Source of the DNA: an uncultured bacterium
Lineage (GTDB): Bacteria; Chloroflexota; UBA5177; JANWHV01
NCBI GenBank assembly: GCA_963827235.1
Contig: CAWHAE010000008.1
Span: 1-64,000, forward strand
Direction: 5' to 3'
Length of the DNA stretch: 64,000 nt
Every line of letters starts with the position of its first letter. The first letter of the stretch is position 1. The position numbers were made by a program, and so were the translations under genes. The notes under the pieces were generated by a model. It worked only from the letters and a program-made list of their open reading frames with translations. It ran no database searches and was not told the DNA's origin. This document shows positions 1 to 64,000 of the stretch, piece by piece.

Positions 1-186
1 AGCCTGCGAGACAGCCACCGGCAGCCAGCGTCCATCCTGTCCGATCGCCATCGGCACGACCTCGAAGCGCGACGGGTCGAGCGCTCGATAGACCGATCGC
101 GCCGAAGCCACGGAAACGTCGTGTTCGGGTGAGCGCCCGCCCAGCAACAGGGCAAGCCGGATGCGACCTGCGCCGCCGGCGCTCAC
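1..186 (-). CDS. ddl: D-alanine--D-alanine ligase, N-terminal part (runs off the window)
   Basis: My translation from GTG at 186: MSAGGAGRIRLALLLGGRSPEHDVSVASARSVYRALDPSRFEVVPMAIGQDGRW. GGxSxEHxVS is the Ddl N-terminal signature. Not in the ORF track. Confidence 0.9.
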   Translation of the reverse strand, partial: MSAGGAGRIRLALLLGGRSPEHDVSVASARSVYRALDPSRFEVVPMAIGQDGRWLPVAVSQA

Positions 187-275
187 ACGCCGGCCCCGGC
201 GATACTTCGCTCACCCGCGCGAACACAGACTGCGCGGCCCGCTTCACGTCCGTTGGTGCGGTAAGCCGCAGTGCT

Positions 276-303
276 CCGGCCGGGCGCGCCTGCGCCCGGC
301 CGG
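276..303 (-). terminator. GC-rich hairpin downstream of the foldase gene
   Basis: 12-bp perfect stem CCGGCCGGGCGC/GCGCCCGGCCGG with a 4-nt loop, 16 nt after the stop at 320. No U tract. Confidence 0.4.
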
Positions 304-319
304 GACGTACGTCCATCCG

Positions 320-1462
320 TCATTGCGTTGCAGTCAGTCCGCCCTGCACGGCGGGTAGAGGAGGATTGAACAGTGCCTTGTTGAGCAGCGGCGTGCCCCA
401 GGCATTCACGGCCGCGGTCTGATCCGCTTGGATCTGCGTCGAGCTCAGCTTGTGCTTCAGGTCGTGACCGAGGTATTCGAGCACGTACCAATTCGAGCCG
501 GAGTTGTAGAGCCTGAAGACAGTATGGCTCTTCTCCATGCTCTTGAGCGTCTGGAGGAGCGTGGTGCTCAATAGCGTGTCGCTCGACGTGTCGGTTGGCC
601 GCTCCCATCCCAGGTCGCCGCCTGCGGAGGAAGTCTGCGTGTCGGTCGACTTCGTCTTGGCCAGCACCTTGAACTCGGCGGCCGGGTTCTTGTTCTTGCC
701 GATCTGCTGAAGGATCTGTGTGGCCGTGATCTTGGACGTAACCTCGATCCGTGCATAATCCCACTGCTCGACGGCAGTCGGCTTGCCCTTGAGCAACGCT
801 GCGCCCACCTTGTTCTCGACCACGGTGGCTGAGGCGAAGAATTTCTTGAAGTCTCCCACACTCAGTCCCGCCGCGTTGATCGACGCGTTGAAGCTGGACG
901 TGCCGCCGGCACTGCTCGCGTTCTTCGAGTACTCGGCGTTGATATCCGAGTCGGAGGGCACGATGCCGAACTGCCGCTTGGCCTCGATGGCGGTGAGCTG
1001 CCACTGTTGGAGCTGCTGGATGGCCTGCGCCTTCGGGTCTTGGTTCGTCAGACTGGTCTGGCCGTTCGCCGACTGCTGCTGCTGCACGTAGGTGAAGTAG
1101 TTGGTCATGGTGTCGACGGACTGTCGATTGATCCGGCCTGTGATGCCGTGACTGGACACCGTCGCAATGGTGTTGTCCGGGTAGATGAGGTGGATATACA
1201 CCAGAGCGACGACCAGGATGGCAAGACAGGTGGCGACGACGGCCTCCAGGACGCAATAGGCGATCAGGCGGAGTGCCCGATCCTTCTCGCGCTTGGTCAT
1301 GTGCCGGCCGTAACCGAAGATAATCGGCTTACCGTCGGGTCGATCGTCGACGACGGCACTTGAGCGGCGATACCGTTCGTGAGGAGGCCGGCGATGCCTG
1401 GGCGCGGCGGGCTTGCTCGCCGGGTTCGTCTGCCCTTGCTGGGGCTGTGCAGGCGTGCTCAT
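320..1462 (-). CDS. PrsA/SurA-like membrane-anchored foldase (parvulin PPIase)
   Basis: N-terminal TM helix, SurA-N-like helical region, then [11 protein letters not shown]...GGDLGW parvulin motif. Start overlaps the rpsR stop. Confidence 0.75.
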
Positions 1463-1827
1463 CTCTGGATGAAACGCTGATGCTCGGCTGTGTACGGTAG
1501 CAGCGCGAGCTGCCGAGCGCGCTTGAGCGCCGTGGTCAACACGCGCTGATGCTTCGCGCAGGTACCGGTCTTGCGGCGCGGCTCGATCTTGCCGCGCTCG
1601 CTGAGATACTTGCGCAAGCGAACCACGTCCTTATAGTCGACGAGGTCCATCTTGTCGACGCAGAAGTTACAGACGCGGCGCCTCGAGAACCGGTCACCGC
1701 GCGAGCCGTCGCGACGGGGGCCGCGACCCGAACGCTCGCCGCGTTCGCCGCGATCGCCACGCTCGCCGCGCGGCCCATCCGCACGCGGTCCCGCGTCGGA
1801 TCCTGAGAAGTGTGCTGGGCTGCTCAT
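1459..1827 (-). CDS. rpsR: 30S ribosomal protein S18 (Zn-binding C+ type, RG-rich N-terminal extension)
   Basis: CNFC...VDYKD...[19 protein letters not shown]...[11 protein letters not shown]. Confidence 0.97.
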
Positions 1828-2078
1828 GAGTTACTGGTACTCCCGAGTTGTCTAGAGCGCTGCGCGCCCCGTTCAGCTAAACCGGAAGCAGGCAGCGCGT
1901 GACGTGCACCGGGGCGGGCGCACGCTGCCCCTTCACTGGAACGTGTGATGGATTGTCTGCCGATGCATGAAGTTCGACTCCAGGCGAATCGCCTGGCCGG
2001 CTTTGCTGCTACATCGTGGTGCGCGCAGACACGCCGCCCTATGGTCGCCCATCCGGCGCTGCGCAGCCTACGCCACAT
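1824..2078 (-). CDS. Putative leader ORF (84 aa) translationally coupled to rpsR
   Basis: AAGGAGG-GGTGC-ATG at 2090-2076. The frame is open to a TGA overlapping the rpsR ATG (ATGA). The product is not protein-like. Confidence 0.45.
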
Positions 2079-2081
2079 GCA

Positions 2082-2167
2082 CCCCTCCTTCCCTTGGGCA
2101 AGCCCGGCCGGCATCGATTCAGGGCCCCACGGGTGGGATGCGAGCCCAGGTCCGACCGAGCGAGAAG
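2082..2167 (-). promoter_or_regulatory. S6:S18 (rpsF-type) leader RNA, second copy
   Basis: CTTCTC-GCTCGGTCGG...CCGGCCGGGC-TTG-CCC-AAGGGAAGGAG. Same ends as the copy before rpsF, with a different but pairing P2 stem. Confidence 0.75.
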
Positions 2168-2238
2168 TAACGGCACGATGCCCGGTGGACATTCGCGCCA
2201 CGGCGGCGAGCCTACAAGCGAAGCTCAACACTCGTGGT

Positions 2239-2267
2239 AGTGTAGCATCGGCCGGAAACACCGACAA
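2239..2267 (-). promoter_or_regulatory. sigma70-type promoter for leader/rpsR
   Basis: TTGTCG-17 nt-TACACT with extended -10 TG. Confidence 0.65.
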
Positions 2268-2511
2268 ACGTGCCCGATTGGTGGCGTGCCTGATTGATAA
2301 ATCGACAGGCCAAGGCCGCCGCGCTCAGAGTGGGCGCGGCGGCTCTGGGTCTGGTTAGCTCGATCCTCGACCTGTGGCGTATAGTTTAGATACCGGCGAG
2401 TGCTCGTTCAGTCAGGCCGGTGAATCGTCGCCGTCGCACCGAGGACAATCCCGCCTTGACCAATGGCGCGCCAGCCGGGATCATACGCCGCTATGCCGTG
2501 TGACCGGCAAT

Positions 2512-3090
2512 CTACTTGGTGGGCGTGAAGCTGGACATGATGGCCTGGAGGGCGGTGTACTCCTGGCTGCTCGCCGAGTAGCCCTCGACGTAAGCCATGC
2601 CCGCGAACCAGGTGAGACGACCGTCGCTGCCCGCCACGATCAGGCCCTGGGCATTATGCTTGGCATCGATCTTGTCCGTCGCGGAAGCGGCGATCAGATT
2701 CATGCCGGCCTCGGTTCCCGTGCTGAACTTGATCGCTCCAACCAGGTTCGAACCCTCCTTGAGGAATGCAGCTTCGGATGCCTTGATATGGGCCGCCGTG
2801 GCACCGCTGCGCTGCACGAGCACGTTGAACTCTGCATGCCGGTCCGGGGACGTGATCATCAAGCAGGTCGGGCTCACCTTGGCCTCTGCGGGGCCCATCG
2901 TGTCGGCGGTCTTCGTGCTCGGCTGCAGCGTCCAGGTGGCTGGGTAGCTCAGCTTGAAGCGAAGCTGGCTACTCGAATAAGACTTGGTTGCCGCCGCGGA
3001 GGCATTCGCGGTGGCGCTGGCACCTATGGCGGCCAGGAACACGGTACAAGTAATGAGCGCGCGGATTACGCCTCGCCGAGACACCATCAT
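2512..3090 (-). CDS. Secreted protein, PsbP/DcrB-like fold
   Basis: GGAGG SD before ATG 3090. Signal peptide ending ASAAA, then a FKLSYPATW motif. Confidence 0.6.
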   Translation of the reverse strand: MMVSRRGVIRALITCTVFLAAIGASATANASAAATKSYSSSQLRFKLSYPATWTLQPSTKTADTMGPAEAKVSPTCLMITSPDRHAEFNVLVQRSGATAAHIKASEAAFLKEGSNLVGAIKFSTGTEAGMNLIAASATDKIDAKHNAQGLIVAGSDGRLTWFAGMAYVEGYSASSQEYTALQAIMSSFTPTK

Positions 3091-3271
3091 ATGTAACCTC
3101 CGGGTCCGTATGGGTCGCCGCGGCGCACAGTCGTCCGCGTGCAGGACCACGCTACTGGCAGGCCCAACCACTGTCGATAGCCCATTCGGCGGCGGACACG
3201 TGAGCCGCCGCCGGGACGGGTAACAAGGCCGCATCATGGAGAATCGTGCGCGATCCTCGCCCGCGGTGGCC

Positions 3272-3800
3272 TCATTCGCCAGCGGCCTCCTCCGGAAGGA
3301 AGTCGAGGCGATCAAGCAGGACCAGCTCGCTCGCGCCGGTGCCAAACGGATGCCACGACGCGCTCCGATCACCCGCTGTTGACCACCTGCCCGGCTCATG
3401 CCGCTCGGTCCGGAACCGTGAGGCCAGAGCTTGCAGCGCCGGAACGCGCGACGAGGCGTCGAGCAGAATCTCGATGGCGACGAACATTCGAGTTATCGCC
3501 TCCGGCTCCGCATACACTAACAGCCGTCCATCGAGGATCGCCTCCGCGACCTCGAGGTGGTCGTTCAGCAGAGCCAGAACCGTGGCGCTGCCGGTTTCAC
3601 CCTCTCCGTCGATGGCGCTTCCAGCCGCTGCCGGTTGCGTGGGCAGGCCGGCCGGGCCAATGGACACGTCGACGGATTCATCGTCCAGGCGAATGCGCGC
3701 TCGGAGATCCCCGACCACCCGATAAATTCGTGCCAGCGCCGCCGGTGCCGACTCGCGCAAGGAGCCGACCAGCGCCTCTACATATTGATATTGGCCCAGC
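3272..3800 (-). CDS. SCP2 sterol/lipid-binding-like protein
   Basis: C-terminal third of ORF 3272..5200 (LALLNDHLEVAEAILDGRLLVY). Start uncertain. Confidence 0.4.
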
Positions 3801-3825
3801 GTGAGCGTCTGGCCTCTCGAGCCCG

Positions 3826-4535
3826 TCAGCAGACGTACTCGAATACCCCCAAGCCCGGTTCCAGTGACACGCTCGCCCGCGAGCCGGGCCGTGTAGACAA
3901 ACTCGCCCGCGATCTCGTGGATGAAGCTGTAGCCGCGCACCACAGGGTCGCCCGTTATGAGCTGCGCTGCGGAATGCCCTATAAGCTCCACAGTGACCTG
4001 AACAAGGCCATCGTCGGCATGTGCGCGCAATCGCCGCGGCAGGCGCACGTGGACGCGATCCTGGTATAGCGCGGCCAGGGCACCGGGGAAACGCCGTGCG
4101 AGAGTGTCGAGCTGTCCGCTGTAGTCAAGCCTGATCGAAGGACCGCGGACGGTCAGTCGCCTCGTTCCCGCCTGTGTGCTCAGCGACGGCTGGCCGGTAT
4201 GGCGATGTGAGCGGTCGGTCGTGAGTGCCAACACGACGGCAATGGGCGGTGAAGCCGCGTCGTTGCCGTGGCCCGTTGTGCCATTTGCCGCCGTGTGAAA
4301 ACAGCCCCACTCCCGGCCAAGATCCTCACGCCATTGCCAGCGACCCCAGGCATGGTCGTGATACGCGCTTGCCAGGCGCAGATCCCTGCGTTGCCGGCCC
4401 ACCGTCCACTCGCCGGTCACTGTAAGGCGCGGCACCATGTACCAGGAGATCCAAGCCGGCCCGAACGGCGTGTGCTCGGGAGCGACAATCGGGCGGGCCG
4501 CGATCTCAGCCGTTGGCCCTACGACCAGCTGACTA
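3826..4535 (-). pseudogene. 5'-truncated AttH/tocopherol-cyclase-like beta-barrel protein
   Basis: AYHDHAWGRW motif. An alternative frame ends GLGVFEYVC* at 3826. No start found. Confidence 0.45.
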
Positions 4536-4542
4536 GCATTGG

Positions 4543-5200
4543 CTATCCGGTCAGCACGATCACCACGGCCTTGCCGTCGGGTAACGAAACGGTCGCCCGC
4601 GCCGTTTCGCCCGTTGGTCGTCGCGCCCATGCCCGGCTCCGTCACCACTGCTCTCACCAGGCCCGCGTGGCGCAGATATTGCACGATCAGGTCACGCTCG
4701 GCGTCCACGTCGGCGCCGATATGATGTGTTGTTCCGACGGGGATATGGTGGCGGAACAGCACCTCCACCCCGGTGTCGCGCGCCGCGTCGCCTATCCACA
4801 GCTCCAGGTGCGTTGCGGGGTCGAGGCGCCCAGTATCCCACAGGCGAGCATGATCTCGGCGCGCTATCGTGGAACCCAGCTCGTGCTCCACGGCCAGATC
4901 CTGCATTCGCTTGAACAGGTAGAGCCGGCTGACGGGGGCAGTGGGATATGGGCGGTGCAACACGGCTGCCTCTGCCATGTGGAGGTCATTGCGCACGGAC
5001 AGTTTGTCCGCGGGCAGCCAGCCGATCGCCTTGAAGGCAGCCAGGATCTCGCTCCGCGTTCCTTCGAAGGACACATTGACCGGGTCACCCAGTACCCCGG
5101 CGCTGGTGACCGTCCTCACCGGCAAGCCCGTCCAAGGCGGTGCCGGCGCGGTCATCGTCCCGGCGATCAGTGCGGTTGCCAGCATGCGAGTCAGCAGCAT
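4543..5200 (-). CDS. LssY C-terminal-domain protein (frameshift near 4580)
   Basis: GDPVN...GW...APVSRLYLF.R.QDLA...RDHARLW...THHI..DVDAERD. The shifted frame ends TDGKAVVIVLTG*. Confidence 0.75.
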
Positions 5201-5248
5201 CGATTCTCCACAAGGGCACTCTCAGCAGGTATCGTCGCCCGCACAACT

Positions 5249-6186
5249 TCACACCTGCCTGCATGTCGCAGGCCGGCACGTGGTCTGCCTCTGCGGCGCA
5301 AGGCGGATCGTCGCCGGAGTACGGTCAACACGTAGTATAGACGCTCTCACTGGCGCAGGAGGCGGGTCGTCCGCCCGCCCGGCCGGCTCGACCAGCAAGG
5401 TGTGAACGACCACGGCACACAAGGCGTCGCCGGTTGCTTGGTTGACCAGCGCGATGGCGCGCGCGATACCGCGCTCATCAACGTCAATGCCGAAGGTTAC
5501 CACAGCGTCGCGGATATCGTTGGCGCCTCGAAGCCAGCACTTGTTTGTGAAGGGAGCGCCCCGGCAAAGCTCCGTGGGGCCGTTGCGGTCGATGAGGTCA
5601 TTATTCGCCCAGGCATAGGCGTTACCCGTGGCGTCGAGCAGTGGATCCACGCCCAGCAGCGTGCCCGTCGCCGGCTGGCACCACCGTGCCCGCAGGTACT
5701 CGGCGTTCGTGCTGCCGTCCTGCAGCTTGCCGGTGTAGCCGAAGATGCCGACCTGGCCGCTGGTCTCCGGGCTGCCGTAGGGGTCGTAGCTCTGCGTGGC
5801 GAATACGGTGGCGCTGCCGTCCAGCGTCTGCCGCACGCTGCCCTGGTTGTCCGTGCTGTACCAGGTGCGCGTGCCGCTCGTGACGCTGGCCAGCAGGCTG
5901 CCGCCGTCGTCGCGCAGATAGTCGCTCGTGACACCGCCGTTGGCCGTCGCGAGGATCTGGCTCATGCCGCCGGCCAGGTCCTGCGTGTAGGTCGTGCTCG
6001 TGCCGTCGACGGTGGCCGAGACCAGCGTGCCGTCGCCGTTGTAGGCGTAGTCGCGGTTGTCGCTGACGGCCGTCGTGCCGGTGAGCCGGCCCAGGGCGTC
6101 GCAGGCGTAGGTGGCCGTGCCGTCGGAGGCGAGGTTGTCAACGCCGCGTCATAGCTCCAGCCGTTCACCTCGTTCGCCGCGCCAAC
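5249..6186 (-). pseudogene. Rhs cassette 9 (decayed core fragment, truncated cargo)
   Basis: YDPYG/YLRARW core with degenerate motifs (GKLQD, RWCQP, NGPTEL in place of DPxG) and frameshifts. Confidence 0.8.
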
Positions 6187-6792
6187 GCATCACGGAGATA
6201 CTGGCAGACAAAGGCTACCCACACCCATGCAACGGAGTCGTGTGGCCGGCACGGCGCCGATCGCTGCGCAGATCAGCGATGCGCGCTAGTTCCTGCTGTT
6301 GCACGTATCTCCGCTTCACACCTTGGAGGAAGATGCCTCTGACGAGCGTTCCATCGATGGCCACTGGTCGAGTCGTGTGCTAGCGCCTGCGGCGCTACCG
6401 TACGCCGAAAGGATAGGAATGGACGTCAGGCGGTTGGCCACTGAAGCGGCTAACCGCACTGGCTAGTGCGCTCACCAACTCTGCATCTGTATGGCCTGTC
6501 GAGGCGGCTGCTCCGTCCAGAATGACACCAAGCAGACATCGATGCGCCGCGATGCAGACCGAAACGCAGTTCATGTTCAGCGGCAGCGAGCGCTCGGAAA
6601 ACCGGGTGACCAACGGTTACGAGGATCAAGCCCAAGACTGTCCCGCTGCAACGCGCGACCTTGGATCGGATATCCCTCACGTTCGTGCTGGTGCCATCCA
6701 GTAGAGCGAGCCCTGGTGTCGCCAAATACAGCCACTGAGCGCACCCGGTCCGGCGGCATCGGGTCAGGAACATGCTCAATCCTCTGATGGCA

Positions 6793-7131
6793 TCAGTCGA
6801 TTAGCTGCAGATTGCCGTGATGAGCGAGTCCGGCTCTTATTTCGTCTAGCTCTTGGTCCAGTGGCACATTCCGCTGGGCGCGCTCTTTCCTTAACTCATC
6901 GAGGCTCCTGCCTTCGAAGCTAGACAAGAATATGCCAGCAAGGAAGGCCATCACCTCCGGCCTGCTGCGCGCAACGAACATCACCTGATCGCCGCCATAC
7001 ACGTACAGGACACCATCCCGCTCGAATACGCTCAGGCTCCATACCTTGCCTAGATCCAGGTCGTTAAGCAGTCCAATCGCCTCCCCTAGGCTGGTTGGAA
7101 ACGCAAATCGCGGTTCACCCATGGTTATCAC
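6793..7131 (-). CDS. Candidate immunity protein for the HYD1-ART cassette
   Basis: Small co-oriented ORF about 50 nt downstream of the toxin cassette. Family not recognised. Confidence 0.6.
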   Translation of the reverse strand: MITMGEPRFAFPTSLGEAIGLLNDLDLGKVWSLSVFERDGVLYVYGGDQVMFVARSRPEVMAFLAGIFLSSFEGRSLDELRKERAQRNVPLDQELDEIRAGLAHHGNLQLID

Positions 7132-7182
7132 CCCGTATCTATGATAATGCCGCGGCTACCGCAGTCTGGCGCTGCAGGCCAG

Positions 7183-8583
7183 TCATCTCCCTGTACTTGC
7201 AAACAGCGTTGTTGCGGAACCTCTCAAGCGATCCGCGACAGGGAGCGCACTTGTGCCACGCAAGAGCCAGATGCCATACGCAGCGACGGTGGCACGCCGA
7301 GCAGAGGCGATCTTGTCCTTGTAGATACTGCGAACGCGCTGCACGGGCAGTCCGGCAACGTCTATCGCAAGCCAGTCAATTACCTTCTGCAGTGCGCGAC
7401 CGGTCCCAATCCTGAACAGCGCAAGGCTATATTCCTTCTGCGTCAGCAGCCCAGTTGGAGGTAGGTCAGTGAAGTACTGTCCAGGGCCGAAGGCAGCGTC
7501 TTCACTGGAGGCCGCCAGAAATCCCGAAGCGAGAATCGCGGCCGTCCCGGCAGGGTCGGTGTAGTGGAATAGGACTTGAGGTGGTCGCTTGTCGTTCCCT
7601 GCTGTGGGTGCAGGTGCCGGTTCATACGGGCTATACCGTCCGAGGTCAAAGCTCGGTGGCGCGAGCAGGATCGCGCCCACAGCCACCACGCCGACAGCGA
7701 CGAGCACAACTGCGATGTCCCCAACACCCGTTTCGGAGCCTGCTATTCCGGCCTCGGAGCACGCCGCAGCCTCCTCTGCGGCGAAATCCACAGCTTCGGC
7801 ACCGCCCTTCAGCAGTTGCAGCTTTGTGCCTGTAGAGGTCAAGCGCGTAGCAAGTACAACATCCTCGCCCAGGGCGCTGCTGTCCTCGGCGGCTACGATC
7901 TTCAGTGCGGTAGCGTAGTCCGCACCTTCGGCAAGGACGGCGAGCCTAGCAAGCGCAGCACCCGCCAACGCGTACGAGTGATCCGAGAATTGGCCCGGAC
8001 CGTTGAAGATGAGGCTGGCATTGGCGGCGTCGCACTTGCCCTTCCCACCAAGGTGGTCGTAAATAAGCAAGCGGGAAGACTTGGAATCCGTGGTCCAGCA
8101 AGCCCCACTCGGATCGCTCCCACCCACCGGGTCGTCTCCGGCATACGTATACGCCTGCCCCGTGCTATCCAGCTCCGGGTCCACGCCCAGCAGCGTGCCC
8201 GTCCCCGGCTGGTACCAGCGAGCGCGCAGATACTCGGCGTTCGTCGTGCCGTCCTGCAGCTCGCCGGTGTAGCCGAAGATGCCGACGTTGGCGCTGGACT
8301 CCGGGCTGCCGTACGGGTCGTAACTCTGGCTGGCCAGCACGGTGGCGACATCGTCGAGTACCTGGCGCACGCTGCCCTGGTTGTCCGCGCCGTACCAGGT
8401 GCGCGTGCCGCCGGTCACGTTGGCCAGCAGGATGCCGCCATCGTCGCGCAGGTACTCGCTCGTCGTGCCACCTGTGGCGGATGCCAGGATCTGGCTCAGG
8501 CTGCCGGCCAGGTCCTGCGTGTAGCCGGTGCTCCTGCCGTCGACGGTGGCCGAGACCAGCGTGCCGTCGCCGTTGTAGGCGTA
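7183..8583 (-). CDS. Rhs cassette 8: core fragment + TM + Tox-ART-HYD1-like ADP-ribosyltransferase
   Basis: DDPVGGSDPSG junction. C-terminal LFHYT...AILASG...FGPGQYFTDLPP. No own start. Confidence 0.8.
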   Translation of the reverse strand, partial: YAYNGDGTLVSATVDGRSTGYTQDLAGSLSQILASATGGTTSEYLRDDGGILLANVTGGTRTWYGADNQGSVRQVLDDVATVLASQSYDPYGSPESSANVGIFGYTGELQDGTTNAEYLRARWYQPGTGTLLGVDPELDSTGQAYTYAGDDPVGGSDPSGACWTTDSKSSRLLIYDHLGGKGKCDAANASLIFNGPGQFSDHSYALAGAALARLAVLAEGADYATALKIVAAEDSSALGEDVVLATRLTSTGTKLQLLKGGAEAVDFAAEEAAACSEAGIAGSETGVGDIAVVLVAVGVVAVGAILLAPPSFDLGRYSPYEPAPAPTAGNDKRPPQVLFHYTDPAGTAAILASGFLAASSEDAAFGPGQYFTDLPPTGLLTQKEYSLALFRIGTGRALQKVIDWLAIDVAGLPVQRVRSIYKDKIASARRATVAAYGIWLLRGTSALPVADRLRGSATTLFASTGR

Positions 8584-8800
8584 ACAGGCGTCCTTGCGTA
8601 GGAAGGGCGGTTGCAGTCGGAAATACCGGCGACACTCCGGACAGGCAAGGCGTGGACGCTCACCTGCACCTGCAGCACCACGGCCCGGTCGAGATCGAGG
8701 TCGAAGGCGGTGCGCCGGGCTCGGCTGACGCGCGCCGCGCAGGCACCACACCAGGGACAGGGCGCCTCATCCCCTATATGAGCAACTCCACGAATCGAAC
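8584..8800 (-). mobile_element. Transposase N-terminal zinc-finger remnant (ISL3-like)
   Basis: Across one frameshift: EAPCPWCG...RRTAFDLDLDRAVVLQVQVSVHACPECRRYFRLQPPFLRKDA, fused directly to cassette 8. Confidence 0.55.
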
Positions 8801-9032
8801 AGGGAACACATGGCTCGGGTACGGCGGGATCGGGCGTGGGCGTGGCTCCAGGGGACGAAGATCAGCGGCCTGGCTCAAGTCTAGCCACTCCCCCGTGTAC
8901 GCGCCCGAACGTCAATAACGCTGTCTCGTTGTTAGTGGATCCGATTTCGCGCTTCTGGACACGGCCTGTCCATCGCCACCGCTATGGTCACCGTTCGCTC
9001 GAGCATCCGCTCCCTGGAGGCCCGCGACCGCC

Positions 9033-9773
9033 CTACACTAGGCAGTGGTACGGCCTTGAAGTCCGAGTACTCCCCAGCGCAAATGCTTTTGGCACTGCTT
9101 CGTGCAGCCACCACTCCCAGAATCCCTTCTGCCGTCGGGAATCCCAGCGATCCTCGCCCGCCTTCCAAGCCTCAGCTCTCGCCGCGCAGGCCGCGGCATC
9201 TGCCGCTCCGGTCCAGATTAGCTGTTCGTCAGTCATGTATTCGCCTGGCAGTTCTGACCCGTCCGGCGTTCTCACTGGATAATGGCTGAGAAGGTCCAGT
9301 CCCTCGTCACCAAGTGCCTCAGCGGCCGCCAGGTTAGCTGCCCTGACTGCGCCGCTTGCATTCTCGTTGAGCCGTGAAGCAAAGGTGGGATCCTCGTAGT
9401 ACGGTCGTAAGAGCACCGTGATACCCGGGAGCACGTATTCTGTAACGCTTGGTGAGTCAGGCTCCATGTGCCCCTGAACAAGATCCGTGGCAATCGCAAG
9501 CCACCGATCCACCAGATCGACGTGTCCAGGAAGGGCCGATGCCGCAACTGGGTACACGCGCTGCGCTGCCAATATGGCGAGCCACGTACGCGATCTATAC
9601 CTGCGCTTGGTCCGCCTTCCCCCCAAGGCATCGTAGATGTCTCGCCGTAACAGGAGCGGAAGGCGGTGGTCAACGTCCTCACGCATCGCGGTCGCTGCAA
9701 CGACTAGCGCACGCGACAGTTGATCAGGCAGACGTTGGCGGTATGACGGCCCGACACGCTTTGTCAATTGCAC
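9033..9773 (-). CDS. Imm5-like immunity protein
   Basis: All-alpha. LRRDIYDALG...WLAILAAQRVYP...RQKGFWEWWLHEAVP matches the Imm5 C-terminal FWxWxLxEA motif. Lies downstream of cassette 7. Confidence 0.7.
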   Translation of the reverse strand: MQLTKRVGPSYRQRLPDQLSRALVVAATAMREDVDHRLPLLLRRDIYDALGGRRTKRRYRSRTWLAILAAQRVYPVAASALPGHVDLVDRWLAIATDLVQGHMEPDSPSVTEYVLPGITVLLRPYYEDPTFASRLNENASGAVRAANLAAAEALGDEGLDLLSHYPVRTPDGSELPGEYMTDEQLIWTGAADAAACAARAEAWKAGEDRWDSRRQKGFWEWWLHEAVPKAFALGSTRTSRPYHCLV

Positions 9774-9864
9774 AACCCAGCCTCCTATGCTGACGCTCAG
9801 TCTATTGGCCTTGAACGACGGAAGGTGTCACGCATGTTGAGTGCCACTTCTCTCTTAAGGAGTC

Positions 9865-12655
9865 TCATTGCGCGAAGATCTGGCCACGTACGCATTCGAA
9901 ATCGATACGCAGTTCGTTCCTGCCACTCACAGCGCTTTGCTGCAGTCTGTGGATCCCCCTTCCCTGGCAGGCGATAGGCCCCTGTACCGTTGTGATTGCA
10001 TTTGCTGCACGCGTTGCCAGCGTGCTCCAGACCGCAAGATCGGACCCTGTGCGCGGTGGCATAACGAACTCTCCTGGGAGGAGCATATTGTTGGTCAGTC
10101 GTTGATGAACCGCGGCGAGCAGTGCTTGGCCGTGCGCCTTTGTGATCCCCGGCGGATCTGGCAATGTGAGGGTATTTGCGATCGTCGCGAAAGTAATGCT
10201 ACTGCGGATCCTCGTTGCCTGGAATCGAATGCGCAGAGTGCTCGACCGCTGAGAGGTTGGCGTTGAGGCCGGCGGCGCCTTTGGCGGGCTGCTCGGCCGA
10301 GCTTGGTTCAGCGTGCCCGGGGCTAGCGGCGTCGGATTGGCGAGCGTCACGATGAACAGCGCTCTAGCGACGACGACGGCTGATACCACCACCGTCACGG
10401 TGCCGGCAATGAGAGCCAGTATCCTAGCGATGAAACTCGCGCAGGTGCCAGCCTCGGCAATCGCGCCATCCGTGCCCGCGGCCTGCGCACCAGTGAGTAT
10501 GTCCTCCGCCTCGCGAACTGCTGCCGCCTTCTCCTCGGCGGTCGCAAACTCGCTGCCGCTGACGTCGTACGCACTGCCAAGCGACTCGCCGCCATGGAGC
10601 GCGAGAGCGCCGTTGACGGTGTCCGTCTCGCTCGTGAGTTGTGTAAGTGCTGCTTCGGTGCCCGTGACGACGCCGACAGCCTGGGTCGAGTCTCGAAGGA
10701 AGCCCTGCTGAGTGAGGTTGTGCAGGGTCAGTGCGCCGCAGTCCTCGCTCGCGGGCGGCAGGCCGTTGAACTGAATGGTAGTGCCATCCGCGCGCACGAC
10801 ATAACACTGGCCCGTCGGATCGCTTCTGTCTTCCGGGTCATCTCCGGTATACTCGTACGCCTGCCCCGTCTCGTCCACCAGCGGGTCCACGCCCAGCAGC
10901 GTGCCCGTCCCCGGCTGGTACCAGCGCGCCCGCAGGTATTCCACGTTCGTCGTGCCGTCCTGCAGCTCGCCCGTGTAGCCGAAGATGCCGACCTGGCCGC
11001 TGGTCTCCGGGCTGCCGTAGGGGTCGTAGCTCTGGCCGGCCAGCACGTTGCCGCCGTCGTCGATGGTCTGCCGCACGCTGCCCTGGGTGTCCGTGCCGTA
11101 CCAGGTGCGCGTGCTGCCTGTCACGTTGGCCAGCAGGCTACCGCCGTCGTCGCGCAGGTACTCACTCGTCGTGCCACCTGTGGCGGATACCAGGATCTGG
11201 CTCATGCCGCCGGCCAGGTCCTGCGTGTAGGTCGTGCTCGTGCCGTCGACGGTGGCCGAGACCAGCGTGCCGTCGCCGTTGTAGGCGTAGTCGCGGTTGT
11301 CGCTGCCGGCCGTGGTGCCGGTGAGCCGGCCCAGGGCGTCGTAGGCATAGGTGGCCGTGCCGTCCGTGGTCAGGTTGCCCGCCGCGTCGTAGGTCCAGCC
11401 GGCGTTGCTCACCTCGTTGGCGGCGTTATACGTGTACTGCGCGGTCTGGGTGCCGTCGACCGTCACGCTGGTACGGTTGCCAGCCGGGTCGTACGTGTAG
11501 GCGAAGCTGCTGCCCGGGCTCTCCACGGCACCGGTCAGCTCCTGGATGCCGTCGTACGTGTAGGTGATGGTACGGGTGATGCCGATGGCGGACTGGAAGG
11601 TCGGCGTGGCCGTGGCCGTATTGGTGGCCGTAGCCGTGTTCGTCGCCGTGTTGGTGGGCGTGGCGGTGCTGGTCGGGGTGGCGGTGGTGGTCGGCGTACG
11701 GGTGACCGTGGCCGTCTTGGTCGGGGTGCCGGTCTTGGTAGCGGTTGGCGGTACGGGAGTCTTGGTGGCGGTCGGCGGTAACGGCGTCTTCGTCGCGGTT
11801 GGCGGCAGCGGCGTGTTGGTCGGGGGCACGGGCGTCTTCGTGGCGGTCGGCGGCACGGGAGTCTTGGTGTCGGTCGGCGGCAGCGGTGTGTTCGTCGGCG
11901 GCACGGGCGTCTTCGTGGCCGTCGGGGGCGCCGGGGTCTTGGTGGCGGTCGGCGGCGTGCCGGCTGCCGCGTGGCTGCCGGCCCACGCTGCCGGGGCTAC
12001 CCCGGCGAGCGGTCTGCCGGCCGCTGCCTGCACCGCCGGTCCCTGCTCGACGAAACCGGCCTGCTCCACGGCGAGCCCGCCGGTGCCGGCGACTTGCAGC
12101 GTCGTGCCGGGGTTGGGCAGGACCAGCATCCCGGCGCCGTCGTCGGTGGGTGTGGCGCTGGGTGTGCCGGTCGCGCTCGGCGGCAGCGAGTCGGTGTCGG
12201 TGCCGGCGGGTGTATTGGTGTCGGCCGGTGTGTCGGTCGCCGATGGGCTCGGCGTGCTGGTGTCGGCGGGCGTGCTGGTGTCGGTGGGTGTGAAGGTCGT
12301 AGTCGGCGTCATCGTGTCCGTCGCCGTGGGCGTGAGCGTGCCGGTCGCGGTGACGGTGGCGCTCGCGGTCCCGGAAGCCGTGGTCAGGCTCTCCGCCGCC
12401 CGCTGCACCAGTCCCAGCTTGTCATACTGGTAGCCGTAGTGGCTCAGCGTGGTGCTGCCCTGCATGGTCAGCAGGTCGGCGACGCGGTCCGCGCCGTCAT
12501 AGCCATAGCTGGTGGTCGTGCCGTTCAGCCGGCTGATCGTCTGCAGCCGGCCTTCCGTGTCGTACTGGTAGCTCGCCAGCGTGCTGCTGCCCTGCAGCAC
12601 GCTCTGCAGCTGCCCGTCCGTGGCGTAGTCATAGGCCAGGCTCGTGCCGTCCGGG
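9865..12655 (-). CDS. Rhs cassette 7: long core fragment with Pro/Thr stalk + TM + unknown toxin
   Basis: 911-aa ORF. YD repeats, P/T insert, DDPEDRSDPTG junction, basic C-terminal domain ending RIDFECVRGQIF. Confidence 0.85.
11192..12088. repeat. About 0.9-kb apparently identical direct repeat of 26676..27572
   Basis: Offset 15484. Alternative-frame ORFs 11426..11986 and 26910..27470 translate identically. Flanks are similar but diverged. Confidence 0.9.
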
Positions 12656-13002
12656 GTTGCAGGGCCCCCACTCCGTGCTCAACGGTGCGTGCTCGGTATC
12701 GCCACCTCCTGCGCGTAGCCCGTCTGGACGCAGCCATCGCACGATCTGCTACGCCCACGAAGATGACCACGGCGCCAAGGCAGCAGGTGAGCAGCAACGA
12801 GGATCGGGTACGTGTAGGCAATGCTTCTGCCCAGCGCGTCGACCGCCCCGGGCAGCGCGGAGCTTCGGGTCAAGGTGCGCGCCGGAGCAGGTGGGTCGCC
12901 TGGTCCCGCCATGACCCTGGTCGATCAGCTTGTCAAGGTGCCGCCGGCGGTCCTGCTGCTCGCAAGGCTAGCTTGGGCATTGGGATACCGCCTTACCAGG
13001 AC

Positions 13003-14130
13003 TCACCGCTCGAGCGCCTTCTCGAACTGCTCAGCACCATGCGTCAGCACCGTCCAGCTCTCGCCAGCGTCCATCGTCTTCACCATCGTACAGCGTGAGC
13101 CCACCGCATACCCGACTTCAGGCGTGGGAAACAGCAAGCGCTCAAAGAGCGGCTTCACGCGCAGCTCGGCATGTGTCCAGGTCTCGCCGCCGTCGACGGT
13201 CCGCATAAGGATGCCGCGCTCGCCCGCCACGAAGCCCACCTGCTCGCTCGTAAACACCAGGCAACTGGCGCGGCCCGGCACCTCAGTAGGCAGGCGGCGC
13301 CATGTAGTGCCTGCATCTTCGGTCTTGAACAATCCGTATCCGTAGGAGTACCGCGGCCGAGGGATCGGACCTGTCGTGTAGCCCACCTGCTCTGCCGGGA
13401 AGGCAAGGGGTCCGACTACGCCACCCACCATTCCGCGCCGGTGCCACGAGTGCCCGTCATCCACGCTGCGGTATGTCGCGTTGTCATAGCCGGCGGCTGC
13501 ATACCAGAGGCCGGTGGCAAGACGGGCAACGGCCCAGAGAGTTCGCTCCCAGCTAGAACCAAGTACGGTCCAGTGCCGCCCGCCGTCCTCGGTGATGAAG
13601 ACCTGATCCTGGCTGTACGCCCATGCCGCACTCTCCGAGATTGGCGTGATCCGGTGATAGATGCCGGTCACAACGCCCGGCACGGGCGGCTGCCCTTTGC
13701 CGTATGTCTGCCGATACCACCTGAGTACCGCGTCCATGAGAGGCGTTGCATCCACCACTCCCGGCTGCGGCAGCAAGAGTCCCGGCCAATGATCCTGGAT
13801 CTCCTTCGGGAGCGGCACCAGCACCTGCTGCCAGGACTGCCCACCATCCTCGGTACGGTAGAGAGTATCTGGGCCATGCACGTAGCCGACCTGCGGGGTG
13901 GCAAAAGCGACGTCCACACTACGGATGGCCGGCAGCCAGCGCCAGCTGCGACCGCCGTCTTCCGTCTTGAACAACCGTCGAGTGAGGTCGGTCACGTAGC
14001 CCACCTCGGCCGTGGGGAAGGAGGCGTCGCTGAAGCCCCTGTCCGCGCCATGGGCCCGCTTGAGCGTCTCCACGCTGGGATAATCCGGCCACAAGTCATC
14101 ACTGCTCAACGTGCGCCCACCCTTCTGCAA
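13003..14130 (-). CDS. BNR/Asp-box (YCF48-like) beta-propeller, candidate immunity protein
   Basis: Seven T/SxDGGxxW-type repeats. No signal peptide. Directly downstream of cassette 6. Confidence 0.75.
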   Translation of the reverse strand: MQKGGRTLSSDDLWPDYPSVETLKRAHGADRGFSDASFPTAEVGYVTDLTRRLFKTEDGGRSWRWLPAIRSVDVAFATPQVGYVHGPDTLYRTEDGGQSWQQVLVPLPKEIQDHWPGLLLPQPGVVDATPLMDAVLRWYRQTYGKGQPPVPGVVTGIYHRITPISESAAWAYSQDQVFITEDGGRHWTVLGSSWERTLWAVARLATGLWYAAAGYDNATYRSVDDGHSWHRRGMVGGVVGPLAFPAEQVGYTTGPIPRPRYSYGYGLFKTEDAGTTWRRLPTEVPGRASCLVFTSEQVGFVAGERGILMRTVDGGETWTHAELRVKPLFERLLFPTPEVGYAVGSRCTMVKTMDAGESWTVLTHGAEQFEKALER

Positions 14131-14156
14131 GCAGTCTCATGTACCGCCAGTGCCGA

Positions 14157-15920
14157 CTATGCTGCCTTCTCATCGAGATCCCTCACGGCACTCACAACTG
14201 CGCATGCGCCGGGTGCTGCAGTGCTGGCCGTAGCGCCGACAGCGGCGACCGCCTCGCAGGCGCCCATCACGCACACGGCTACACCGGCCACGCCTACCAC
14301 GACCACCGCGGCTGCCAGGTAGTCCGTGAACGTCCAGGGTGGCGCCACATGAGCCGCCGTCCACCTCGTCGGCCGCCGCCGACCAGGGCGCAACAGTGTG
14401 GCCCGGGGGGCCTTTAGCAATATGCATGTAGTAGGGTATATCTACTGTGGTCGGAGCGTCTGCCCGCGTAGGCTGTCTGCTGCGATCCTGCCAGCGCAGG
14501 ATGAGGAACCACATCACGCCATCTGTCTGTGAGGCGCTGGGGTCAAGATAGCTCGGGTCGCCGTCCACGCCGATGAGCACTGTGTACCAATACCCGTCAC
14601 GTCCTGGCTCGAACCGACCCGGCCAGAACACGCCGAGTCCTCCACTGCTGTGCCGAAATGCTTGCTGCGATCCGAGCAAAAAGCTGCGCGGACCCGACCA
14701 GGTGTCCGGCAACGTGATACCCCCAGGGCCGCGAGCGCTCGTGCTCGCTGAAGCGCCTTGTGGAAAGTTCCTGGCGACCTGGATGTAGCCGCGGGCTTCG
14801 GCGTGGGCCGACTGCACCCCGCCAGGCGATTTGAACTTCCTGATCGGTTCCAGTTCCCACAGATTGGCGTCGTTGCCACGATAGTCGTCGACCACATCCG
14901 CGAAGCCGTTCCCCGGTCCTTTCCGGGAAGCATACGGGATCTCCAGCTCGCAGGTGCGGCGCGGCGTGCCCTGCAGGTCCAGGTACGCGCTTTCCGCGAG
15001 GTCGTGCGCGCTGAGGCCGCTATTGCCGGCCGGCGTCCCGGCATCGATGCGAGGCCCGCCGCGGTCGCAGTTCCAGCCCCACACCTCGCCACCTGGATCG
15101 CTCCCATTTGCCGGGTCGTCCCCCGCATACGCATACGCCTGCCCCGTCGTGTCCAGTTCCGCATCCACGCCCAGCAGCGTGCCCGTCCCCGGCTGGTACC
15201 ACCGTGCGCGCAGGTATTCCGCGTTCGTCGTGCCGTCCTGCAGCTCGCCGGTGTAGCCGAAGATGCCGACCTGGCCGCTCGTCTCCGGGTTGCCGTAGGG
15301 GTCGTAGCTCTGGCTGGCCAGCACGTTGGCGCCGTCGTCGAGCGTCTGCCGCACGCTGCCCTGGGTGTCCGTGCCGTACCAGGTGCGCGTGCCGCCGGTC
15401 ACGCTGGCGAGCAGGCTGCCGCCGTCGTCGCGCAGGTACTCGCTCGTCGTGCCGCCTGTGCGCGGATGCCAGGATCTGGCTCAGGCCGCCGGCCAGGTCC
15501 TGCGTGTAGCTCGGTGCTCGTGCCGTCGACGGTGGCCGAGACCAGCGTGCCGTCGCCGTCGTAGGCGTAGTCGCCGTTGTCGCTGCCGGCCGTGGTGCCG
15601 GTGAGCCGGCCCAGGGCGTCGTAGGCGTAGGTGGCCGTGCCGTCGCGTGGTCAGGTTGCCCGCCGCGTCGTAGGTCCAGCCCGCGTTGCTCACCTCGTTC
15701 GCCGCGTTGTACGTGTAGCTGGCCTGCTGCGTGCCGTCGACCGTCACGCTGGTGCGGTTGCCGGCCGGGTCGTAGCTATAGGCGAAGCTGCTGCCCGGGC
15801 TCTCGGTGGCGCCGGTCAGCTCCTGGATGCCGTAGGTATACGTGATGACGCCCGTGCTGGAGAGGGCAGCGCGGTGGTATCCGGCGTGGCCGTGCCGGTT
15901 AGGCTCACCGTGCCGCTCGA
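14157..15920 (-). CDS. Rhs cassette 6: core fragment + restriction-endonuclease-like toxin + C-terminal hydrophobic helices (frameshifted)
   Basis: DDPANGSDPGG junction. AH...E...GFADVV...LWELEP...A..Y. The shifted frame ends YLAAAVVVVGVAGVAVCV...EKAA*. Confidence 0.7.
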
Positions 15921-16109
15921 CAGAACGATTGCACGCTTGCTGGCGCGGCCAGAACCGTTATCGCGGAGGGTCACGACGCTCGGAACGGGGATGTCCGGTC
16001 TCTGGGGACGGGCGGCGGACATGGATGGCAGAAAGCGGGCCGCCCCCGCTCGACAGCAGTGGGCTTCCTGTGAGAGCTCGAATAACTCGTCTGCCTTCGT
16101 GCGCTACCG

Positions 16110-17266
16110 GCCTCTGAGCTTGTTCAGGGCCGGCCGGCTTTCGCTTGAATCTCGGGCGGAGCGACCGTTGTTCAAGCAGGCGCGACCACCTGAGCGTTTC
16201 TACCCGTGTCGGCATATAACAGAGCATCCCAACCGGCCGGTGTTTCGTAGCCCGGATCGGCGCCTCGGTCAAGGAGCAGGCGGACGATGTCGTCGTGACC
16301 GTATCGCGCCGCGATCATAAGTGGAGGACTCACCCTCCACGCCGCGATCCTCGACGGAGACGCCGCGGTCAAGTAGGAAGCGAGCGAGGATCAAGATGGC
16401 CGTACCGCACGGACCACAGCAGCGGCGTCTCGCTGGTCGTGGGGTGTATGGCATGGAGCATCTTCTCGGATGCGCAAGAGGCCCTGCACGGCACTAGCGT
16501 CATCGCACTGCATGGCAGCGACGATGTCCTGGCTGCAGGCAGTTCGGCGCGCCAGAAGTCGTCGGTGTTTCTGCAGGCCGTGGACCGGACAGCGGGTGGT
16601 GCTCACGACGCATTTCTGCTCCCGCGACCGCAATCGAATCACCGGCCAGCTCAGGGCTTGCCAGCGTAATCAGTGCATTCAGGCCACCTTCCGGTAGTGG
16701 CTGCTGCCAGCCCATGGCCTCTTGGGGCACTCCAAGTCGCGCGAGCGCCTGCACACTGGTAAGGCCGTCGTTGCACAAATCGTTGCCGTAATTAGGTCCA
16801 TCGGAGTATCGCGTCCCCTCGGCGTCGAGAATGCTCCAGTATGCAAGCGCTTTCGCAGATATTGGCGGTAGTACTCATGCGTGTGTCTTGGAAACCAATA
16901 CGCCATGTTATTGCCGTCGAGGAGGCAGAGAAAGCTCCACGGTTTACGTAGGAAGTCCTGCAGCACCTTATTCTCAAGCTCCTGGCCTAGCGGGCCGAGC
17001 GCACTGGCAATGCCGGGCCTCAGAAGCAGCATCGGCACGTAGCAATGGAAGTGCTCAGACTTGCCAAGGAATGCATCCGGGCCATCGAGGACGATGAGGC
17101 CAGGATGATCGTGCGTGTCCGTGAGCCCCTCCGCCTCAAACGCATCGACCATCGATTCATCGCGGCGGATTGCCCCACTCAACACCTTCCGGCAGCGCTT
17201 CCACACCTCGGCATTTGTCCCATACAGGAGTGCCGGTACGTCCATGGTCTCCTCTCTCTTCAGCAC
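16110..17266 (-). CDS. Ankyrin-repeat candidate immunity protein (multiple frameshifts)
   Basis: ORF 16679..17266 plus downstream pieces ETPLLWSVRYGH / ARFLLDRG / PLMIAARYGHDDIVRLLLDRGAD. The 3' end is approximate. Confidence 0.6.
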
Positions 17267-17355
17267 ACCAAGTACGCAGCCACGGTCCGACTGGTCTGAG
17301 ACGCTGGCTGGGCCCTACAACAGGATACCGGTGGTGCTTGTTCAGCCGGCCATCT

Positions 17356-18719
17356 CTACATTGCTAGCGCCAAAAAGATCTCGGGGTTTGAAGCGGCCCA
17401 GAGCAGTATGTCCCCCGCCAAGGCATATTCGCCGCACTTCTCCACCATCTCCGAGTTGACGGGAACAGAAGTCCCGGCGGCGTCCAGGGCCGGCGTGACC
17501 CCTGGCTTGAAGTCGCCGTTGTGCTTCTTGTAGAGTATGATTCCGGGAGTGATGGCTGCAAACACTGCAAAGCCGCCAGGCGCCTGCACTAAGCCTTGTG
17601 TACCCGCTACAGCGATCGGCCCTGGCTCCATGGGTACACCAACGGCAGCGAAAACTGCCATGTAGTCGGCGAGTTGTACGACACCATCCATATAGTCGGC
17701 GACTGTCTCGATCTCGTACATTGACCGCTGGCTGACGTTGGTAATGTCTGGCCTTAGGTTGTCGAGCACTACAGCCGGTACGACCTCCGGCACGGCGTCG
17801 CTTAGGTCCTTATCCTTGAGGATAGTCCGGATCGTCTCGTTCTTGTAGTACACCGCGTCCAATGAGTTCGCTCGGGCGTAGAATCTGCCGATCGCCTTGT
17901 GCACCTGGGTACCGACGTAAAATCCCTTGTACTGATCCCCCGGCACCTGCCAAGGGCCCGCGTCGACCGGAGCGGTCCAAGATTCCTCCACGTTCTGCAG
18001 GGTTTGATCGACGGCCTCAGAAGTCGTTGACGGCGTCGGTGCTGCGTTCGCGGATGGTTCAGCTGGCCCTCCCGAACCTATGCCCGGCGTTGGCGTAGGC
18101 CCGGCATCCATTCCACAGGGGTCGCTTGCGTTGTTGGGATCGTTGCCAGCGTACGTATACGCCTGCCCCGTCTCGTCCAGCTCCGGGTCCACACCCAGCA
18201 GCGTGCCCGTGCCCGGCTGGTACCACCGCGCCCGCAGGTACTCGGCGTTCGTCGTGCCGTCCTGCAGCTCGCCGGTGTAGCCGAAGATGCCGACGTTGCC
18301 AGCGGTCTCCGGGCTGCCGTAGGGGTCGTAGCTCTGCGTGGCGAGTACGGTGGCAGCGTCGTCGAGGATCTGCCGCACGCTGCCCTGGTTGTCCGTGCCG
18401 TACCAGGTAGCGCGTGCCGCTGGTGACGCCGGCCAGCGGGCTGCCGCAGTCGTCGCGCAGATAGTCGCTCGTGACGCCGCCGTTGGCCGTCGCGAGGATC
18501 TGGCTCATGCCGCCGGCCAGGTCCTGCGTGTAGGTCGTGCTCGTGCCGTCGACGGTGGCCGAGACCAGCGTGCCGTCGCCGTTGTAGGCGTAGTTACGGT
18601 TGTCGCTGTCGGCCGTGGTGCCGGTGAGCCGGCCCAGGGCGTCGTAGGCGTAGGTGGCCGCGCCGTCGGCGGTCAGGTTGCCCGCCGCGTCGTAGCTCCA
18701 GGCGGCGTTGCTGTTGTTG
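17356..18719 (-). CDS. Rhs cassette 5: core fragment + restriction-endonuclease-like toxin
   Basis: NDPNNASDPCG junction. GTQVHKAI...LRPDI...YEIET...QLADY. Frameshift near 18408. Confidence 0.75.
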
Positions 18720-18743
18720 AGCCGCCGGATTCTTGGTGCTCCA

Positions 18744-19088
18744 CTACTTGTCGCGCCTGTCGTCGTTCTGGACCTGCCAGAGTTCAAGGAAGGGCGACCG
18801 CCCGAAAATGCTGTCTAGCATCTGCCGTGTGGGCGACATATCGTCATCGCGGATGGCACAGTTGAGGGAGATAGCGCCGCCCGAAGAGACGTCAACCGTA
18901 ACAGCACGGCTGGCTGCCCATCCCATACGCAGTTGCACCGTGTGCGAACCCGGCTGCACAGCAAACCGCTGGATCTCGCCCACCGCGATCTTGCCCGCGA
19001 CATCGCCGTCGATGCGCACCTTGAATCGATTTCTCCCTGGTCTGGAGATGGGCAGGCGAGAGAGCACTATTGTCGCCTCATTCCTCAT
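18744..19088 (-). CDS. Small beta-sandwich protein (DUF2846-like), candidate immunity for cassette 4
   Basis: SD AAGGGAG before ATG 19088. FKVRIDG...GKI..GE...VQPGSHTV. Confidence 0.6.
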   Translation of the reverse strand: MRNEATIVLSRLPISRPGRNRFKVRIDGDVAGKIAVGEIQRFAVQPGSHTVQLRMGWAASRAVTVDVSSGGAISLNCAIRDDDMSPTRQMLDSIFGRSPFLELWQVQNDDRRDK

Positions 19089-19191
19089 GTTGTCTCCCTT
19101 CGACGACTGTGCATCATCCGAATTACTCGGGGACGGTGCACGGACACCTGTTTGGGCAAATGCCGGCTGATCCTGACCACTTGAGGTGTAG

Positions 19192-21090
19192 TTAGGTATT
19201 CGGTTCTCTGAGAACGGCTTGGAACCCATCAAAGGCCAGACCACTAATCTGCTTGTAAGTAGCGTCTCCCATGATCCCGCCGAGGATGCCGCCCACCAAG
19301 CCACAACCGGGCGCCACGATATCCAATCCTGCAGCAAAACACAGTTCCGATGCCCCGTAACCGACAGCCCACGCAACGCCAACGTCGAAGCCTGTCTTCA
19401 CGGTAGCACTAGCGACGACCTGTATGCTCCACGAATTGTGCTCGGTTTGGAACTCCGCAAGATTGAGAACGAACGCCAAACCTACCAGCGATCTGGTGGT
19501 TGCCGTGAAAGTAGAGGCATTGTCCTCAATCCATTTGGTCGATTTGTCGTAGGTGCTATAAATACTCGCCGCCAAGGCTTGGTCAGCCGGACTCTTCTCC
19601 ATCAGCTCAAGTGCCTGGTCGACCGTCTCGCGTGCTGCCTTAGCACTCTCGTTCGCATTATCCAGAAGATCGTGCAACTGCATCAAGCCATCGATGTACG
19701 CCAGACGCTGCTCCTGTGGATCAACGGCCTCGCCCGTCGGGGCACTCAGCCCGATGCCAAGCGCCACAACACCGCGGTCGACCTCCAGCGAAAGCCCGAC
19801 CCGGTTCTCAGTACCTGCAATCTCACCAAGGGCCAGATAGGTCAAGATGTGATGCGGCGTGAGCGTGCGTGAAATGAGGGAGTCAGCGGAGAACCTACTG
19901 CACGTCATCAGCAGGGCCATCTTCGCTGTGCTGCCCTGGAAGCCGCCATTGCAGTACCCTCCGAACGGGGTGCTCTGCAGGACCTTTATGCAATTTGGGG
20001 TGAGCACCACGCCCTCTGAGAAGGTCGTGTTCTCCGCCGAGGCCTGCTGGACAGCGCCCAACAGCCAGTCCAGTGGTGTTGTGAACGCCGTGCCGAGGGC
20101 GTTGATGCTCGCGGCTACCAGCTCGGACGAGCCGGTCAGCTGATTTGTGATAGAAGCCTCGCACGATCCGTCGCCGTCGACACCGGGAAGTAGTCCAAGC
20201 CCACCATCATACGTGCAGAGACCTGACGGATCGCTCCCGTTCACCGGGTCGTCGCCGGCATAGGCGTATGCCTGCCCCGTGCTATCCAGCTCCGGGTCCA
20301 CGCCCAGCAGCGTGCCCGTCGCCGGCTGGCACCACCGTGCCCGCAGATACTCGGCGTTGGTGCCGCTGTCCTGCAGCTCGCCGGTGTAGCCGAAGATGCC
20401 CACCTGGCCGCTGGTCTCCGGGCTGCCGTAGGGGTCGTAGCTCTGGCCGGCCAGCACGTTGCCGCCGTCGTCGATGGTCTGGCGCACGCTGCCCTGGGTG
20501 TCCGTGCCGTACCAGGTGCGCGTGCTGCCGTTGAGCGCGGAGAGGCAATCAGCCCCGTACAGATAGTCGCTGGCCACGCCGCCGCTGGTCATGCCCAGGA
20601 TCTGGCTCAGGCTGCCGGCCAGGTCCTGCGTGTAGCCGGTGCTCCTGCCGTCGACGGTGGCCGAGACCAGCGTGCCGTCGCCGTCGTAGGCGTAGTTGCG
20701 GTTGTCGCTGCCGGCCGTGGTGCCGGTGAGCCGGCCCAGGGCGTCGTAGGCGTAGGTGGCCGTGCCGTCCGTGGTCAGGTTGCCCGCCGCGTCGTAGGTC
20801 CAGCCGGCGTTGCTCACCTCGTTGGCGGCGTTATACGTGTACTGCGCGGTCTGGGTGCCGTCGACCGTCACGCTGGTACGGTTGCCGACCTGGTCGTAGG
20901 TGTAGGCGAAGCTGCTGCCGGGGCTCTCCACGGCACCGGTCAGCTCCTGGACGCCGGCGTACGTGTAGGTGATGGTACGGGTGCTCGAGATCGGCAGCGT
21001 CGTGCCCTCGCCCTCCGGCGTCCCGGTCGCGATAGCCGTGACGGAGGGCACCGTGCTCGTGCTGCTCGGCGTCTCCGTGGCGGCGGACAG
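19192..21090 (-). CDS. Rhs cassette 4: short Thr linker + core + helical glycine-zipper (pore-like) cargo
   Basis: DDPVNGSDPSG junction. Coiled coil, then GVAWAVGYGA...GLVGGILGGIMG. Confidence 0.75.
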   Translation of the reverse strand: MSAATETPSSTSTVPSVTAIATGTPEGEGTTLPISSTRTITYTYAGVQELTGAVESPGSSFAYTYDQVGNRTSVTVDGTQTAQYTYNAANEVSNAGWTYDAAGNLTTDGTATYAYDALGRLTGTTAGSDNRNYAYDGDGTLVSATVDGRSTGYTQDLAGSLSQILGMTSGGVASDYLYGADCLSALNGSTRTWYGTDTQGSVRQTIDDGGNVLAGQSYDPYGSPETSGQVGIFGYTGELQDSGTNAEYLRARWCQPATGTLLGVDPELDSTGQAYAYAGDDPVNGSDPSGLCTYDGGLGLLPGVDGDGSCEASITNQLTGSSELVAASINALGTAFTTPLDWLLGAVQQASAENTTFSEGVVLTPNCIKVLQSTPFGGYCNGGFQGSTAKMALLMTCSRFSADSLISRTLTPHHILTYLALGEIAGTENRVGLSLEVDRGVVALGIGLSAPTGEAVDPQEQRLAYIDGLMQLHDLLDNANESAKAARETVDQALELMEKSPADQALAASIYSTYDKSTKWIEDNASTFTATTRSLVGLAFVLNLAEFQTEHNSWSIQVVASATVKTGFDVGVAWAVGYGASELCFAAGLDIVAPGCGLVGGILGGIMGDATYKQISGLAFDGFQAVLREPNT

Positions 21091-21276
21091 GGCGGTGCGC
21101 GTGCACGTGGCCGCGTTCTCGCGCCACCACTTCGGTGGTGTGCACAGGTCGCCGTGATGTGCGTGACCGGGCGCGTGTGACCGGCATGACGGATCGTGCA
21201 CGGCTTGCCGGATGCATCACAGGTGACGGAGAGCGGTCCGGGTGGGCGGAGGCGCCGGGTCATCGAACGCTACCAT

Positions 21277-21512
21277 TCACCGCTTATGTGCCCCGGCCTG
21301 CTGCTGGGACAGTTCCAACAGGCGGGCGATCAGCTTGGCAGCTTGGCAAGAATTGCCGCTAGTCGGCACTGGACACCGTCGACTGGGGTCTTTGCCGTTT
21401 TGCGGGTCGTCCCCGGCATACGCATGCGCCTGCCCGGTTGTATCGGTCTCTGGGTCCACGTCCAGCAGCGTGCCCCTCGCCGACTGATACCACCGCGCCC
21501 GCAGATAGTCGG
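21277..21512 (-). pseudogene. Rhs cassette 3 remnant (junction only)
   Basis: [44 protein letters not shown]. Confidence 0.75.
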
Positions 21513-21625
21513 CGTTCCTCAGATGGGTGTGCGGGCGGAGCGTCGCGTCAAGGGACCGCCGCGCACGACGTAGTTACGCTGGCCATTCGCCACGAGTACA
21601 TGATATCGTCGATCGTGCATATCCA

Positions 21626-22045
21626 TTAGCAATACCTGGCAAATTGCGGTAGGCTCTTTAAGTAGTCACGTTCCTCTGTCGTCAGAGCGTGCCAGGCCTC
21701 CCTCGCACGCTGCTCAAGCACGGCGACCTCCCTCGTTGCTGATGCCGCCTTTTCGATCTCGTCGCGGTCACACGCCAGGGCCCAGAAGCGCTTGAGTTCA
21801 ATGGACTGAAGGTTGCGCTGCGTAGACCAGTCAGGCCGCGCGTACCACCTATCGCCAACGTCGTCATGCTCAACCGTTGCGAGCACCTCAAAGTCGAATG
21901 GCTCCCAAAGCTCTACCAGAGCGCCTGGTTTCAGGTGAACCAGCAAGCCCTTATCAAAATGGGTCGGAAGCAGTACACGCTCCTGATCATCCATGTTCAT
22001 GGTGTTGAAATCAGGGTGGATACGCAGGATCGGTTCATCCTCCAT
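21626..22045 (-). CDS. Candidate immunity protein for cassette 2
   Basis: GGAGG SD and ATG 16 nt after the toxin stop. RIHPDFN...W.ARPDW pattern. Confidence 0.7.
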   Translation of the reverse strand: MEDEPILRIHPDFNTMNMDDQERVLLPTHFDKGLLVHLKPGALVELWEPFDFEVLATVEHDDVGDRWYARPDWSTQRNLQSIELKRFWALACDRDEIEKAASATREVAVLEQRAREAWHALTTEERDYLKSLPQFARYC

Positions 22046-22061
22046 CGTTACTCGGCCTCCG

Positions 22062-23770
22062 TTATCGCGGCACTGGAAAGGGATTTGGTTTGCGCGTGAA
22101 CGCCGAGCTGAATGCCTCTGCCAAGTCACCAGGAAGGCTAGTCAGAGGTTGGCCTGAGCTGGCGAACACGCTCAGCGTGTGATGATAGCCCCTTCCCGGA
22201 GTTGAAATCAGGCGAATCTGATAGTTCAAGGATGCTGCGACAGCGGCTAGCGTGCTTTCAGTTGCGTAGCTTATCTGTTTGTTGGAGAACCTGCCCGCCT
22301 GGGCGAGTCCGTCGACCGTCGAGCCGGGATTGTACTGAACCGACAGTCCATGAACACCTGGCACGGCTTGATGTTCCTGATAACCCTTCTGCAGGTCTTC
22401 GGGCTTCGCGATCCCTGCCCTAACAACCCAGTGTGGCTCATTGGGCGTCGATGTCGGGACTGGCGTTGGCGGCGCTGGCGTCGGACTGGGATGCGTCTTC
22501 TTGTAGACGATGATCCCGATAACTATCACGCCCGCCACGATCATGATTCCGAGTGCGACGAGTGGATGGCTTGCCACCATGCCGGCGATACCCAGGCAGA
22601 TGCCGAGGAACAGCCCCGTCTTTCCCTTGGTCGGGGCGTCAACTCGTTGGCTCTCAATGGCGCCGGGATTGTTCTCCGCCTGCCAGTGCTCGATGTCGCT
22701 GAGATCTGCAGCGCCTAGTTGCTGCTTCTGCGTCTCTGAAACCTGTCCCAGCACATCGTACTCGCCAGCCGTTCCCGAGATCTGATCGGTGCTCAGGTCA
22801 AGGTTTCCGTTGAACTGGCCGGTGTACAGGTCATAGAGATCCTGGCCCACCTCGTTATTGAAGGTGTCTTCGTCCACGCCGTTTCGCAGCGCCTGCCCGG
22901 CGGCACCGCCCTGCTGGATCACCCCGGTGTCGATGTAGTCAAGGCAATCGCCTGCTCCGAGCATGCCGGCAAGATTCAGCGTCTGGCTTCCGTTGACGAG
23001 GGTGCATTGCCCATTCGGATCACGGCCATTCACCGGGTCGTCCGCCGCGTACGCATACGCCTGCCCCGTCGCGTCCACCTCCGGATCTACGCCAAGCAGG
23101 GTGCCCGTGCCCGGCTGGTACCACCGTGCGCGCAGGTACTCGGCGTTCGTCGTGCCGTCCTGCAGCTCGCCGCCATAGCCGAAGATGCTCACCTGGCCGC
23201 TCGTCTCCGGGGTGCCGTACGGGTCGTAGCTCTGGCTGGCCAGCACGTTGCCGCCGTCGTCGATGGTCTGGCGCTCGCTGCCCTGGGTGTCCGTGCCGTA
23301 CCAGGTGCGCGTGCTGCCTGTCACGTTGGCCAGCAGGATGCCGCCATGGTCGCGCAGGTACTCGCTCGTCGTGCCACCTGTGGCGGATGCCAGGATCTGG
23401 CTCAGGCTGCCGGCCAGGTCCTGCGTGTAGGTCGTGCTCGTGCCGTCGACGGTGGCCGAGACCAGCGTGCCGTCGCCGTCGTAGGCGTAGTCGCGGTTGT
23501 CGCTGTCGGCCGTGGTGCCGGTGAGCCGGCCCAGGGCGTCGTAGGCATAGGTGGCCGTGCCGTCCGTGGTCAGGTTGCCCGCCGCGTCGTAGGTCCAGCC
23601 CGCGTTGCTCACCTCGTTGGCGGCGTTATACGTGTAGACTGCGCGGTCTGGGTGCCGTCGACCGTCACGCTGGTACGGTTGCCGGCCTGGTCGTAGGTAT
23701 AGGCGAAGCTGCTGCCGGGGCTCTCCACGGCACCGGTCAGCTCCTGGATGCCGTCGTACGTGTAGGTGAT
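22062..23770 (-). CDS. Rhs cassette 2: core + TM hairpin + Tse2-like ART-fold toxin
   Basis: DDPVNGRDPNG junction. VVRAG...GLSV...TPG.GYHHTL gives an R-S-H pattern. One frameshift near 23638. Confidence 0.7.
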
Positions 23771-23916
23771 GCCGCGAACGCAGCGGCCCAGAGTGGAAGC
23801 AATTCAGCATATTGCTCAAGAAAGACAGCCACAAGCAAGCTAGCCGCCTGCTGCACGAATGAGGCGACGGCACGGACATTTCGGACCCGATGCACGCTCT
23901 GTTGGAGCACTGGTTG

Positions 23917-23955
23917 GTGACAGCATGATGGCGTGTCACGCCATCATGCTGTCAC
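23917..23955. terminator. Perfect 19-bp inverted repeat after the first immunity gene
   Basis: GTGACAGCATGATGGCGTG-T-CACGCCATCATGCTGTCAC. Confidence 0.6.
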
Positions 23956-23995
23956 GACAGTGCGCACTGACAGCATCCCAGGCGCCGGTCTCCTG

Positions 23996-25183
23996 CTACC
24001 CAAAGCACCAGTCCGCCGCGCGTGACGCCGTGCCTGGGATATGAAAGCGCGTGATCTTACCTGATGGCATAACCCGGCCGATGGTATTCGTGCAAGTCTC
24101 GGTGAACCACATGTTGCCATCGCCGCCGAGCGTGATCCCAGTCCGCTGGTTTAGTGCGACTTCTGCCACTAGGTCGTACCGCTCGGCGGGCACCGCAAAC
24201 GTCCGAACCTTGCCCTTCGGCGTGAGCACACCAATTCGGTTGCTCATCACCTCAGTAAACCACGCGGAGCCGTCGTTGCCGACAGCAATCGCTGCCGGTA
24301 TACCGCTATATGTGTCGAACGGAACTGGGTACAAGGCCATCGAACCGTCTGCAGCAACATGCCCGAGGCTGCCGACGCTTGAGCCTCCATTGAGGTTGGC
24401 CCCGAACCACAAGCTGCCGTCCTTGCCTGCGCCCACACCGAACAGGCTCGAAATCGTCGCTGCACCTGAAGCACCCGGGCCACGGCGTTGCACCGTTGGA
24501 AACGTGCGTCTGAAGAGCGTTCGTCCGTGCGGGTCGATTCGAGAGACACTGTTCCCCAGGGCCAACCAGATTGTGTCCTCGAGGCTGGGCGCTAGCATGC
24601 TATCGTTCCCGATGACGGGCGAAAGCCAGCGAACTTGTTGGCTATTCGGTCTGAAGCTCGCGATGCACTCCTCGCTGGTGTCTAGAGCTTGCCCTAGCGT
24701 GCGACAGTGCGCTGCAACCCAGACGCTGCCGTCCGGCGCCACCATGAGATTCTCGAGCCGCCCGAACCAGCCGGCCGGCCATGCGATCGGCAGCCCACTC
24801 AGCCTGCCACCTGGGTCCATACGGTCTACTCCCGCACTCGTAATGAAGTACAGGCTGCCATCCCGCCCGCCTACGATGGTCTGTCCGCATGCGAACAAGC
24901 ATGCCTCCGTGGCGCTAAACTCACCTGGCGAGTTGGCAGTGAGTTGGCGCATACCCGGCACGCGAACAAGCGTCATCTGCCCATTCGGGGCTATCCGCTC
25001 AATGCCGGCATTCTGGATGAACCACACGCTGCCGTCAGCAGCCGTGGTGATGCTCAGCGGATAGGCGTTGGGCAGCGAGGCAGCGGCGTGGGTGCTACCT
25101 GCTCGACATGCGCTGGCTATGAGCAGGCTGCTGCAAAGTGCAACTTTGGCTATCGCCCACATCATGCCGCTCCGACCCTCCAA
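23996..25183 (-). CDS. Exported Vgb (virginiamycin B lyase)-like beta-propeller, candidate immunity for the main toxin
   Basis: Signal peptide with possible lipobox IASAC. Repeats of I...DG..WF(TE). Confidence 0.75.
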   Translation of the reverse strand: MEGRSGMMWAIAKVALCSSLLIASACRAGSTHAAASLPNAYPLSITTAADGSVWFIQNAGIERIAPNGQMTLVRVPGMRQLTANSPGEFSATEACLFACGQTIVGGRDGSLYFITSAGVDRMDPGGRLSGLPIAWPAGWFGRLENLMVAPDGSVWVAAHCRTLGQALDTSEECIASFRPNSQQVRWLSPVIGNDSMLAPSLEDTIWLALGNSVSRIDPHGRTLFRRTFPTVQRRGPGASGAATISSLFGVGAGKDGSLWFGANLNGGSSVGSLGHVAADGSMALYPVPFDTYSGIPAAIAVGNDGSAWFTEVMSNRIGVLTPKGKVRTFAVPAERYDLVAEVALNQRTGITLGGDGNMWFTETCTNTIGRVMPSGKITRFHIPGTASRAADWCFG

Positions 25184-25309
25184 CAGTGAGGTGCGCTGGC
25201 CAACCGGCGGCGGAGCACGGGGCGCGCCCTGCTGCAGCTCAGGTGAACGCCACGTGTCGCACTACGCATGGCACACGGATACGCCTTTGTGGTCATCTTG
25301 GTTACCTCC

Positions 25310-28300
25310 TCACCCCCCGCCGAGCACACCCGGCAGCGGATGGCCCCAGCCTATAGTTTCTATGTCGTAGAGTTGCATGGTCCGTGCGAGACCCAGCACA
25401 ACTAGAGCTGTGTAGGTGAAGGTATGGCAGTTGGACATAAAGGCTCGGTAGTCGATGCCGCGCCCACCGTTGGCTGCGTTCACGCGGCGGCCCATGGCTG
25501 CAATGAACACGTCCGCTATCGCCATCGGACTATTCAGTAGGTAAACAAACTCGTCTCGAGCGTGCGCGAGCCCTGGCGAATCGGTGGTGAGATGCGCGTA
25601 GGCTTGCACGGATGTCCTGTAGTACAACTGCTGGTCTCCCGAAGCGGCCTGCCCAGGGTTGCAACCTGGGGACTTGTCATTGGTCTTGCCGTGTGTCGGT
25701 CGTACGGTGCACAGCCCCTCAAACTTCGCGAAGTTACCCATCCCATCGGTGGTGAAAATCATCGAGTGGTTCTCCTGGTCGTTGCCAAACACCACGACCA
25801 GCAGTGAGTGACCGGCAGGCAGGTTGGTGCCGGCAGCGCACTGCGCACCACCGGAGCGCAGCGGAACCACAATCGCCGGCTGCATCGGTCCGTAGTCCGG
25901 GTCCCATGGGTCGATGCCCTCAGCCTGGCCCTGATTCGTACACGCCAAATCTGCTTGCACCACACCGTAACCGAGATTGGTATCGGCTCCGCCGTCGGTA
26001 CCGAAGTACGGCAACAGCTTGATTGGGTCGCCCTGCTTGACCGAAGCCAGGATCGGCACGCTCAGAACATCTTCACTTGGGCTGCCGCGCACGGAGCGCG
26101 AGGCCGGGTTAGTCGCTGCGCTCTGGCTTGCCGGCTGCATCGCCAGACCGGTGCCTCCCGTCTGTGAGCCTTGAGGGGAACATAGGCTTACATCCCCGAC
26201 CGTGGTCGAGGTGGCGCTGGTGAAGAACGGCACGAGCGCGTCCGGCGCGCAGATCGCCATAGCCGAAACCGACACGCTGCCCACGGCGCAATCGCCCGTC
26301 GGATCGTCGCCATTCACCGGGTCATCCCCGGCATAGACGTACGCCTGCCCCGTCTCGTCCAGCTCCGGGTCCACACCCAGCAGCGTGCCCGTCCCCGGCT
26401 GGTACCACCGCGCCCGCAGGTACTCGGCGTTCGTCGTGCCGTCCTGCAGCTCACCCGTGTAGCCGAAGATGCCGACGTTGCCAGCGGTCTCCGGGCTGCC
26501 GTAGGGGTCGTAGCTCTGCGTGGCGAGGACGGTGGCAGCGTCGTCGAGGATCTGCCGCACGCTGCCCTGGGTGTCCGTGCCGTACCAGGTGCGCGTGCTG
26601 CCTGTCACGCCGGCCAGCAGGCTGCCGCCGTCGTCGCGCAGATACTCACTCGTCGTGCCGCCTGTGGCCGTCGCGAGGATCTGGCTCATGCCGCCGGCCA
26701 GGTCCTGCGTGTAGGTCGTGCTCGTGCCGTCGACGGTGGCCGAGACCAGCGTGCCGTCGCCGTTGTAGGCGTAGTCGCGGTTGTCGCTGCCGGCCGTGGT
26801 GCCGGTGAGCCGGCCCAGGGCGTCGTAGGCATAGGTGGCCGTGCCGTCCGTGGTCAGGTTGCCCGCCGCGTCGTAGGTCCAGCCGGCGTTGCTCACCTCG
26901 TTGGCGGCGTTATACGTGTACTGCGCGGTCTGGGTGCCGTCGACCGTCACGCTGGTACGGTTGCCAGCCGGGTCGTACGTGTAGGCGAAGCTGCTGCCCG
27001 GGCTCTCCACGGCACCGGTCAGCTCCTGGATGCCGTCGTACGTGTAGGTGATGGTACGGGTGATGCCGATGGCGGACTGGAAGGTCGGCGTGGCCGTGGC
27101 CGTATTGGTGGCCGTAGCCGTGTTCGTCGCCGTGTTGGTGGGCGTGGCGGTGCTGGTCGGGGTGGCGGTGGTGGTCGGCGTACGGGTGACCGTGGCCGTC
27201 TTGGTCGGGGTGCCGGTCTTGGTAGCGGTTGGCGGTACGGGAGTCTTGGTGGCGGTCGGCGGTAACGGCGTCTTCGTCGCGGTTGGCGGCAGCGGCGTGT
27301 TGGTCGGGGGCACGGGCGTCTTCGTGGCGGTCGGCGGCACGGGAGTCTTGGTGTCGGTCGGCGGCAGCGGTGTGTTCGTCGGCGGCACGGGCGTCTTCGT
27401 GGCCGTCGGGGGCGCCGGGGTCTTGGTGGCGGTCGGCGGCGTGCCGGCTGCCGCGTGGCTGCCGGCCCACGCTGCCGGGGCTACCCCGGCGAGCGGTCTG
27501 CCGGCCGCTGCCTGCACCGCCGGTCCCTGCTCGACGAAACCGGCCTGCTCCACGGCGAGCCCGCCGGTGCCGCCGGCCTGCAGCGCCGTGCCGGGGTTGG
27601 GCAGGACCAGCATTCCGGTGCCGTCGTCGGTGGGCGTGGCACTGGGTGTGTCGGTGGCGGCCGGTGTGTCGGTGTCGGTGGCAGCCGGTGTGTCGGTGTC
27701 GGTGGCGGCGGGTGTGAAGGTCGCGGACGGGATCGGCGTGTCGGTATCGGTGGGCGTGAGCGTGCCGGTCGCGGTGACGGTGGCGCTCGCGGTCCCGGAA
27801 GCGGTGGCCAGGCTCTCTGCCGCCCGCTGCACCAGACCCAGCTTGTCATACTGGTAGCCGTAGTGGTTTAGCGTGGTGCTGCCCTGCATGGTCAGCAGGT
27901 CGGCGACGCGGTCCGCGCCGTCATAGCCATAGCTGGTGGTCGTGCCGTTCAGCTCGGCCGATCGTCTGCAGCCGGCCTTCGGTGTCGTACTGGTAGCTCG
28001 CCAGGGTGCTGCTGCCCTGCAGCACGCTCTGCAGCTGCCCGTCGGTTGCGTAGCGGTAGGCCAGGCTCGTGCCGTCCGGGTAGGTCAGCCCGGTGCGCTG
28101 CCCATTCGGCGTCGTAGGCGTAGCCCACCGTGCCCGTGGTGGGGGCGCTCACCTGGGTGATGCGGCCCAGCTGGTCGTAGGTGAAGCTGGTGGTGCCCGT
28201 GCCGTCGCTCAGGCTGGTGCGCTGGCCCAGGGCGTCGTAGGTGGCGCTGATCGGCGCCGTCAGGTCCGGGGCGCTCTCTCCCGTCTGCCGGTCGAGCCCG

Positions 28301-31300
28301 TCGTAGGCGTAGGTGACGTCGTCTGCGCTGCCCCGCGGGTCGTGCTGCTCGACCAGCCGCCCGCCCAGGTCATAGTCGGAGGTCGTCACGTTGCCCAGGG
28401 CGTCCGTGGCCGTGATCTGCTCGTTCGCGGCGTCGTAGCGAAGCTCCGTGTGTGGCCGTCGGCGTCGGTGATCGCGACCCTGTTGCCCGCCCGGTCGTAC
28501 TGGTAGCTGGTGGTCACGTTGCAGGGTGGCAGGCGTGCAGCTTCCCGTGACCGCGTTCTTGGTCACGCTGGTCTGGTGGTCGAGCAGGTCATAGGTGTAG
28601 GCGGTGACGATGCCGTCCGGGTCCGTGGTGGCGAGGGTGCGGCCCGCGGCGTCGTAGACCGTGCTCGTCGCCAGGTCCTGGTCGGGCGCGCTGGCGCTGC
28701 CCGTCTGGCCGGCGTTGCCGGTCGTAAAGTCCGCGATGCTCTCCGCCACCCGGCCCAGCCCGTCCACGAAGCTCACCGTTAGCCGGCCGTCGGGCGTCTG
28801 GCGTCCACCGCTCGGTGCCCGTGCCGTCGTAGCCGCTGGTGGTGGTGCGGCGTCATCGGGTCCGTGCTGGTGACCTGGTCGCCCAGCCCGTCGTAGGTGA
28901 AGCTGCTCGTGTTGCCATCGCCATCCGTCGTGCTCAGCGTCTGGCCCAGGCCGTCGTAGCCGGTTCCGGTCGTCACGTTGCGGTCCGGGTAGAGCGCGTT
29001 GTAGGCGGCACAGCCGCTGAGCGAGGGCGCGCCGCCGCGGTCCGTGCAGTTCTCGGTCACCGCCACGCTCCGCCCCAGGCCGTCGTAGCTGGTCTGCGTC
29101 ACGCGGCCCAGGGCGTCGATGCTCTGGTACGCTCGTCCCAGGGCATCGTAGCCCGTACTCGCGGGCACGTTGCGGTCGGGATGGCCGGCGTCGAAGGCGG
29201 CGCAGCCGGTGGCCACCGGGTTGCCGTTGGCATCGGTGCAGTTCTGGATGCTCGCGCCGGCTCGGGCCGAGCTGGTCGTAGAGCGTGCTGGTCCAGCGGC
29301 CCAGCGCATCCTGCTCGCCCACCGCCAGCCCCGTCGCCGGGTCGTACTGCGTCGTGCTCGTGCGGTTGGTGTCCGTGCGAGTGCCCAGGGTGCTGGGGTC
29401 CTAGTTCTGGATGGTCGTGGTCACCCGGCCCAGCGGGTCGTACTGCGACTGCGTGATCGTGTCCGTGATTGGCGCCGTGGCGCTGAACGTACCGTCCACG
29501 TAGTTGGCGATGCTCTGGTTCGTGGTGCCGTCGGCGTTGTAGCTGGTGTACTGGATGATGTCGGTGTCGTGGCCGTCCGTCCAGCTCTGGTTGGCCGGGT
29601 CCACGGTCAGCGGGTCGCCGTTCTCGTAGTTCTGGATCGTCTCGTAGGGCCGGTTGAGGGCGTCGTAGAGCGTCTCGGTCCAGCGGCCCAGGGCGTCCTG
29701 CTGCCAGGTCGCGTTGCCCTGGTTGTCGTACCTGGTCTGCGTCACCACGTTGACGTCCGCTCCCGTGCCCACGCCGGGCTGCTAGTCGAGCGTGGTGGTG
29801 CTCAGCCGGCCCAGGCTGTCGTACGTCGTAGGCGGTGGTGCGCGTGGTGGCGGCGCTGAAGGTCTTGCCGGCCAGGCTGAAGGTGCCGGTCAGGATGCCG
29901 GTCTGCGTCACCAGCTGCGTGCGGCCCAGGCTGTCGTAGCCGTAGAGCGTGGCCACGTTGGCGTCCGTCTGCGCTGGGGCTGTAGGCGGGCGGCGTGCCG
30001 GGATGATCGGGTTGCCGCTGCCGTCCAGCGGCACCGGCTGCAGGTTCTTGAGCGTCCAGTCCACCTGGCCGAGCGCGTTGTAGTGGGTGACGCTGTAGTG
30101 GCCCAGCGTGTCCCGCACCCAGATCTGCCGGCCCAGGCCGTCGTAGCCGTAGCTGGTGGTCACGTCCTGGTCGGGATAGAGCGGGTTGTAGGTGCCCGTC
30201 CTGTCGTTCTGGATGGTCTCCTGCAACGGAGTTGTCGGCGTTGTAGAGCGTGACGTCGCTGCGGGCCAGCGGCGTGTTCAGGCCCACGGTGGTGGTCATC
30301 ACCCGGCCCAGCGTGTCGTAGCCGTAGCCGGTGCTCTCGGCCAGGCTGGCGCCGTAGCCCACCGTCTGCTCGGTGAGCTGGCCGGTCGCGTCGTAGTCGT
30401 AGCGCGTATCCACGCCCTGGGGGCTGATCTCGTCCTCCAGCCAGTTCTTGCCCGGGTAGCGCACGTTGTAGACGTACTGCGTGGTCAGGCTCAGCGGCGC
30501 GGTCGTGGTGATGGCCCCATCCGCGCCCACCTCTGCCGCCGCGGCGGCCGGGGTGAAACGCATGGAGGCAGCGGCCTCCTGCATGCTCTCGCCGGGCGTC
30601 GTGGTCGTGGTGATCCCGGTGGTGACCTGAATCAGGTTGCCTGCCGCGTCGTAGGACAGGGCCGTCTGCCGGCCCATGGTATCGGTCGCCGTGATCGGCC
30701 GGCCCGAGGCTGTCGTACTGCATGCTGCTGGTCTGGCCGAGCGCGTTGGTCACGCTCGGTCGGCTCGCCCCAGCTGTTGGACGTCTCCTGCGTGCTGTTG
30801 CCGTCGCCGTCCACCGTGGTGCCGGGCGCCATGTTCGCGTCAAACTGCGACGCTGAAAGCTGCACGCCGTCGCGCATCGCGCCCGTCAGCATGTTGGTAT
30901 CCGGGTCGTACTGGTAGATCGTGGTGTCCTGCGTGCTCGTCCGGTCCGGTGGTGACTACCGTGGTCTGGCCGGGCGTGTACGCGGCGGTGAGCGTCGTGC
31001 CGTTCTGCAGGCTCTGTCCGATCACCTTGCCGGCCGGTGTGTAGACGTCGTACGTCTGGGACGCGTCCGTCTCGCCCAGGTTGTCGTCGGTCGCCGTCAG
31101 CAGGTGATTGGTGTAGCTGTACTGTCGTGACGCGGTCCATCACGCCCGTCACCTGCTGCAGGTCGCCGGCCGCGGAGTAGGCGTACTGCGCCTGCCTGCC
31201 GGCGGGGTCGCGTACGTCCTGCAGCTGGCCGGCGGGTTGTAGGCCAGGTCGAGGTAGCGGCCGCGTTGTTGGTGTCGCCGATCTGCTGAGCAGGCCGCCC

Positions 31301-32045
31301 GTGTAGGTCAGGGTCAGCATGCCGCCGTGGCCGTCGCTCTCGCCTTTCAGCTGCCCCGCCGCGTTGAAGGTCAGCGACGATTGGTCCGGCAGGCCGTCTG
31401 GGTGAAGCTGCCGTCCTCGTTCTCCACCAGCGTGCTGTACACGCCGGGGTAGGGCGCGAACTGGCCGGGGCCGGTGATCGCGTACTGCTGCCAGTCGCCG
31501 TTGGCGGCGACCACGATCATGGTGTTCGCGATGCCTCCGGTCATGCTGGGCGTGAGCAGGTAGGCGCCGTACGAGCTCTGCCAGCCGTAGCCCAGGATGC
31601 CGGGCTGGCCGGGGTCGCCGGTGGCCTGGCTGTTGTAGGTGCGGCTCCAGGCGAGCGCCGGGTCCGGCGCTGTCCACCTCGAGGTCCGTGCTGCCGGTGA
31701 CGTAGTTGCCGGTTCGCGTGTTGAAGGACTGCCCGGCCGCGGGCTGCGCGCTGTTGCAGCTGCAGCGGTCCTGCGTCGCGGTCAGTGCGGCAGGCACCGA
31801 GAGCTTGGCCACGAAGGCGTCCTCACCGCCCGCGTAGTCGCTCTGCTCGGCGCCGCCCGCCACGGGAAAGTCGCTGGACGTGGTATAGCCCGCGACGTAG
31901 GCGTTGCCGCTGCCGTCCAGGGCGATGGCCCACCCGCCGTCGTTGCCGCTACCGCCCAGGTAGGTGCTGTAGACCAGGCCGCTGCCCGCGGCGTTCAGCT
32001 CGGTCACGAAGGCGTGGTAGTTCCCATTGGGCGCGGTGGCCTCAC
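25310..32045 (-). CDS. Main Rhs/YD-repeat toxin gene (5'-truncated, many frameshifts in 27.9-31.7 kb) with papain-like C-terminus
   Basis: SBBP propeller repeat ([29 protein letters not shown]), DUF6531-like NTRTGNY, YD repeats, P/T insert, [11 protein letters not shown], then H...[11 protein letters not shown]. Confidence 0.85.
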
Positions 32046-32047
32046 TC

Positions 32048-34411
32048 TCAGAGCCCGAGCGCGTAACTGATGGCCGCCTTCTCCTCCAGGGCGTACCCCT
32101 CGGCCCACGCGGCCATGAAAGCGCCTTCCCCCAGCTGCGCGCGAAGCGCCGCAAGGTGCTCATCGTAACGGGCCTGACGCTCCGCGCCGAGTATCGCCCC
32201 GATCTGCTCGGTGAGTCGTTCCGCCGCTCCCAGGAGCCGGACGGCACGCTCGGCGTCGCCGTCCTGGCGGACCAGAAAGCTCAGGCCGTGCAAAGTCCAG
32301 CGCAGCCCGTCCGTATCCTCCAGGTCGCGCCGCATGGCCAGGCTGTCGAGCAGGCACCTGCGTGCTCGCTCGCGATCGCCGATTAAGAGCGCCGTGTCCC
32401 CGATGTTTGCCAGCTGGTGGGCCAGGCTATGCCCGTCCCCCAGCTCGCGAAACACCTGCGCGCACTCCTCGAATGCGGCCAGTGCCTGCTCCAGGTTCCC
32501 CTCCTGCTCGGCAAGCACGCCCAGATTGCTCAGCAGACGGGACCGCACCTGCCGGTCACCGGCCGCACCTACGGTAGCCAGGCCCTCCTCATAGAGGTCG
32601 CGTGCCCTGCCGTAGTCCTCCTCCTCCAGGGCCACGTTGCCGAGACTGAGCAGACATTGGGCCACCTGACTGCTGTCGCCCGCTGCCCTCCACAGCGCCA
32701 GTGCCTCCTCGTATTCGGCTTGCGCCAAAGCCACGTCGCCGAGCCAGTACACCAGGTCGCCCGCCTGCCTCAGCGCCCTGGCCCGCAGCCCGTCCTCGGC
32801 CGCAGGCTGTCTTGCGAGCGCCGCCCGCAGCCACTCGCGCCCCTCGCGATACTGGCCTCGCATTTTCCAGAAGTTGCCGAGTGCGGTGGCAAGGCGCAGT
32901 CCCAGCAGCCTGTCGCCTTCCTCGAGAATGCACCAGTGCAGCGCCGCGCGCATGTTGTCGCGCTCGGCCACCAGCCGCTCGAGCCACACGCTCTGCTCGG
33001 TACCACGTAGCGCCGGCTCTGCTTGCTCCGCCAGTTCCGTGAAGTAACCCGCGTGCACCCGGCACACCCCGGTCAGGTCGCCGCTCTCCCGAAGCCGGTC
33101 GACGGCGAACTCGCGGATTACTTCCAGCATTGTGAAACGCGCCTCACCATCGGCCGCATCGCTCCGCTGGAGCAGGCTCGCGTCGACCAGCGACGTCAGG
33201 CCGGACAGCACCGCGCCCGGCGGGCCGCCTTCCGATAGGCAGATGGCTTCAGCCGCTTCCATCGTGAGGCCGCCGGCGAACACGGCCACCCGCCGCAGGA
33301 TCGCCTGCGCGGGTGTCTGCAGCAGGTCGTAGCTCCAGGCGATCGTGGTCGCCATGGTCTGCTGCCTCGGTGGCAGGTCGCGTGGTCCTCGGGTCAACAC
33401 CTCGAGGCGCCGCTCCAGTCGGGCGAGCAGGGCGCGCGGCGAGAAGAGCCGTACCTGCGCCGCCGCCAGTTCCAGGGCCAACGGCAGGCCGTCCAGCCGA
33501 GCGCTCACCCCCGCCACCGTTGCCGCGTTCGCCGCGTTCAGCTCGAAGCCTGCTCTCTGCTCTGCCACCCGCTCCAGGAAGACGGTCACCGCGGGCACCT
33601 GTGCGAGGACCTCGAGCGGCGGGAGATGTCCGGGATCGGGCACCGCCAGCGGCTCGACCGTCACCACCGACTCGCCGCGTACGCCCAGCAGAAGTCGGCT
33701 GGTGGCAAGCACCGTGAGCGCGGGACAGTCTTCCAGCAGACGAGCCAGTGCAGGCACGGCAGGGAGCAGGTGCTCGAAGTTGTCCAGTACGAGCAGCAGC
33801 TGCCGGTTCTTCAGGTGGGTAGCCAGCGTCTCGGCTACCGGCCGGCCTTCCTCCGCGCGCAATCCCGTACGCTGCGCCAGCTCCGCCAGAACCAGCTGAG
33901 GTTCTCGCAGCTCGGCCAGGGACACAAAGACCACCCCATGGGCAAAGGCTGTGACCAGTTCCGCGGCAACTGCCAGGGCTAGGCGCGTCTTACCCACGCC
34001 GCCCGGGCCGGTGAGCGTTACCAGTCGCGCCGTCGAGCCCGCGTTCAGTCTGGGCTGCAGGAGGGCGGTAAGCTGCCGCACTTCCGCATCGCGTCCGCGC
34101 AATACGGTCAGCGGTGTCGGCAGCGCGGCCGGCGCGTTAGGCTCGGCGGATTGGCCGGCGCGGGAGCTGGGAGCGCGACGCGGCGCCACGGCCAGGAAGA
34201 CCGCGCGGTCGGCAGCCGGCAGTGCCAGCGCGTCGGCCAGCCGCAGCAGGGTCTCGCGCTGCGGGCTCCGGTTGACTCCGCGCTCCAGGTCGCTAATGCC
34301 CCGCGCGCTTAGACCGGACCGTTCGGCCAGCGCCTCCTGGGACAGCCCTGCTTCCAGGCGCCGGCGCCGCAACTGATCCCCGAAGTGGTCTGTTGGGAGC
34401 TTCGTGGCCAG
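32048..34411 (-). CDS. XRE-HTH + STAND ATPase + TPR regulator
   Basis: [46 protein letters not shown], TPRs. Likely CTG start at 34411 behind GGAGG. Confidence 0.9.
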
Positions 34412-34637
34412 GTTCCGCCTCCAGTCCGGCCTTCCTGCCGCCCCTGCCGGCCACAGGTGTGCGGCTGGTAGCAACAGCATACCAGCGTGCACTGTTGCGG
34501 ATTGGCCGTGTTACGTGCGCGTTTATGTGAGTACTGTGTGGCCGCGCGCGCTCATCCCGCCAAGAATAGGCAATGGGCGGCCGCCCAAGCAGAGCACTCT
34601 CCGTCAATCTCAATCCCGCAGAAAGGTCGACACAGTC

Positions 34638-35099
34638 ATGCAAACATTTACCTGCCCCGGTCGCCAGCGACGCCATTCGCGCGCACGACTCATCTCACCG
34701 CTACCGGCTGCGCTCGTCCTGGGACTCGCGCTCCCTGCCCTCGCCGCGCCGCCATCGCGGGCCTCGCTGGCCCAGGCATCCGCCCAGACGGTCACTCTGC
34801 GAGCTTCCGCACCCCGCTTTCCCCGAACGCTGCACACCGGACTGGTCGCGCTGACGCTCATCAACGACACGAAGAGCGAGTACAACGCCAGCCTGGGTCG
34901 CGCCAATCCGGGCTTTGCCCAGGCCAGGATCACTACTATCGTCGCCGCGACGAGCATGATCTCCCCGCGGCAAAGTTCGGACGTCACGGTCAAGCTGGTG
35001 CCCGGGCACTACCTGGCAGTCTGTTTCATGCCGGGCCCCACGAAGCACGGCGAGCCCCATGTCATGGAAGGGATGATCGGGCACTTCAGCGTGAGCTGA
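34638..35099 (+). CDS. Secreted cupredoxin-like protein, possibly internally deleted
   Basis: Signal peptide. PGHY..VC...H...GM copper-ligand loop. Confidence 0.6.
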   Translation: MQTFTCPGRQRRHSRARLISPLPAALVLGLALPALAAPPSRASLAQASAQTVTLRASAPRFPRTLHTGLVALTLINDTKSEYNASLGRANPGFAQARITTIVAATSMISPRQSSDVTVKLVPGHYLAVCFMPGPTKHGEPHVMEGMIGHFSVS

Positions 35100-35212
35100 G
35101 CGTCCCGCCATGCACAAGCATGACCGCAGGCCTAGCGGTCATCCTTGGCGGGCGCGACAGACGCCGAGGGCAGCGCCGCCCCCGGCACGATCACGCGGAG
35201 AGGAGGGAATCG

Positions 35213-35707
35213 GTGAACAGGTGCACGGCCATCCTTGGCACCGGCAACACCATCGTGATCGCGGCGAGCACCGCGGACACCGGCGGTCGTCTTGCCCTCC
35301 TGGACCACGAGCTGGCGCCGGGCTTTGTCGCCCTGCCGCTGCATGTCCATACCGCGGAGGACGCTGCAGTCTATGTGCTGGAGGGCACACTGCTGGCGAG
35401 GCAGGATCTTGGCGAGCGGTTGCTTGAGGCGGGAGCGTTCATCTTCCTGCCCCGGGGCACGGCGCATGCGCTGAGCAACCCCTCGCTGGAGCCCGCACGT
35501 TTCCTGATGCTGCTGATTCCGGCAGGCTTCGAGCAGTGCCTCGCCGACCTCGACACCCTGCTCGAGACTGGCGCGCCGTGGGCGTCCCACATCGTCGTGG
35601 CGGCGCTGGCTCGCTACGGTGTGCGCCTGGTGCCTGTCGCCGGGCCGGCGCCGGGCACGCTCACCAGCAGCTCGGGTCGACCACGCTCGTCGCCTGCGCG
35701 CTCTTGA
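35213..35707 (+). CDS. Cupin-domain protein
   Basis: AGGAGG + GTG. PLHVH..ED...VLEG...PRGTAH. Confidence 0.8.
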   Translation: MNRCTAILGTGNTIVIAASTADTGGRLALLDHELAPGFVALPLHVHTAEDAAVYVLEGTLLARQDLGERLLEAGAFIFLPRGTAHALSNPSLEPARFLMLLIPAGFEQCLADLDTLLETGAPWASHIVVAALARYGVRLVPVAGPAPGTLTSSSGRPRSSPARS

Positions 35708-35823
35708 GCACTGCTCCGCCGCTCGCCGCGATGTAGCACATGCTGGCAACTGATTCCGCCCGTGCGTGTTTCACTCTCAAGTAGAGGCGCCGCACCTACC
35801 GAGCTGCAGCCCGCCGGTGCGGT

Positions 35824-36528
35824 CTAGGATCCCGGATAGACGATGCCGGATCCCGCGTAGCCGTAGTTGCTGCGAGGGCCCAGCCAGGCGTCGGTTGCGT
35901 AGCCCATTTGCTCCCAGTACCCGATCCGCAGCTTGCTGCTGAGAGTGATCCTGTTCACCCACTTGATGTACTTGAATCCGTACATGTCCGGAATGACCAG
36001 GCGGAGCGGATATCCTTGCTCCGCCGATAGCGCTGCGCCGTTGAGCTTGTACCCGAGCAGCACGTCCGGCAGGTGCGCCTGATCCATGCTGAGACTCTCC
36101 GTGTAGCTGCCGTCCGCCGATGAGAGGAGCACGTATCGCGCGTTGGGTAGTGGTTGCACTCGTGCCAGCAAATCGCTGAGCTTTACACCCTCCCAGCGGC
36201 AGTTCGGCACGACCCAGCCCGTGACGCAGTGGTAGTCCTTCACGATGCCGGTGCTCGGCATCGCCAGCAGCTCGGCAAGCTCATACGTGCCGGGAAACTG
36301 CACCAGTCCGTCGACCTTGAGGCGGTAGCTCTTGGCGTCGAGCCGGGGAATGCCGCTCGTCGTGTAGATCTGGAAGCCGTTGACAGAGAACGCCGAGGCA
36401 ATCAGGCTGGCGCCGGGCAGCTTCTTCGCTCCGATCACAAGCCCGGCCAGGCCGGCTGCGAGGGCGGACAGGAATACGCGGCGGCCGACATGGATGGTAC
36501 GTGGCCTGGATGCGGGTTGGCGAGGCAT
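35824..36528 (-). CDS. Molybdopterin-dependent oxidoreductase (sulfite oxidase/MsrP family), copy 1
   Basis: Tat-like RRVFL. HCVTGW, GYPLRLVIP, YGFKYIKW, GYWE. Confidence 0.9.
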   Translation of the reverse strand: MPRQPASRPRTIHVGRRVFLSALAAGLAGLVIGAKKLPGASLIASAFSVNGFQIYTTSGIPRLDAKSYRLKVDGLVQFPGTYELAELLAMPSTGIVKDYHCVTGWVVPNCRWEGVKLSDLLARVQPLPNARYVLLSSADGSYTESLSMDQAHLPDVLLGYKLNGAALSAEQGYPLRLVIPDMYGFKYIKWVNRITLSSKLRIGYWEQMGYATDAWLGPRSNYGYAGSGIVYPGS

Positions 36529-36805
36529 TCGATTCTGCCTTTCTGCTCGACGGCGATCCTCGCCACGCTTGCAACGAAGTGTAGCGTACATGCTCGTAGT
36601 TACGTACGGCGCCGGCGAGAGATCGGTTTCCTTCCGCGATCACTGCTTGGTGACAGCCCACTGGTCGTCGCCGGTTGACGGCACTCGCCTGCCGAGCTGC
36701 TCTCGCACCCTGCAGGTACCCCGGCACCTGCTTCCGTTGAAACAGGGTGAGCCCAAAGGGTCCACTCTTGCCGAGCTCGAGCGGCAGGAGGCGGTAGCCT
36801 TGGCA

Positions 36806-36851
36806 CGGGTGTGCCGTTCTCCCACGCATGCGTGGGAGAACGGCACACCCG
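36806..36851. repeat. Perfect 46-bp palindrome
   Basis: CGGGTGTGCCGTTCTCCCACGCA|TGCGTGGGAGAACGGCACACCCG, 17 nt after the stop at 36869. Confidence 0.9.
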
Positions 36852-36868
36852 GCATCGCCGGCCTTCGG

Positions 36869-37378
36869 TTACGGCGTGTCGGCCACCGTCACAATCCGAT
36901 GCCATGCTCCATCCACGATCCAGAAGCGTATGGCGTCGCCGGGGCGAGCGTCTCCCTGCGTCACGTACTGGAAGTGGCCGCCCCAGCCGGGTGGCAGGGA
37001 AGTCACGGCCAGCGGCACTGTGACCCAGTTGCGCAGCACCGCGCCGGTCGTCATGTCTCGTATCGCGACGTGTACGCTGCCCGGGAAGGGGAAACAACTG
37101 CCGCCGACCCGCAGGACCGAATAGTGGGCGGACGCACCGGTAGGGTAATGGTGCGACGCGCAGAATGGGGCACTTGGAAGTGGTACGGCAGCGTCGGCCG
37201 CTACCTGATTGCCAGCGGCGCGGGACACCTGGATCGTTGCGCCGTTCGTCGCCGAAGCGCCGATCGTCGGCAGCCCGGATGCGCGCGCCGCCAGCGGTTG
37301 CATTGCCGCCAGCGCGAGAACGACACCAATTGCCAATCCTCTGGCGAACCGTGACCGAGAACCGTGAAGTGCGTGCAT
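36869..37378 (-). CDS. Secreted hypothetical protein
   Basis: Signal peptide ending AARA. Beta-rich mature part. Confidence 0.6.
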   Translation of the reverse strand: MHALHGSRSRFARGLAIGVVLALAAMQPLAARASGLPTIGASATNGATIQVSRAAGNQVAADAAVPLPSAPFCASHHYPTGASAHYSVLRVGGSCFPFPGSVHVAIRDMTTGAVLRNWVTVPLAVTSLPPGWGGHFQYVTQGDARPGDAIRFWIVDGAWHRIVTVADTP

Positions 37379-37946
37379 CTCCGGACCCTTTCTGTTGCTC
37401 CTGGCACCCTCTCGTGTGGTGCACAAGCCAACTCTAGGTGTCACGTATTGCCGCGCCATTTCCGAAATATAGCCAACATTAAACAGTGTGTAAGCACTTT
37501 ATGCCAGCGGACGCCGGCGTCCGCGCCGCGCGTACTCGTGATTGCGGTCGTAACCCGTGGGCGCCGGGTGCAGCGGTACCAACGCATGGTAGCGCCGGCA
37601 CTGCCCGTGGCACTCGTCCAGAGCATCTGGATAAATGACCCTAACCGGACTCAGCCGGGTTTGCTCGAGCGCCTCCGTGCCCCCGGCCGGAGGACGAGCG
37701 ACTTCTCCCTGAAGCAGGCAATAGGCTGTGCCGGCGTGGTCGAGATCCCCATGGCGGAGCCGCGGCCGCGCCCAATGCACGCCGCGGCAAGCGATGGCAT
37801 TGTGTTGAGCAGGGCGGGAGACCATACCTTTGCGAGCACGTAGCGCGGCTCCGCGCAAGCGGCCGGGGCGCCCGGGCAGACCGACGAGTTCCTCACCCCC
37901 GTAGCCGGCAGCACCGCCCGCGATGCCGCGGTAGACGCCTCGACCG

Positions 37947-38579
37947 CTACTGGCCCATCGCGGATCGATTGCTGTCCGGGTCACGACCATCGCCACCGAG
38001 CCCGCTGAGCAGCGCCAGCACGCGGCTCCACAGCGTTTCCGCCGCCGTGGCGTCGTATTCGGCCGGCAGGCTGGGGTCGGTAAACAGATGGCCGGCCCCG
38101 GCATACTCGAACAGCTCGAAGGGCGCTCCCGCGGCGCGCACGTCCGCGGCCATGCCGTCGATCTCGGCTTGCTCGCGGAACGGATCGCCTTGCATGAAAT
38201 GTACCTGCACGGGGACGGTGGCCGGCCACGCATCCAGACCCATGATCTTCAGGGGAAGAGCGGCGTGCAGCAGGACGCAGGCCAGTGCGCCCGGACGCGT
38301 TGCCGCCAGCCACTCTGCCGGCGCGCCTCCCGCCGAGAACCCCATGTACACGATCGTGGTGGGCAGTTGCGCCACGTCGTCCGAGGCGCGTCGCAGTAGC
38401 TCCCTGTAGCCGATGCCCTCCTGGTAGGCCATCGCGGGCTCGTACGCGTCAAACCGCGCCTCACCGCGGTACAGGTCGGGCGTATGCACGGTGTGCCCCG
38501 CGGCCCGCAAGCGATCGGCGGCGTCCGTTACGCCGGCCCGGGGGCCAAGCACGGAGTGGAACAACACGATATCGGCCAT
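37947..38579 (-). CDS. Dienelactone hydrolase family protein
   Basis: FHSVLG, PDLY, GFSAGG, GAGHLF. Confidence 0.9.
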   Translation of the reverse strand: MADIVLFHSVLGPRAGVTDAADRLRAAGHTVHTPDLYRGEARFDAYEPAMAYQEGIGYRELLRRASDDVAQLPTTIVYMGFSAGGAPAEWLAATRPGALACVLLHAALPLKIMGLDAWPATVPVQVHFMQGDPFREQAEIDGMAADVRAAGAPFELFEYAGAGHLFTDPSLPAEYDATAAETLWSRVLALLSGLGGDGRDPDSNRSAMGQ

Positions 38580-38807
38580 TGCAGCCTCCTTTGGCTTCGG
38601 AGCTGGCGGTTGAGGTCGAGCCTGAGGTTAACTCCTACCATAGCACCGCCGCCCTGTCGGATCGCGGGAGCTTTCAACGGGTTCCGCGATGGCGATCCGA
38701 TATTCCGCTTGTCACCATGTCTCGCGGCCCGAATGGTCGATTGCCGCCGCTCATCCGCATCGTGTATTCTTACGGCGGGCGTCGACCCGCTCCTCTCGGG
38801 AGGCAGT

Positions 38808-40539
38808 ATGCCGATGGTAGTCTGCTCTGTGTGTGGCGCGGCAACGCTTGAGGATTGCCCGAGCTGTCCGTCCTGCGGAAGCCCTCTTCTTGCCGCCAAA
38901 CAAACGTTTGCCACGGGCGCCGCTGCGACCAGGCCGCTGGGCGGCATGGGGGCGCCGCTCCTGGGCAGCGCAGCGCCTGATCCCGATCCGCAGCTTCAGG
39001 CTGATCGGGAGCCTGGCTCGCCTCCGCGGTCGCCGGCGCCGGGCGGTGACGGCTCGCCGCCGACCACTAGTAGCGCTTCCCTTTCGCTCCGCCAGGGCCA
39101 GCTCGTGGCCGGCCGGTATCGGGTGGATTCACGTATTGGCTTCGGCTCAATGGGCACCGTGTGGCGTGGAACTGATGAACGCCTGGAGGGCCGGCCGTGC
39201 GCGATAAAGACCATCGATCTGACCCGTCTAGGCGCGCATGAGGCCGCCGAGGCCAAGGCGATGTTCGACCGGGAAATCAGCGTGCTCTCAAAGCTCAGCC
39301 ATCCTGGTATCTGCGAGATCCGCGATGTCGTGATGGAAGGCGATGCCCGCTGCCTGATCATGGAGCTCGTGGACGGGCACACGCTGGCCGAGCGCCTGAA
39401 GGTCAATGGCGGCCGTGCATTTCCGGAGGCCACGGTCCTCACCTGGGCGGCCATGCTGGTGGACGCGCTCTCGTACCTGCACCACCTGGATCCACCGATC
39501 ATCTTCCGCGACGTGAAGCCTCAAAACGCGATTCTTCGCCCGGACGGAAGGGTCACCCTTGTCGACTTTGGTATAGCTCGACCGACGGTCGTGGCCGGCG
39601 GCACTGCCATCGGCACCGGAGGTTATGCCCCGCCCGAGCAGTATCAGGGCCTGGCGGACGCTCGTTCGGATGAGTATGCGCTCGCTGCGACGCTGCACCA
39701 CCTTCTCACGGGACGCGACCCGACGCTTTTCACGCCGTTTGTCTTCCCTCGAGCGCGAAGCGTCGTGCCCTCGATCAGCGAGCACGTTGATCTAGCGTTG
39801 GACCGCGCGCTCAACATGGCGAGCACGAGCCGGTTTCCCACCGTGGCCGAGTTCGGCCAGGCATTGCAGGGCCGCCTGAGCGTACATGCCTTGACGGCGG
39901 CGCCGACGGCCGCGGGCGCAGGCGCCTTCGGATCGTACCCGTGGCAGCCGTCCGGCGCCGCGGCGTCACGTGCGCGCTCAGGCGGTGAGGTGGTGCCGTC
40001 CGGTCCGGCTGCCCTGAGCATCTTGTCCGCCTCGGCGTTGGAAAGCGGCTCCGGAGAGTTCGACGTGTACTGCGGCGCGTGCAATCACCGGAACACAGCC
40101 ACGGCCACGTACTGCAACTCCTGTGGGCTCCGCCTGGGCGTCACGCCGGCGGGCTTCTGGATTCGCACCGGCGCCTACGTCATAGACTCCATTGTGCTCT
40201 GGATCGCACAGAAGATCATGGGCCTGGTTCTCGGCGGCCTGATCGGCCTGGACGCGGGCGGGTTCAGCTTCATCGTAAGCTGCGCCGTGTCGCTTGCGTA
40301 CTTTGCTGTGTTCTGGACACGCACGGGGCGCACTCCGGGAATGCAAGCACTCGGTCTGACGGTCCGTGACTGCTCCGGTGACCTCATGACGTGGTCGCAG
40401 GCGATAGGACGCTATCCTCATGCTCTTCGTCAGCTTCCTGTGCATCTTTCTCGGCGTGATCTCGGTTGCCTGGCAGAAAGACAAGCGTGGCTGGCATGAC
40501 CTGGCGAGCGGCACCGAGGTCATTCGCAGCAGACCGTAG
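38808..40539 (+). CDS. Zn-ribbon + Ser/Thr kinase + Zn-ribbon + RDD membrane domain (frameshift near 40418)
   Basis: GFGSMG, RDVKPQN, DFG, APPE. CxxC pairs. AGFWIR..AY.ID...TPG. The shifted frame ends RGWHDLASGTEV..*. Confidence 0.85.
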
Positions 40540-40937
40540 CCGGCGTGCGCGTGCGCAGCCGTCGTCTCGACCTCGATTCGAGTTTCCTGGCTGGCTAAAC
40601 TCATCGCGTCGTAGCTCAGCCTCGGCACCGGCTGATCACCGGTCCCCATGACCTGCGCGCAACGGGAGCGGCCGGCCAGCGAACTACCGCTGCGTGGTAT
40701 GGGCCCGTGTCGCCGTGCTGTTTCGAGTCCGGCGTCTGGGGTGGCGGGCATGCTGCGGCGGCGACACCGCGTGTGCGCGGTGCACGCCGGCAGCCCGATC
40801 GTCACCGTGACAGAAGAGACGGCGAGACCAGCCGGACGAAGCCACTACCCGAGTGGGTAGTGGAATTCGATGGCCGGGACGGTGACTGCGTGCGGGCACA
40901 GGTTGTGCAATACTGCGACTGTTCGGGAGGCAGATCG

Positions 40938-42032
40938 ATGTTGCGCCAGATTGACATCGTCCCCCAGCAGGTGTCGGTAGACGCACCTGTAGCCCTCGTC
41001 TTCGATCTCCTGGCCCATGCGGATGTCGGCTGGCTGGCCGAATCGAGCGATCTCACCCGCGACTCCGTGCCGGATGCAACGCAGTCCAACGCGACGCCGG
41101 GGCGGCCGGCTGCTCAGGACGAAGCAACACCGGTCAGGCGGCTCGAGTTGCAGCCGCCTCGGCGTCAGGTGGCCCTCCATGTGGGCGGCCCTTACATCGG
41201 GGCTCGGGACGTGGTGCTCCTTCAGGCGCATGGGTCCGGCACGGACGTCGCCTTGTACGCGCGGATCCCGACGGAGCGCGAGCATGGTGCGGAGCAATTC
41301 ATCAAGCGCGCCTTTGAGCAGGGGGCGCAGTCACACCTGCGCGCGGTCAAGGCAGCGGCTGAAGCACGGGTGCGCGCCGAGCAGCAGCAGGACGAGAGCG
41401 CCATGCGGCTCGTAGAAGGTTTGAGCACGCTCAGCGAGCAGCAGCTGCTCCAGGCCGTGGACGAGCAAGAGGAAGCGGAATTCGGCCATTGCGGCCACGG
41501 ACGCGGTGTCGCGCGGGTAGCCGCGAGTCTTGCCGCGGAGGTCGGGCTGCTGCCCCGCCATCTCGCGGTCCTGCAGCAGGCCGCTCGCTTGCACGACGTG
41601 GGGAAGGTTGGTCTGCCGCGCGCGCTCTGGGCGGCGTCGCGGACGCTCAGCGTCGAAGAGCGCTGCCAGATGGCGCAGCATGTGCGGATCGGCGTAGCGC
41701 TCGCCGGTCGTGCGAGCTTACCCGAATCTGTGCTCGTGACGATGCTTCATCACCATGAATGCTGGGACGGTTCCGGTTATCCCGATCATCTGGCGGGCGA
41801 GTCGATTCCGCTGCGCGCCCGGATTCTGGCCATCGCTGAGAGTGTCGACACGATGCTGCGCGTCTCGTATCGGCGCGATGCTCTCCCCACCGATGCCATT
41901 ATCTCGCGGCTCGAGGCCGATGGCGGTCACCGCTGGGATCCGATGCTGGCGCGTGCGGTGAGTCGCACGCTCCGCGGTAGCAGGCCGGACTGGGTGCCGG
42001 CCGAGGCTCCTCACGCGGCGCTGAGCGCGTGA
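40938..42032 (+). CDS. SRPBCC/START-like domain fused to HD-GYP phosphodiesterase
   Basis: VDAPVALVFDLL N-terminus. LHDVGK, HHE.WDGSGYP. Confidence 0.8.
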   Translation: MLRQIDIVPQQVSVDAPVALVFDLLAHADVGWLAESSDLTRDSVPDATQSNATPGRPAAQDEATPVRRLELQPPRRQVALHVGGPYIGARDVVLLQAHGSGTDVALYARIPTEREHGAEQFIKRAFEQGAQSHLRAVKAAAEARVRAEQQQDESAMRLVEGLSTLSEQQLLQAVDEQEEAEFGHCGHGRGVARVAASLAAEVGLLPRHLAVLQQAARLHDVGKVGLPRALWAASRTLSVEERCQMAQHVRIGVALAGRASLPESVLVTMLHHHECWDGSGYPDHLAGESIPLRARILAIAESVDTMLRVSYRRDALPTDAIISRLEADGGHRWDPMLARAVSRTLRGSRPDWVPAEAPHAALSA

Positions 42033-42189
42033 TCGTGGCAACGGTGGCCCTGCCGGCTACCGGTACTAGAGCGACACCGATTCGGCCGGACGTCCGCAAT
42101 GGACGGCAAACCCGGCGCACGCCACGGTCGTCTCCGGCGCACCGGTCGGAGAGCTCTCGGTCATCTACGATCCGGGTCTCCAGTGCTGG

Positions 42190-42324
42190 CTGATGACCTA
42201 TCTGCATGGGGGCGACGACGCGCAGGTGTGCCCCTTGGGCCTTGGCGAGCCTGACCGCTTCCTGCACGGCATGCCCCGACGTGATGCCGCCATTGACCGC
42301 GACCAAGCTGCGCCGGTGCACCAT
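42190..42324 (-). pseudogene. Universal stress protein N-terminal remnant
   Basis: RRSLVAVNG...AVQEAVRLAKAQGAHLRVV. Confidence 0.5.
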
Positions 42325-42428
42325 GCCATCCTCCTCGAAATCCTCAGGGCTGACGCCGTCCGGGGGCATCACCCTTCATCCCCTTGAGCAGCTTCGCAGG
42401 CCTCCGGGCTGGGCCCGCCACGAAGCAG

Positions 42429-42620
42429 CTACGCGATGCCCACGGCCAGAAGCGCGCCCGCTACCGGCCCCGCGACATAGATCCAGTAGGTATCCATGTA
42501 GCCGCCCACGGCGGCCGGCCCGAAGGAACGGGCTGGGTTCATGGAGGCGCCGCTAATGGGCGCGGCAAAAAGACCGTCGAGGGCAATGGTCCCGGCCACG
42601 ACCAGCGCCCGTGGCCGCAC
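42429..42620 (-). pseudogene. Aquaporin/MIP C-terminal fragment
   Basis: PISGASMNPARSFGPA...WIYVAGP. No N-terminal half. Confidence 0.8.
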
Positions 42621-43291
42621 TAGTTATCCGGAGCCACGATAGCAGCTATGTCGACGCCATTCTGTCCCATCGTGACGTGCACACGCTTGAGGTGGTCCTT
42701 TGTCACCGCAAGGTGCACGTCACGTGTAACCAGATCGACGCCATCCACGAGCGCCATCGGCACATACAGGTCGTGAGGGATGAACGGGTTCTTGCGCACC
42801 TCTATATACTCGCGATCGATGTTGTAAGTGTCGATTGTGCCAACCCTCTCGCCGAAGACATCGAACACGCGCATCCCGACGTCGATCTGCCGCTTGATCT
42901 CATCCACATTGGTACAGTCGACTTGCAAAGGAGCACCCGTGTAGCCACTGGGGACGTTGGTCACGGCGATATGCTCGGCCGAGCCCGAACTCGCGTCTTC
43001 GGCGGCCTTCACCATCGTGGTGCGGGCTGGCGGATTGGTGTAGGCGGCCAGCAGATCGTCCTTCGTCACGCTGAGACCGATCTCGCGCTTGTCGATGGTC
43101 GCGATGAGCTTGTACGGGATGTACAGCGTGCGATGCACAAATGTCCCCTTCTCCACGGTCATCCAGCCTGTCTGGCTGTCGTAGATCTCGACCGTGCCGA
43201 GCTTCGTGCCGTCGCGATCGTAGACGCGTTGCCCATACGCGATGAGCTGCCTGATGTGTTCGGAGACGACGTCCGGCGTTGACATACTCAT
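42620..43291 (-). CDS. Tandem PRC-barrel/DUF2171-like protein
   Basis: Two G.RV.D..G...GT.....V.K......LY.P repeats. Confidence 0.7.
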   Translation of the reverse strand: MSMSTPDVVSEHIRQLIAYGQRVYDRDGTKLGTVEIYDSQTGWMTVEKGTFVHRTLYIPYKLIATIDKREIGLSVTKDDLLAAYTNPPARTTMVKAAEDASSGSAEHIAVTNVPSGYTGAPLQVDCTNVDEIKRQIDVGMRVFDVFGERVGTIDTYNIDREYIEVRKNPFIPHDLYVPMALVDGVDLVTRDVHLAVTKDHLKRVHVTMGQNGVDIAAIVAPDN

Positions 43292-44483
43292 ACTGGTATT
43301 TCTCCCATCTACGCGCGCTAGCGCGCAAGACACCTGCCCAACGGTCTGAACTCTCTATGCAGGCGACGGCCTCTCCAGTACGTTCCGCGTTGCTCGCGCA
43401 CAACCTCCTTCCTGCACCGCCGACTATTCTGCGCCACACCGGAGTGTGTGCGCCGCGTCGCGTATATTCTCCGGGCCGATGGCCGGGCACCAACCCAACA
43501 CCGCATCGCCTTGCTTTCCACTGTAGGCGCAGGCCGATGCCGCGCCGGCGGGCCTCGCCTGCCATCTGTGTGAGAGATTACCGGGCACTTGCACTTCCCA
43601 TCGCCCGTCATCTCTGCTCTAGGTCAGGGATCGTCACAGCCCTCCGCGGGCTGGCCTCCGCAATCACTACGTTCGAACGCTCCTACGGCCGAGATAGGCC
43701 GGCCCGCGGCCACCTGGACGGCGCGCACGGTCCACCGTCCAGGTGCGCATGCTCTTGTAGTGATGAGACGTACACCCGCCGATTGGACCCGGGTTGGAGC
43801 AGGCTGTGGCGGCCTACGCGCCTTCCGGTCAGCGCAGTGGGATGCAGCAAGCTGTGCGTCCACAGGCGGCCTTGCGGTGCGCCGAGCATCCAGCTCACCG
43901 CGAACTCTGGCTACCATGCCCACGCGGCTCGAGGTGGTCCGCGTGGGCGCTCGGCCACGGTCGAGATGCACCAACGCTCACCTCCGAACAGGAGTGCACA
44001 CGCCCCCGCGTGAGTCAAGCGCACGCAGCACTCCCGCGGCATCTGCGCGAGCTTGGTGGCCGACAGTTCTCACGGTAGCCACGGACTGCGCAAAATGAAT
44101 CCGCCAATCGTACGGTCCACGCGGCAATACCATCCTAACCTGACGGGCCGGAGCGTTGCGTGAGAGAGCGAATGTGCCGGGCGCGTGACTCCTTCGTTCG
44201 TCCCGTGAATGTGCCACGGTGCTCGTTTGCGCCGACAGCTCTTGGCGGCAGCCTCAGCCCGGGAAAGAAGAGACCTGCAGTAGCAGGTGCGTATTGCCTC
44301 GGCTGGGCGGCATATCCTGGCGGTACAGCCGCTGAGTGTACCCAAGGCGGTACGAGCCATCTGACCTATCCTTATATGTGGAGCTCGTGACCTTCGATCG
44401 CGTCTGGTACTCGTCGCGGCACCCACCGCTGCCTGTGCGAACTGCGGAGGACTCTAGCGCAAGCATCGAGAGGAGGGCAGAAG

Positions 44484-44873
44484 ATGAATGATGCGGAACG
44501 ACGCGCTGCGCTTGATCGTCACTGGGCGGCATCCGCGGCCGGAGATCAGGATGCCGAGCACGAGATCTATCACGAGGACGTGGTATGTGAGTATCCACAA
44601 TCGCGGGAACGAATACATGGGAAGCAGAACCTTCGAGCCCTTCGAAGCCACCATCCGGCGAGGCTTGCGTTCACTGTCCGGAGAGTCATCGGGTCAGGCC
44701 GCCTTTGGATCACCGAGTATGTGATTGCCTACGACGACAAACCGGTGTTCACGGTCAGCATCATGGAGTTCCGCGACGGCAAGGTAGCACGGGAGACCCA
44801 ATACTTCGCAGATCCCTTTGAGGCGCCGGCGTGGCGCGCACAGTGGGTCGAGGTGCTCGAGCAGCATCAATAG
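44484..44873 (+). CDS. SnoaL/NTF2-like protein
   Basis: EHEIYHED...YPQS.ERI.G...ETQYFADPF. Confidence 0.85.
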   Translation: MNDAERRAALDRHWAASAAGDQDAEHEIYHEDVVCEYPQSRERIHGKQNLRALRSHHPARLAFTVRRVIGSGRLWITEYVIAYDDKPVFTVSIMEFRDGKVARETQYFADPFEAPAWRAQWVEVLEQHQ

Positions 44874-44939
44874 GCGTCGAGAAGTCACCGGCCCGAGCCA
44901 GACCGTGTCCGGCACGCAGTGCCCTACGCGACCCCGTCA

Positions 44940-45140
44940 AGAGCGCGGTAGTACCGTTGATGAGAGCCGGTCGTGCACTCGAGCGGTCGACAAGCCGTGC
45001 GGCGATCGGCGCCGCCAGTGCCCGCCCGCCGGCGGGCAGCAACACAAGCCCAGCGATCGAGGGCCCATAGCCGAGTCCCGCGGGATACGCTACTGCAGTG
45101 CCAAACGCTTGGAGGACTCGGCAGGAGAGCTGCCACAAGA
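44940..45140 (-). pseudogene. MFS transporter fragment
   Basis: LGYGPSIAGLVLLP...APIAARLVDR. Confidence 0.5.
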
Positions 45141-45575
45141 ACGTCGGGGCTCGACGAGTGTCGGCGCGCCGTGCTGGTCATTGCCATGGAGAAGACATGT
45201 GGCGCAATGAAAGACCTTGGGCAGCGTTCGTTCATTTGCACGGAAAGTCGTGCACTCCTGTGCCGAAGGCAATGGGCGGGTGCTTATTCACGCGCCCATT
45301 GGGGGGCTGGCAGCATTGGCGATAGCGGCGTGAGTCTCGCGCTATGACGCTGGTGCAAACACGTGTCGCGCAGGTTCTTCACTCGCGGTACGGCTCGACA
45401 TGGAAAACTTGCCGCAGTTGGAGGCTACTGTTCCCCAGTGCCGCCGTCCCCGTTCGCTGCCGCTCGACCTCAGTCGGAGGCTCGGTCCACGTGCACAAGA
45501 AGACCCGAACGTCAGTCCGTGCCTGCGGCAGTTCTCAGCGTAATAATAAGGTTGAGGCGTCCGCCTGCCGGCCCG

Positions 45576-46085
45576 TCAGAACGGGATGTCGGAGTCGTCC
45601 GCCTCGTCGAGATCCGGCGCCGGCGTGCGGTTTCCTGAGGAACGACTGTTGAAAGGCGTGGGCGTCCGGCTGGGACTCGATCCACCAAACGCTGGGGCGT
45701 CGTCAAACGATCCACCCGGTTCCGTGACGCCCTTAGGCGTCAGAATCTGCATGTCGTCCATCGTCACGTCCAGCGAGAACCGCTTCTGCCCATCGTTGCC
45801 AATGAACTCTCGCGTACGCAGATCGCCGGAGACGAACACGGCCATGCCCTTCTTGAGCAGATCGTTCGAGATCTCCGCCTGCCGCCGCCAGGCGCTGACG
45901 CGGAACCACGTGGTCGACTCTTCCGGCTGGGCGCCCATGCCACCTTCGGCGCCCTGGGCGCGGCGATTTCGCTCACTCACTGCCACGCTGAACGACGCCA
46001 CTGCCGTGCCGTCGTTGGTATATCGCATGACCGGATCGCTGCCCAGATGCCCGATAATGAAGATCTTCTTGAGGTTTCCAGCCAT
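45576..46085 (-). CDS. ssb: Single-stranded DNA-binding protein
   Basis: IIGHLGSDP.MRYT..G, TTWFRV, C-terminal DDSDIPF. Confidence 0.97.
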   Translation of the reverse strand: MAGNLKKIFIIGHLGSDPVMRYTNDGTAVASFSVAVSERNRRAQGAEGGMGAQPEESTTWFRVSAWRRQAEISNDLLKKGMAVFVSGDLRTREFIGNDGQKRFSLDVTMDDMQILTPKGVTEPGGSFDDAPAFGGSSPSRTPTPFNSRSSGNRTPAPDLDEADDSDIPF

Positions 46086-46121
46086 CGTCACGCCTCCCCG
46101 ATGTAACTACGGCCGCCCGAA

Positions 46122-46562
46122 TCACTCCTCGGCGGCAGGTATGAGATCGGGATCGATGCTCTCGTCCTCCAGCACCGCGCTATCGTCGAGGCCCACCGTT
46201 TCGCGCTCGATCGGTCGTGCCTCGGCTGCCTGTCCGGGCGCAACCGCAACCGGAAGCACAGGCTTGATCGGCACCTCGTCCTGGCGGAACGCTCCGTGAC
46301 GCAGGATATTCTCGTTGAGCCTGAGATCGTTCTCGAACGCGCTCATGGCATCGGTAGGCATCGCGAACCGGGTCGTGACGTAGAATCCATCCCGATTGTG
46401 TGCTATTGGATAGGCCAGGCGCCTGCGGCCCCAGGCGTGTACCTCGGTGACTGATCCGCCGCCAGCTCCGATCAAATGGTTGACTCGCTCAATGACGGCA
46501 GCCGTGGCCTCTTCGTCGAGCGCCGTGCTGACAATGAACGTAACTTCGTAGTCGCGTAACAA
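46122..46562 (-). CDS. rpsF: 30S ribosomal protein S6 (TTG start, acidic tail)
   Basis: RDYEVTFIV...WGRRRLAYPI...G.Y...ILRH. Confidence 0.95.
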   Translation of the reverse strand: MLRDYEVTFIVSTALDEEATAAVIERVNHLIGAGGGSVTEVHAWGRRRLAYPIAHNRDGFYVTTRFAMPTDAMSAFENDLRLNENILRHGAFRQDEVPIKPVLPVAVAPGQAAEARPIERETVGLDDSAVLEDESIDPDLIPAAEE

Positions 46563-46567
46563 TACAC

Positions 46568-46650
46568 CGCTCCTTCCCTTGGGTAAGCCCCAGGTGCCCA
46601 CACGTCGACCGGACCGGTGTATGCCCGTTCGAGGCACTCAGAGCGAGAAG
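46568..46650 (-). promoter_or_regulatory. S6:S18 (rpsF) leader RNA
   Basis: CTTCTC-GCTC..GTGCC...GGCAC..GGGC-TTA-CCC-AAGGGAAGGAG immediately before rpsF. P1 overlaps the SD. Confidence 0.8.
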
Positions 46651-46715
46651 CATCCCTGGCCGCGCAGTGCCAGCCAGCACAACATGTCACGTTCAGCCAC
46701 TGAACGCGCCTTGTG

Positions 46716-46745
46716 AATGTAGCAGTTGCGCCCCATCGGCGGCAA
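46716..46745 (-). promoter_or_regulatory. sigma70-type promoter for rpsF-ssb
   Basis: TTGCCG-18 nt-TACATT with extended -10 TG. Confidence 0.6.
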
Positions 46746-46861
46746 CTGCCCGCTCCTCGCCACTCATCTGCACCGTGCCCCACGCCGATGGCGTCCCTGT
46801 GTTAGAATCCAAGCACAGGATTAGGCGCATATATCACTCCGAGTCAGGAGGAGAGCACCAG

Positions 46862-47188
46862 ATGCCGGGCATTGTAAGCTGGCTTCTCGTTATCGCAGCG
46901 ATCCTCTCACTCGTCGCATTCGGACTCCTCGTCATGGTAGCCCTCGAGATTCGCGACCTGGTCAAGCAGATCAAGGACGAAGTAATGCCTCTCATCGGCT
47001 CGGCTCAGCAGACCGTCAAGACGATGCAGGGCACCAGCGAATTCGTGAGCAGTGGACTGGTCAAGCCGCTGATCACCAGCGTCAGTGTCACCGCCGGCGT
47101 GGCAAAGACGGTCCAGGTGCTCACCGGGAGCGTGGCACGCGGCCTGCGCCATTCCCGCAAGCCCGGCGACACCCCCGGGGAGTCGTGA
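46862..47188 (+). CDS. DUF948-like small membrane protein
   Basis: AGGAG SD. N-terminal TM plus amphipathic helix. Confidence 0.65.
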   Translation: MPGIVSWLLVIAAILSLVAFGLLVMVALEIRDLVKQIKDEVMPLIGSAQQTVKTMQGTSEFVSSGLVKPLITSVSVTAGVAKTVQVLTGSVARGLRHSRKPGDTPGES

Positions 47189-47189
47189 G

Positions 47190-47561
47190 ATGGGCGATCT
47201 CAACGATTTCGTCGGCGCTGTGGGCGGCACCATTATCTGCCTCGAGCTGATCGTCCTGCTGGTGCTACTGGTCGCCATCAATGCCGGCCTGGCGTTTGGG
47301 CTCTGGTGGCTGCTGAAGCACACCAAGCTCGTGCACGAGAAGATCGCCTGGGCCACGGGCAAGTATGAGCACGTTGTCGACAAGGGCCTGAACGTCGCCG
47401 CCGCGCCGGTCATCCGCTCCACCAGTGCCTGGAGGGGGTTGAAGGCGGGCCTGTATCGCGCCACTCACTGGCCCCGCGCCGAGGTACGCGCTTCGGTCGC
47501 GGCGCCGGAAGCTCCGCCTGCCAGTGCGGAGCCTGCCCGTCGTCCGTCGCGCGCGGCCTAG
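47190..47561 (+). CDS. Small membrane protein
   Basis: Starts 1 nt after the previous stop. Long TM segment. Confidence 0.6.
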   Translation: MGDLNDFVGAVGGTIICLELIVLLVLLVAINAGLAFGLWWLLKHTKLVHEKIAWATGKYEHVVDKGLNVAAAPVIRSTSAWRGLKAGLYRATHWPRAEVRASVAAPEAPPASAEPARRPSRAA

Positions 47562-47601
47562 GTGACCGGTTTTCCTTCGCAGCGGCGGCTGCGGTAGGCT
47601 A

Positions 47602-47754
47602 TAGGCATTGTCCGACGCGGGATCCCTCCCAGGCCGGGGCGAAGCCGTTCGCCGGCAGACGCTCGGCCGGGTGCGCGTATGAAGCAGGGCCCTCCGCGTT
47701 GCGGCGAGCCGGAGCCGGCACATCTGGGGCACCGTCGGAATCGGAGGGTGCCTA
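47602..47754 (+). ncRNA. Candidate rod-shaped structured RNA upstream of aspS
   Basis: Nested pairings by eye: AGGCATT/GGTGCCT, TCCGACG/CGTCGGA, CCCAG/CTGGG, GCCGG/CCGGC, TTCGCC/GGCGAG, ACGC/GCGT. Confidence 0.3.
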
Positions 47755-47817
47755 CCGCGCTCGCATTCGAAGGATCGAGCCGCCGCGGGCGGGTTAGTTG
47801 AGGAGACGCGCACGACA

Positions 47818-49596
47818 GTGGTCGCACATAAGAGTGTCACATGTGGTGAGCTGCGACCGGCTCAAGCCGGCCAGGTGGTCACGCTTCAAGGATGGCTCAA
47901 TCGCCGCCGCGACCAGGGCCATCTCATCTTTCTGGACATCCGCGACCGCTGGGGCATAACGCAGGTTGTCGTCGACCAGGAGCGCTCTCCGGAAGCCCAC
48001 GCCGTCGCGGAAGGTGTCAGAAACGAGTTCGTGCTGGCCGTCACCGGCACCGTTGCTGCCCGGCCCGAGGGCACCGAGAACATCCGGCTCGCCTCCGGCG
48101 GCATCGAGGTGCACGCTTCAGCAGTTGAAATACTCAATCCTTCCAAGACGCCGCCGTTCTACGTCAACGAGGATGTCCCCGTCGAAGAGCCGTTGAGGCT
48201 TCGCTATCGTTACCTCGACCTGCGTCGCGAGACCATGCGCGAAAACATCATCACCCGCCACCGTGTGGTCAAGTTCATGCGTGATTACCTCGATGCTCGC
48301 GGCTTTATCGAGATCGAGACGCCGATCCTGTTCAAGAGCTCGCCCGGAGGCGCGCGCGACTTCCTGGTGCCGAGCCGCGTGCATCCCGGCGAGTTCTACG
48401 CATTGCCACAGTCGCCGCAGCAGCTCAAGCAGATGCTCATGGTGGCAGGGTTTGAGAAATACTTCCAGATCGCGCGTTGCTTTCGCGACGAGGACCAGCG
48501 TGCCGACCGGCAGCCGGAATTCACGCAGCTCGACGTCGAGATGAGCTTCGTCGAGCAGGAGGATATCCTGCAGCTCTTCGAAGGCCTCTACAGCGCGATA
48601 GGCAAACAGCTGAGCAGCAAGTCGCTGCTTGCCGAACCTTTCCCGCGCTTGACCTTCCGCCAGGCCATGGATAGCTACGGTTCGGACAAGCCGGACCTGC
48701 GATTCGGCCTCGAGATGCAGGACCTCTCGGATGTCTTCGCGGAGAGCGAGTTCTCGGTGTTCGCATCGGCGCTGGCGTCCGGTGGAGCAATCAAGGGGTT
48801 GCGTGCCCCGGGGCTCGGCGGCAGCTCGCGCAAGGAGCTCGACCGGTTCACGGCGCTCGCCCGGACCCACGGCGCGCGCGGCCTGGTCACTCTTGCCGTT
48901 CAAGAGGACGGCAGCCTGAAGGGGGCAGCGGCAAAGCACATCGACGACGCGCAGAGAGGCCTGGCAATGGATCGTCTGCAGGCCGTGCCCGGGGATCTGT
49001 TGTTGATCGTGGCGGACGTTGGCGACAAGGCGCTGGAGGCGCTGGGCCATGTTCGCCAGGAGGTCGGCCGCATGCTGAACCTCGCCGATCCGACCGTGCT
49101 CGCCTTCGCCTGGGTGCTGGACATGCCGGCGTTCGAGGTCCTTGACGACGGCACGGTTGCCGCCAAGCACCATCAGTTCACCAGTCCGAACGACGAGGAC
49201 CTGGCCTTCCTGGAGTCCGATCCTCTCAGGGTGCGCGCCAAGCAGTACGACCTCGTGTGCAACGGGTTCGAAGTGGCCGGTGGAAGCATCAGAATTCATC
49301 GCCGGGAAGTGCAGGAGCGCGTGTTCTCGCTTCTTGGGATGACGCCTGAAGACGTACAGGATCGTTTCGGCTTCATGCTCGAGGCGTTCGAGTATGGTAC
49401 GCCACCGCACGGAGGCATTGCCGGTGGCGTCGACAGGCTGGTCGGCCTCCTTCGCGATACCACCAACATTCGCGATGTGATCGCCTTTCCGAAGAATCAG
49501 AGCGCGCAGGATATGATGGCCGGCGCCCCGTCTCGGGTTCCGGACGCGCAGCTCGACGAGCTCTGGGTGAAGTCGGCCGTCCCGGAAGACTCGTGA
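47818..49596 (+). CDS. aspS: Aspartate--tRNA ligase
   Basis: RLRYRYLDLRR, FYALPQSPQ, CFRDED.RADRQPEF, GGSIRIH, PPHGG. Confidence 0.98.
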   Translation: MVAHKSVTCGELRPAQAGQVVTLQGWLNRRRDQGHLIFLDIRDRWGITQVVVDQERSPEAHAVAEGVRNEFVLAVTGTVAARPEGTENIRLASGGIEVHASAVEILNPSKTPPFYVNEDVPVEEPLRLRYRYLDLRRETMRENIITRHRVVKFMRDYLDARGFIEIETPILFKSSPGGARDFLVPSRVHPGEFYALPQSPQQLKQMLMVAGFEKYFQIARCFRDEDQRADRQPEFTQLDVEMSFVEQEDILQLFEGLYSAIGKQLSSKSLLAEPFPRLTFRQAMDSYGSDKPDLRFGLEMQDLSDVFAESEFSVFASALASGGAIKGLRAPGLGGSSRKELDRFTALARTHGARGLVTLAVQEDGSLKGAAAKHIDDAQRGLAMDRLQAVPGDLLLIVADVGDKALEALGHVRQEVGRMLNLADPTVLAFAWVLDMPAFEVLDDGTVAAKHHQFTSPNDEDLAFLESDPLRVRAKQYDLVCNGFEVAGGSIRIHRREVQERVFSLLGMTPEDVQDRFGFMLEAFEYGTPPHGGIAGGVDRLVGLLRDTTNIRDVIAFPKNQSAQDMMAGAPSRVPDAQLDELWVKSAVPEDS

Positions 49597-49862
49597 GGAA
49601 ACGGAGCCAAGTGTCAGGGCACAGAATCAATTCTGCGGTGCGGCTGTAATCGTGGATCGGAGTGCGGACATCGTCCCCGATTGCGATCAGACCTGGCACA
49701 CGTCCTGCTCCGTGGCACCGTACCGCGCTAGCTGCACGCCAGGGCCGTGGCGACTCCGGGCGGGGCCGCGTTCGTGCTCGCTCCCCGGGGTGCGCTAACC
49801 GCGCCTTCTACGGGCGGCGCGAGCATCCGCGCTGAGACCGGCCCCGACGCACGTCCACCCGG

Positions 49863-50693
49863 TCAGGCGAAGTGGGTGTGCCATGCCTTCCAGCGATGGG
49901 TAGCAGCGGCGTGCACGGCAGCGGTTGCTCGGGCCGGCTCCAGGAAGAGGCCGAAACACGTAGGACCGCTGCCGCACATCTGGGTCTGCACCGCGCCCCA
50001 GGACTGCATGTACTCCAAAACCTCGGCGACTTCCGGATAAAGCGCTATCGTCACTGCGTGCAGCGCGTTCACGAGCGGCCAATCCGCGACTGGGTGGTTG
50101 AGCGGGAGCTCGGCGAAGCGCGAGCTTGCCTCGCCGGCCGTGTACATCGACGACGTGACTCCCTGGAAGACCTCGCCCGTCGACACGCCAAACCCAGGGT
50201 TGACCAGCACGACCTGGCAGTCGGGCTGGTCCCGTAGGCGGGAGACGTCCTCACCACGACCCCTGGCCAGCGCGGTGCCCCCGACGAGAAAGAACGGTAC
50301 GTCGGAACCGAGCTCCGCGGCCAGCGAGGTAAGCTCTTCCGGCTCCAAGCGGGCTTGCCACAGCCTGTTCAATGCTCGAAGCGTGGCGGCGGCATCGCTG
50401 CTGCCGCCGCCGAGTCCGGCCGCCACGGGGATGAATTTCCGAATGGTGATGTGCGCTCCCGCCGACGTGCCTGTCCTGGCACGCAGCAGCTCCGCGGCCG
50501 CGAATGCAAGGTTGGCCTCGCCGCCCAGTCCCTCAACGTCGCACGCGACCTCGATCGTCGGGGCCGCCTCGACTTCCAGGAGGTCGTGCAGTGCCAGTGC
50601 ACGCATGACCGAGCGAATCTCGTGGTAGCCATCCGGACGCCGCCCGAGCACCTCGAGAGTCAGGTTGAGCTTGGCATGGGCTTCGATGATCAC
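49863..50693 (-). CDS. ispE: 4-(CDP)-2-C-methyl-D-erythritol kinase
   Basis: AKLNL.L.V...RPDGYH, IP.AAGLGGGSSDAA, GSDVPFF. Confidence 0.96.
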   Translation of the reverse strand: MIIEAHAKLNLTLEVLGRRPDGYHEIRSVMRALALHDLLEVEAAPTIEVACDVEGLGGEANLAFAAAELLRARTGTSAGAHITIRKFIPVAAGLGGGSSDAAATLRALNRLWQARLEPEELTSLAAELGSDVPFFLVGGTALARGRGEDVSRLRDQPDCQVVLVNPGFGVSTGEVFQGVTSSMYTAGEASSRFAELPLNHPVADWPLVNALHAVTIALYPEVAEVLEYMQSWGAVQTQMCGSGPTCFGLFLEPARATAAVHAAATHRWKAWHTHFA

Positions 50694-51487
50694 TTCAGTG
50701 GCTCCGCCTCAGGTCTGTTTAGGTCCCAGATGTAGCGCAGGCCCTTCACGGTAAGCAGCGGATCGATCACCTCTATACATGGTACAGCCGGGCCTATCAG
50801 TGTCGAGCGGCCGCCGGTGGCAATGACGCGCGCGTTGCCTCCCAGCTCGTCCTGGAAACGCTTCGTCATCGACTCCACCAAGCCCATGTAGCCCAGGAAC
50901 ACGCCCGATTGCATGGCGTGCACGGTGTTGCGGCCGATTGCCGCCGGAGGCGCCGCCAGCTCGATGCGCTGGAGCTGCGCAGCGTAGCGAGCGAGCGCTT
51001 CCATGGAGATGGCAATTCCGGGAGCAATAGCCCCGCCCAGGTAGTCGCCGGACTCATCGATGGCGTTGAACGTGGTGGCGGTGCCGAAGTCGATGATGAT
51101 CGCCGGGAATCCGTACAGTATGCGCGTGGCCACGGCATCGCAGATGCGGTCGGCGCCGACCTCGCGCGGACGATCGTACCGTATCGCGAAGCCGGTATGC
51201 AGCTCGTGGCTTACCAGCAGGGGTGTGACGTTCCAATAGCGCACCACGAGCTCCGCCATTACGCCGGTCAGTGGCGGCACCACACTGGCTATCACGGCGC
51301 CATAGACAGACTCGTGGTCCAGACCGGCGTGGGCCAGCAAGGGGATGAGCATCGCCGCGTACTCGTCCGCGGTACGATCGGTGGCCGTCGCCAGCCGCCA
51401 GCTGCCGACCAGGTCCTCACCCTCGAAGATGGCGAAGACCGCGTTGGTGTTTCCGACGTCTATGGTCAAGACGCACTCTCCGGCCAT
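50690..51487 (-). CDS. coaX: Type III pantothenate kinase
   Basis: IDVGNTN, GADR, DFGTATT, GGAIAPG, ATGG. Confidence 0.96.
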   Translation of the reverse strand: MAGECVLTIDVGNTNAVFAIFEGEDLVGSWRLATATDRTADEYAAMLIPLLAHAGLDHESVYGAVIASVVPPLTGVMAELVVRYWNVTPLLVSHELHTGFAIRYDRPREVGADRICDAVATRILYGFPAIIIDFGTATTFNAIDESGDYLGGAIAPGIAISMEALARYAAQLQRIELAAPPAAIGRNTVHAMQSGVFLGYMGLVESMTKRFQDELGGNARVIATGGRSTLIGPAVPCIEVIDPLLTVKGLRYIWDLNRPEAEPLK

Positions 51488-51656
51488 CAGGCCTTCCTTT
51501 CAAGCAGACGTGCCGACACCGCTATACGTTGTACCGCCCGCCGTACAATTGCGCCTGCCGCCCATGCGCCTCTCGCGATTGCGCCCGCTCTTCACGCGTT
51601 CGGGCGGTTTCTGTATGGAGGTTACCCCTGTACAATGCCTGTGGGAGCCGAGGCCA

Positions 51657-53330
51657 ATGCATCAGACGCAGCAACCGCTTCCCTCCGCCAGCCCTGGGCC
51701 TCGCCGAAGCCGGTTGGGTCGCGAACGGCACGTCATCTCCGTTCTCACACGCCATGGCTTCGGACTGCTTGTCCAGCATAGCCGCCTGCCCATCGTCCGG
51801 CGCGCCGGAGTGCTCGGGCGGCCACAGTCGCTTCGCAACGCTCTGGAGGAGCTCGGCACCACCTTCGTCAAGCTCGGTCAGATTCTGAGCACCCGTCCGG
51901 ACCTGCTGTCCGAAGACTACGTCGAGGCGCTGAGCACCCTGCAGGACTCGCTGGCACCCATCGGCTTCGACGCCGTGAGTGGTGTCGTCGAGAGGGAGCT
52001 CGGTGCTCCGCCGGGCGAGCTTTTTGCCTACTTCGACCCCACTCCTCTGGCTACTGCGTCGATCGGCCAGGTGCACGCGGCCGGCCTGGAGGACGGCACC
52101 AGCCTGGTCGTCAAGGTGCAGAAGCCCGGCATCGCCGCTGAAGTTGAGCTGGATCTGCAGATCATCCACAACTTGTCGCGCCTGGCCGCCTCACGCATCG
52201 ATCTCCCGCTGATCTGGAATCTCGAAGACATCGTCGATCAGTTTTCCGACGGCCTCAGGGAAGAGATCGACTATCTGCACGAGGCGCGCAACGCGGAGCG
52301 GTTCGCGCGCATCGTCGCCCAGGACGCGAATCTGGTCGTCCCTGCCGTGCACTGGGACTTCACGACGCCACGGGTACTCACCTTGGGTCGCATCGACGGC
52401 GTGAAGATCAGCGACCTGGCTGGCATGCAGCGGAACGGCGTCGACCGCCGTCACGTGGCGCGAGCACTCTCCGGATCGGTGCTGCAGCAGGTGTTCGACC
52501 ACGGCTACTTTCATGCCGATCCGCACCCCGGCAACTACCTGATCCGCGGCGACGGCGCGATCGGCATCGTCGACTTCGGCCTGATGGGCTCGCTGGACGA
52601 TGCGACGAGGCGGGAGCTGCTGCTCCTGCTTGCCTCGTGGGTGCGTGAGGACGCGGACGGACTGGCCGACGGACTGATGGCTCTGGGTGTCGCGCGCACC
52701 AGCATGAGGAGCCACGACCTCCGGTCGGACATGCGTCGCGTACTCGGACGCTATCACGATGCTCGCCTCGAGGACATTTCCCTGGGCAAAGTGCTTGCCG
52801 ACGTGTTTCGTTTGGCCCGGCGGCATCACCTGGTGCTTCGAGGAGAACTCGCCTTGATGGCGAAGACGCTGGCCATGCACGAGGGCCTGGGTTCCCGCCT
52901 CGATCCGCAGTTTCACCTGGTAGAAGAGGCTCGGCCCTATGTCGAGAAGGCGATGCGGCGTATGTACCTTCCCAAGCCCGACGGTCATGCTGTGGCGCTT
53001 GGCATCGGTGCCATGCTCGACCTCACGACGTCGTTCCCACAGCGGGCCACGCGCCTGCTGGGACGCCTCGAGCGCGGCGACATCGGCGTGGCAGTGCGTC
53101 CGGAGGGCATGGACCCTGTAATGCGCGACCTGAATCACATGGTCAATCGGCTGTCGGTCACCATACTCGCGGCCGCGTTCATCGTCGGTTTGGCGCTGCT
53201 CCTCCAGGTCGTCGAAACCTCCCACGGGTCGCTGTTCTTGCTCCTGCTGTTTGCTGCCGGCCTCATAGGCGCGGTAGTGCTTGGATTGTGGATTCTCTTT
53301 TCGATGTACAGGGCAGGGCGCTCGCATTGA
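51657..53330 (+). CDS. AarF/ABC1/UbiB atypical kinase
   Basis: FVKLGQILSTRPDL, ASIGQVH, FHADPHPGN, DFG, two C-terminal TMs. Confidence 0.93.
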   Translation: MHQTQQPLPSASPGPRRSRLGRERHVISVLTRHGFGLLVQHSRLPIVRRAGVLGRPQSLRNALEELGTTFVKLGQILSTRPDLLSEDYVEALSTLQDSLAPIGFDAVSGVVERELGAPPGELFAYFDPTPLATASIGQVHAAGLEDGTSLVVKVQKPGIAAEVELDLQIIHNLSRLAASRIDLPLIWNLEDIVDQFSDGLREEIDYLHEARNAERFARIVAQDANLVVPAVHWDFTTPRVLTLGRIDGVKISDLAGMQRNGVDRRHVARALSGSVLQQVFDHGYFHADPHPGNYLIRGDGAIGIVDFGLMGSLDDATRRELLLLLASWVREDADGLADGLMALGVARTSMRSHDLRSDMRRVLGRYHDARLEDISLGKVLADVFRLARRHHLVLRGELALMAKTLAMHEGLGSRLDPQFHLVEEARPYVEKAMRRMYLPKPDGHAVALGIGAMLDLTTSFPQRATRLLGRLERGDIGVAVRPEGMDPVMRDLNHMVNRLSVTILAAAFIVGLALLLQVVETSHGSLFLLLLFAAGLIGAVVLGLWILFSMYRAGRSH

Positions 53331-53557
53331 TCGCGTCTGCGAGCGGATGGTGCCGGCTCCATCCCGCGGCGGGCATTCTCGGGCGTTGCGCCCAATTTGC
53401 CATCGACGCGGCTCCCTACACGGTGGTGTAATGCCTCTATTGACCGCATGATCACAAACGACTTCGCCCGTGGTCCTGCCTGGGACCGGCCGGCAATCGG
53501 CGTCCGACGCTGGGCGACCGGGCCGCGGACCACCGCGCGAGAAAGGTAGCCTCACAG

Positions 53558-55552
53558 ATGTCGCTAGTGCCCAAAACTCGGCTTCGACACGTCAATCGGT
53601 GGACGCTCGTGGTTGCTCTGTGCATCGCAGCGTTGAGCCTGGTAGGCATAACGGCGCGAGCCCAGAGCTTCGCCGCCCCGGCGAGTGCGGACCGGCAGAG
53701 TGCCGCGCCGGCCGGCCCCTGGAGCGATCTGCTCGCCCGGGCCCACACCGCCGGCCACGTGCGCATCATCGTCACGCTGAGACTGCCATCTTCGCGTACG
53801 ACTGTCACCGCCGAGGTTCGCAAGCCCCAGACATTGCCGGTGTCCGTCGGCACGGCTCGCACCAGTCTGATCGCGAGCCTGCACGGGACCTATGCAAGGG
53901 TGACTGCTGGGCAGACCTGGAGCTTCCCGCTCGTGGCGCTGGACGTGGGCACGACCGCGCTCGGTCGCCTGCGTGCCTCCCCCCTGGTGGCAGCAGTGGA
54001 AGCCGACGGATCGCTCCAGCCCGCCGATACCGGCAGCAATACCGCGATCGGCGCGCCGCAAGCCTGGGGCGCCGGGTACATGGGCGCCAATCAGACGATT
54101 GCCGTGCTGGACACGGGACTGCAGGAGAATCCCTCGATCCTTGGTTCGCGTCTCGTGGGGGAGGCATGCTTCTCGGGTGGGGGCCTGCCGTCCCAGAGCC
54201 TCTGTCCGAACGGGCAGGTTACCGACACGGGCGCCGGCTCGGCGGTTGCCTGTACGCTCATCCTGTCGTGCGCTCACGGGACCGGCATGATCGACATTGC
54301 AGCCGGCGATAGCACATCGTCGGGCGGCGCGAGCTTCCAGGGCGTCGCACCACAGGCTCAGGTCCTGGCCGTGCAGGTGTATTCGGTCAGCGGCACCTCG
54401 GAGATCCAGGCCTACGAATCCGACGTGATCAGCGGGCTCAATTGGGTCAGCCAGCAGGGCACGCAGCACAGCATCGCGGCCGTGAACCTGAGCTTTGCCT
54501 CCGTGGGCAGAAGCTTTTCCACCGCCTGCGACGCGCAGGACCCGGCCATGACGGCTGCTATTGCCGCGCTCCGTAGCGAGAACATCGCAACCGTTGTCGC
54601 CTCGGGGAACGAAGGGTCGACGAGCGGTATTGCATTCCCAGCCTGCGTCTCCTCGGCCATCAACGTGGGCGCCGTCGACGACGCCGGCCAGGTAGCCTCG
54701 ATCAGCAATCGTGGTCCCGACTCCATGTTCTGGGCGCCCGGCGTCGACATCGCTGCGGTCGCCTCCGGCAGCGGCTATCTCACCTTCACCGGGACCTCGG
54801 ATTCGGCGGCCATGGTCAGCGGCGCCATAGCCGTGTTGCGTTCCGCCAGGCCCGGCCTGACCGTCGACCAGATCGTGGCAGCGCTGCAGTCGACCGGTAC
54901 TCGCATATCCGACACGGCGAGTGGTACTACGTTGCCCCTGATCCAGCTCGCCGCCGCGATCAGTGCGGTGGGTGGGTCGGCGGCGCTGCTCTCGCCGACC
55001 TCGACGGATACCGTCACCAACACTCCGCTGCCGACCTCCATGCCCACGCAGTCGAGCACCAGCACCAGTACCGCGACGTCCACGGCCACAGGGACCGCGA
55101 CGGGGACTAGCACGCCGACCGATACGGACACCGCGACTGCCACGGAGACCGCCTCGCCGTCGTCGACGGCAACCCGCACGCCGGAGCCAACTAGCACCCA
55201 ACCACCGCGTCTTCAGGTGAGCGCTTCGCCCGTCCGCATTACCGGCAATGGATACACCACGGTGTCGCTGCAGACCGTGCGCGGCGCCAGCGTGAGCGCC
55301 ACTTTCCGCCTCACCGAGCAGAAGCTCGCGCTGGTCGATCAGCGCGGCCAGGGCGTGTGGGTCACGCGGAACGTAACGCTATTCCAAACCTCCGTCACCG
55401 GCTTGGCCGACCGGTTGGGGCGCTTTCAGGGTCGTCTGCACGTCCTGTTCGTCCCTCGGAAGCCGATGGCAGCCACGATTCTGATCGAGGTTCGCTCGGG
55501 TCGCAGCGCGGCCAGCGCCACGGTAAAGGTCACCGTCAATCCAAAGCAGTAG
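53558..55552 (+). CDS. Secreted S8 (subtilisin) peptidase with Thr-rich linker
   Basis: VLDTG, HGT, SGN, GTS catalytic motifs. Signal peptide. Confidence 0.92.
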   Translation: MSLVPKTRLRHVNRWTLVVALCIAALSLVGITARAQSFAAPASADRQSAAPAGPWSDLLARAHTAGHVRIIVTLRLPSSRTTVTAEVRKPQTLPVSVGTARTSLIASLHGTYARVTAGQTWSFPLVALDVGTTALGRLRASPLVAAVEADGSLQPADTGSNTAIGAPQAWGAGYMGANQTIAVLDTGLQENPSILGSRLVGEACFSGGGLPSQSLCPNGQVTDTGAGSAVACTLILSCAHGTGMIDIAAGDSTSSGGASFQGVAPQAQVLAVQVYSVSGTSEIQAYESDVISGLNWVSQQGTQHSIAAVNLSFASVGRSFSTACDAQDPAMTAAIAALRSENIATVVASGNEGSTSGIAFPACVSSAINVGAVDDAGQVASISNRGPDSMFWAPGVDIAAVASGSGYLTFTGTSDSAAMVSGAIAVLRSARPGLTVDQIVAALQSTGTRISDTASGTTLPLIQLAAAISAVGGSAALLSPTSTDTVTNTPLPTSMPTQSSTSTSTATSTATGTATGTSTPTDTDTATATETASPSSTATRTPEPTSTQPPRLQVSASPVRITGNGYTTVSLQTVRGASVSATFRLTEQKLALVDQRGQGVWVTRNVTLFQTSVTGLADRLGRFQGRLHVLFVPRKPMAATILIEVRSGRSAASATVKVTVNPKQ

Positions 55553-55768
55553 GCTGCGCGCAGGACCATGGCGGACGCTGTGGCCACCTGCGCTCCAGGC
55601 GTTCGACGGCAGGCCGGTTACCCGGATGCTACCTGCCTGGAGTCGCAGTATCGAACCTACCATCCGCGACCCGCTGCGGCGGGTTCCCGGCTTGCTCGTA
55701 CCCTGCCATTCTCGCCGCGTGTGGACGCTCGGCGAGCGCACCGTGCCGCCCATTGAGACGAGACGAAT

Positions 55769-56449
55769 CTAGAGGGCGTAGCCATAGTTCCCGCGCGGCC
55801 CGAGCCAGGCATCGGTGGCGTATCCTCGCTGCTCCCAATAGCCCGTCTGCAGCTCTTTGCTCAGGCTAATGCGGTTGATCCACTTGATGTACTTGAATCC
55901 GTACATGTCGGGTATGACCAGGCGCAGCGGATAACCCTGTTCGGCAGAGAGTGGAGCGCCGTTGAGCCTGTAGCCGAGCAAGACGTCGGGCAAGCGGGCC
56001 TGGGACATACTGAGACTCTCCGTGTAGCTGCCATCAGCCGAGGCAAGCAGCACGTACTTGGCGTCCGGGGTGGGCTGCACCTGGTCCAGAAAGTCGCTGA
56101 GCTTGATCCCTTCCCAGCGACACTGGGGAACCTCCCACCCCGTGACACAGTGAAAATCCTTGATCATGCTCGTGCTCGGCATAGCCAGAAGATCCGCCAC
56201 CTTGTAGGTTGCGGGGTTCCTGACCAGTCCATCGACCGTCAGACTGTAGGTCTTCTCGGTGAGCTGCGGGATTCCACTGGTGGTGTAGATCTGGAAGCCG
56301 TTCACAGAGAACGCTGAGGCCAGAAGATTGAAGCCTGGCAGATGCTTGGTCCCGATCGCTAGCCCGGCTACACCGGCGGCGAGCGCGGCAAGGAATACGT
56401 TGCGACCGATGTGCATCGGTCGCGGTCTTTCTTCGGTACGGTGGTCCAT
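55769..56449 (-). CDS. Molybdopterin-dependent oxidoreductase, copy 2
   Basis: Close paralog of 35824..36528. RNVFL in place of RRVFL. Confidence 0.9.
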   Translation of the reverse strand: MDHRTEERPRPMHIGRNVFLAALAAGVAGLAIGTKHLPGFNLLASAFSVNGFQIYTTSGIPQLTEKTYSLTVDGLVRNPATYKVADLLAMPSTSMIKDFHCVTGWEVPQCRWEGIKLSDFLDQVQPTPDAKYVLLASADGSYTESLSMSQARLPDVLLGYRLNGAPLSAEQGYPLRLVIPDMYGFKYIKWINRISLSKELQTGYWEQRGYATDAWLGPRGNYGYAL

Positions 56450-56788
56450 GAGCGCTGCTCCACTGTTTGACCGGGTAGCTCGCGCTCCCGAAACGGAGGC
56501 CGCGCGGGCTCGTTGTTGTCTACTTCTACTTCCGACTACGGGCTCGAACGCGTAGCGGATGCATGCCGCGCCCGGCGGCAGCCCGGAAGGTGGGAGCCGT
56601 GGGCGTGCTTCTGGAAGTGCGGCGGACTCAGCGATCGGTGTCTTGGGGCTGCAAGGGCACGCTCGTCCCCGCATAGAGGTCGCCGAGAGCCAGGCGAATG
56701 CCATGGCGCTTTGTGCCGCCCGTGATCATATTGTACTCGTCGCGGGCCGGCGATTGGCTGCAGCGCGGCCCGTGGCCTGACCCGGGGG

Positions 56789-56818
56789 TTGACCGTCGCG
56801 GCCTATCGATGGTACGCT
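56789..56818 (+). promoter_or_regulatory. sigma70-type promoter of the ilv-leu operon
   Basis: TTGACC-18 nt-TACGCT, extended -10. Confidence 0.55.
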
Positions 56819-56877
56819 AATCACCAATCGGGCGCGCTGCACGAATGCTATCGCGCACCTGGGAATTCCCCCTCGAT

Positions 56878-57148
56878 TGCGAAGAGTACTAGGTCCCGGG
56901 CAAGGTCTAGAGAGAGCCGGCGGCGCTGGAAGCCGGTGACACCCCGATCCGAACTCGCTTCGCGTTCTGCACTCGCCGTAGCTAGCCGGTATGTGCGGGT
57001 AACAGGGTGGCGGTGGCACGCCGTTATCGTGTAGAGTGGGCCGGTGCCTCGCCGAAGAGGTCCGGTCAACGTGGGGTGGTACCGCGGGCGCCTGTACGGC
57101 AGGTGTGTTCGTCCCCCTTGTCCCAATGAGGACAAGGGGCTTTTTTTT
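56878..57148 (+). promoter_or_regulatory. T-box riboswitch, Leu (CUC) specifier
   Basis: AGTA, AGAGAG, GCTGGAA, specifier GAA-CTC (56954-56956), T-box GGTGGTACCGCG (57075-57086), antiterminator CGTCCC. Confidence 0.93.
57114..57148 (+). terminator. T-box intrinsic terminator
   Basis: CCCCTTGTCC/GGACAAGGGG stem followed by T8. Confidence 0.93.
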
Positions 57149-57189
57149 ACCCACTGGGTGAACGTCTGCGACAAGGCCGAGGAGGCGCT

Positions 57190-58890
57190 ATGAAGCTAAG
57201 CGGTGCACGCATTCTCTGTGAATGCTTGATGCGAGAGGGAGTGGACACCATCTTCGGCTATCCGGGTGGTGTGGTTATTCCCCTGTATGACGTATTTCCC
57301 GATTATCCGGGTATCCGGCACATCCTCGTCCGCCACGAACAGGCCGCCGGCCACGCGGCAGAGGGCTACGCCAGGGCGACCGGGAGAGTGGGCGTCTGCC
57401 TGGCCACGTCGGGCCCCGGAGCCACGAACCTGGTCACGGCCATAGCAGACGCCCACATGGACTCGGTGCCGATCGTGGCCATCACCGGCCAGGTGCCCAC
57501 TAGCGGCATCGGCAGGGATTTCTTTCAGGAGATCGACATCACCGGCATTACTCTGCCGATCACCAAGCACAACTATCTCGTGTGGGACGTCGCCGACCTG
57601 GCCAAAGTGATCAAAGAGGCGTTCCACATTGCTGCCACGGGCAGACCGGGACCGGTCCTGATCGACATCCCCAAGGACGTGCTGGTGTCGGAGACGATGT
57701 TCAAGTATCCCGAGACCATCGACCTACCAGGCTACAAGCCTACCCTGGCCGGCAACGGGCGCCAGATCCGCCAGGCGATCAGCGTGATCAAAGAGTCCAA
57801 GCGACCTCTCATCCTTGCCGGGCACGGCGTGGTTGTGTCGCAAGCCACCGAGGAGCTCAGGCAGTTCGCCCGCAGGGCCCAGATCCCGGTCATGGTGACG
57901 CTGCATGGCATCGGCGGTTACCCGTGCTCGGACCCATTGTACTTTGGCATGGTGGGAATGCACGGCCACGCGCACACCAACCTCGCTATTCAGGAGTCGG
58001 ACCTGCTGATCGGGGTCGGCATGCGGTTCGACGATCGGGTGACAGGCAAGATCTCGACCTTCGCACCGCACGCCAAGATCGTGCACATCGACATCGATCC
58101 CGCGGAGATCTCCAAGAACATCAAATGCACCGTTCCCATCGTGGGCGACGTCAAGACGGTGCTCAGCGCGATCAACGCCGAGATGCCTGAGATGGATTGT
58201 CGCGCCTGGCTCGACCAGATCGAGGGCTGGCGCAGCGATCGGCGCGAGCCGCACGCGGCGATGGACGATTCGTCGCCCATTCCGCCGACCATGCCGATCA
58301 GGGAGATCTACCGGCGTACACGCGAGCCCGCGGTCATCGTCGCGGACGTTGGCCAGCACCAGATGTGGGCCGCCCAGGAGTATGCGTACGAGGGCACGGC
58401 CTCGTTTATCAGTTCCGGCGGACTCGGCACCATGGGGTTCTGCATGCCCGCGGCCATGGGCGCCAAGGTCGGCCGGCCGGATGCCTCCGTATGGGCGATC
58501 GCCGGCGACGGCGGCTTCCAGATGACCATTCAGGAGCTCGCCACGATCGCCGAGCACAGGATTCCGATCAAGATCGCGATCATTAATAACGGCTTTCTCG
58601 GCATGGTGCGGCAGTGGCAAGATCTCTTCTACGAGAAGAACTACGTGGCGGTCAAGCTCTACCAGCCGGACTTCGTCAAGATCTGCGAAGCATATGGTAT
58701 CCCCGCGCGGCAGGTCGAGCATCCGCGTGACGTCGGCTCGGCCGTCGACTGGGCACTCGCCATGCAGGGCCCAGTGCTGGTCGATTTCAAGGTGGCGCCG
58801 GAAGAGAATGTCTTCCCCATGATTCCGCCCGGTCTCGGCCTGGGCGACATGGTGGAGGGCAGCCAGCCTAGGACGTTGCAACTGACATGA
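57190..58890 (+). CDS. ilvB: Acetolactate synthase large subunit
   Basis: FGYPGG, RHEQ, TSGPGATN, RFDDRVTG, GDGGFQM, LGMVRQWQ. Confidence 0.97.
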   Translation: MKLSGARILCECLMREGVDTIFGYPGGVVIPLYDVFPDYPGIRHILVRHEQAAGHAAEGYARATGRVGVCLATSGPGATNLVTAIADAHMDSVPIVAITGQVPTSGIGRDFFQEIDITGITLPITKHNYLVWDVADLAKVIKEAFHIAATGRPGPVLIDIPKDVLVSETMFKYPETIDLPGYKPTLAGNGRQIRQAISVIKESKRPLILAGHGVVVSQATEELRQFARRAQIPVMVTLHGIGGYPCSDPLYFGMVGMHGHAHTNLAIQESDLLIGVGMRFDDRVTGKISTFAPHAKIVHIDIDPAEISKNIKCTVPIVGDVKTVLSAINAEMPEMDCRAWLDQIEGWRSDRREPHAAMDDSSPIPPTMPIREIYRRTREPAVIVADVGQHQMWAAQEYAYEGTASFISSGGLGTMGFCMPAAMGAKVGRPDASVWAIAGDGGFQMTIQELATIAEHRIPIKIAIINNGFLGMVRQWQDLFYEKNYVAVKLYQPDFVKICEAYGIPARQVEHPRDVGSAVDWALAMQGPVLVDFKVAPEENVFPMIPPGLGLGDMVEGSQPRTLQLT

Positions 58891-59397
58891 TTGAGTACTC
58901 ATCGAGGCCTATCTCCGCGCATACGCTGGTCGTGTTGATGCAGGATCACCCCGGCGTGCTCAACCGCGTGTCCAGCCTGCTGCGACAGCGCGGATTCAAC
59001 ATCGAGAGCCTAACGGTGTCGCATTCCGACATTCCCGGTATCTCGCGCATGACGTTGGTCGTCGATGCCAGCACGACCAACGTCGAGCAGGTCAGCAAAC
59101 AGCTCTACAAGCTAATCGAGGTCACCAAGGTCACCGAAGTGACACACGAACCCCACGTGTCGCGCGAGCTGGCACTTATCAAAGTGGCGACATCCAACAA
59201 CAAGCGCTCCGAGGTGCTACAGCTATTCGAGGTATACGGTGCCAACGTGGTCGACGTGGCGGTCGACTCGGCAACCGCCGAGATCGCGAGCACACGGGAC
59301 AGGATCGATTCCTTGATTAGCTGTGATGCGCTCGTTCGGCATCAAGGAGGTCGTGCGTACGGGCATCATCGCCATGGTGCGCGGCACCGCCAACTGA
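58887..59397 (+). CDS. ilvN: Acetolactate synthase small subunit (frameshift near 59325)
   Basis: PGVLNRV...RGFNIESL. The shifted frame gives FGIKEVVRTG..AM.RG*. Confidence 0.93.
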
Positions 59398-59472
59398 CGG
59401 CACGTGCGCGCTGCATTGAAGACGGCCCTCCCAGAGACGCTGGGGGCCGGTGAGACCATTCGGAGGGAATGA

Positions 59473-60468
<996 letters not shown>

Positions 60469-60505
60469 GCTGGGTTGGCCAACGCACAATGCCGAGGAGG
60501 ACAGC

Positions 60506-62089
60506 ATGGATCGTGTATTGATCTTCGACACAACCTTGCGTGACGGCGAGCAGGCGCCCGGCGCAACACTCAATGCCGGGCAGAAACTGGAGATCGCTCG
60601 CCAGCTCGCTCGCCTGGGCGTGGACATCATTGAGGCGGGCTTCCCAATCAGCTCTCCGGATGAGTCGGATGCGGTGAAAGCGATTGCCGAGCAGGTTAGG
60701 GAGCCGATTATCTGCGCCCTGGCACGGGCGAAACCTGACGACGTCGACGCGGCGTGGAATGCGATCAAGGGGGCCACGGCATCCGCGCATTCACGTGTTC
60801 ATGTCTACGTCCGACGTGCATCTCGATCACCAGTATAAGAAGTCTCGCGCCGAGGCCCTCGATATCTCGCGGCAGATGGTATTGCGCGCCAAGAGCTACA
60901 CGGACGATATCGAGTTCTCGCCCATGGACGCCACGCGCACCGAGCCCGGCTACCTCTACGAGGTGCTGACCGGCCGTGGTCGAGGCCGGAGCGACCACGC
61001 TCAACATTCCCGATACGGTAGGATACTCCACACCGGTCGAGTACGGCGACATGATCCGCGGCATCGTCGAACACGTGCCGGGGATCCAGAAGTGCGTGCT
61101 CAGCACCCACTGCCACGACGATCTCGGCATGGCGGTGGCGAACTCGCTCACCGGCGTCGTCAATGGAGCTCGTCAGGTGGAGTGCACCATCAACGGCATC
61201 GGCGAGCGTGCAGGCAATGCCGCGCTGGAAGAGGTCGTCATGGCCCTTGCGCACGCGCAAGGACAGCTACGGGCTCGACACGGCGATCGACACCACCCAG
61301 CTGCACAAGACAAGCCGGCTGGTCAGTGCAAGGACCGGCATGGTTGTGCAGGCGAACAAGGCAATTGTCGGTTCCAACGCCTTCGCTCACGAATCCGGCA
61401 TCCACCAGGACGGTATCCTCAAGGAGCGCCGCACGTACGAGATCATGGATGCCAAGTCCATCGGTCTCTCGGAGAGCAGCCTCGTGCTCGGCAAGCATTC
61501 CGGACGGCACGCGCTCAAGTCCAGGTTGGCGGCTTTGGGCTACGAGCTCTCTGCTGAAGACGTAGGCCGGGTGTTCCTTCGCTTCAAGGACCTGGCGGAC
61601 AAGAAGAAGAACATCGGCGATGCCGACCTCGAGGCGCTGGTCATGGACATGGTGCAGCCGGCCGGCGAGCGCTACCGGCTCAAGTCCGTGCAGGTCGTCT
61701 GCGGCGAGCCCGGTATTCCCACCGCGGCCGTGCGCATCGAAGACTCCGACGGCGAGCTTCACGAGGCGTCGGCGATCGGCAGTGGGCCGGTCGACGCCGT
61801 CTACAAAGCCATCGATCAGATCGTCGGCAACGGCCACACGCTGCAGGAGTTCGTCGTCCAGGCGATTACCGAAGGCATCGACGCCGTCGGCGAGGTCAGC
61901 GTCCGCGTAACCCGAGACGTGGCGAGCGCCGACTCACCGCGGCGCGTGTTTACCGGTCATGGCGTAAACCTGGACATCATCGTGGCGGCAGCGAAGGCCT
62001 ACGTCAACGCCCTCAACAAACTGACGCAAACTCCGGAGGGAGCGGGCATCGTGCAGGATGACTGGCGCACGCCGCTCTTCCAACAGTAA
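60506..62089 (+). CDS. leuA: 2-isopropylmalate synthase (three apparent frameshifts)
   Basis: [10 protein letters not shown] / HCHDDLG / [10 protein letters not shown] / HESGIHQDG across four ORF pieces. Confidence 0.93.
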
Positions 62090-62106
62090 GTCGAGAAGGA
62101 GCCGAG

Positions 62107-63231
62107 GTGACTGTCGAGACGCAGACTGGACCACACGCACGGCGCGCCACGACGAAAGGCTTCGCAATTGTCACCCTGCCCGGCGACGGCATCGGGCCGG
62201 AGGTCGTGGCCGAGGCGCTGAAGGTGCTGCGAGCGCTTCAAGACAAGGGAAGCCTCGTCTTCCAGGCCCGAGAAGCACCCTTCGGCGGCTGCGCGATCGA
62301 CGCCACCGGCGTACCGCTGCCCGAGGAAACGCTGCGTCTGGCCATGGCGGCCGACGCGGTGTTGCTCGGCGCGGTAGGCGGGCCCAAGTGGGACGATCCG
62401 CGAGCAACCGTGCGTCCTGAGCAGGGGCTGCTCGGCTTGCGGAAGCATCTCGGCGTGTTCGCCAACCTGCGGCCGGTTAGGGCGTGGCCGGCTCTGCTCG
62501 ATGCCTCTCCGCTCAAGCGCGAGATCGTGCAGGGCACGGACATGCTCGTCGTCCGCGAGCTTACCGGAGGTCTGTACTTCGGCAGGCCTCGCGGCCGCAA
62601 GATAGGCGCCAGGCACACTCGTGTGGTCGATAGCCTCGTGTACACGAGCCCGGAGATCTTGCGCATCCTGCACGTGGCGTTCAAGCTCGCCCGTGGCAGG
62701 CGCGGGCTGCTGACCTCCGTGGACAAGGCTAACGTCCTGGCCAGCTCCGGGCTCTGGCGAGAGCTGGCCATCTCGGTGGGCCGCGAGTACCCTGACGTCA
62801 CGCTCGAGCACGCCCTGGTCGATTCTACGGCCATGCAAATCGTCAAGACGCCGCGCCGCTTCGACGTGCTGGTCATGGAGAACATGTTCGGCGACATCCT
62901 GAGCGACGAGGCCAGCGTGCTGGCTGGATCGCTCGGCATGTTGCCTTCCGCCAGCCTCGGCGCCGGGGCACGAGGGCTCTACGAACCCATTCATGGCTCG
63001 GCCCCGGATATTGCAGGGCAGTCGGTGGCCAATCCGTTAGGCACAATTCTGTCGGTGGCCATGATGCTGCGCCACTCATTCGCCCTGGAGGAATCAGCGC
63101 GTGCGGTTGAACGTGCGGTCGAGCAGACGCTCGACGCCGGCTTCCGCACGCGCGACATCGCCGCGCCCGGACAACCATTCGTGCACACCGATGAGATGGG
63201 CGATGAAGTGGTGAGGCGATTGGCGACATGA
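62107..63231 (+). CDS. leuB: 3-isopropylmalate dehydrogenase
   Basis: [38 protein letters not shown]. Confidence 0.97.
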
Positions 63232-64000
63232 GCGAGTTTCTGGAAATCTACGACACTACCCTCCGAGACGGCAGCCAGGGTGAGGGCATCAGCCTCAGTC
63301 TGAGCGACAAGCTGCATATCGCCGAGCGGCTGGACATGCTCGGCGTGGACTACGTCGAAGGCGGCTGGCCGGGCTCGAACCCGAAAGACGTGGCCTTTTT
63401 CCAGGCGGCTGCCGCCCGCACGTGGCGGCACGCGAGGATCTATGCTTTCGGCAGCACGCGCCGGCCGGGCATTTCCGCGCGGACCGACGCCAACATACAG
63501 GCATTGGTCGAGTGCCGGACCGCCGGCGTGACGATATTCGGCAAGACCTGGACGCATCACGTCACGGACGTTCTGCAGACGACGCTCGACGAGAATCTGT
63601 CCATGATAGCCGACTCCGTCGGCTATCTCCGTGGGCAAGGGCTGCGCGTGATCTACGACGCGGAGCACTTCTTCGATGGCTACAAGGTCGATCCCGCCTA
63701 TGCGCTGGCCACGCTGCGCGCGGCGGCCTCGGCGGGTGCCGGCGCGCTGGTCCTCTGCGACACGAATGGTGGCTGCCTGCCTGAGATTCTCGTGCAGGCG
63801 GTGCGCAGCGTACGGGACACCTTCCCGGAATCCCGGATCGGTATCCACACGCACAACGACGCCGAATTGGCCGTGGCGAATACTCTTGCAGCCGTCCAGG
63901 CCGGAGCATCCCACGTGCAAGGCACGTTCAATGGCTATGGCGAGCGATGCGGCAACGCGAACCTCTGCTCGATCATTCCCAATCTGGAGCTGAAATACGG
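63228..64000 (+). CDS. cimA: Citramalate synthase (runs off the window)
   Basis: My translation: [20 protein letters not shown]...[11 protein letters not shown]...YDAEHFFDG...LCDTNGG...[10 protein letters not shown]. Confidence 0.92.

Follow-up and report, generated by a model that had tools for sequence, protein, structure and literature searches.

How does rpsR, the gene for ribosomal protein S18, come to have in front of it a promoter and leader of the kind that precedes rpsF, the gene for its partner S6, and what could such a leader do there? The question is raised by a 64,000-nt stretch of DNA from an uncultured Chloroflexota bacterium, the whole of which was analysed and is called the window below. 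Leaders of ribosomal-protein genes are usually regarded as fixed parts of their operons. The S6:S18 leader is described as a hairpin with the Shine-Dalgarno sequence (SD) in its base, in which a conserved CC or CCR within a 3′ bulge precedes the SD by 2–3 nt and the upper helix, H2, is variable; both founding papers state, in the excerpts available to us, that it occurs solely upstream of rpsF (PMC3895269, PMC3854524).

An intact second leader before the gene of the heterodimer partner, which arose when an island broke up the operon, would amount to a natural experiment. If functional, it would mean that a leader of this kind can stay useful after relocation, and that feedback on stoichiometry can be regained once an operon is broken. 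The combination of leader, filler frame and gene would further offer a simple test bed in which coupling can be separated from transcript effects. The case is of limited weight because it comprises one assembled genome read at the level of sequence, and its regulatory consequence is predicted.

The split rpsF-rpsR operon and its island

All genes and elements of the two loci described here lie on the minus strand, and coordinates are those of the window. rpsR (1827..1459) is the sole copy in the genome and encodes an S18 of 122 aa with an N-terminal extension rich in Arg, Gly and Glu; the product is 92% identical to the S18 of G001, one of four congeners (G001–G004) used for comparison. Its stop codon is overlapped by the ATG of a PpiC-type rotamase-like gene (1462..320; Pfam Rotamase) that occupies the same place in all four congeners. 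At the far side of the window are rpsF (46562..46122, with a TTG start) and ssb (ending at 45576), together spanning 45576..46562; the operon now ends after ssb, with a weak terminator-like site at 45519-45506. rpsF is likewise single-copy, and the 44 kb that separate it from rpsR bear out the split described in the original prediction for this DNA.

In the congeners ssb lies directly before rpsR (4/4), and rpsF is on the same locus in three; in the fourth, a contig end cuts the locus short and the leader is found on another contig. In G001, 40 kb run colinear with the window: the match extends from 63622 to the ssb stop at 45576, resumes at 1859 and passes through rpsR and the rotamase gene into contig C20. 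Missing from this synteny is a segment of ∼43.7 kb with Rhs toxin genes (∼1870..45510, edges approximate). The comparison indicates an insertion in the ssb-rpsR spacer that, among the congeners compared, is found in this genome only.

A remnant of that spacer, 1828..1868, aligns to the spacer of G001 and includes the native SD of rpsR, GGGAG (1844-1840). Its final 32 nt are near-identical in the two genomes, with GGGAG, the 12-nt gap and ATGAGC all retained, so that the weak SD reported 12 nt before the rpsR ATG is indeed there. In G001 this native SD and spacer serve rpsR 53 nt downstream of the ssb stop, where no upstream frame overlaps the gene.

The island has a GC content of 65.7%, against 64.5% in its flanks, and is dominated by eight repeated Rhs cassettes, located between 5.5 and 28 kb of the window, with the Pfam domains RHS_repeat, Tox-ART-HYD1 and Imm5. 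LssY_C, a STAND NTPase, a Ser/Thr kinase and HD are among its other genes. Among 20 island ORFs scanned, from an insert that holds many, none was an integrase. The rpsR-proximal 7 kb have no DNA match in G001–G003 and a single 68% match in G004. It is at this rpsR-proximal edge of the island that the second promoter and leader are located.

Anatomy of the rpsR-side module

The module reads, in order, a −35-like hexamer TTGTCG (2262..2267, read by eye), 17 nt, the extended −10 TGCTACACT (2239..2247, containing TACACT), a 71-nt spacer, the leader (2071-2170), 5 nt and an ATG at 2078. Its 3′ end lies 258 nt upstream of the rpsR ATG. The −10 aligns with the −10 regions of the rpsF promoters of the family. 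At the rpsF locus the resident leader occupies 46558..46653 and is orthologous to the leaders of G001–G003; its promoter (46716..46745) is TTGCCG-18-TACATT with TG before the −10, and the extended −10 TGCTACATT (46724-46716) stands 66 nt before the leader. The claim of an extended −10 about 70 nt ahead of each leader therefore agrees with the 71 and 66 nt measured. A simple sigma-70 consensus scan called the promoter of neither leader. We infer from its sequence and alignment that the rpsR-side −10/−35 pair probably acts as a promoter for rpsR-ppiC.

The motif CTTCTCGCTC...GGGCTT(A/G)CCCAAGGGAAGGAG that defines both leaders occurs at two sites in the window, 2085-2167 and 46570-46650. A pattern search of the whole 7.98-Mb genome returned exactly these 2 sites, and a reversed control pattern returned 0. 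The module reported in front of rpsR is thus found at both loci.

Within the rpsR-side leader the order is CUUCUC, GCUCGGUCGG ... CCGGCCGGGC, UUGCCCAA, GGGAAGGAGG. P1 is formed by CUUCUC (2167-2162) with GGGAAG, all 6 of 6 pairs being standard, and its 3′ strand continues into AAGGAGG; the P1 pairs are invariant in all 13 of the family leaders aligned. H2, the P2 of the original prediction, consists of GCUCGGUCGG/CCGGCCGGGC, paired 10/10 by hand and standard at 8/8 modelled pairs. Paired by hand in the same way, the helix of the rpsF-side copy gives 11/12, so the interiors differ and yet pair, as had been stated. CCCACCC forms the loop of the apical hairpin. The 3′ bulge UUGCCCAA lies immediately 5′ of GGGAAGGAG and agrees with the family consensus in length and in its CCC. 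The SD, AAGGAGG (2090-2084), is followed after 5 nt by the ATG at 2078-2076. Minimum-free-energy folding of each leader alone was no better than that of shuffles (z +0.57 and −0.42).

Homology to the S6:S18 leader

A covariance model, R1, was built from the rpsF leaders of 14 relatives, three of the same genus and 11 of the same class, leaving out both copies in the window and one unpublished genome. Its structure has 14 pairs, P1 plus H2, laid on alignment A3. In this alignment 96.9% of the cells pair, a value that drops to 47–68% in slid registers. Six of the 8 H2 pairs have changed on both sides among the 14 relatives, and the covariation score of the alignment was reached by 0/500 shuffles. 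Independently of R1, RNAalifold applied to 13 family leaders, both window copies included, gave P1, H2, a 4-bp apical stem and a conserved ACACC loop, with compensatory changes in 9 of 18 pairs.

In the window R1 matches the resident leader (46558-46653; 37.6 bits, E 4.7e-10) and the rpsR-side element (2071-2170; 36.8 bits, E 8.4e-10) and nothing else. The latter match is full length, with 14/14 modelled pairs standard. Genome-wide the same two sites are returned, at E 5.9e-8 and 1.1e-7, and there is no third at E≤1. The leader observed at rpsR is not due to chance.

A check of both loci against Rfam, proposed with the original prediction, had a different outcome. No family reached its gathering score in the window, and around both leaders the matches at E≤10 were at chance level. 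RF02893 (RpsF_leader) matched neither copy at its gathering score or at E≤10; the same model gave 110.1 bits on an E. coli control. Since RF02893 misses the undoubted rpsF leader as well, it appears too narrow for this phylum, and its silence at rpsR is uninformative rather than refuting. With P1, a covarying H2, the CC bulge, the SD within P1 and a match to R1 that both copies share, the identification made in the original prediction is upheld, and by these sequence features the rpsR-side element is genuinely homologous to S6:S18 leaders of the rpsF type.

Rarity of a second copy

In a sample of the class, 20 of 21 genomes match R1, with one copy each except in this genome (G000) and in G016. 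The second copy in G016 is a 127-nt identical overlap of contig ends and was rejected. In an even sample of the phylum, 35 of 151 genomes match at E≤0.01, and two real copies are found in G000 only; a second match in G017 (20.9 bits) precedes a hexapeptide-repeat gene and was not counted as a real copy. The unpublished genome G018 is counted in both tallies, class and phylum, with a single copy.

The surroundings of rpsR were searched separately. Among 80 rpsR loci on public contigs, R1 has 17 matches at E≤1, most of them ∼0.9–1.1 kb before rpsR, which is the distance expected for the order rpsF-ssb-rpsR. The sole close match, 280 nt before rpsR in L050, yet precedes a normal rpsF that overlaps rpsR. 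An exact search for the leader motif at the rpsR loci of relatives found nothing, because those loci carry no leader. A pattern scan yielded eight metagenome and three genome contigs with family-type leaders, and the N-terminus of S6 follows the leader in 11 of 11, the call for L152 resting on the 4 codons left before its contig end. Full-text literature searches, together with sections of the main texts of both leader papers, gave no S6:S18 leader on the rpsR side.

Origin of the rpsR-side copy

The rpsR-side leader is no closer in sequence to its neighbour in the same genome than to the leaders of congeners: 56/92 positions (61%) agree with the resident leader and as many with the leader of G001 and with that of G002, and for G003 the count is 47/92. 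Between the resident leader and that of G001 it is 69/91 (76%). When 110 nt of upstream sequence are added, the rpsR-side copy is 39–50% identical to every leader compared; the resident leader is 74–75% identical to its closest orthologues. The promoters divide in a similar way. G001, L152 and L160 share the resident type, TTGCCG-18-TACATT plus ∼11 additional nt, and the rpsR-side TTGTCG-17-TACACT has, by eye, the hexamers and spacing of the rpsF promoters of two more distant relatives, L157 and L158.

On these identities and promoter types the rpsR-side copy is no recent duplication of the resident leader. Its source lies in a leader lineage beyond the G000-G001-G002 group, the copy being either a transferred one or an old paralogue. 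A 30-mer specific to the copy had no exact match in metagenome or genome contigs searched for a donor, and the terminal genes of the island do not adjoin rpsF in 16 related loci.

This origin bears on an argument of the original prediction, in which interiors that differ and still pair were taken to suggest selection on structure. As the resident leader is not its ancestor, the differing P2 interior of the copy is no evidence of selection at rpsR: the compensations can have been inherited from the rpsF leader of another lineage, and the argument is confounded. Recent arrival alone may account for the integrity of the copy.

The 84-codon frame

The SD and ATG of the rpsR-side leader open a frame of 84 codons (1824..2078) whose TGA (1826-1824) overlaps the rpsR ATG (1827-1825) as ATGA. 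It is probably not a protein gene. A 147-aa ORF beginning at a TTG at 2267 is a product of mechanical listing; the relevant frame begins at 2078.

GC contents at the three codon positions of the frame are.60/.74/.58, compared with.56–.72/.45–.59/.71–.82 in rpsR, rpsF, ssb, the rotamase gene and two island genes. A search of proteins of 46–147 aa returned nothing homologous to its product at E≤0.01. These results accord with the earlier description of the frame as non-protein-like, and the TGA-ATG overlap is as stated there. Homology to the rpsF operon ends within a few bases of the start codon of the frame and resumes only at the spacer remnant, leaving 205 nt of filler. In this filler no remnant of rpsF or ssb was found by nhmmer with a profile of the rpsF-ssb operon, and S6 and SSB protein HMMs gave at most 0.6 bits in its six frames. 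It matches nothing in the rest of its own genome (blastn, tblastx), and a DNA search of 401 genomes of the phylum, a count that includes the unpublished G226 with one chance-level match, yielded chance-level matches of 20–50 nt only.

The frame has no stops where the other two have 3 and 5. Of 5000 dinucleotide shuffles, 11.5% leave a given frame open over 249 nt, a figure that excludes the 1-in-3 requirement of being in the right frame to end on ATGA. The ATGA itself derives from the second codon of rpsR, and G001 has it too, with no frame ending there; on this comparison the overlap is ancestral. The overlap put forward as a feature of a relay is present, and its occurrence in G001 weakens it as an argument for that role. 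The term dummy frame is a fair description, and the frame has no sign of having been shaped for coupling.

A model for the locus and its alternatives

The original prediction held that the split operon keeps S6 and S18 in stoichiometry with two leaders, repression being relayed to rpsR by translational coupling through the dummy frame. The sequence observations behind it all hold; the interpretation itself is supported in part. We lean slightly towards an account of this kind, in which a split by the Rhs island was accompanied by a paralogous leader that gives rpsR a promoter and probable S6:S18 feedback, with the relay as a plausible addition. The ∼43.7-kb, Rhs-dominated segment in the ssb-rpsR spacer broke an ancestral rpsF-ssb-rpsR-ppiC operon in two, and a complete paralogue of the rpsF promoter and S6:S18-binding leader, which sits at the rpsR-proximal edge of the segment, would supply rpsR-ppiC with a promoter of its own. 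The rpsR transcript would then most likely be under the same S6:S18 feedback as rpsF, since the features on which S6:S18 binding is known to depend, P1 with its SD, the CC bulge and the paired H2, are all intact. Ribosomes translating the 84-codon frame would cross the native rpsR SD and stop at the rpsR ATG. Repression of the frame could plausibly lower rpsR translation, through lost coupling, or survival of the transcript; this is the weakest step.

Several observations bear on that step. The ancestral SD and spacer are retained, so rpsR may be translated independently of the frame. A predicted hairpin over the SD and AUG of rpsR is weak (−7 kcal/mol, equalled in 39/200 shuffles), and G002 lacks it. 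As a reading of the sequence, the mechanism of stoichiometry plus relay is reasonable and plausible. A more specific version, in which the promoter and leader were moved horizontally, with the island or by capture at its edge, and were kept for regulated rpsR with the meaningless frame as relay, we judge unlikely. If it were true, two leaders answering one heterodimer would balance S6 and S18, and a moved leader would restore regulated expression of an essential gene severed from its operon.

An alternative is a promoter-leader fragment that came with the rearrangement or was trapped by it and that matters for its promoter alone. The leader and frame would then be unselected baggage and rpsR, using its ancestral SD, would be uncoupled from S6:S18; at most the extra leader would soak up some of the heterodimer. 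The arrangement is specific to this genome among those compared, the copy belongs to another lineage than the resident leader and its compensatory differences thus need no local selection, the native SD, spacer and ATGA are as in G001, and the frame has neither a coding nor a conservation signal and the 11.5% chance of openness given above. Against this, the copy scores like a genuine leader, with all 14 modelled pairs and an intact CC bulge, and a strong SD and ATG at ideal spacing are retained; right after the start codon there is no trace of rpsF, in contrast to the intact leader. An S6:S18-binding leader on the rpsR transcript would also be hard to keep without effect. We regard this alternative as possible but doubtful. 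A purely transcriptional relay is improbable. It would have S6:S18 block the frame and leave ∼250 nt of naked, hairpin-rich RNA to premature termination or decay before rpsR, the frame being a track for ribosomes and reinitiation at ATGA irrelevant. The frame does contain two strong hairpins, the genome encodes Rho (117 bits), and in E. coli the native rpsF transcript falls ∼4.5-fold on over-production of S6:S18, according to the excerpt of the report available (PMC4647458). No terminator-like site was found in 1300-2700, however, and the fold of the 436-nt 5′ region is no better than that of shuffles (z −0.35); the C/G ratio along the RNA of the frame is ∼0.7–1.3, so it is not C-rich over G and lends no specific support to Rho loading.

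Two further explanations are less probable still. The contig could join two organisms or strains in assembly or binning, the second leader being part of the rpsF locus of another genome. The case is a single genome with an estimated contamination of 9%, and in one DNA run with a small share, at 80% likeness, short pieces were covered but nothing of 1801-2400, the leader region. Yet the leader is succeeded by 205 nt without similarity to rpsF, after which come the ssb-rpsR spacer remnant and the rpsR that belong to this genome. A second rpsR is absent from the genome, and none follows its ssb. With only ∼30 identical bases, the two leader copies have too little in common to mislead an assembler, and the island's GC content of 65.7% equals that of the flanks. 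An artefact is very improbable. Hardly credible, finally, is the idea that the frame encodes a genuine small, basic protein made together with S18, an idea for which the strong SD and ATG and a frame open beside others with 3 and 5 stops might speak: GC2 (.74) exceeds GC3 (.58), the opposite of every gene checked, and neither a homologue at E≤0.01 among proteins of 46–147 aa nor related DNA beyond chance-level matches of 20–50 nt in the 401 genomes of the phylum was found.

Comparison with known systems

The closest known element is the rpsF_leader of Rfam (RF02893), also described as S6S18CBM (Matelska et al. 2013; Fu et al. 2014; Babina et al. 2015). In the excerpts of these papers available, its architecture is like that of the copies here, and the resident copy stands before rpsF as described. 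The rpsR-side copy differs in preceding an orphan non-coding frame and rpsR rather than rpsF, and neither copy here reaches the Rfam model even at E≤10. The rpsR-side element has the structural features of the S6:S18 leader family and lacks the positional one: the copy at 46558-46653 is directly before the rpsF start, and that at 2071-2170 is not.

Separate rpsF and rpsR loci are known from cyanobacteria (Fu et al. 2014; PMC3895269, PMC3854524). As far as the available excerpts describe that split, rpsF there retains its leader, as it does here, and rpsR, which lies near an rpmG homologue, is without one; at the present locus rpsR has a leader of its own. The idea of feedback specific to rpsR and independent of rpsF has a counterpart in the SD-based self-control proposed for rpsR in Bacteroidia (PMC7797042). 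The logic of that proposal, in the part of the report available, is entirely different, bS18 occluding the anti-SD with no structured leader. L050, from the Ardenticatenaceae, presents the same succession of leader, ORF and ATGA overlap onto rpsR. Its ORF is a normal rpsF (113 aa), so that one leader serves both genes, where the present locus has a filler frame.

In rpmI-rplT, which encode L35 and L20, a distal ribosomal-protein gene is regulated through coupling to a repressed upstream cistron. By the general logic of such operons, as set out in the excerpt of one report available, repression at the first cistron is passed on by coupling and by loss of the transcript (PMC4647458). By analogy, the locus described here would resemble these coupled operons, as far as the accounts available extend, in having a first cistron that can be blocked and, downstream and overlapping its stop, the gene of the repressor or its partner. 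The upstream cistron of those operons is a gene; here a filler frame takes its place, and the coupling is predicted.

Edges of the island

On the minus strand, a 10-bp GC-rich hairpin (window 2314-2346) follows the last gene of the island (2512-3399) and lies just upstream of the promoter of the rpsR-side leader, the second S6:S18-type leader; it is likely the transcript end of the island, and it lacks the T-run demanded by the terminator scan. Weak Rfam sRNA matches at this position are produced by the hairpin and are spurious. At the other end, the region 3′ of the ssb stop (45455-45575) contains an 11-nt stretch, GCCGCAGGCAC, that forms a small hairpin and matches the ssb-rpsR spacer of the congener G002, so the insertion may have its left edge ∼60-70 nt past ssb rather than at the ssb stop codon.

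Island contents

The island carries an Rhs polymorphic-toxin locus on the minus strand (5500-32300), whose RHS-repeat genes (∼27949-32247, minus strand) are followed by eight repeated cassettes, spaced 2.1-4.3 kb from start to start and 74-100% identical across 300 nt. The cassettes resemble a tandem set of orphan modules for toxin tips and immunity; a Tox-ART-HYD1 domain is found on one ORF of the locus and Imm5 on the adjoining ORF.

A second repeat, with internal repeats of ∼27 nt period, occurs as two blocks (11641-11983 and 27125-27467) separated by 15.3-15.4 kb. The plus-strand ORFs around them (11564-12433 and 27048-27857) have very high GC3 (.88-.89), and neither gave a Pfam match. The island gene at 35855-36488, which has a molybdopterin oxidoreductase domain, has a paralogue in the conserved flank (55776-56446), 77% identical at the DNA level; both match one and the same segment of the congener G001.

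Ribosomal protein genes and their promoter

The native Shine-Dalgarno sequence of rpsR (GGGAG) can pair with the rpsR start codon in an 8-bp hairpin (window 1818-1847; 1480-1506 in locus L085), identical in G000, the genome under study, and G001, with a predicted energy of -7 to -7.7 kcal/mol. It folds no better than shuffled sequences, and comparison with G002 showed it to be absent there. In G000 the encoded S18 is extended at its N-terminus by ∼50 residues (1670-1827), among which Arg, Gly, Glu and Asp are abundant; this extension is common to the congeners and variable across the class.

Upstream of rpsF, the resident promoter of G000, G001 and G002 has ∼11 additional bases between GCCGATG and the -10 element (46716-46745) relative to other family members (loci L157, L158 and L159), so that in this clade the -35 element has been re-formed upstream. 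In an Ardenticatenaceae genome (L050, 2155-2824) the leader precedes rpsF, which is followed by rpsR without an intervening ssb, and the stop codon of rpsF overlaps the start of rpsR (ATGATG).

Apical hairpin of the leaders

An apical hairpin whose loop, ACACC, is conserved is common to the leaders of this genus and family (alignment columns 28-44; 46610-46625 in the rpsF leader and 2125-2140 in the rpsR-side leader, where the loop reads CCCACCC). The published general S6:S18 leader motif does not include this hairpin, which might provide a second C-rich contact or be an element specific to the lineage.
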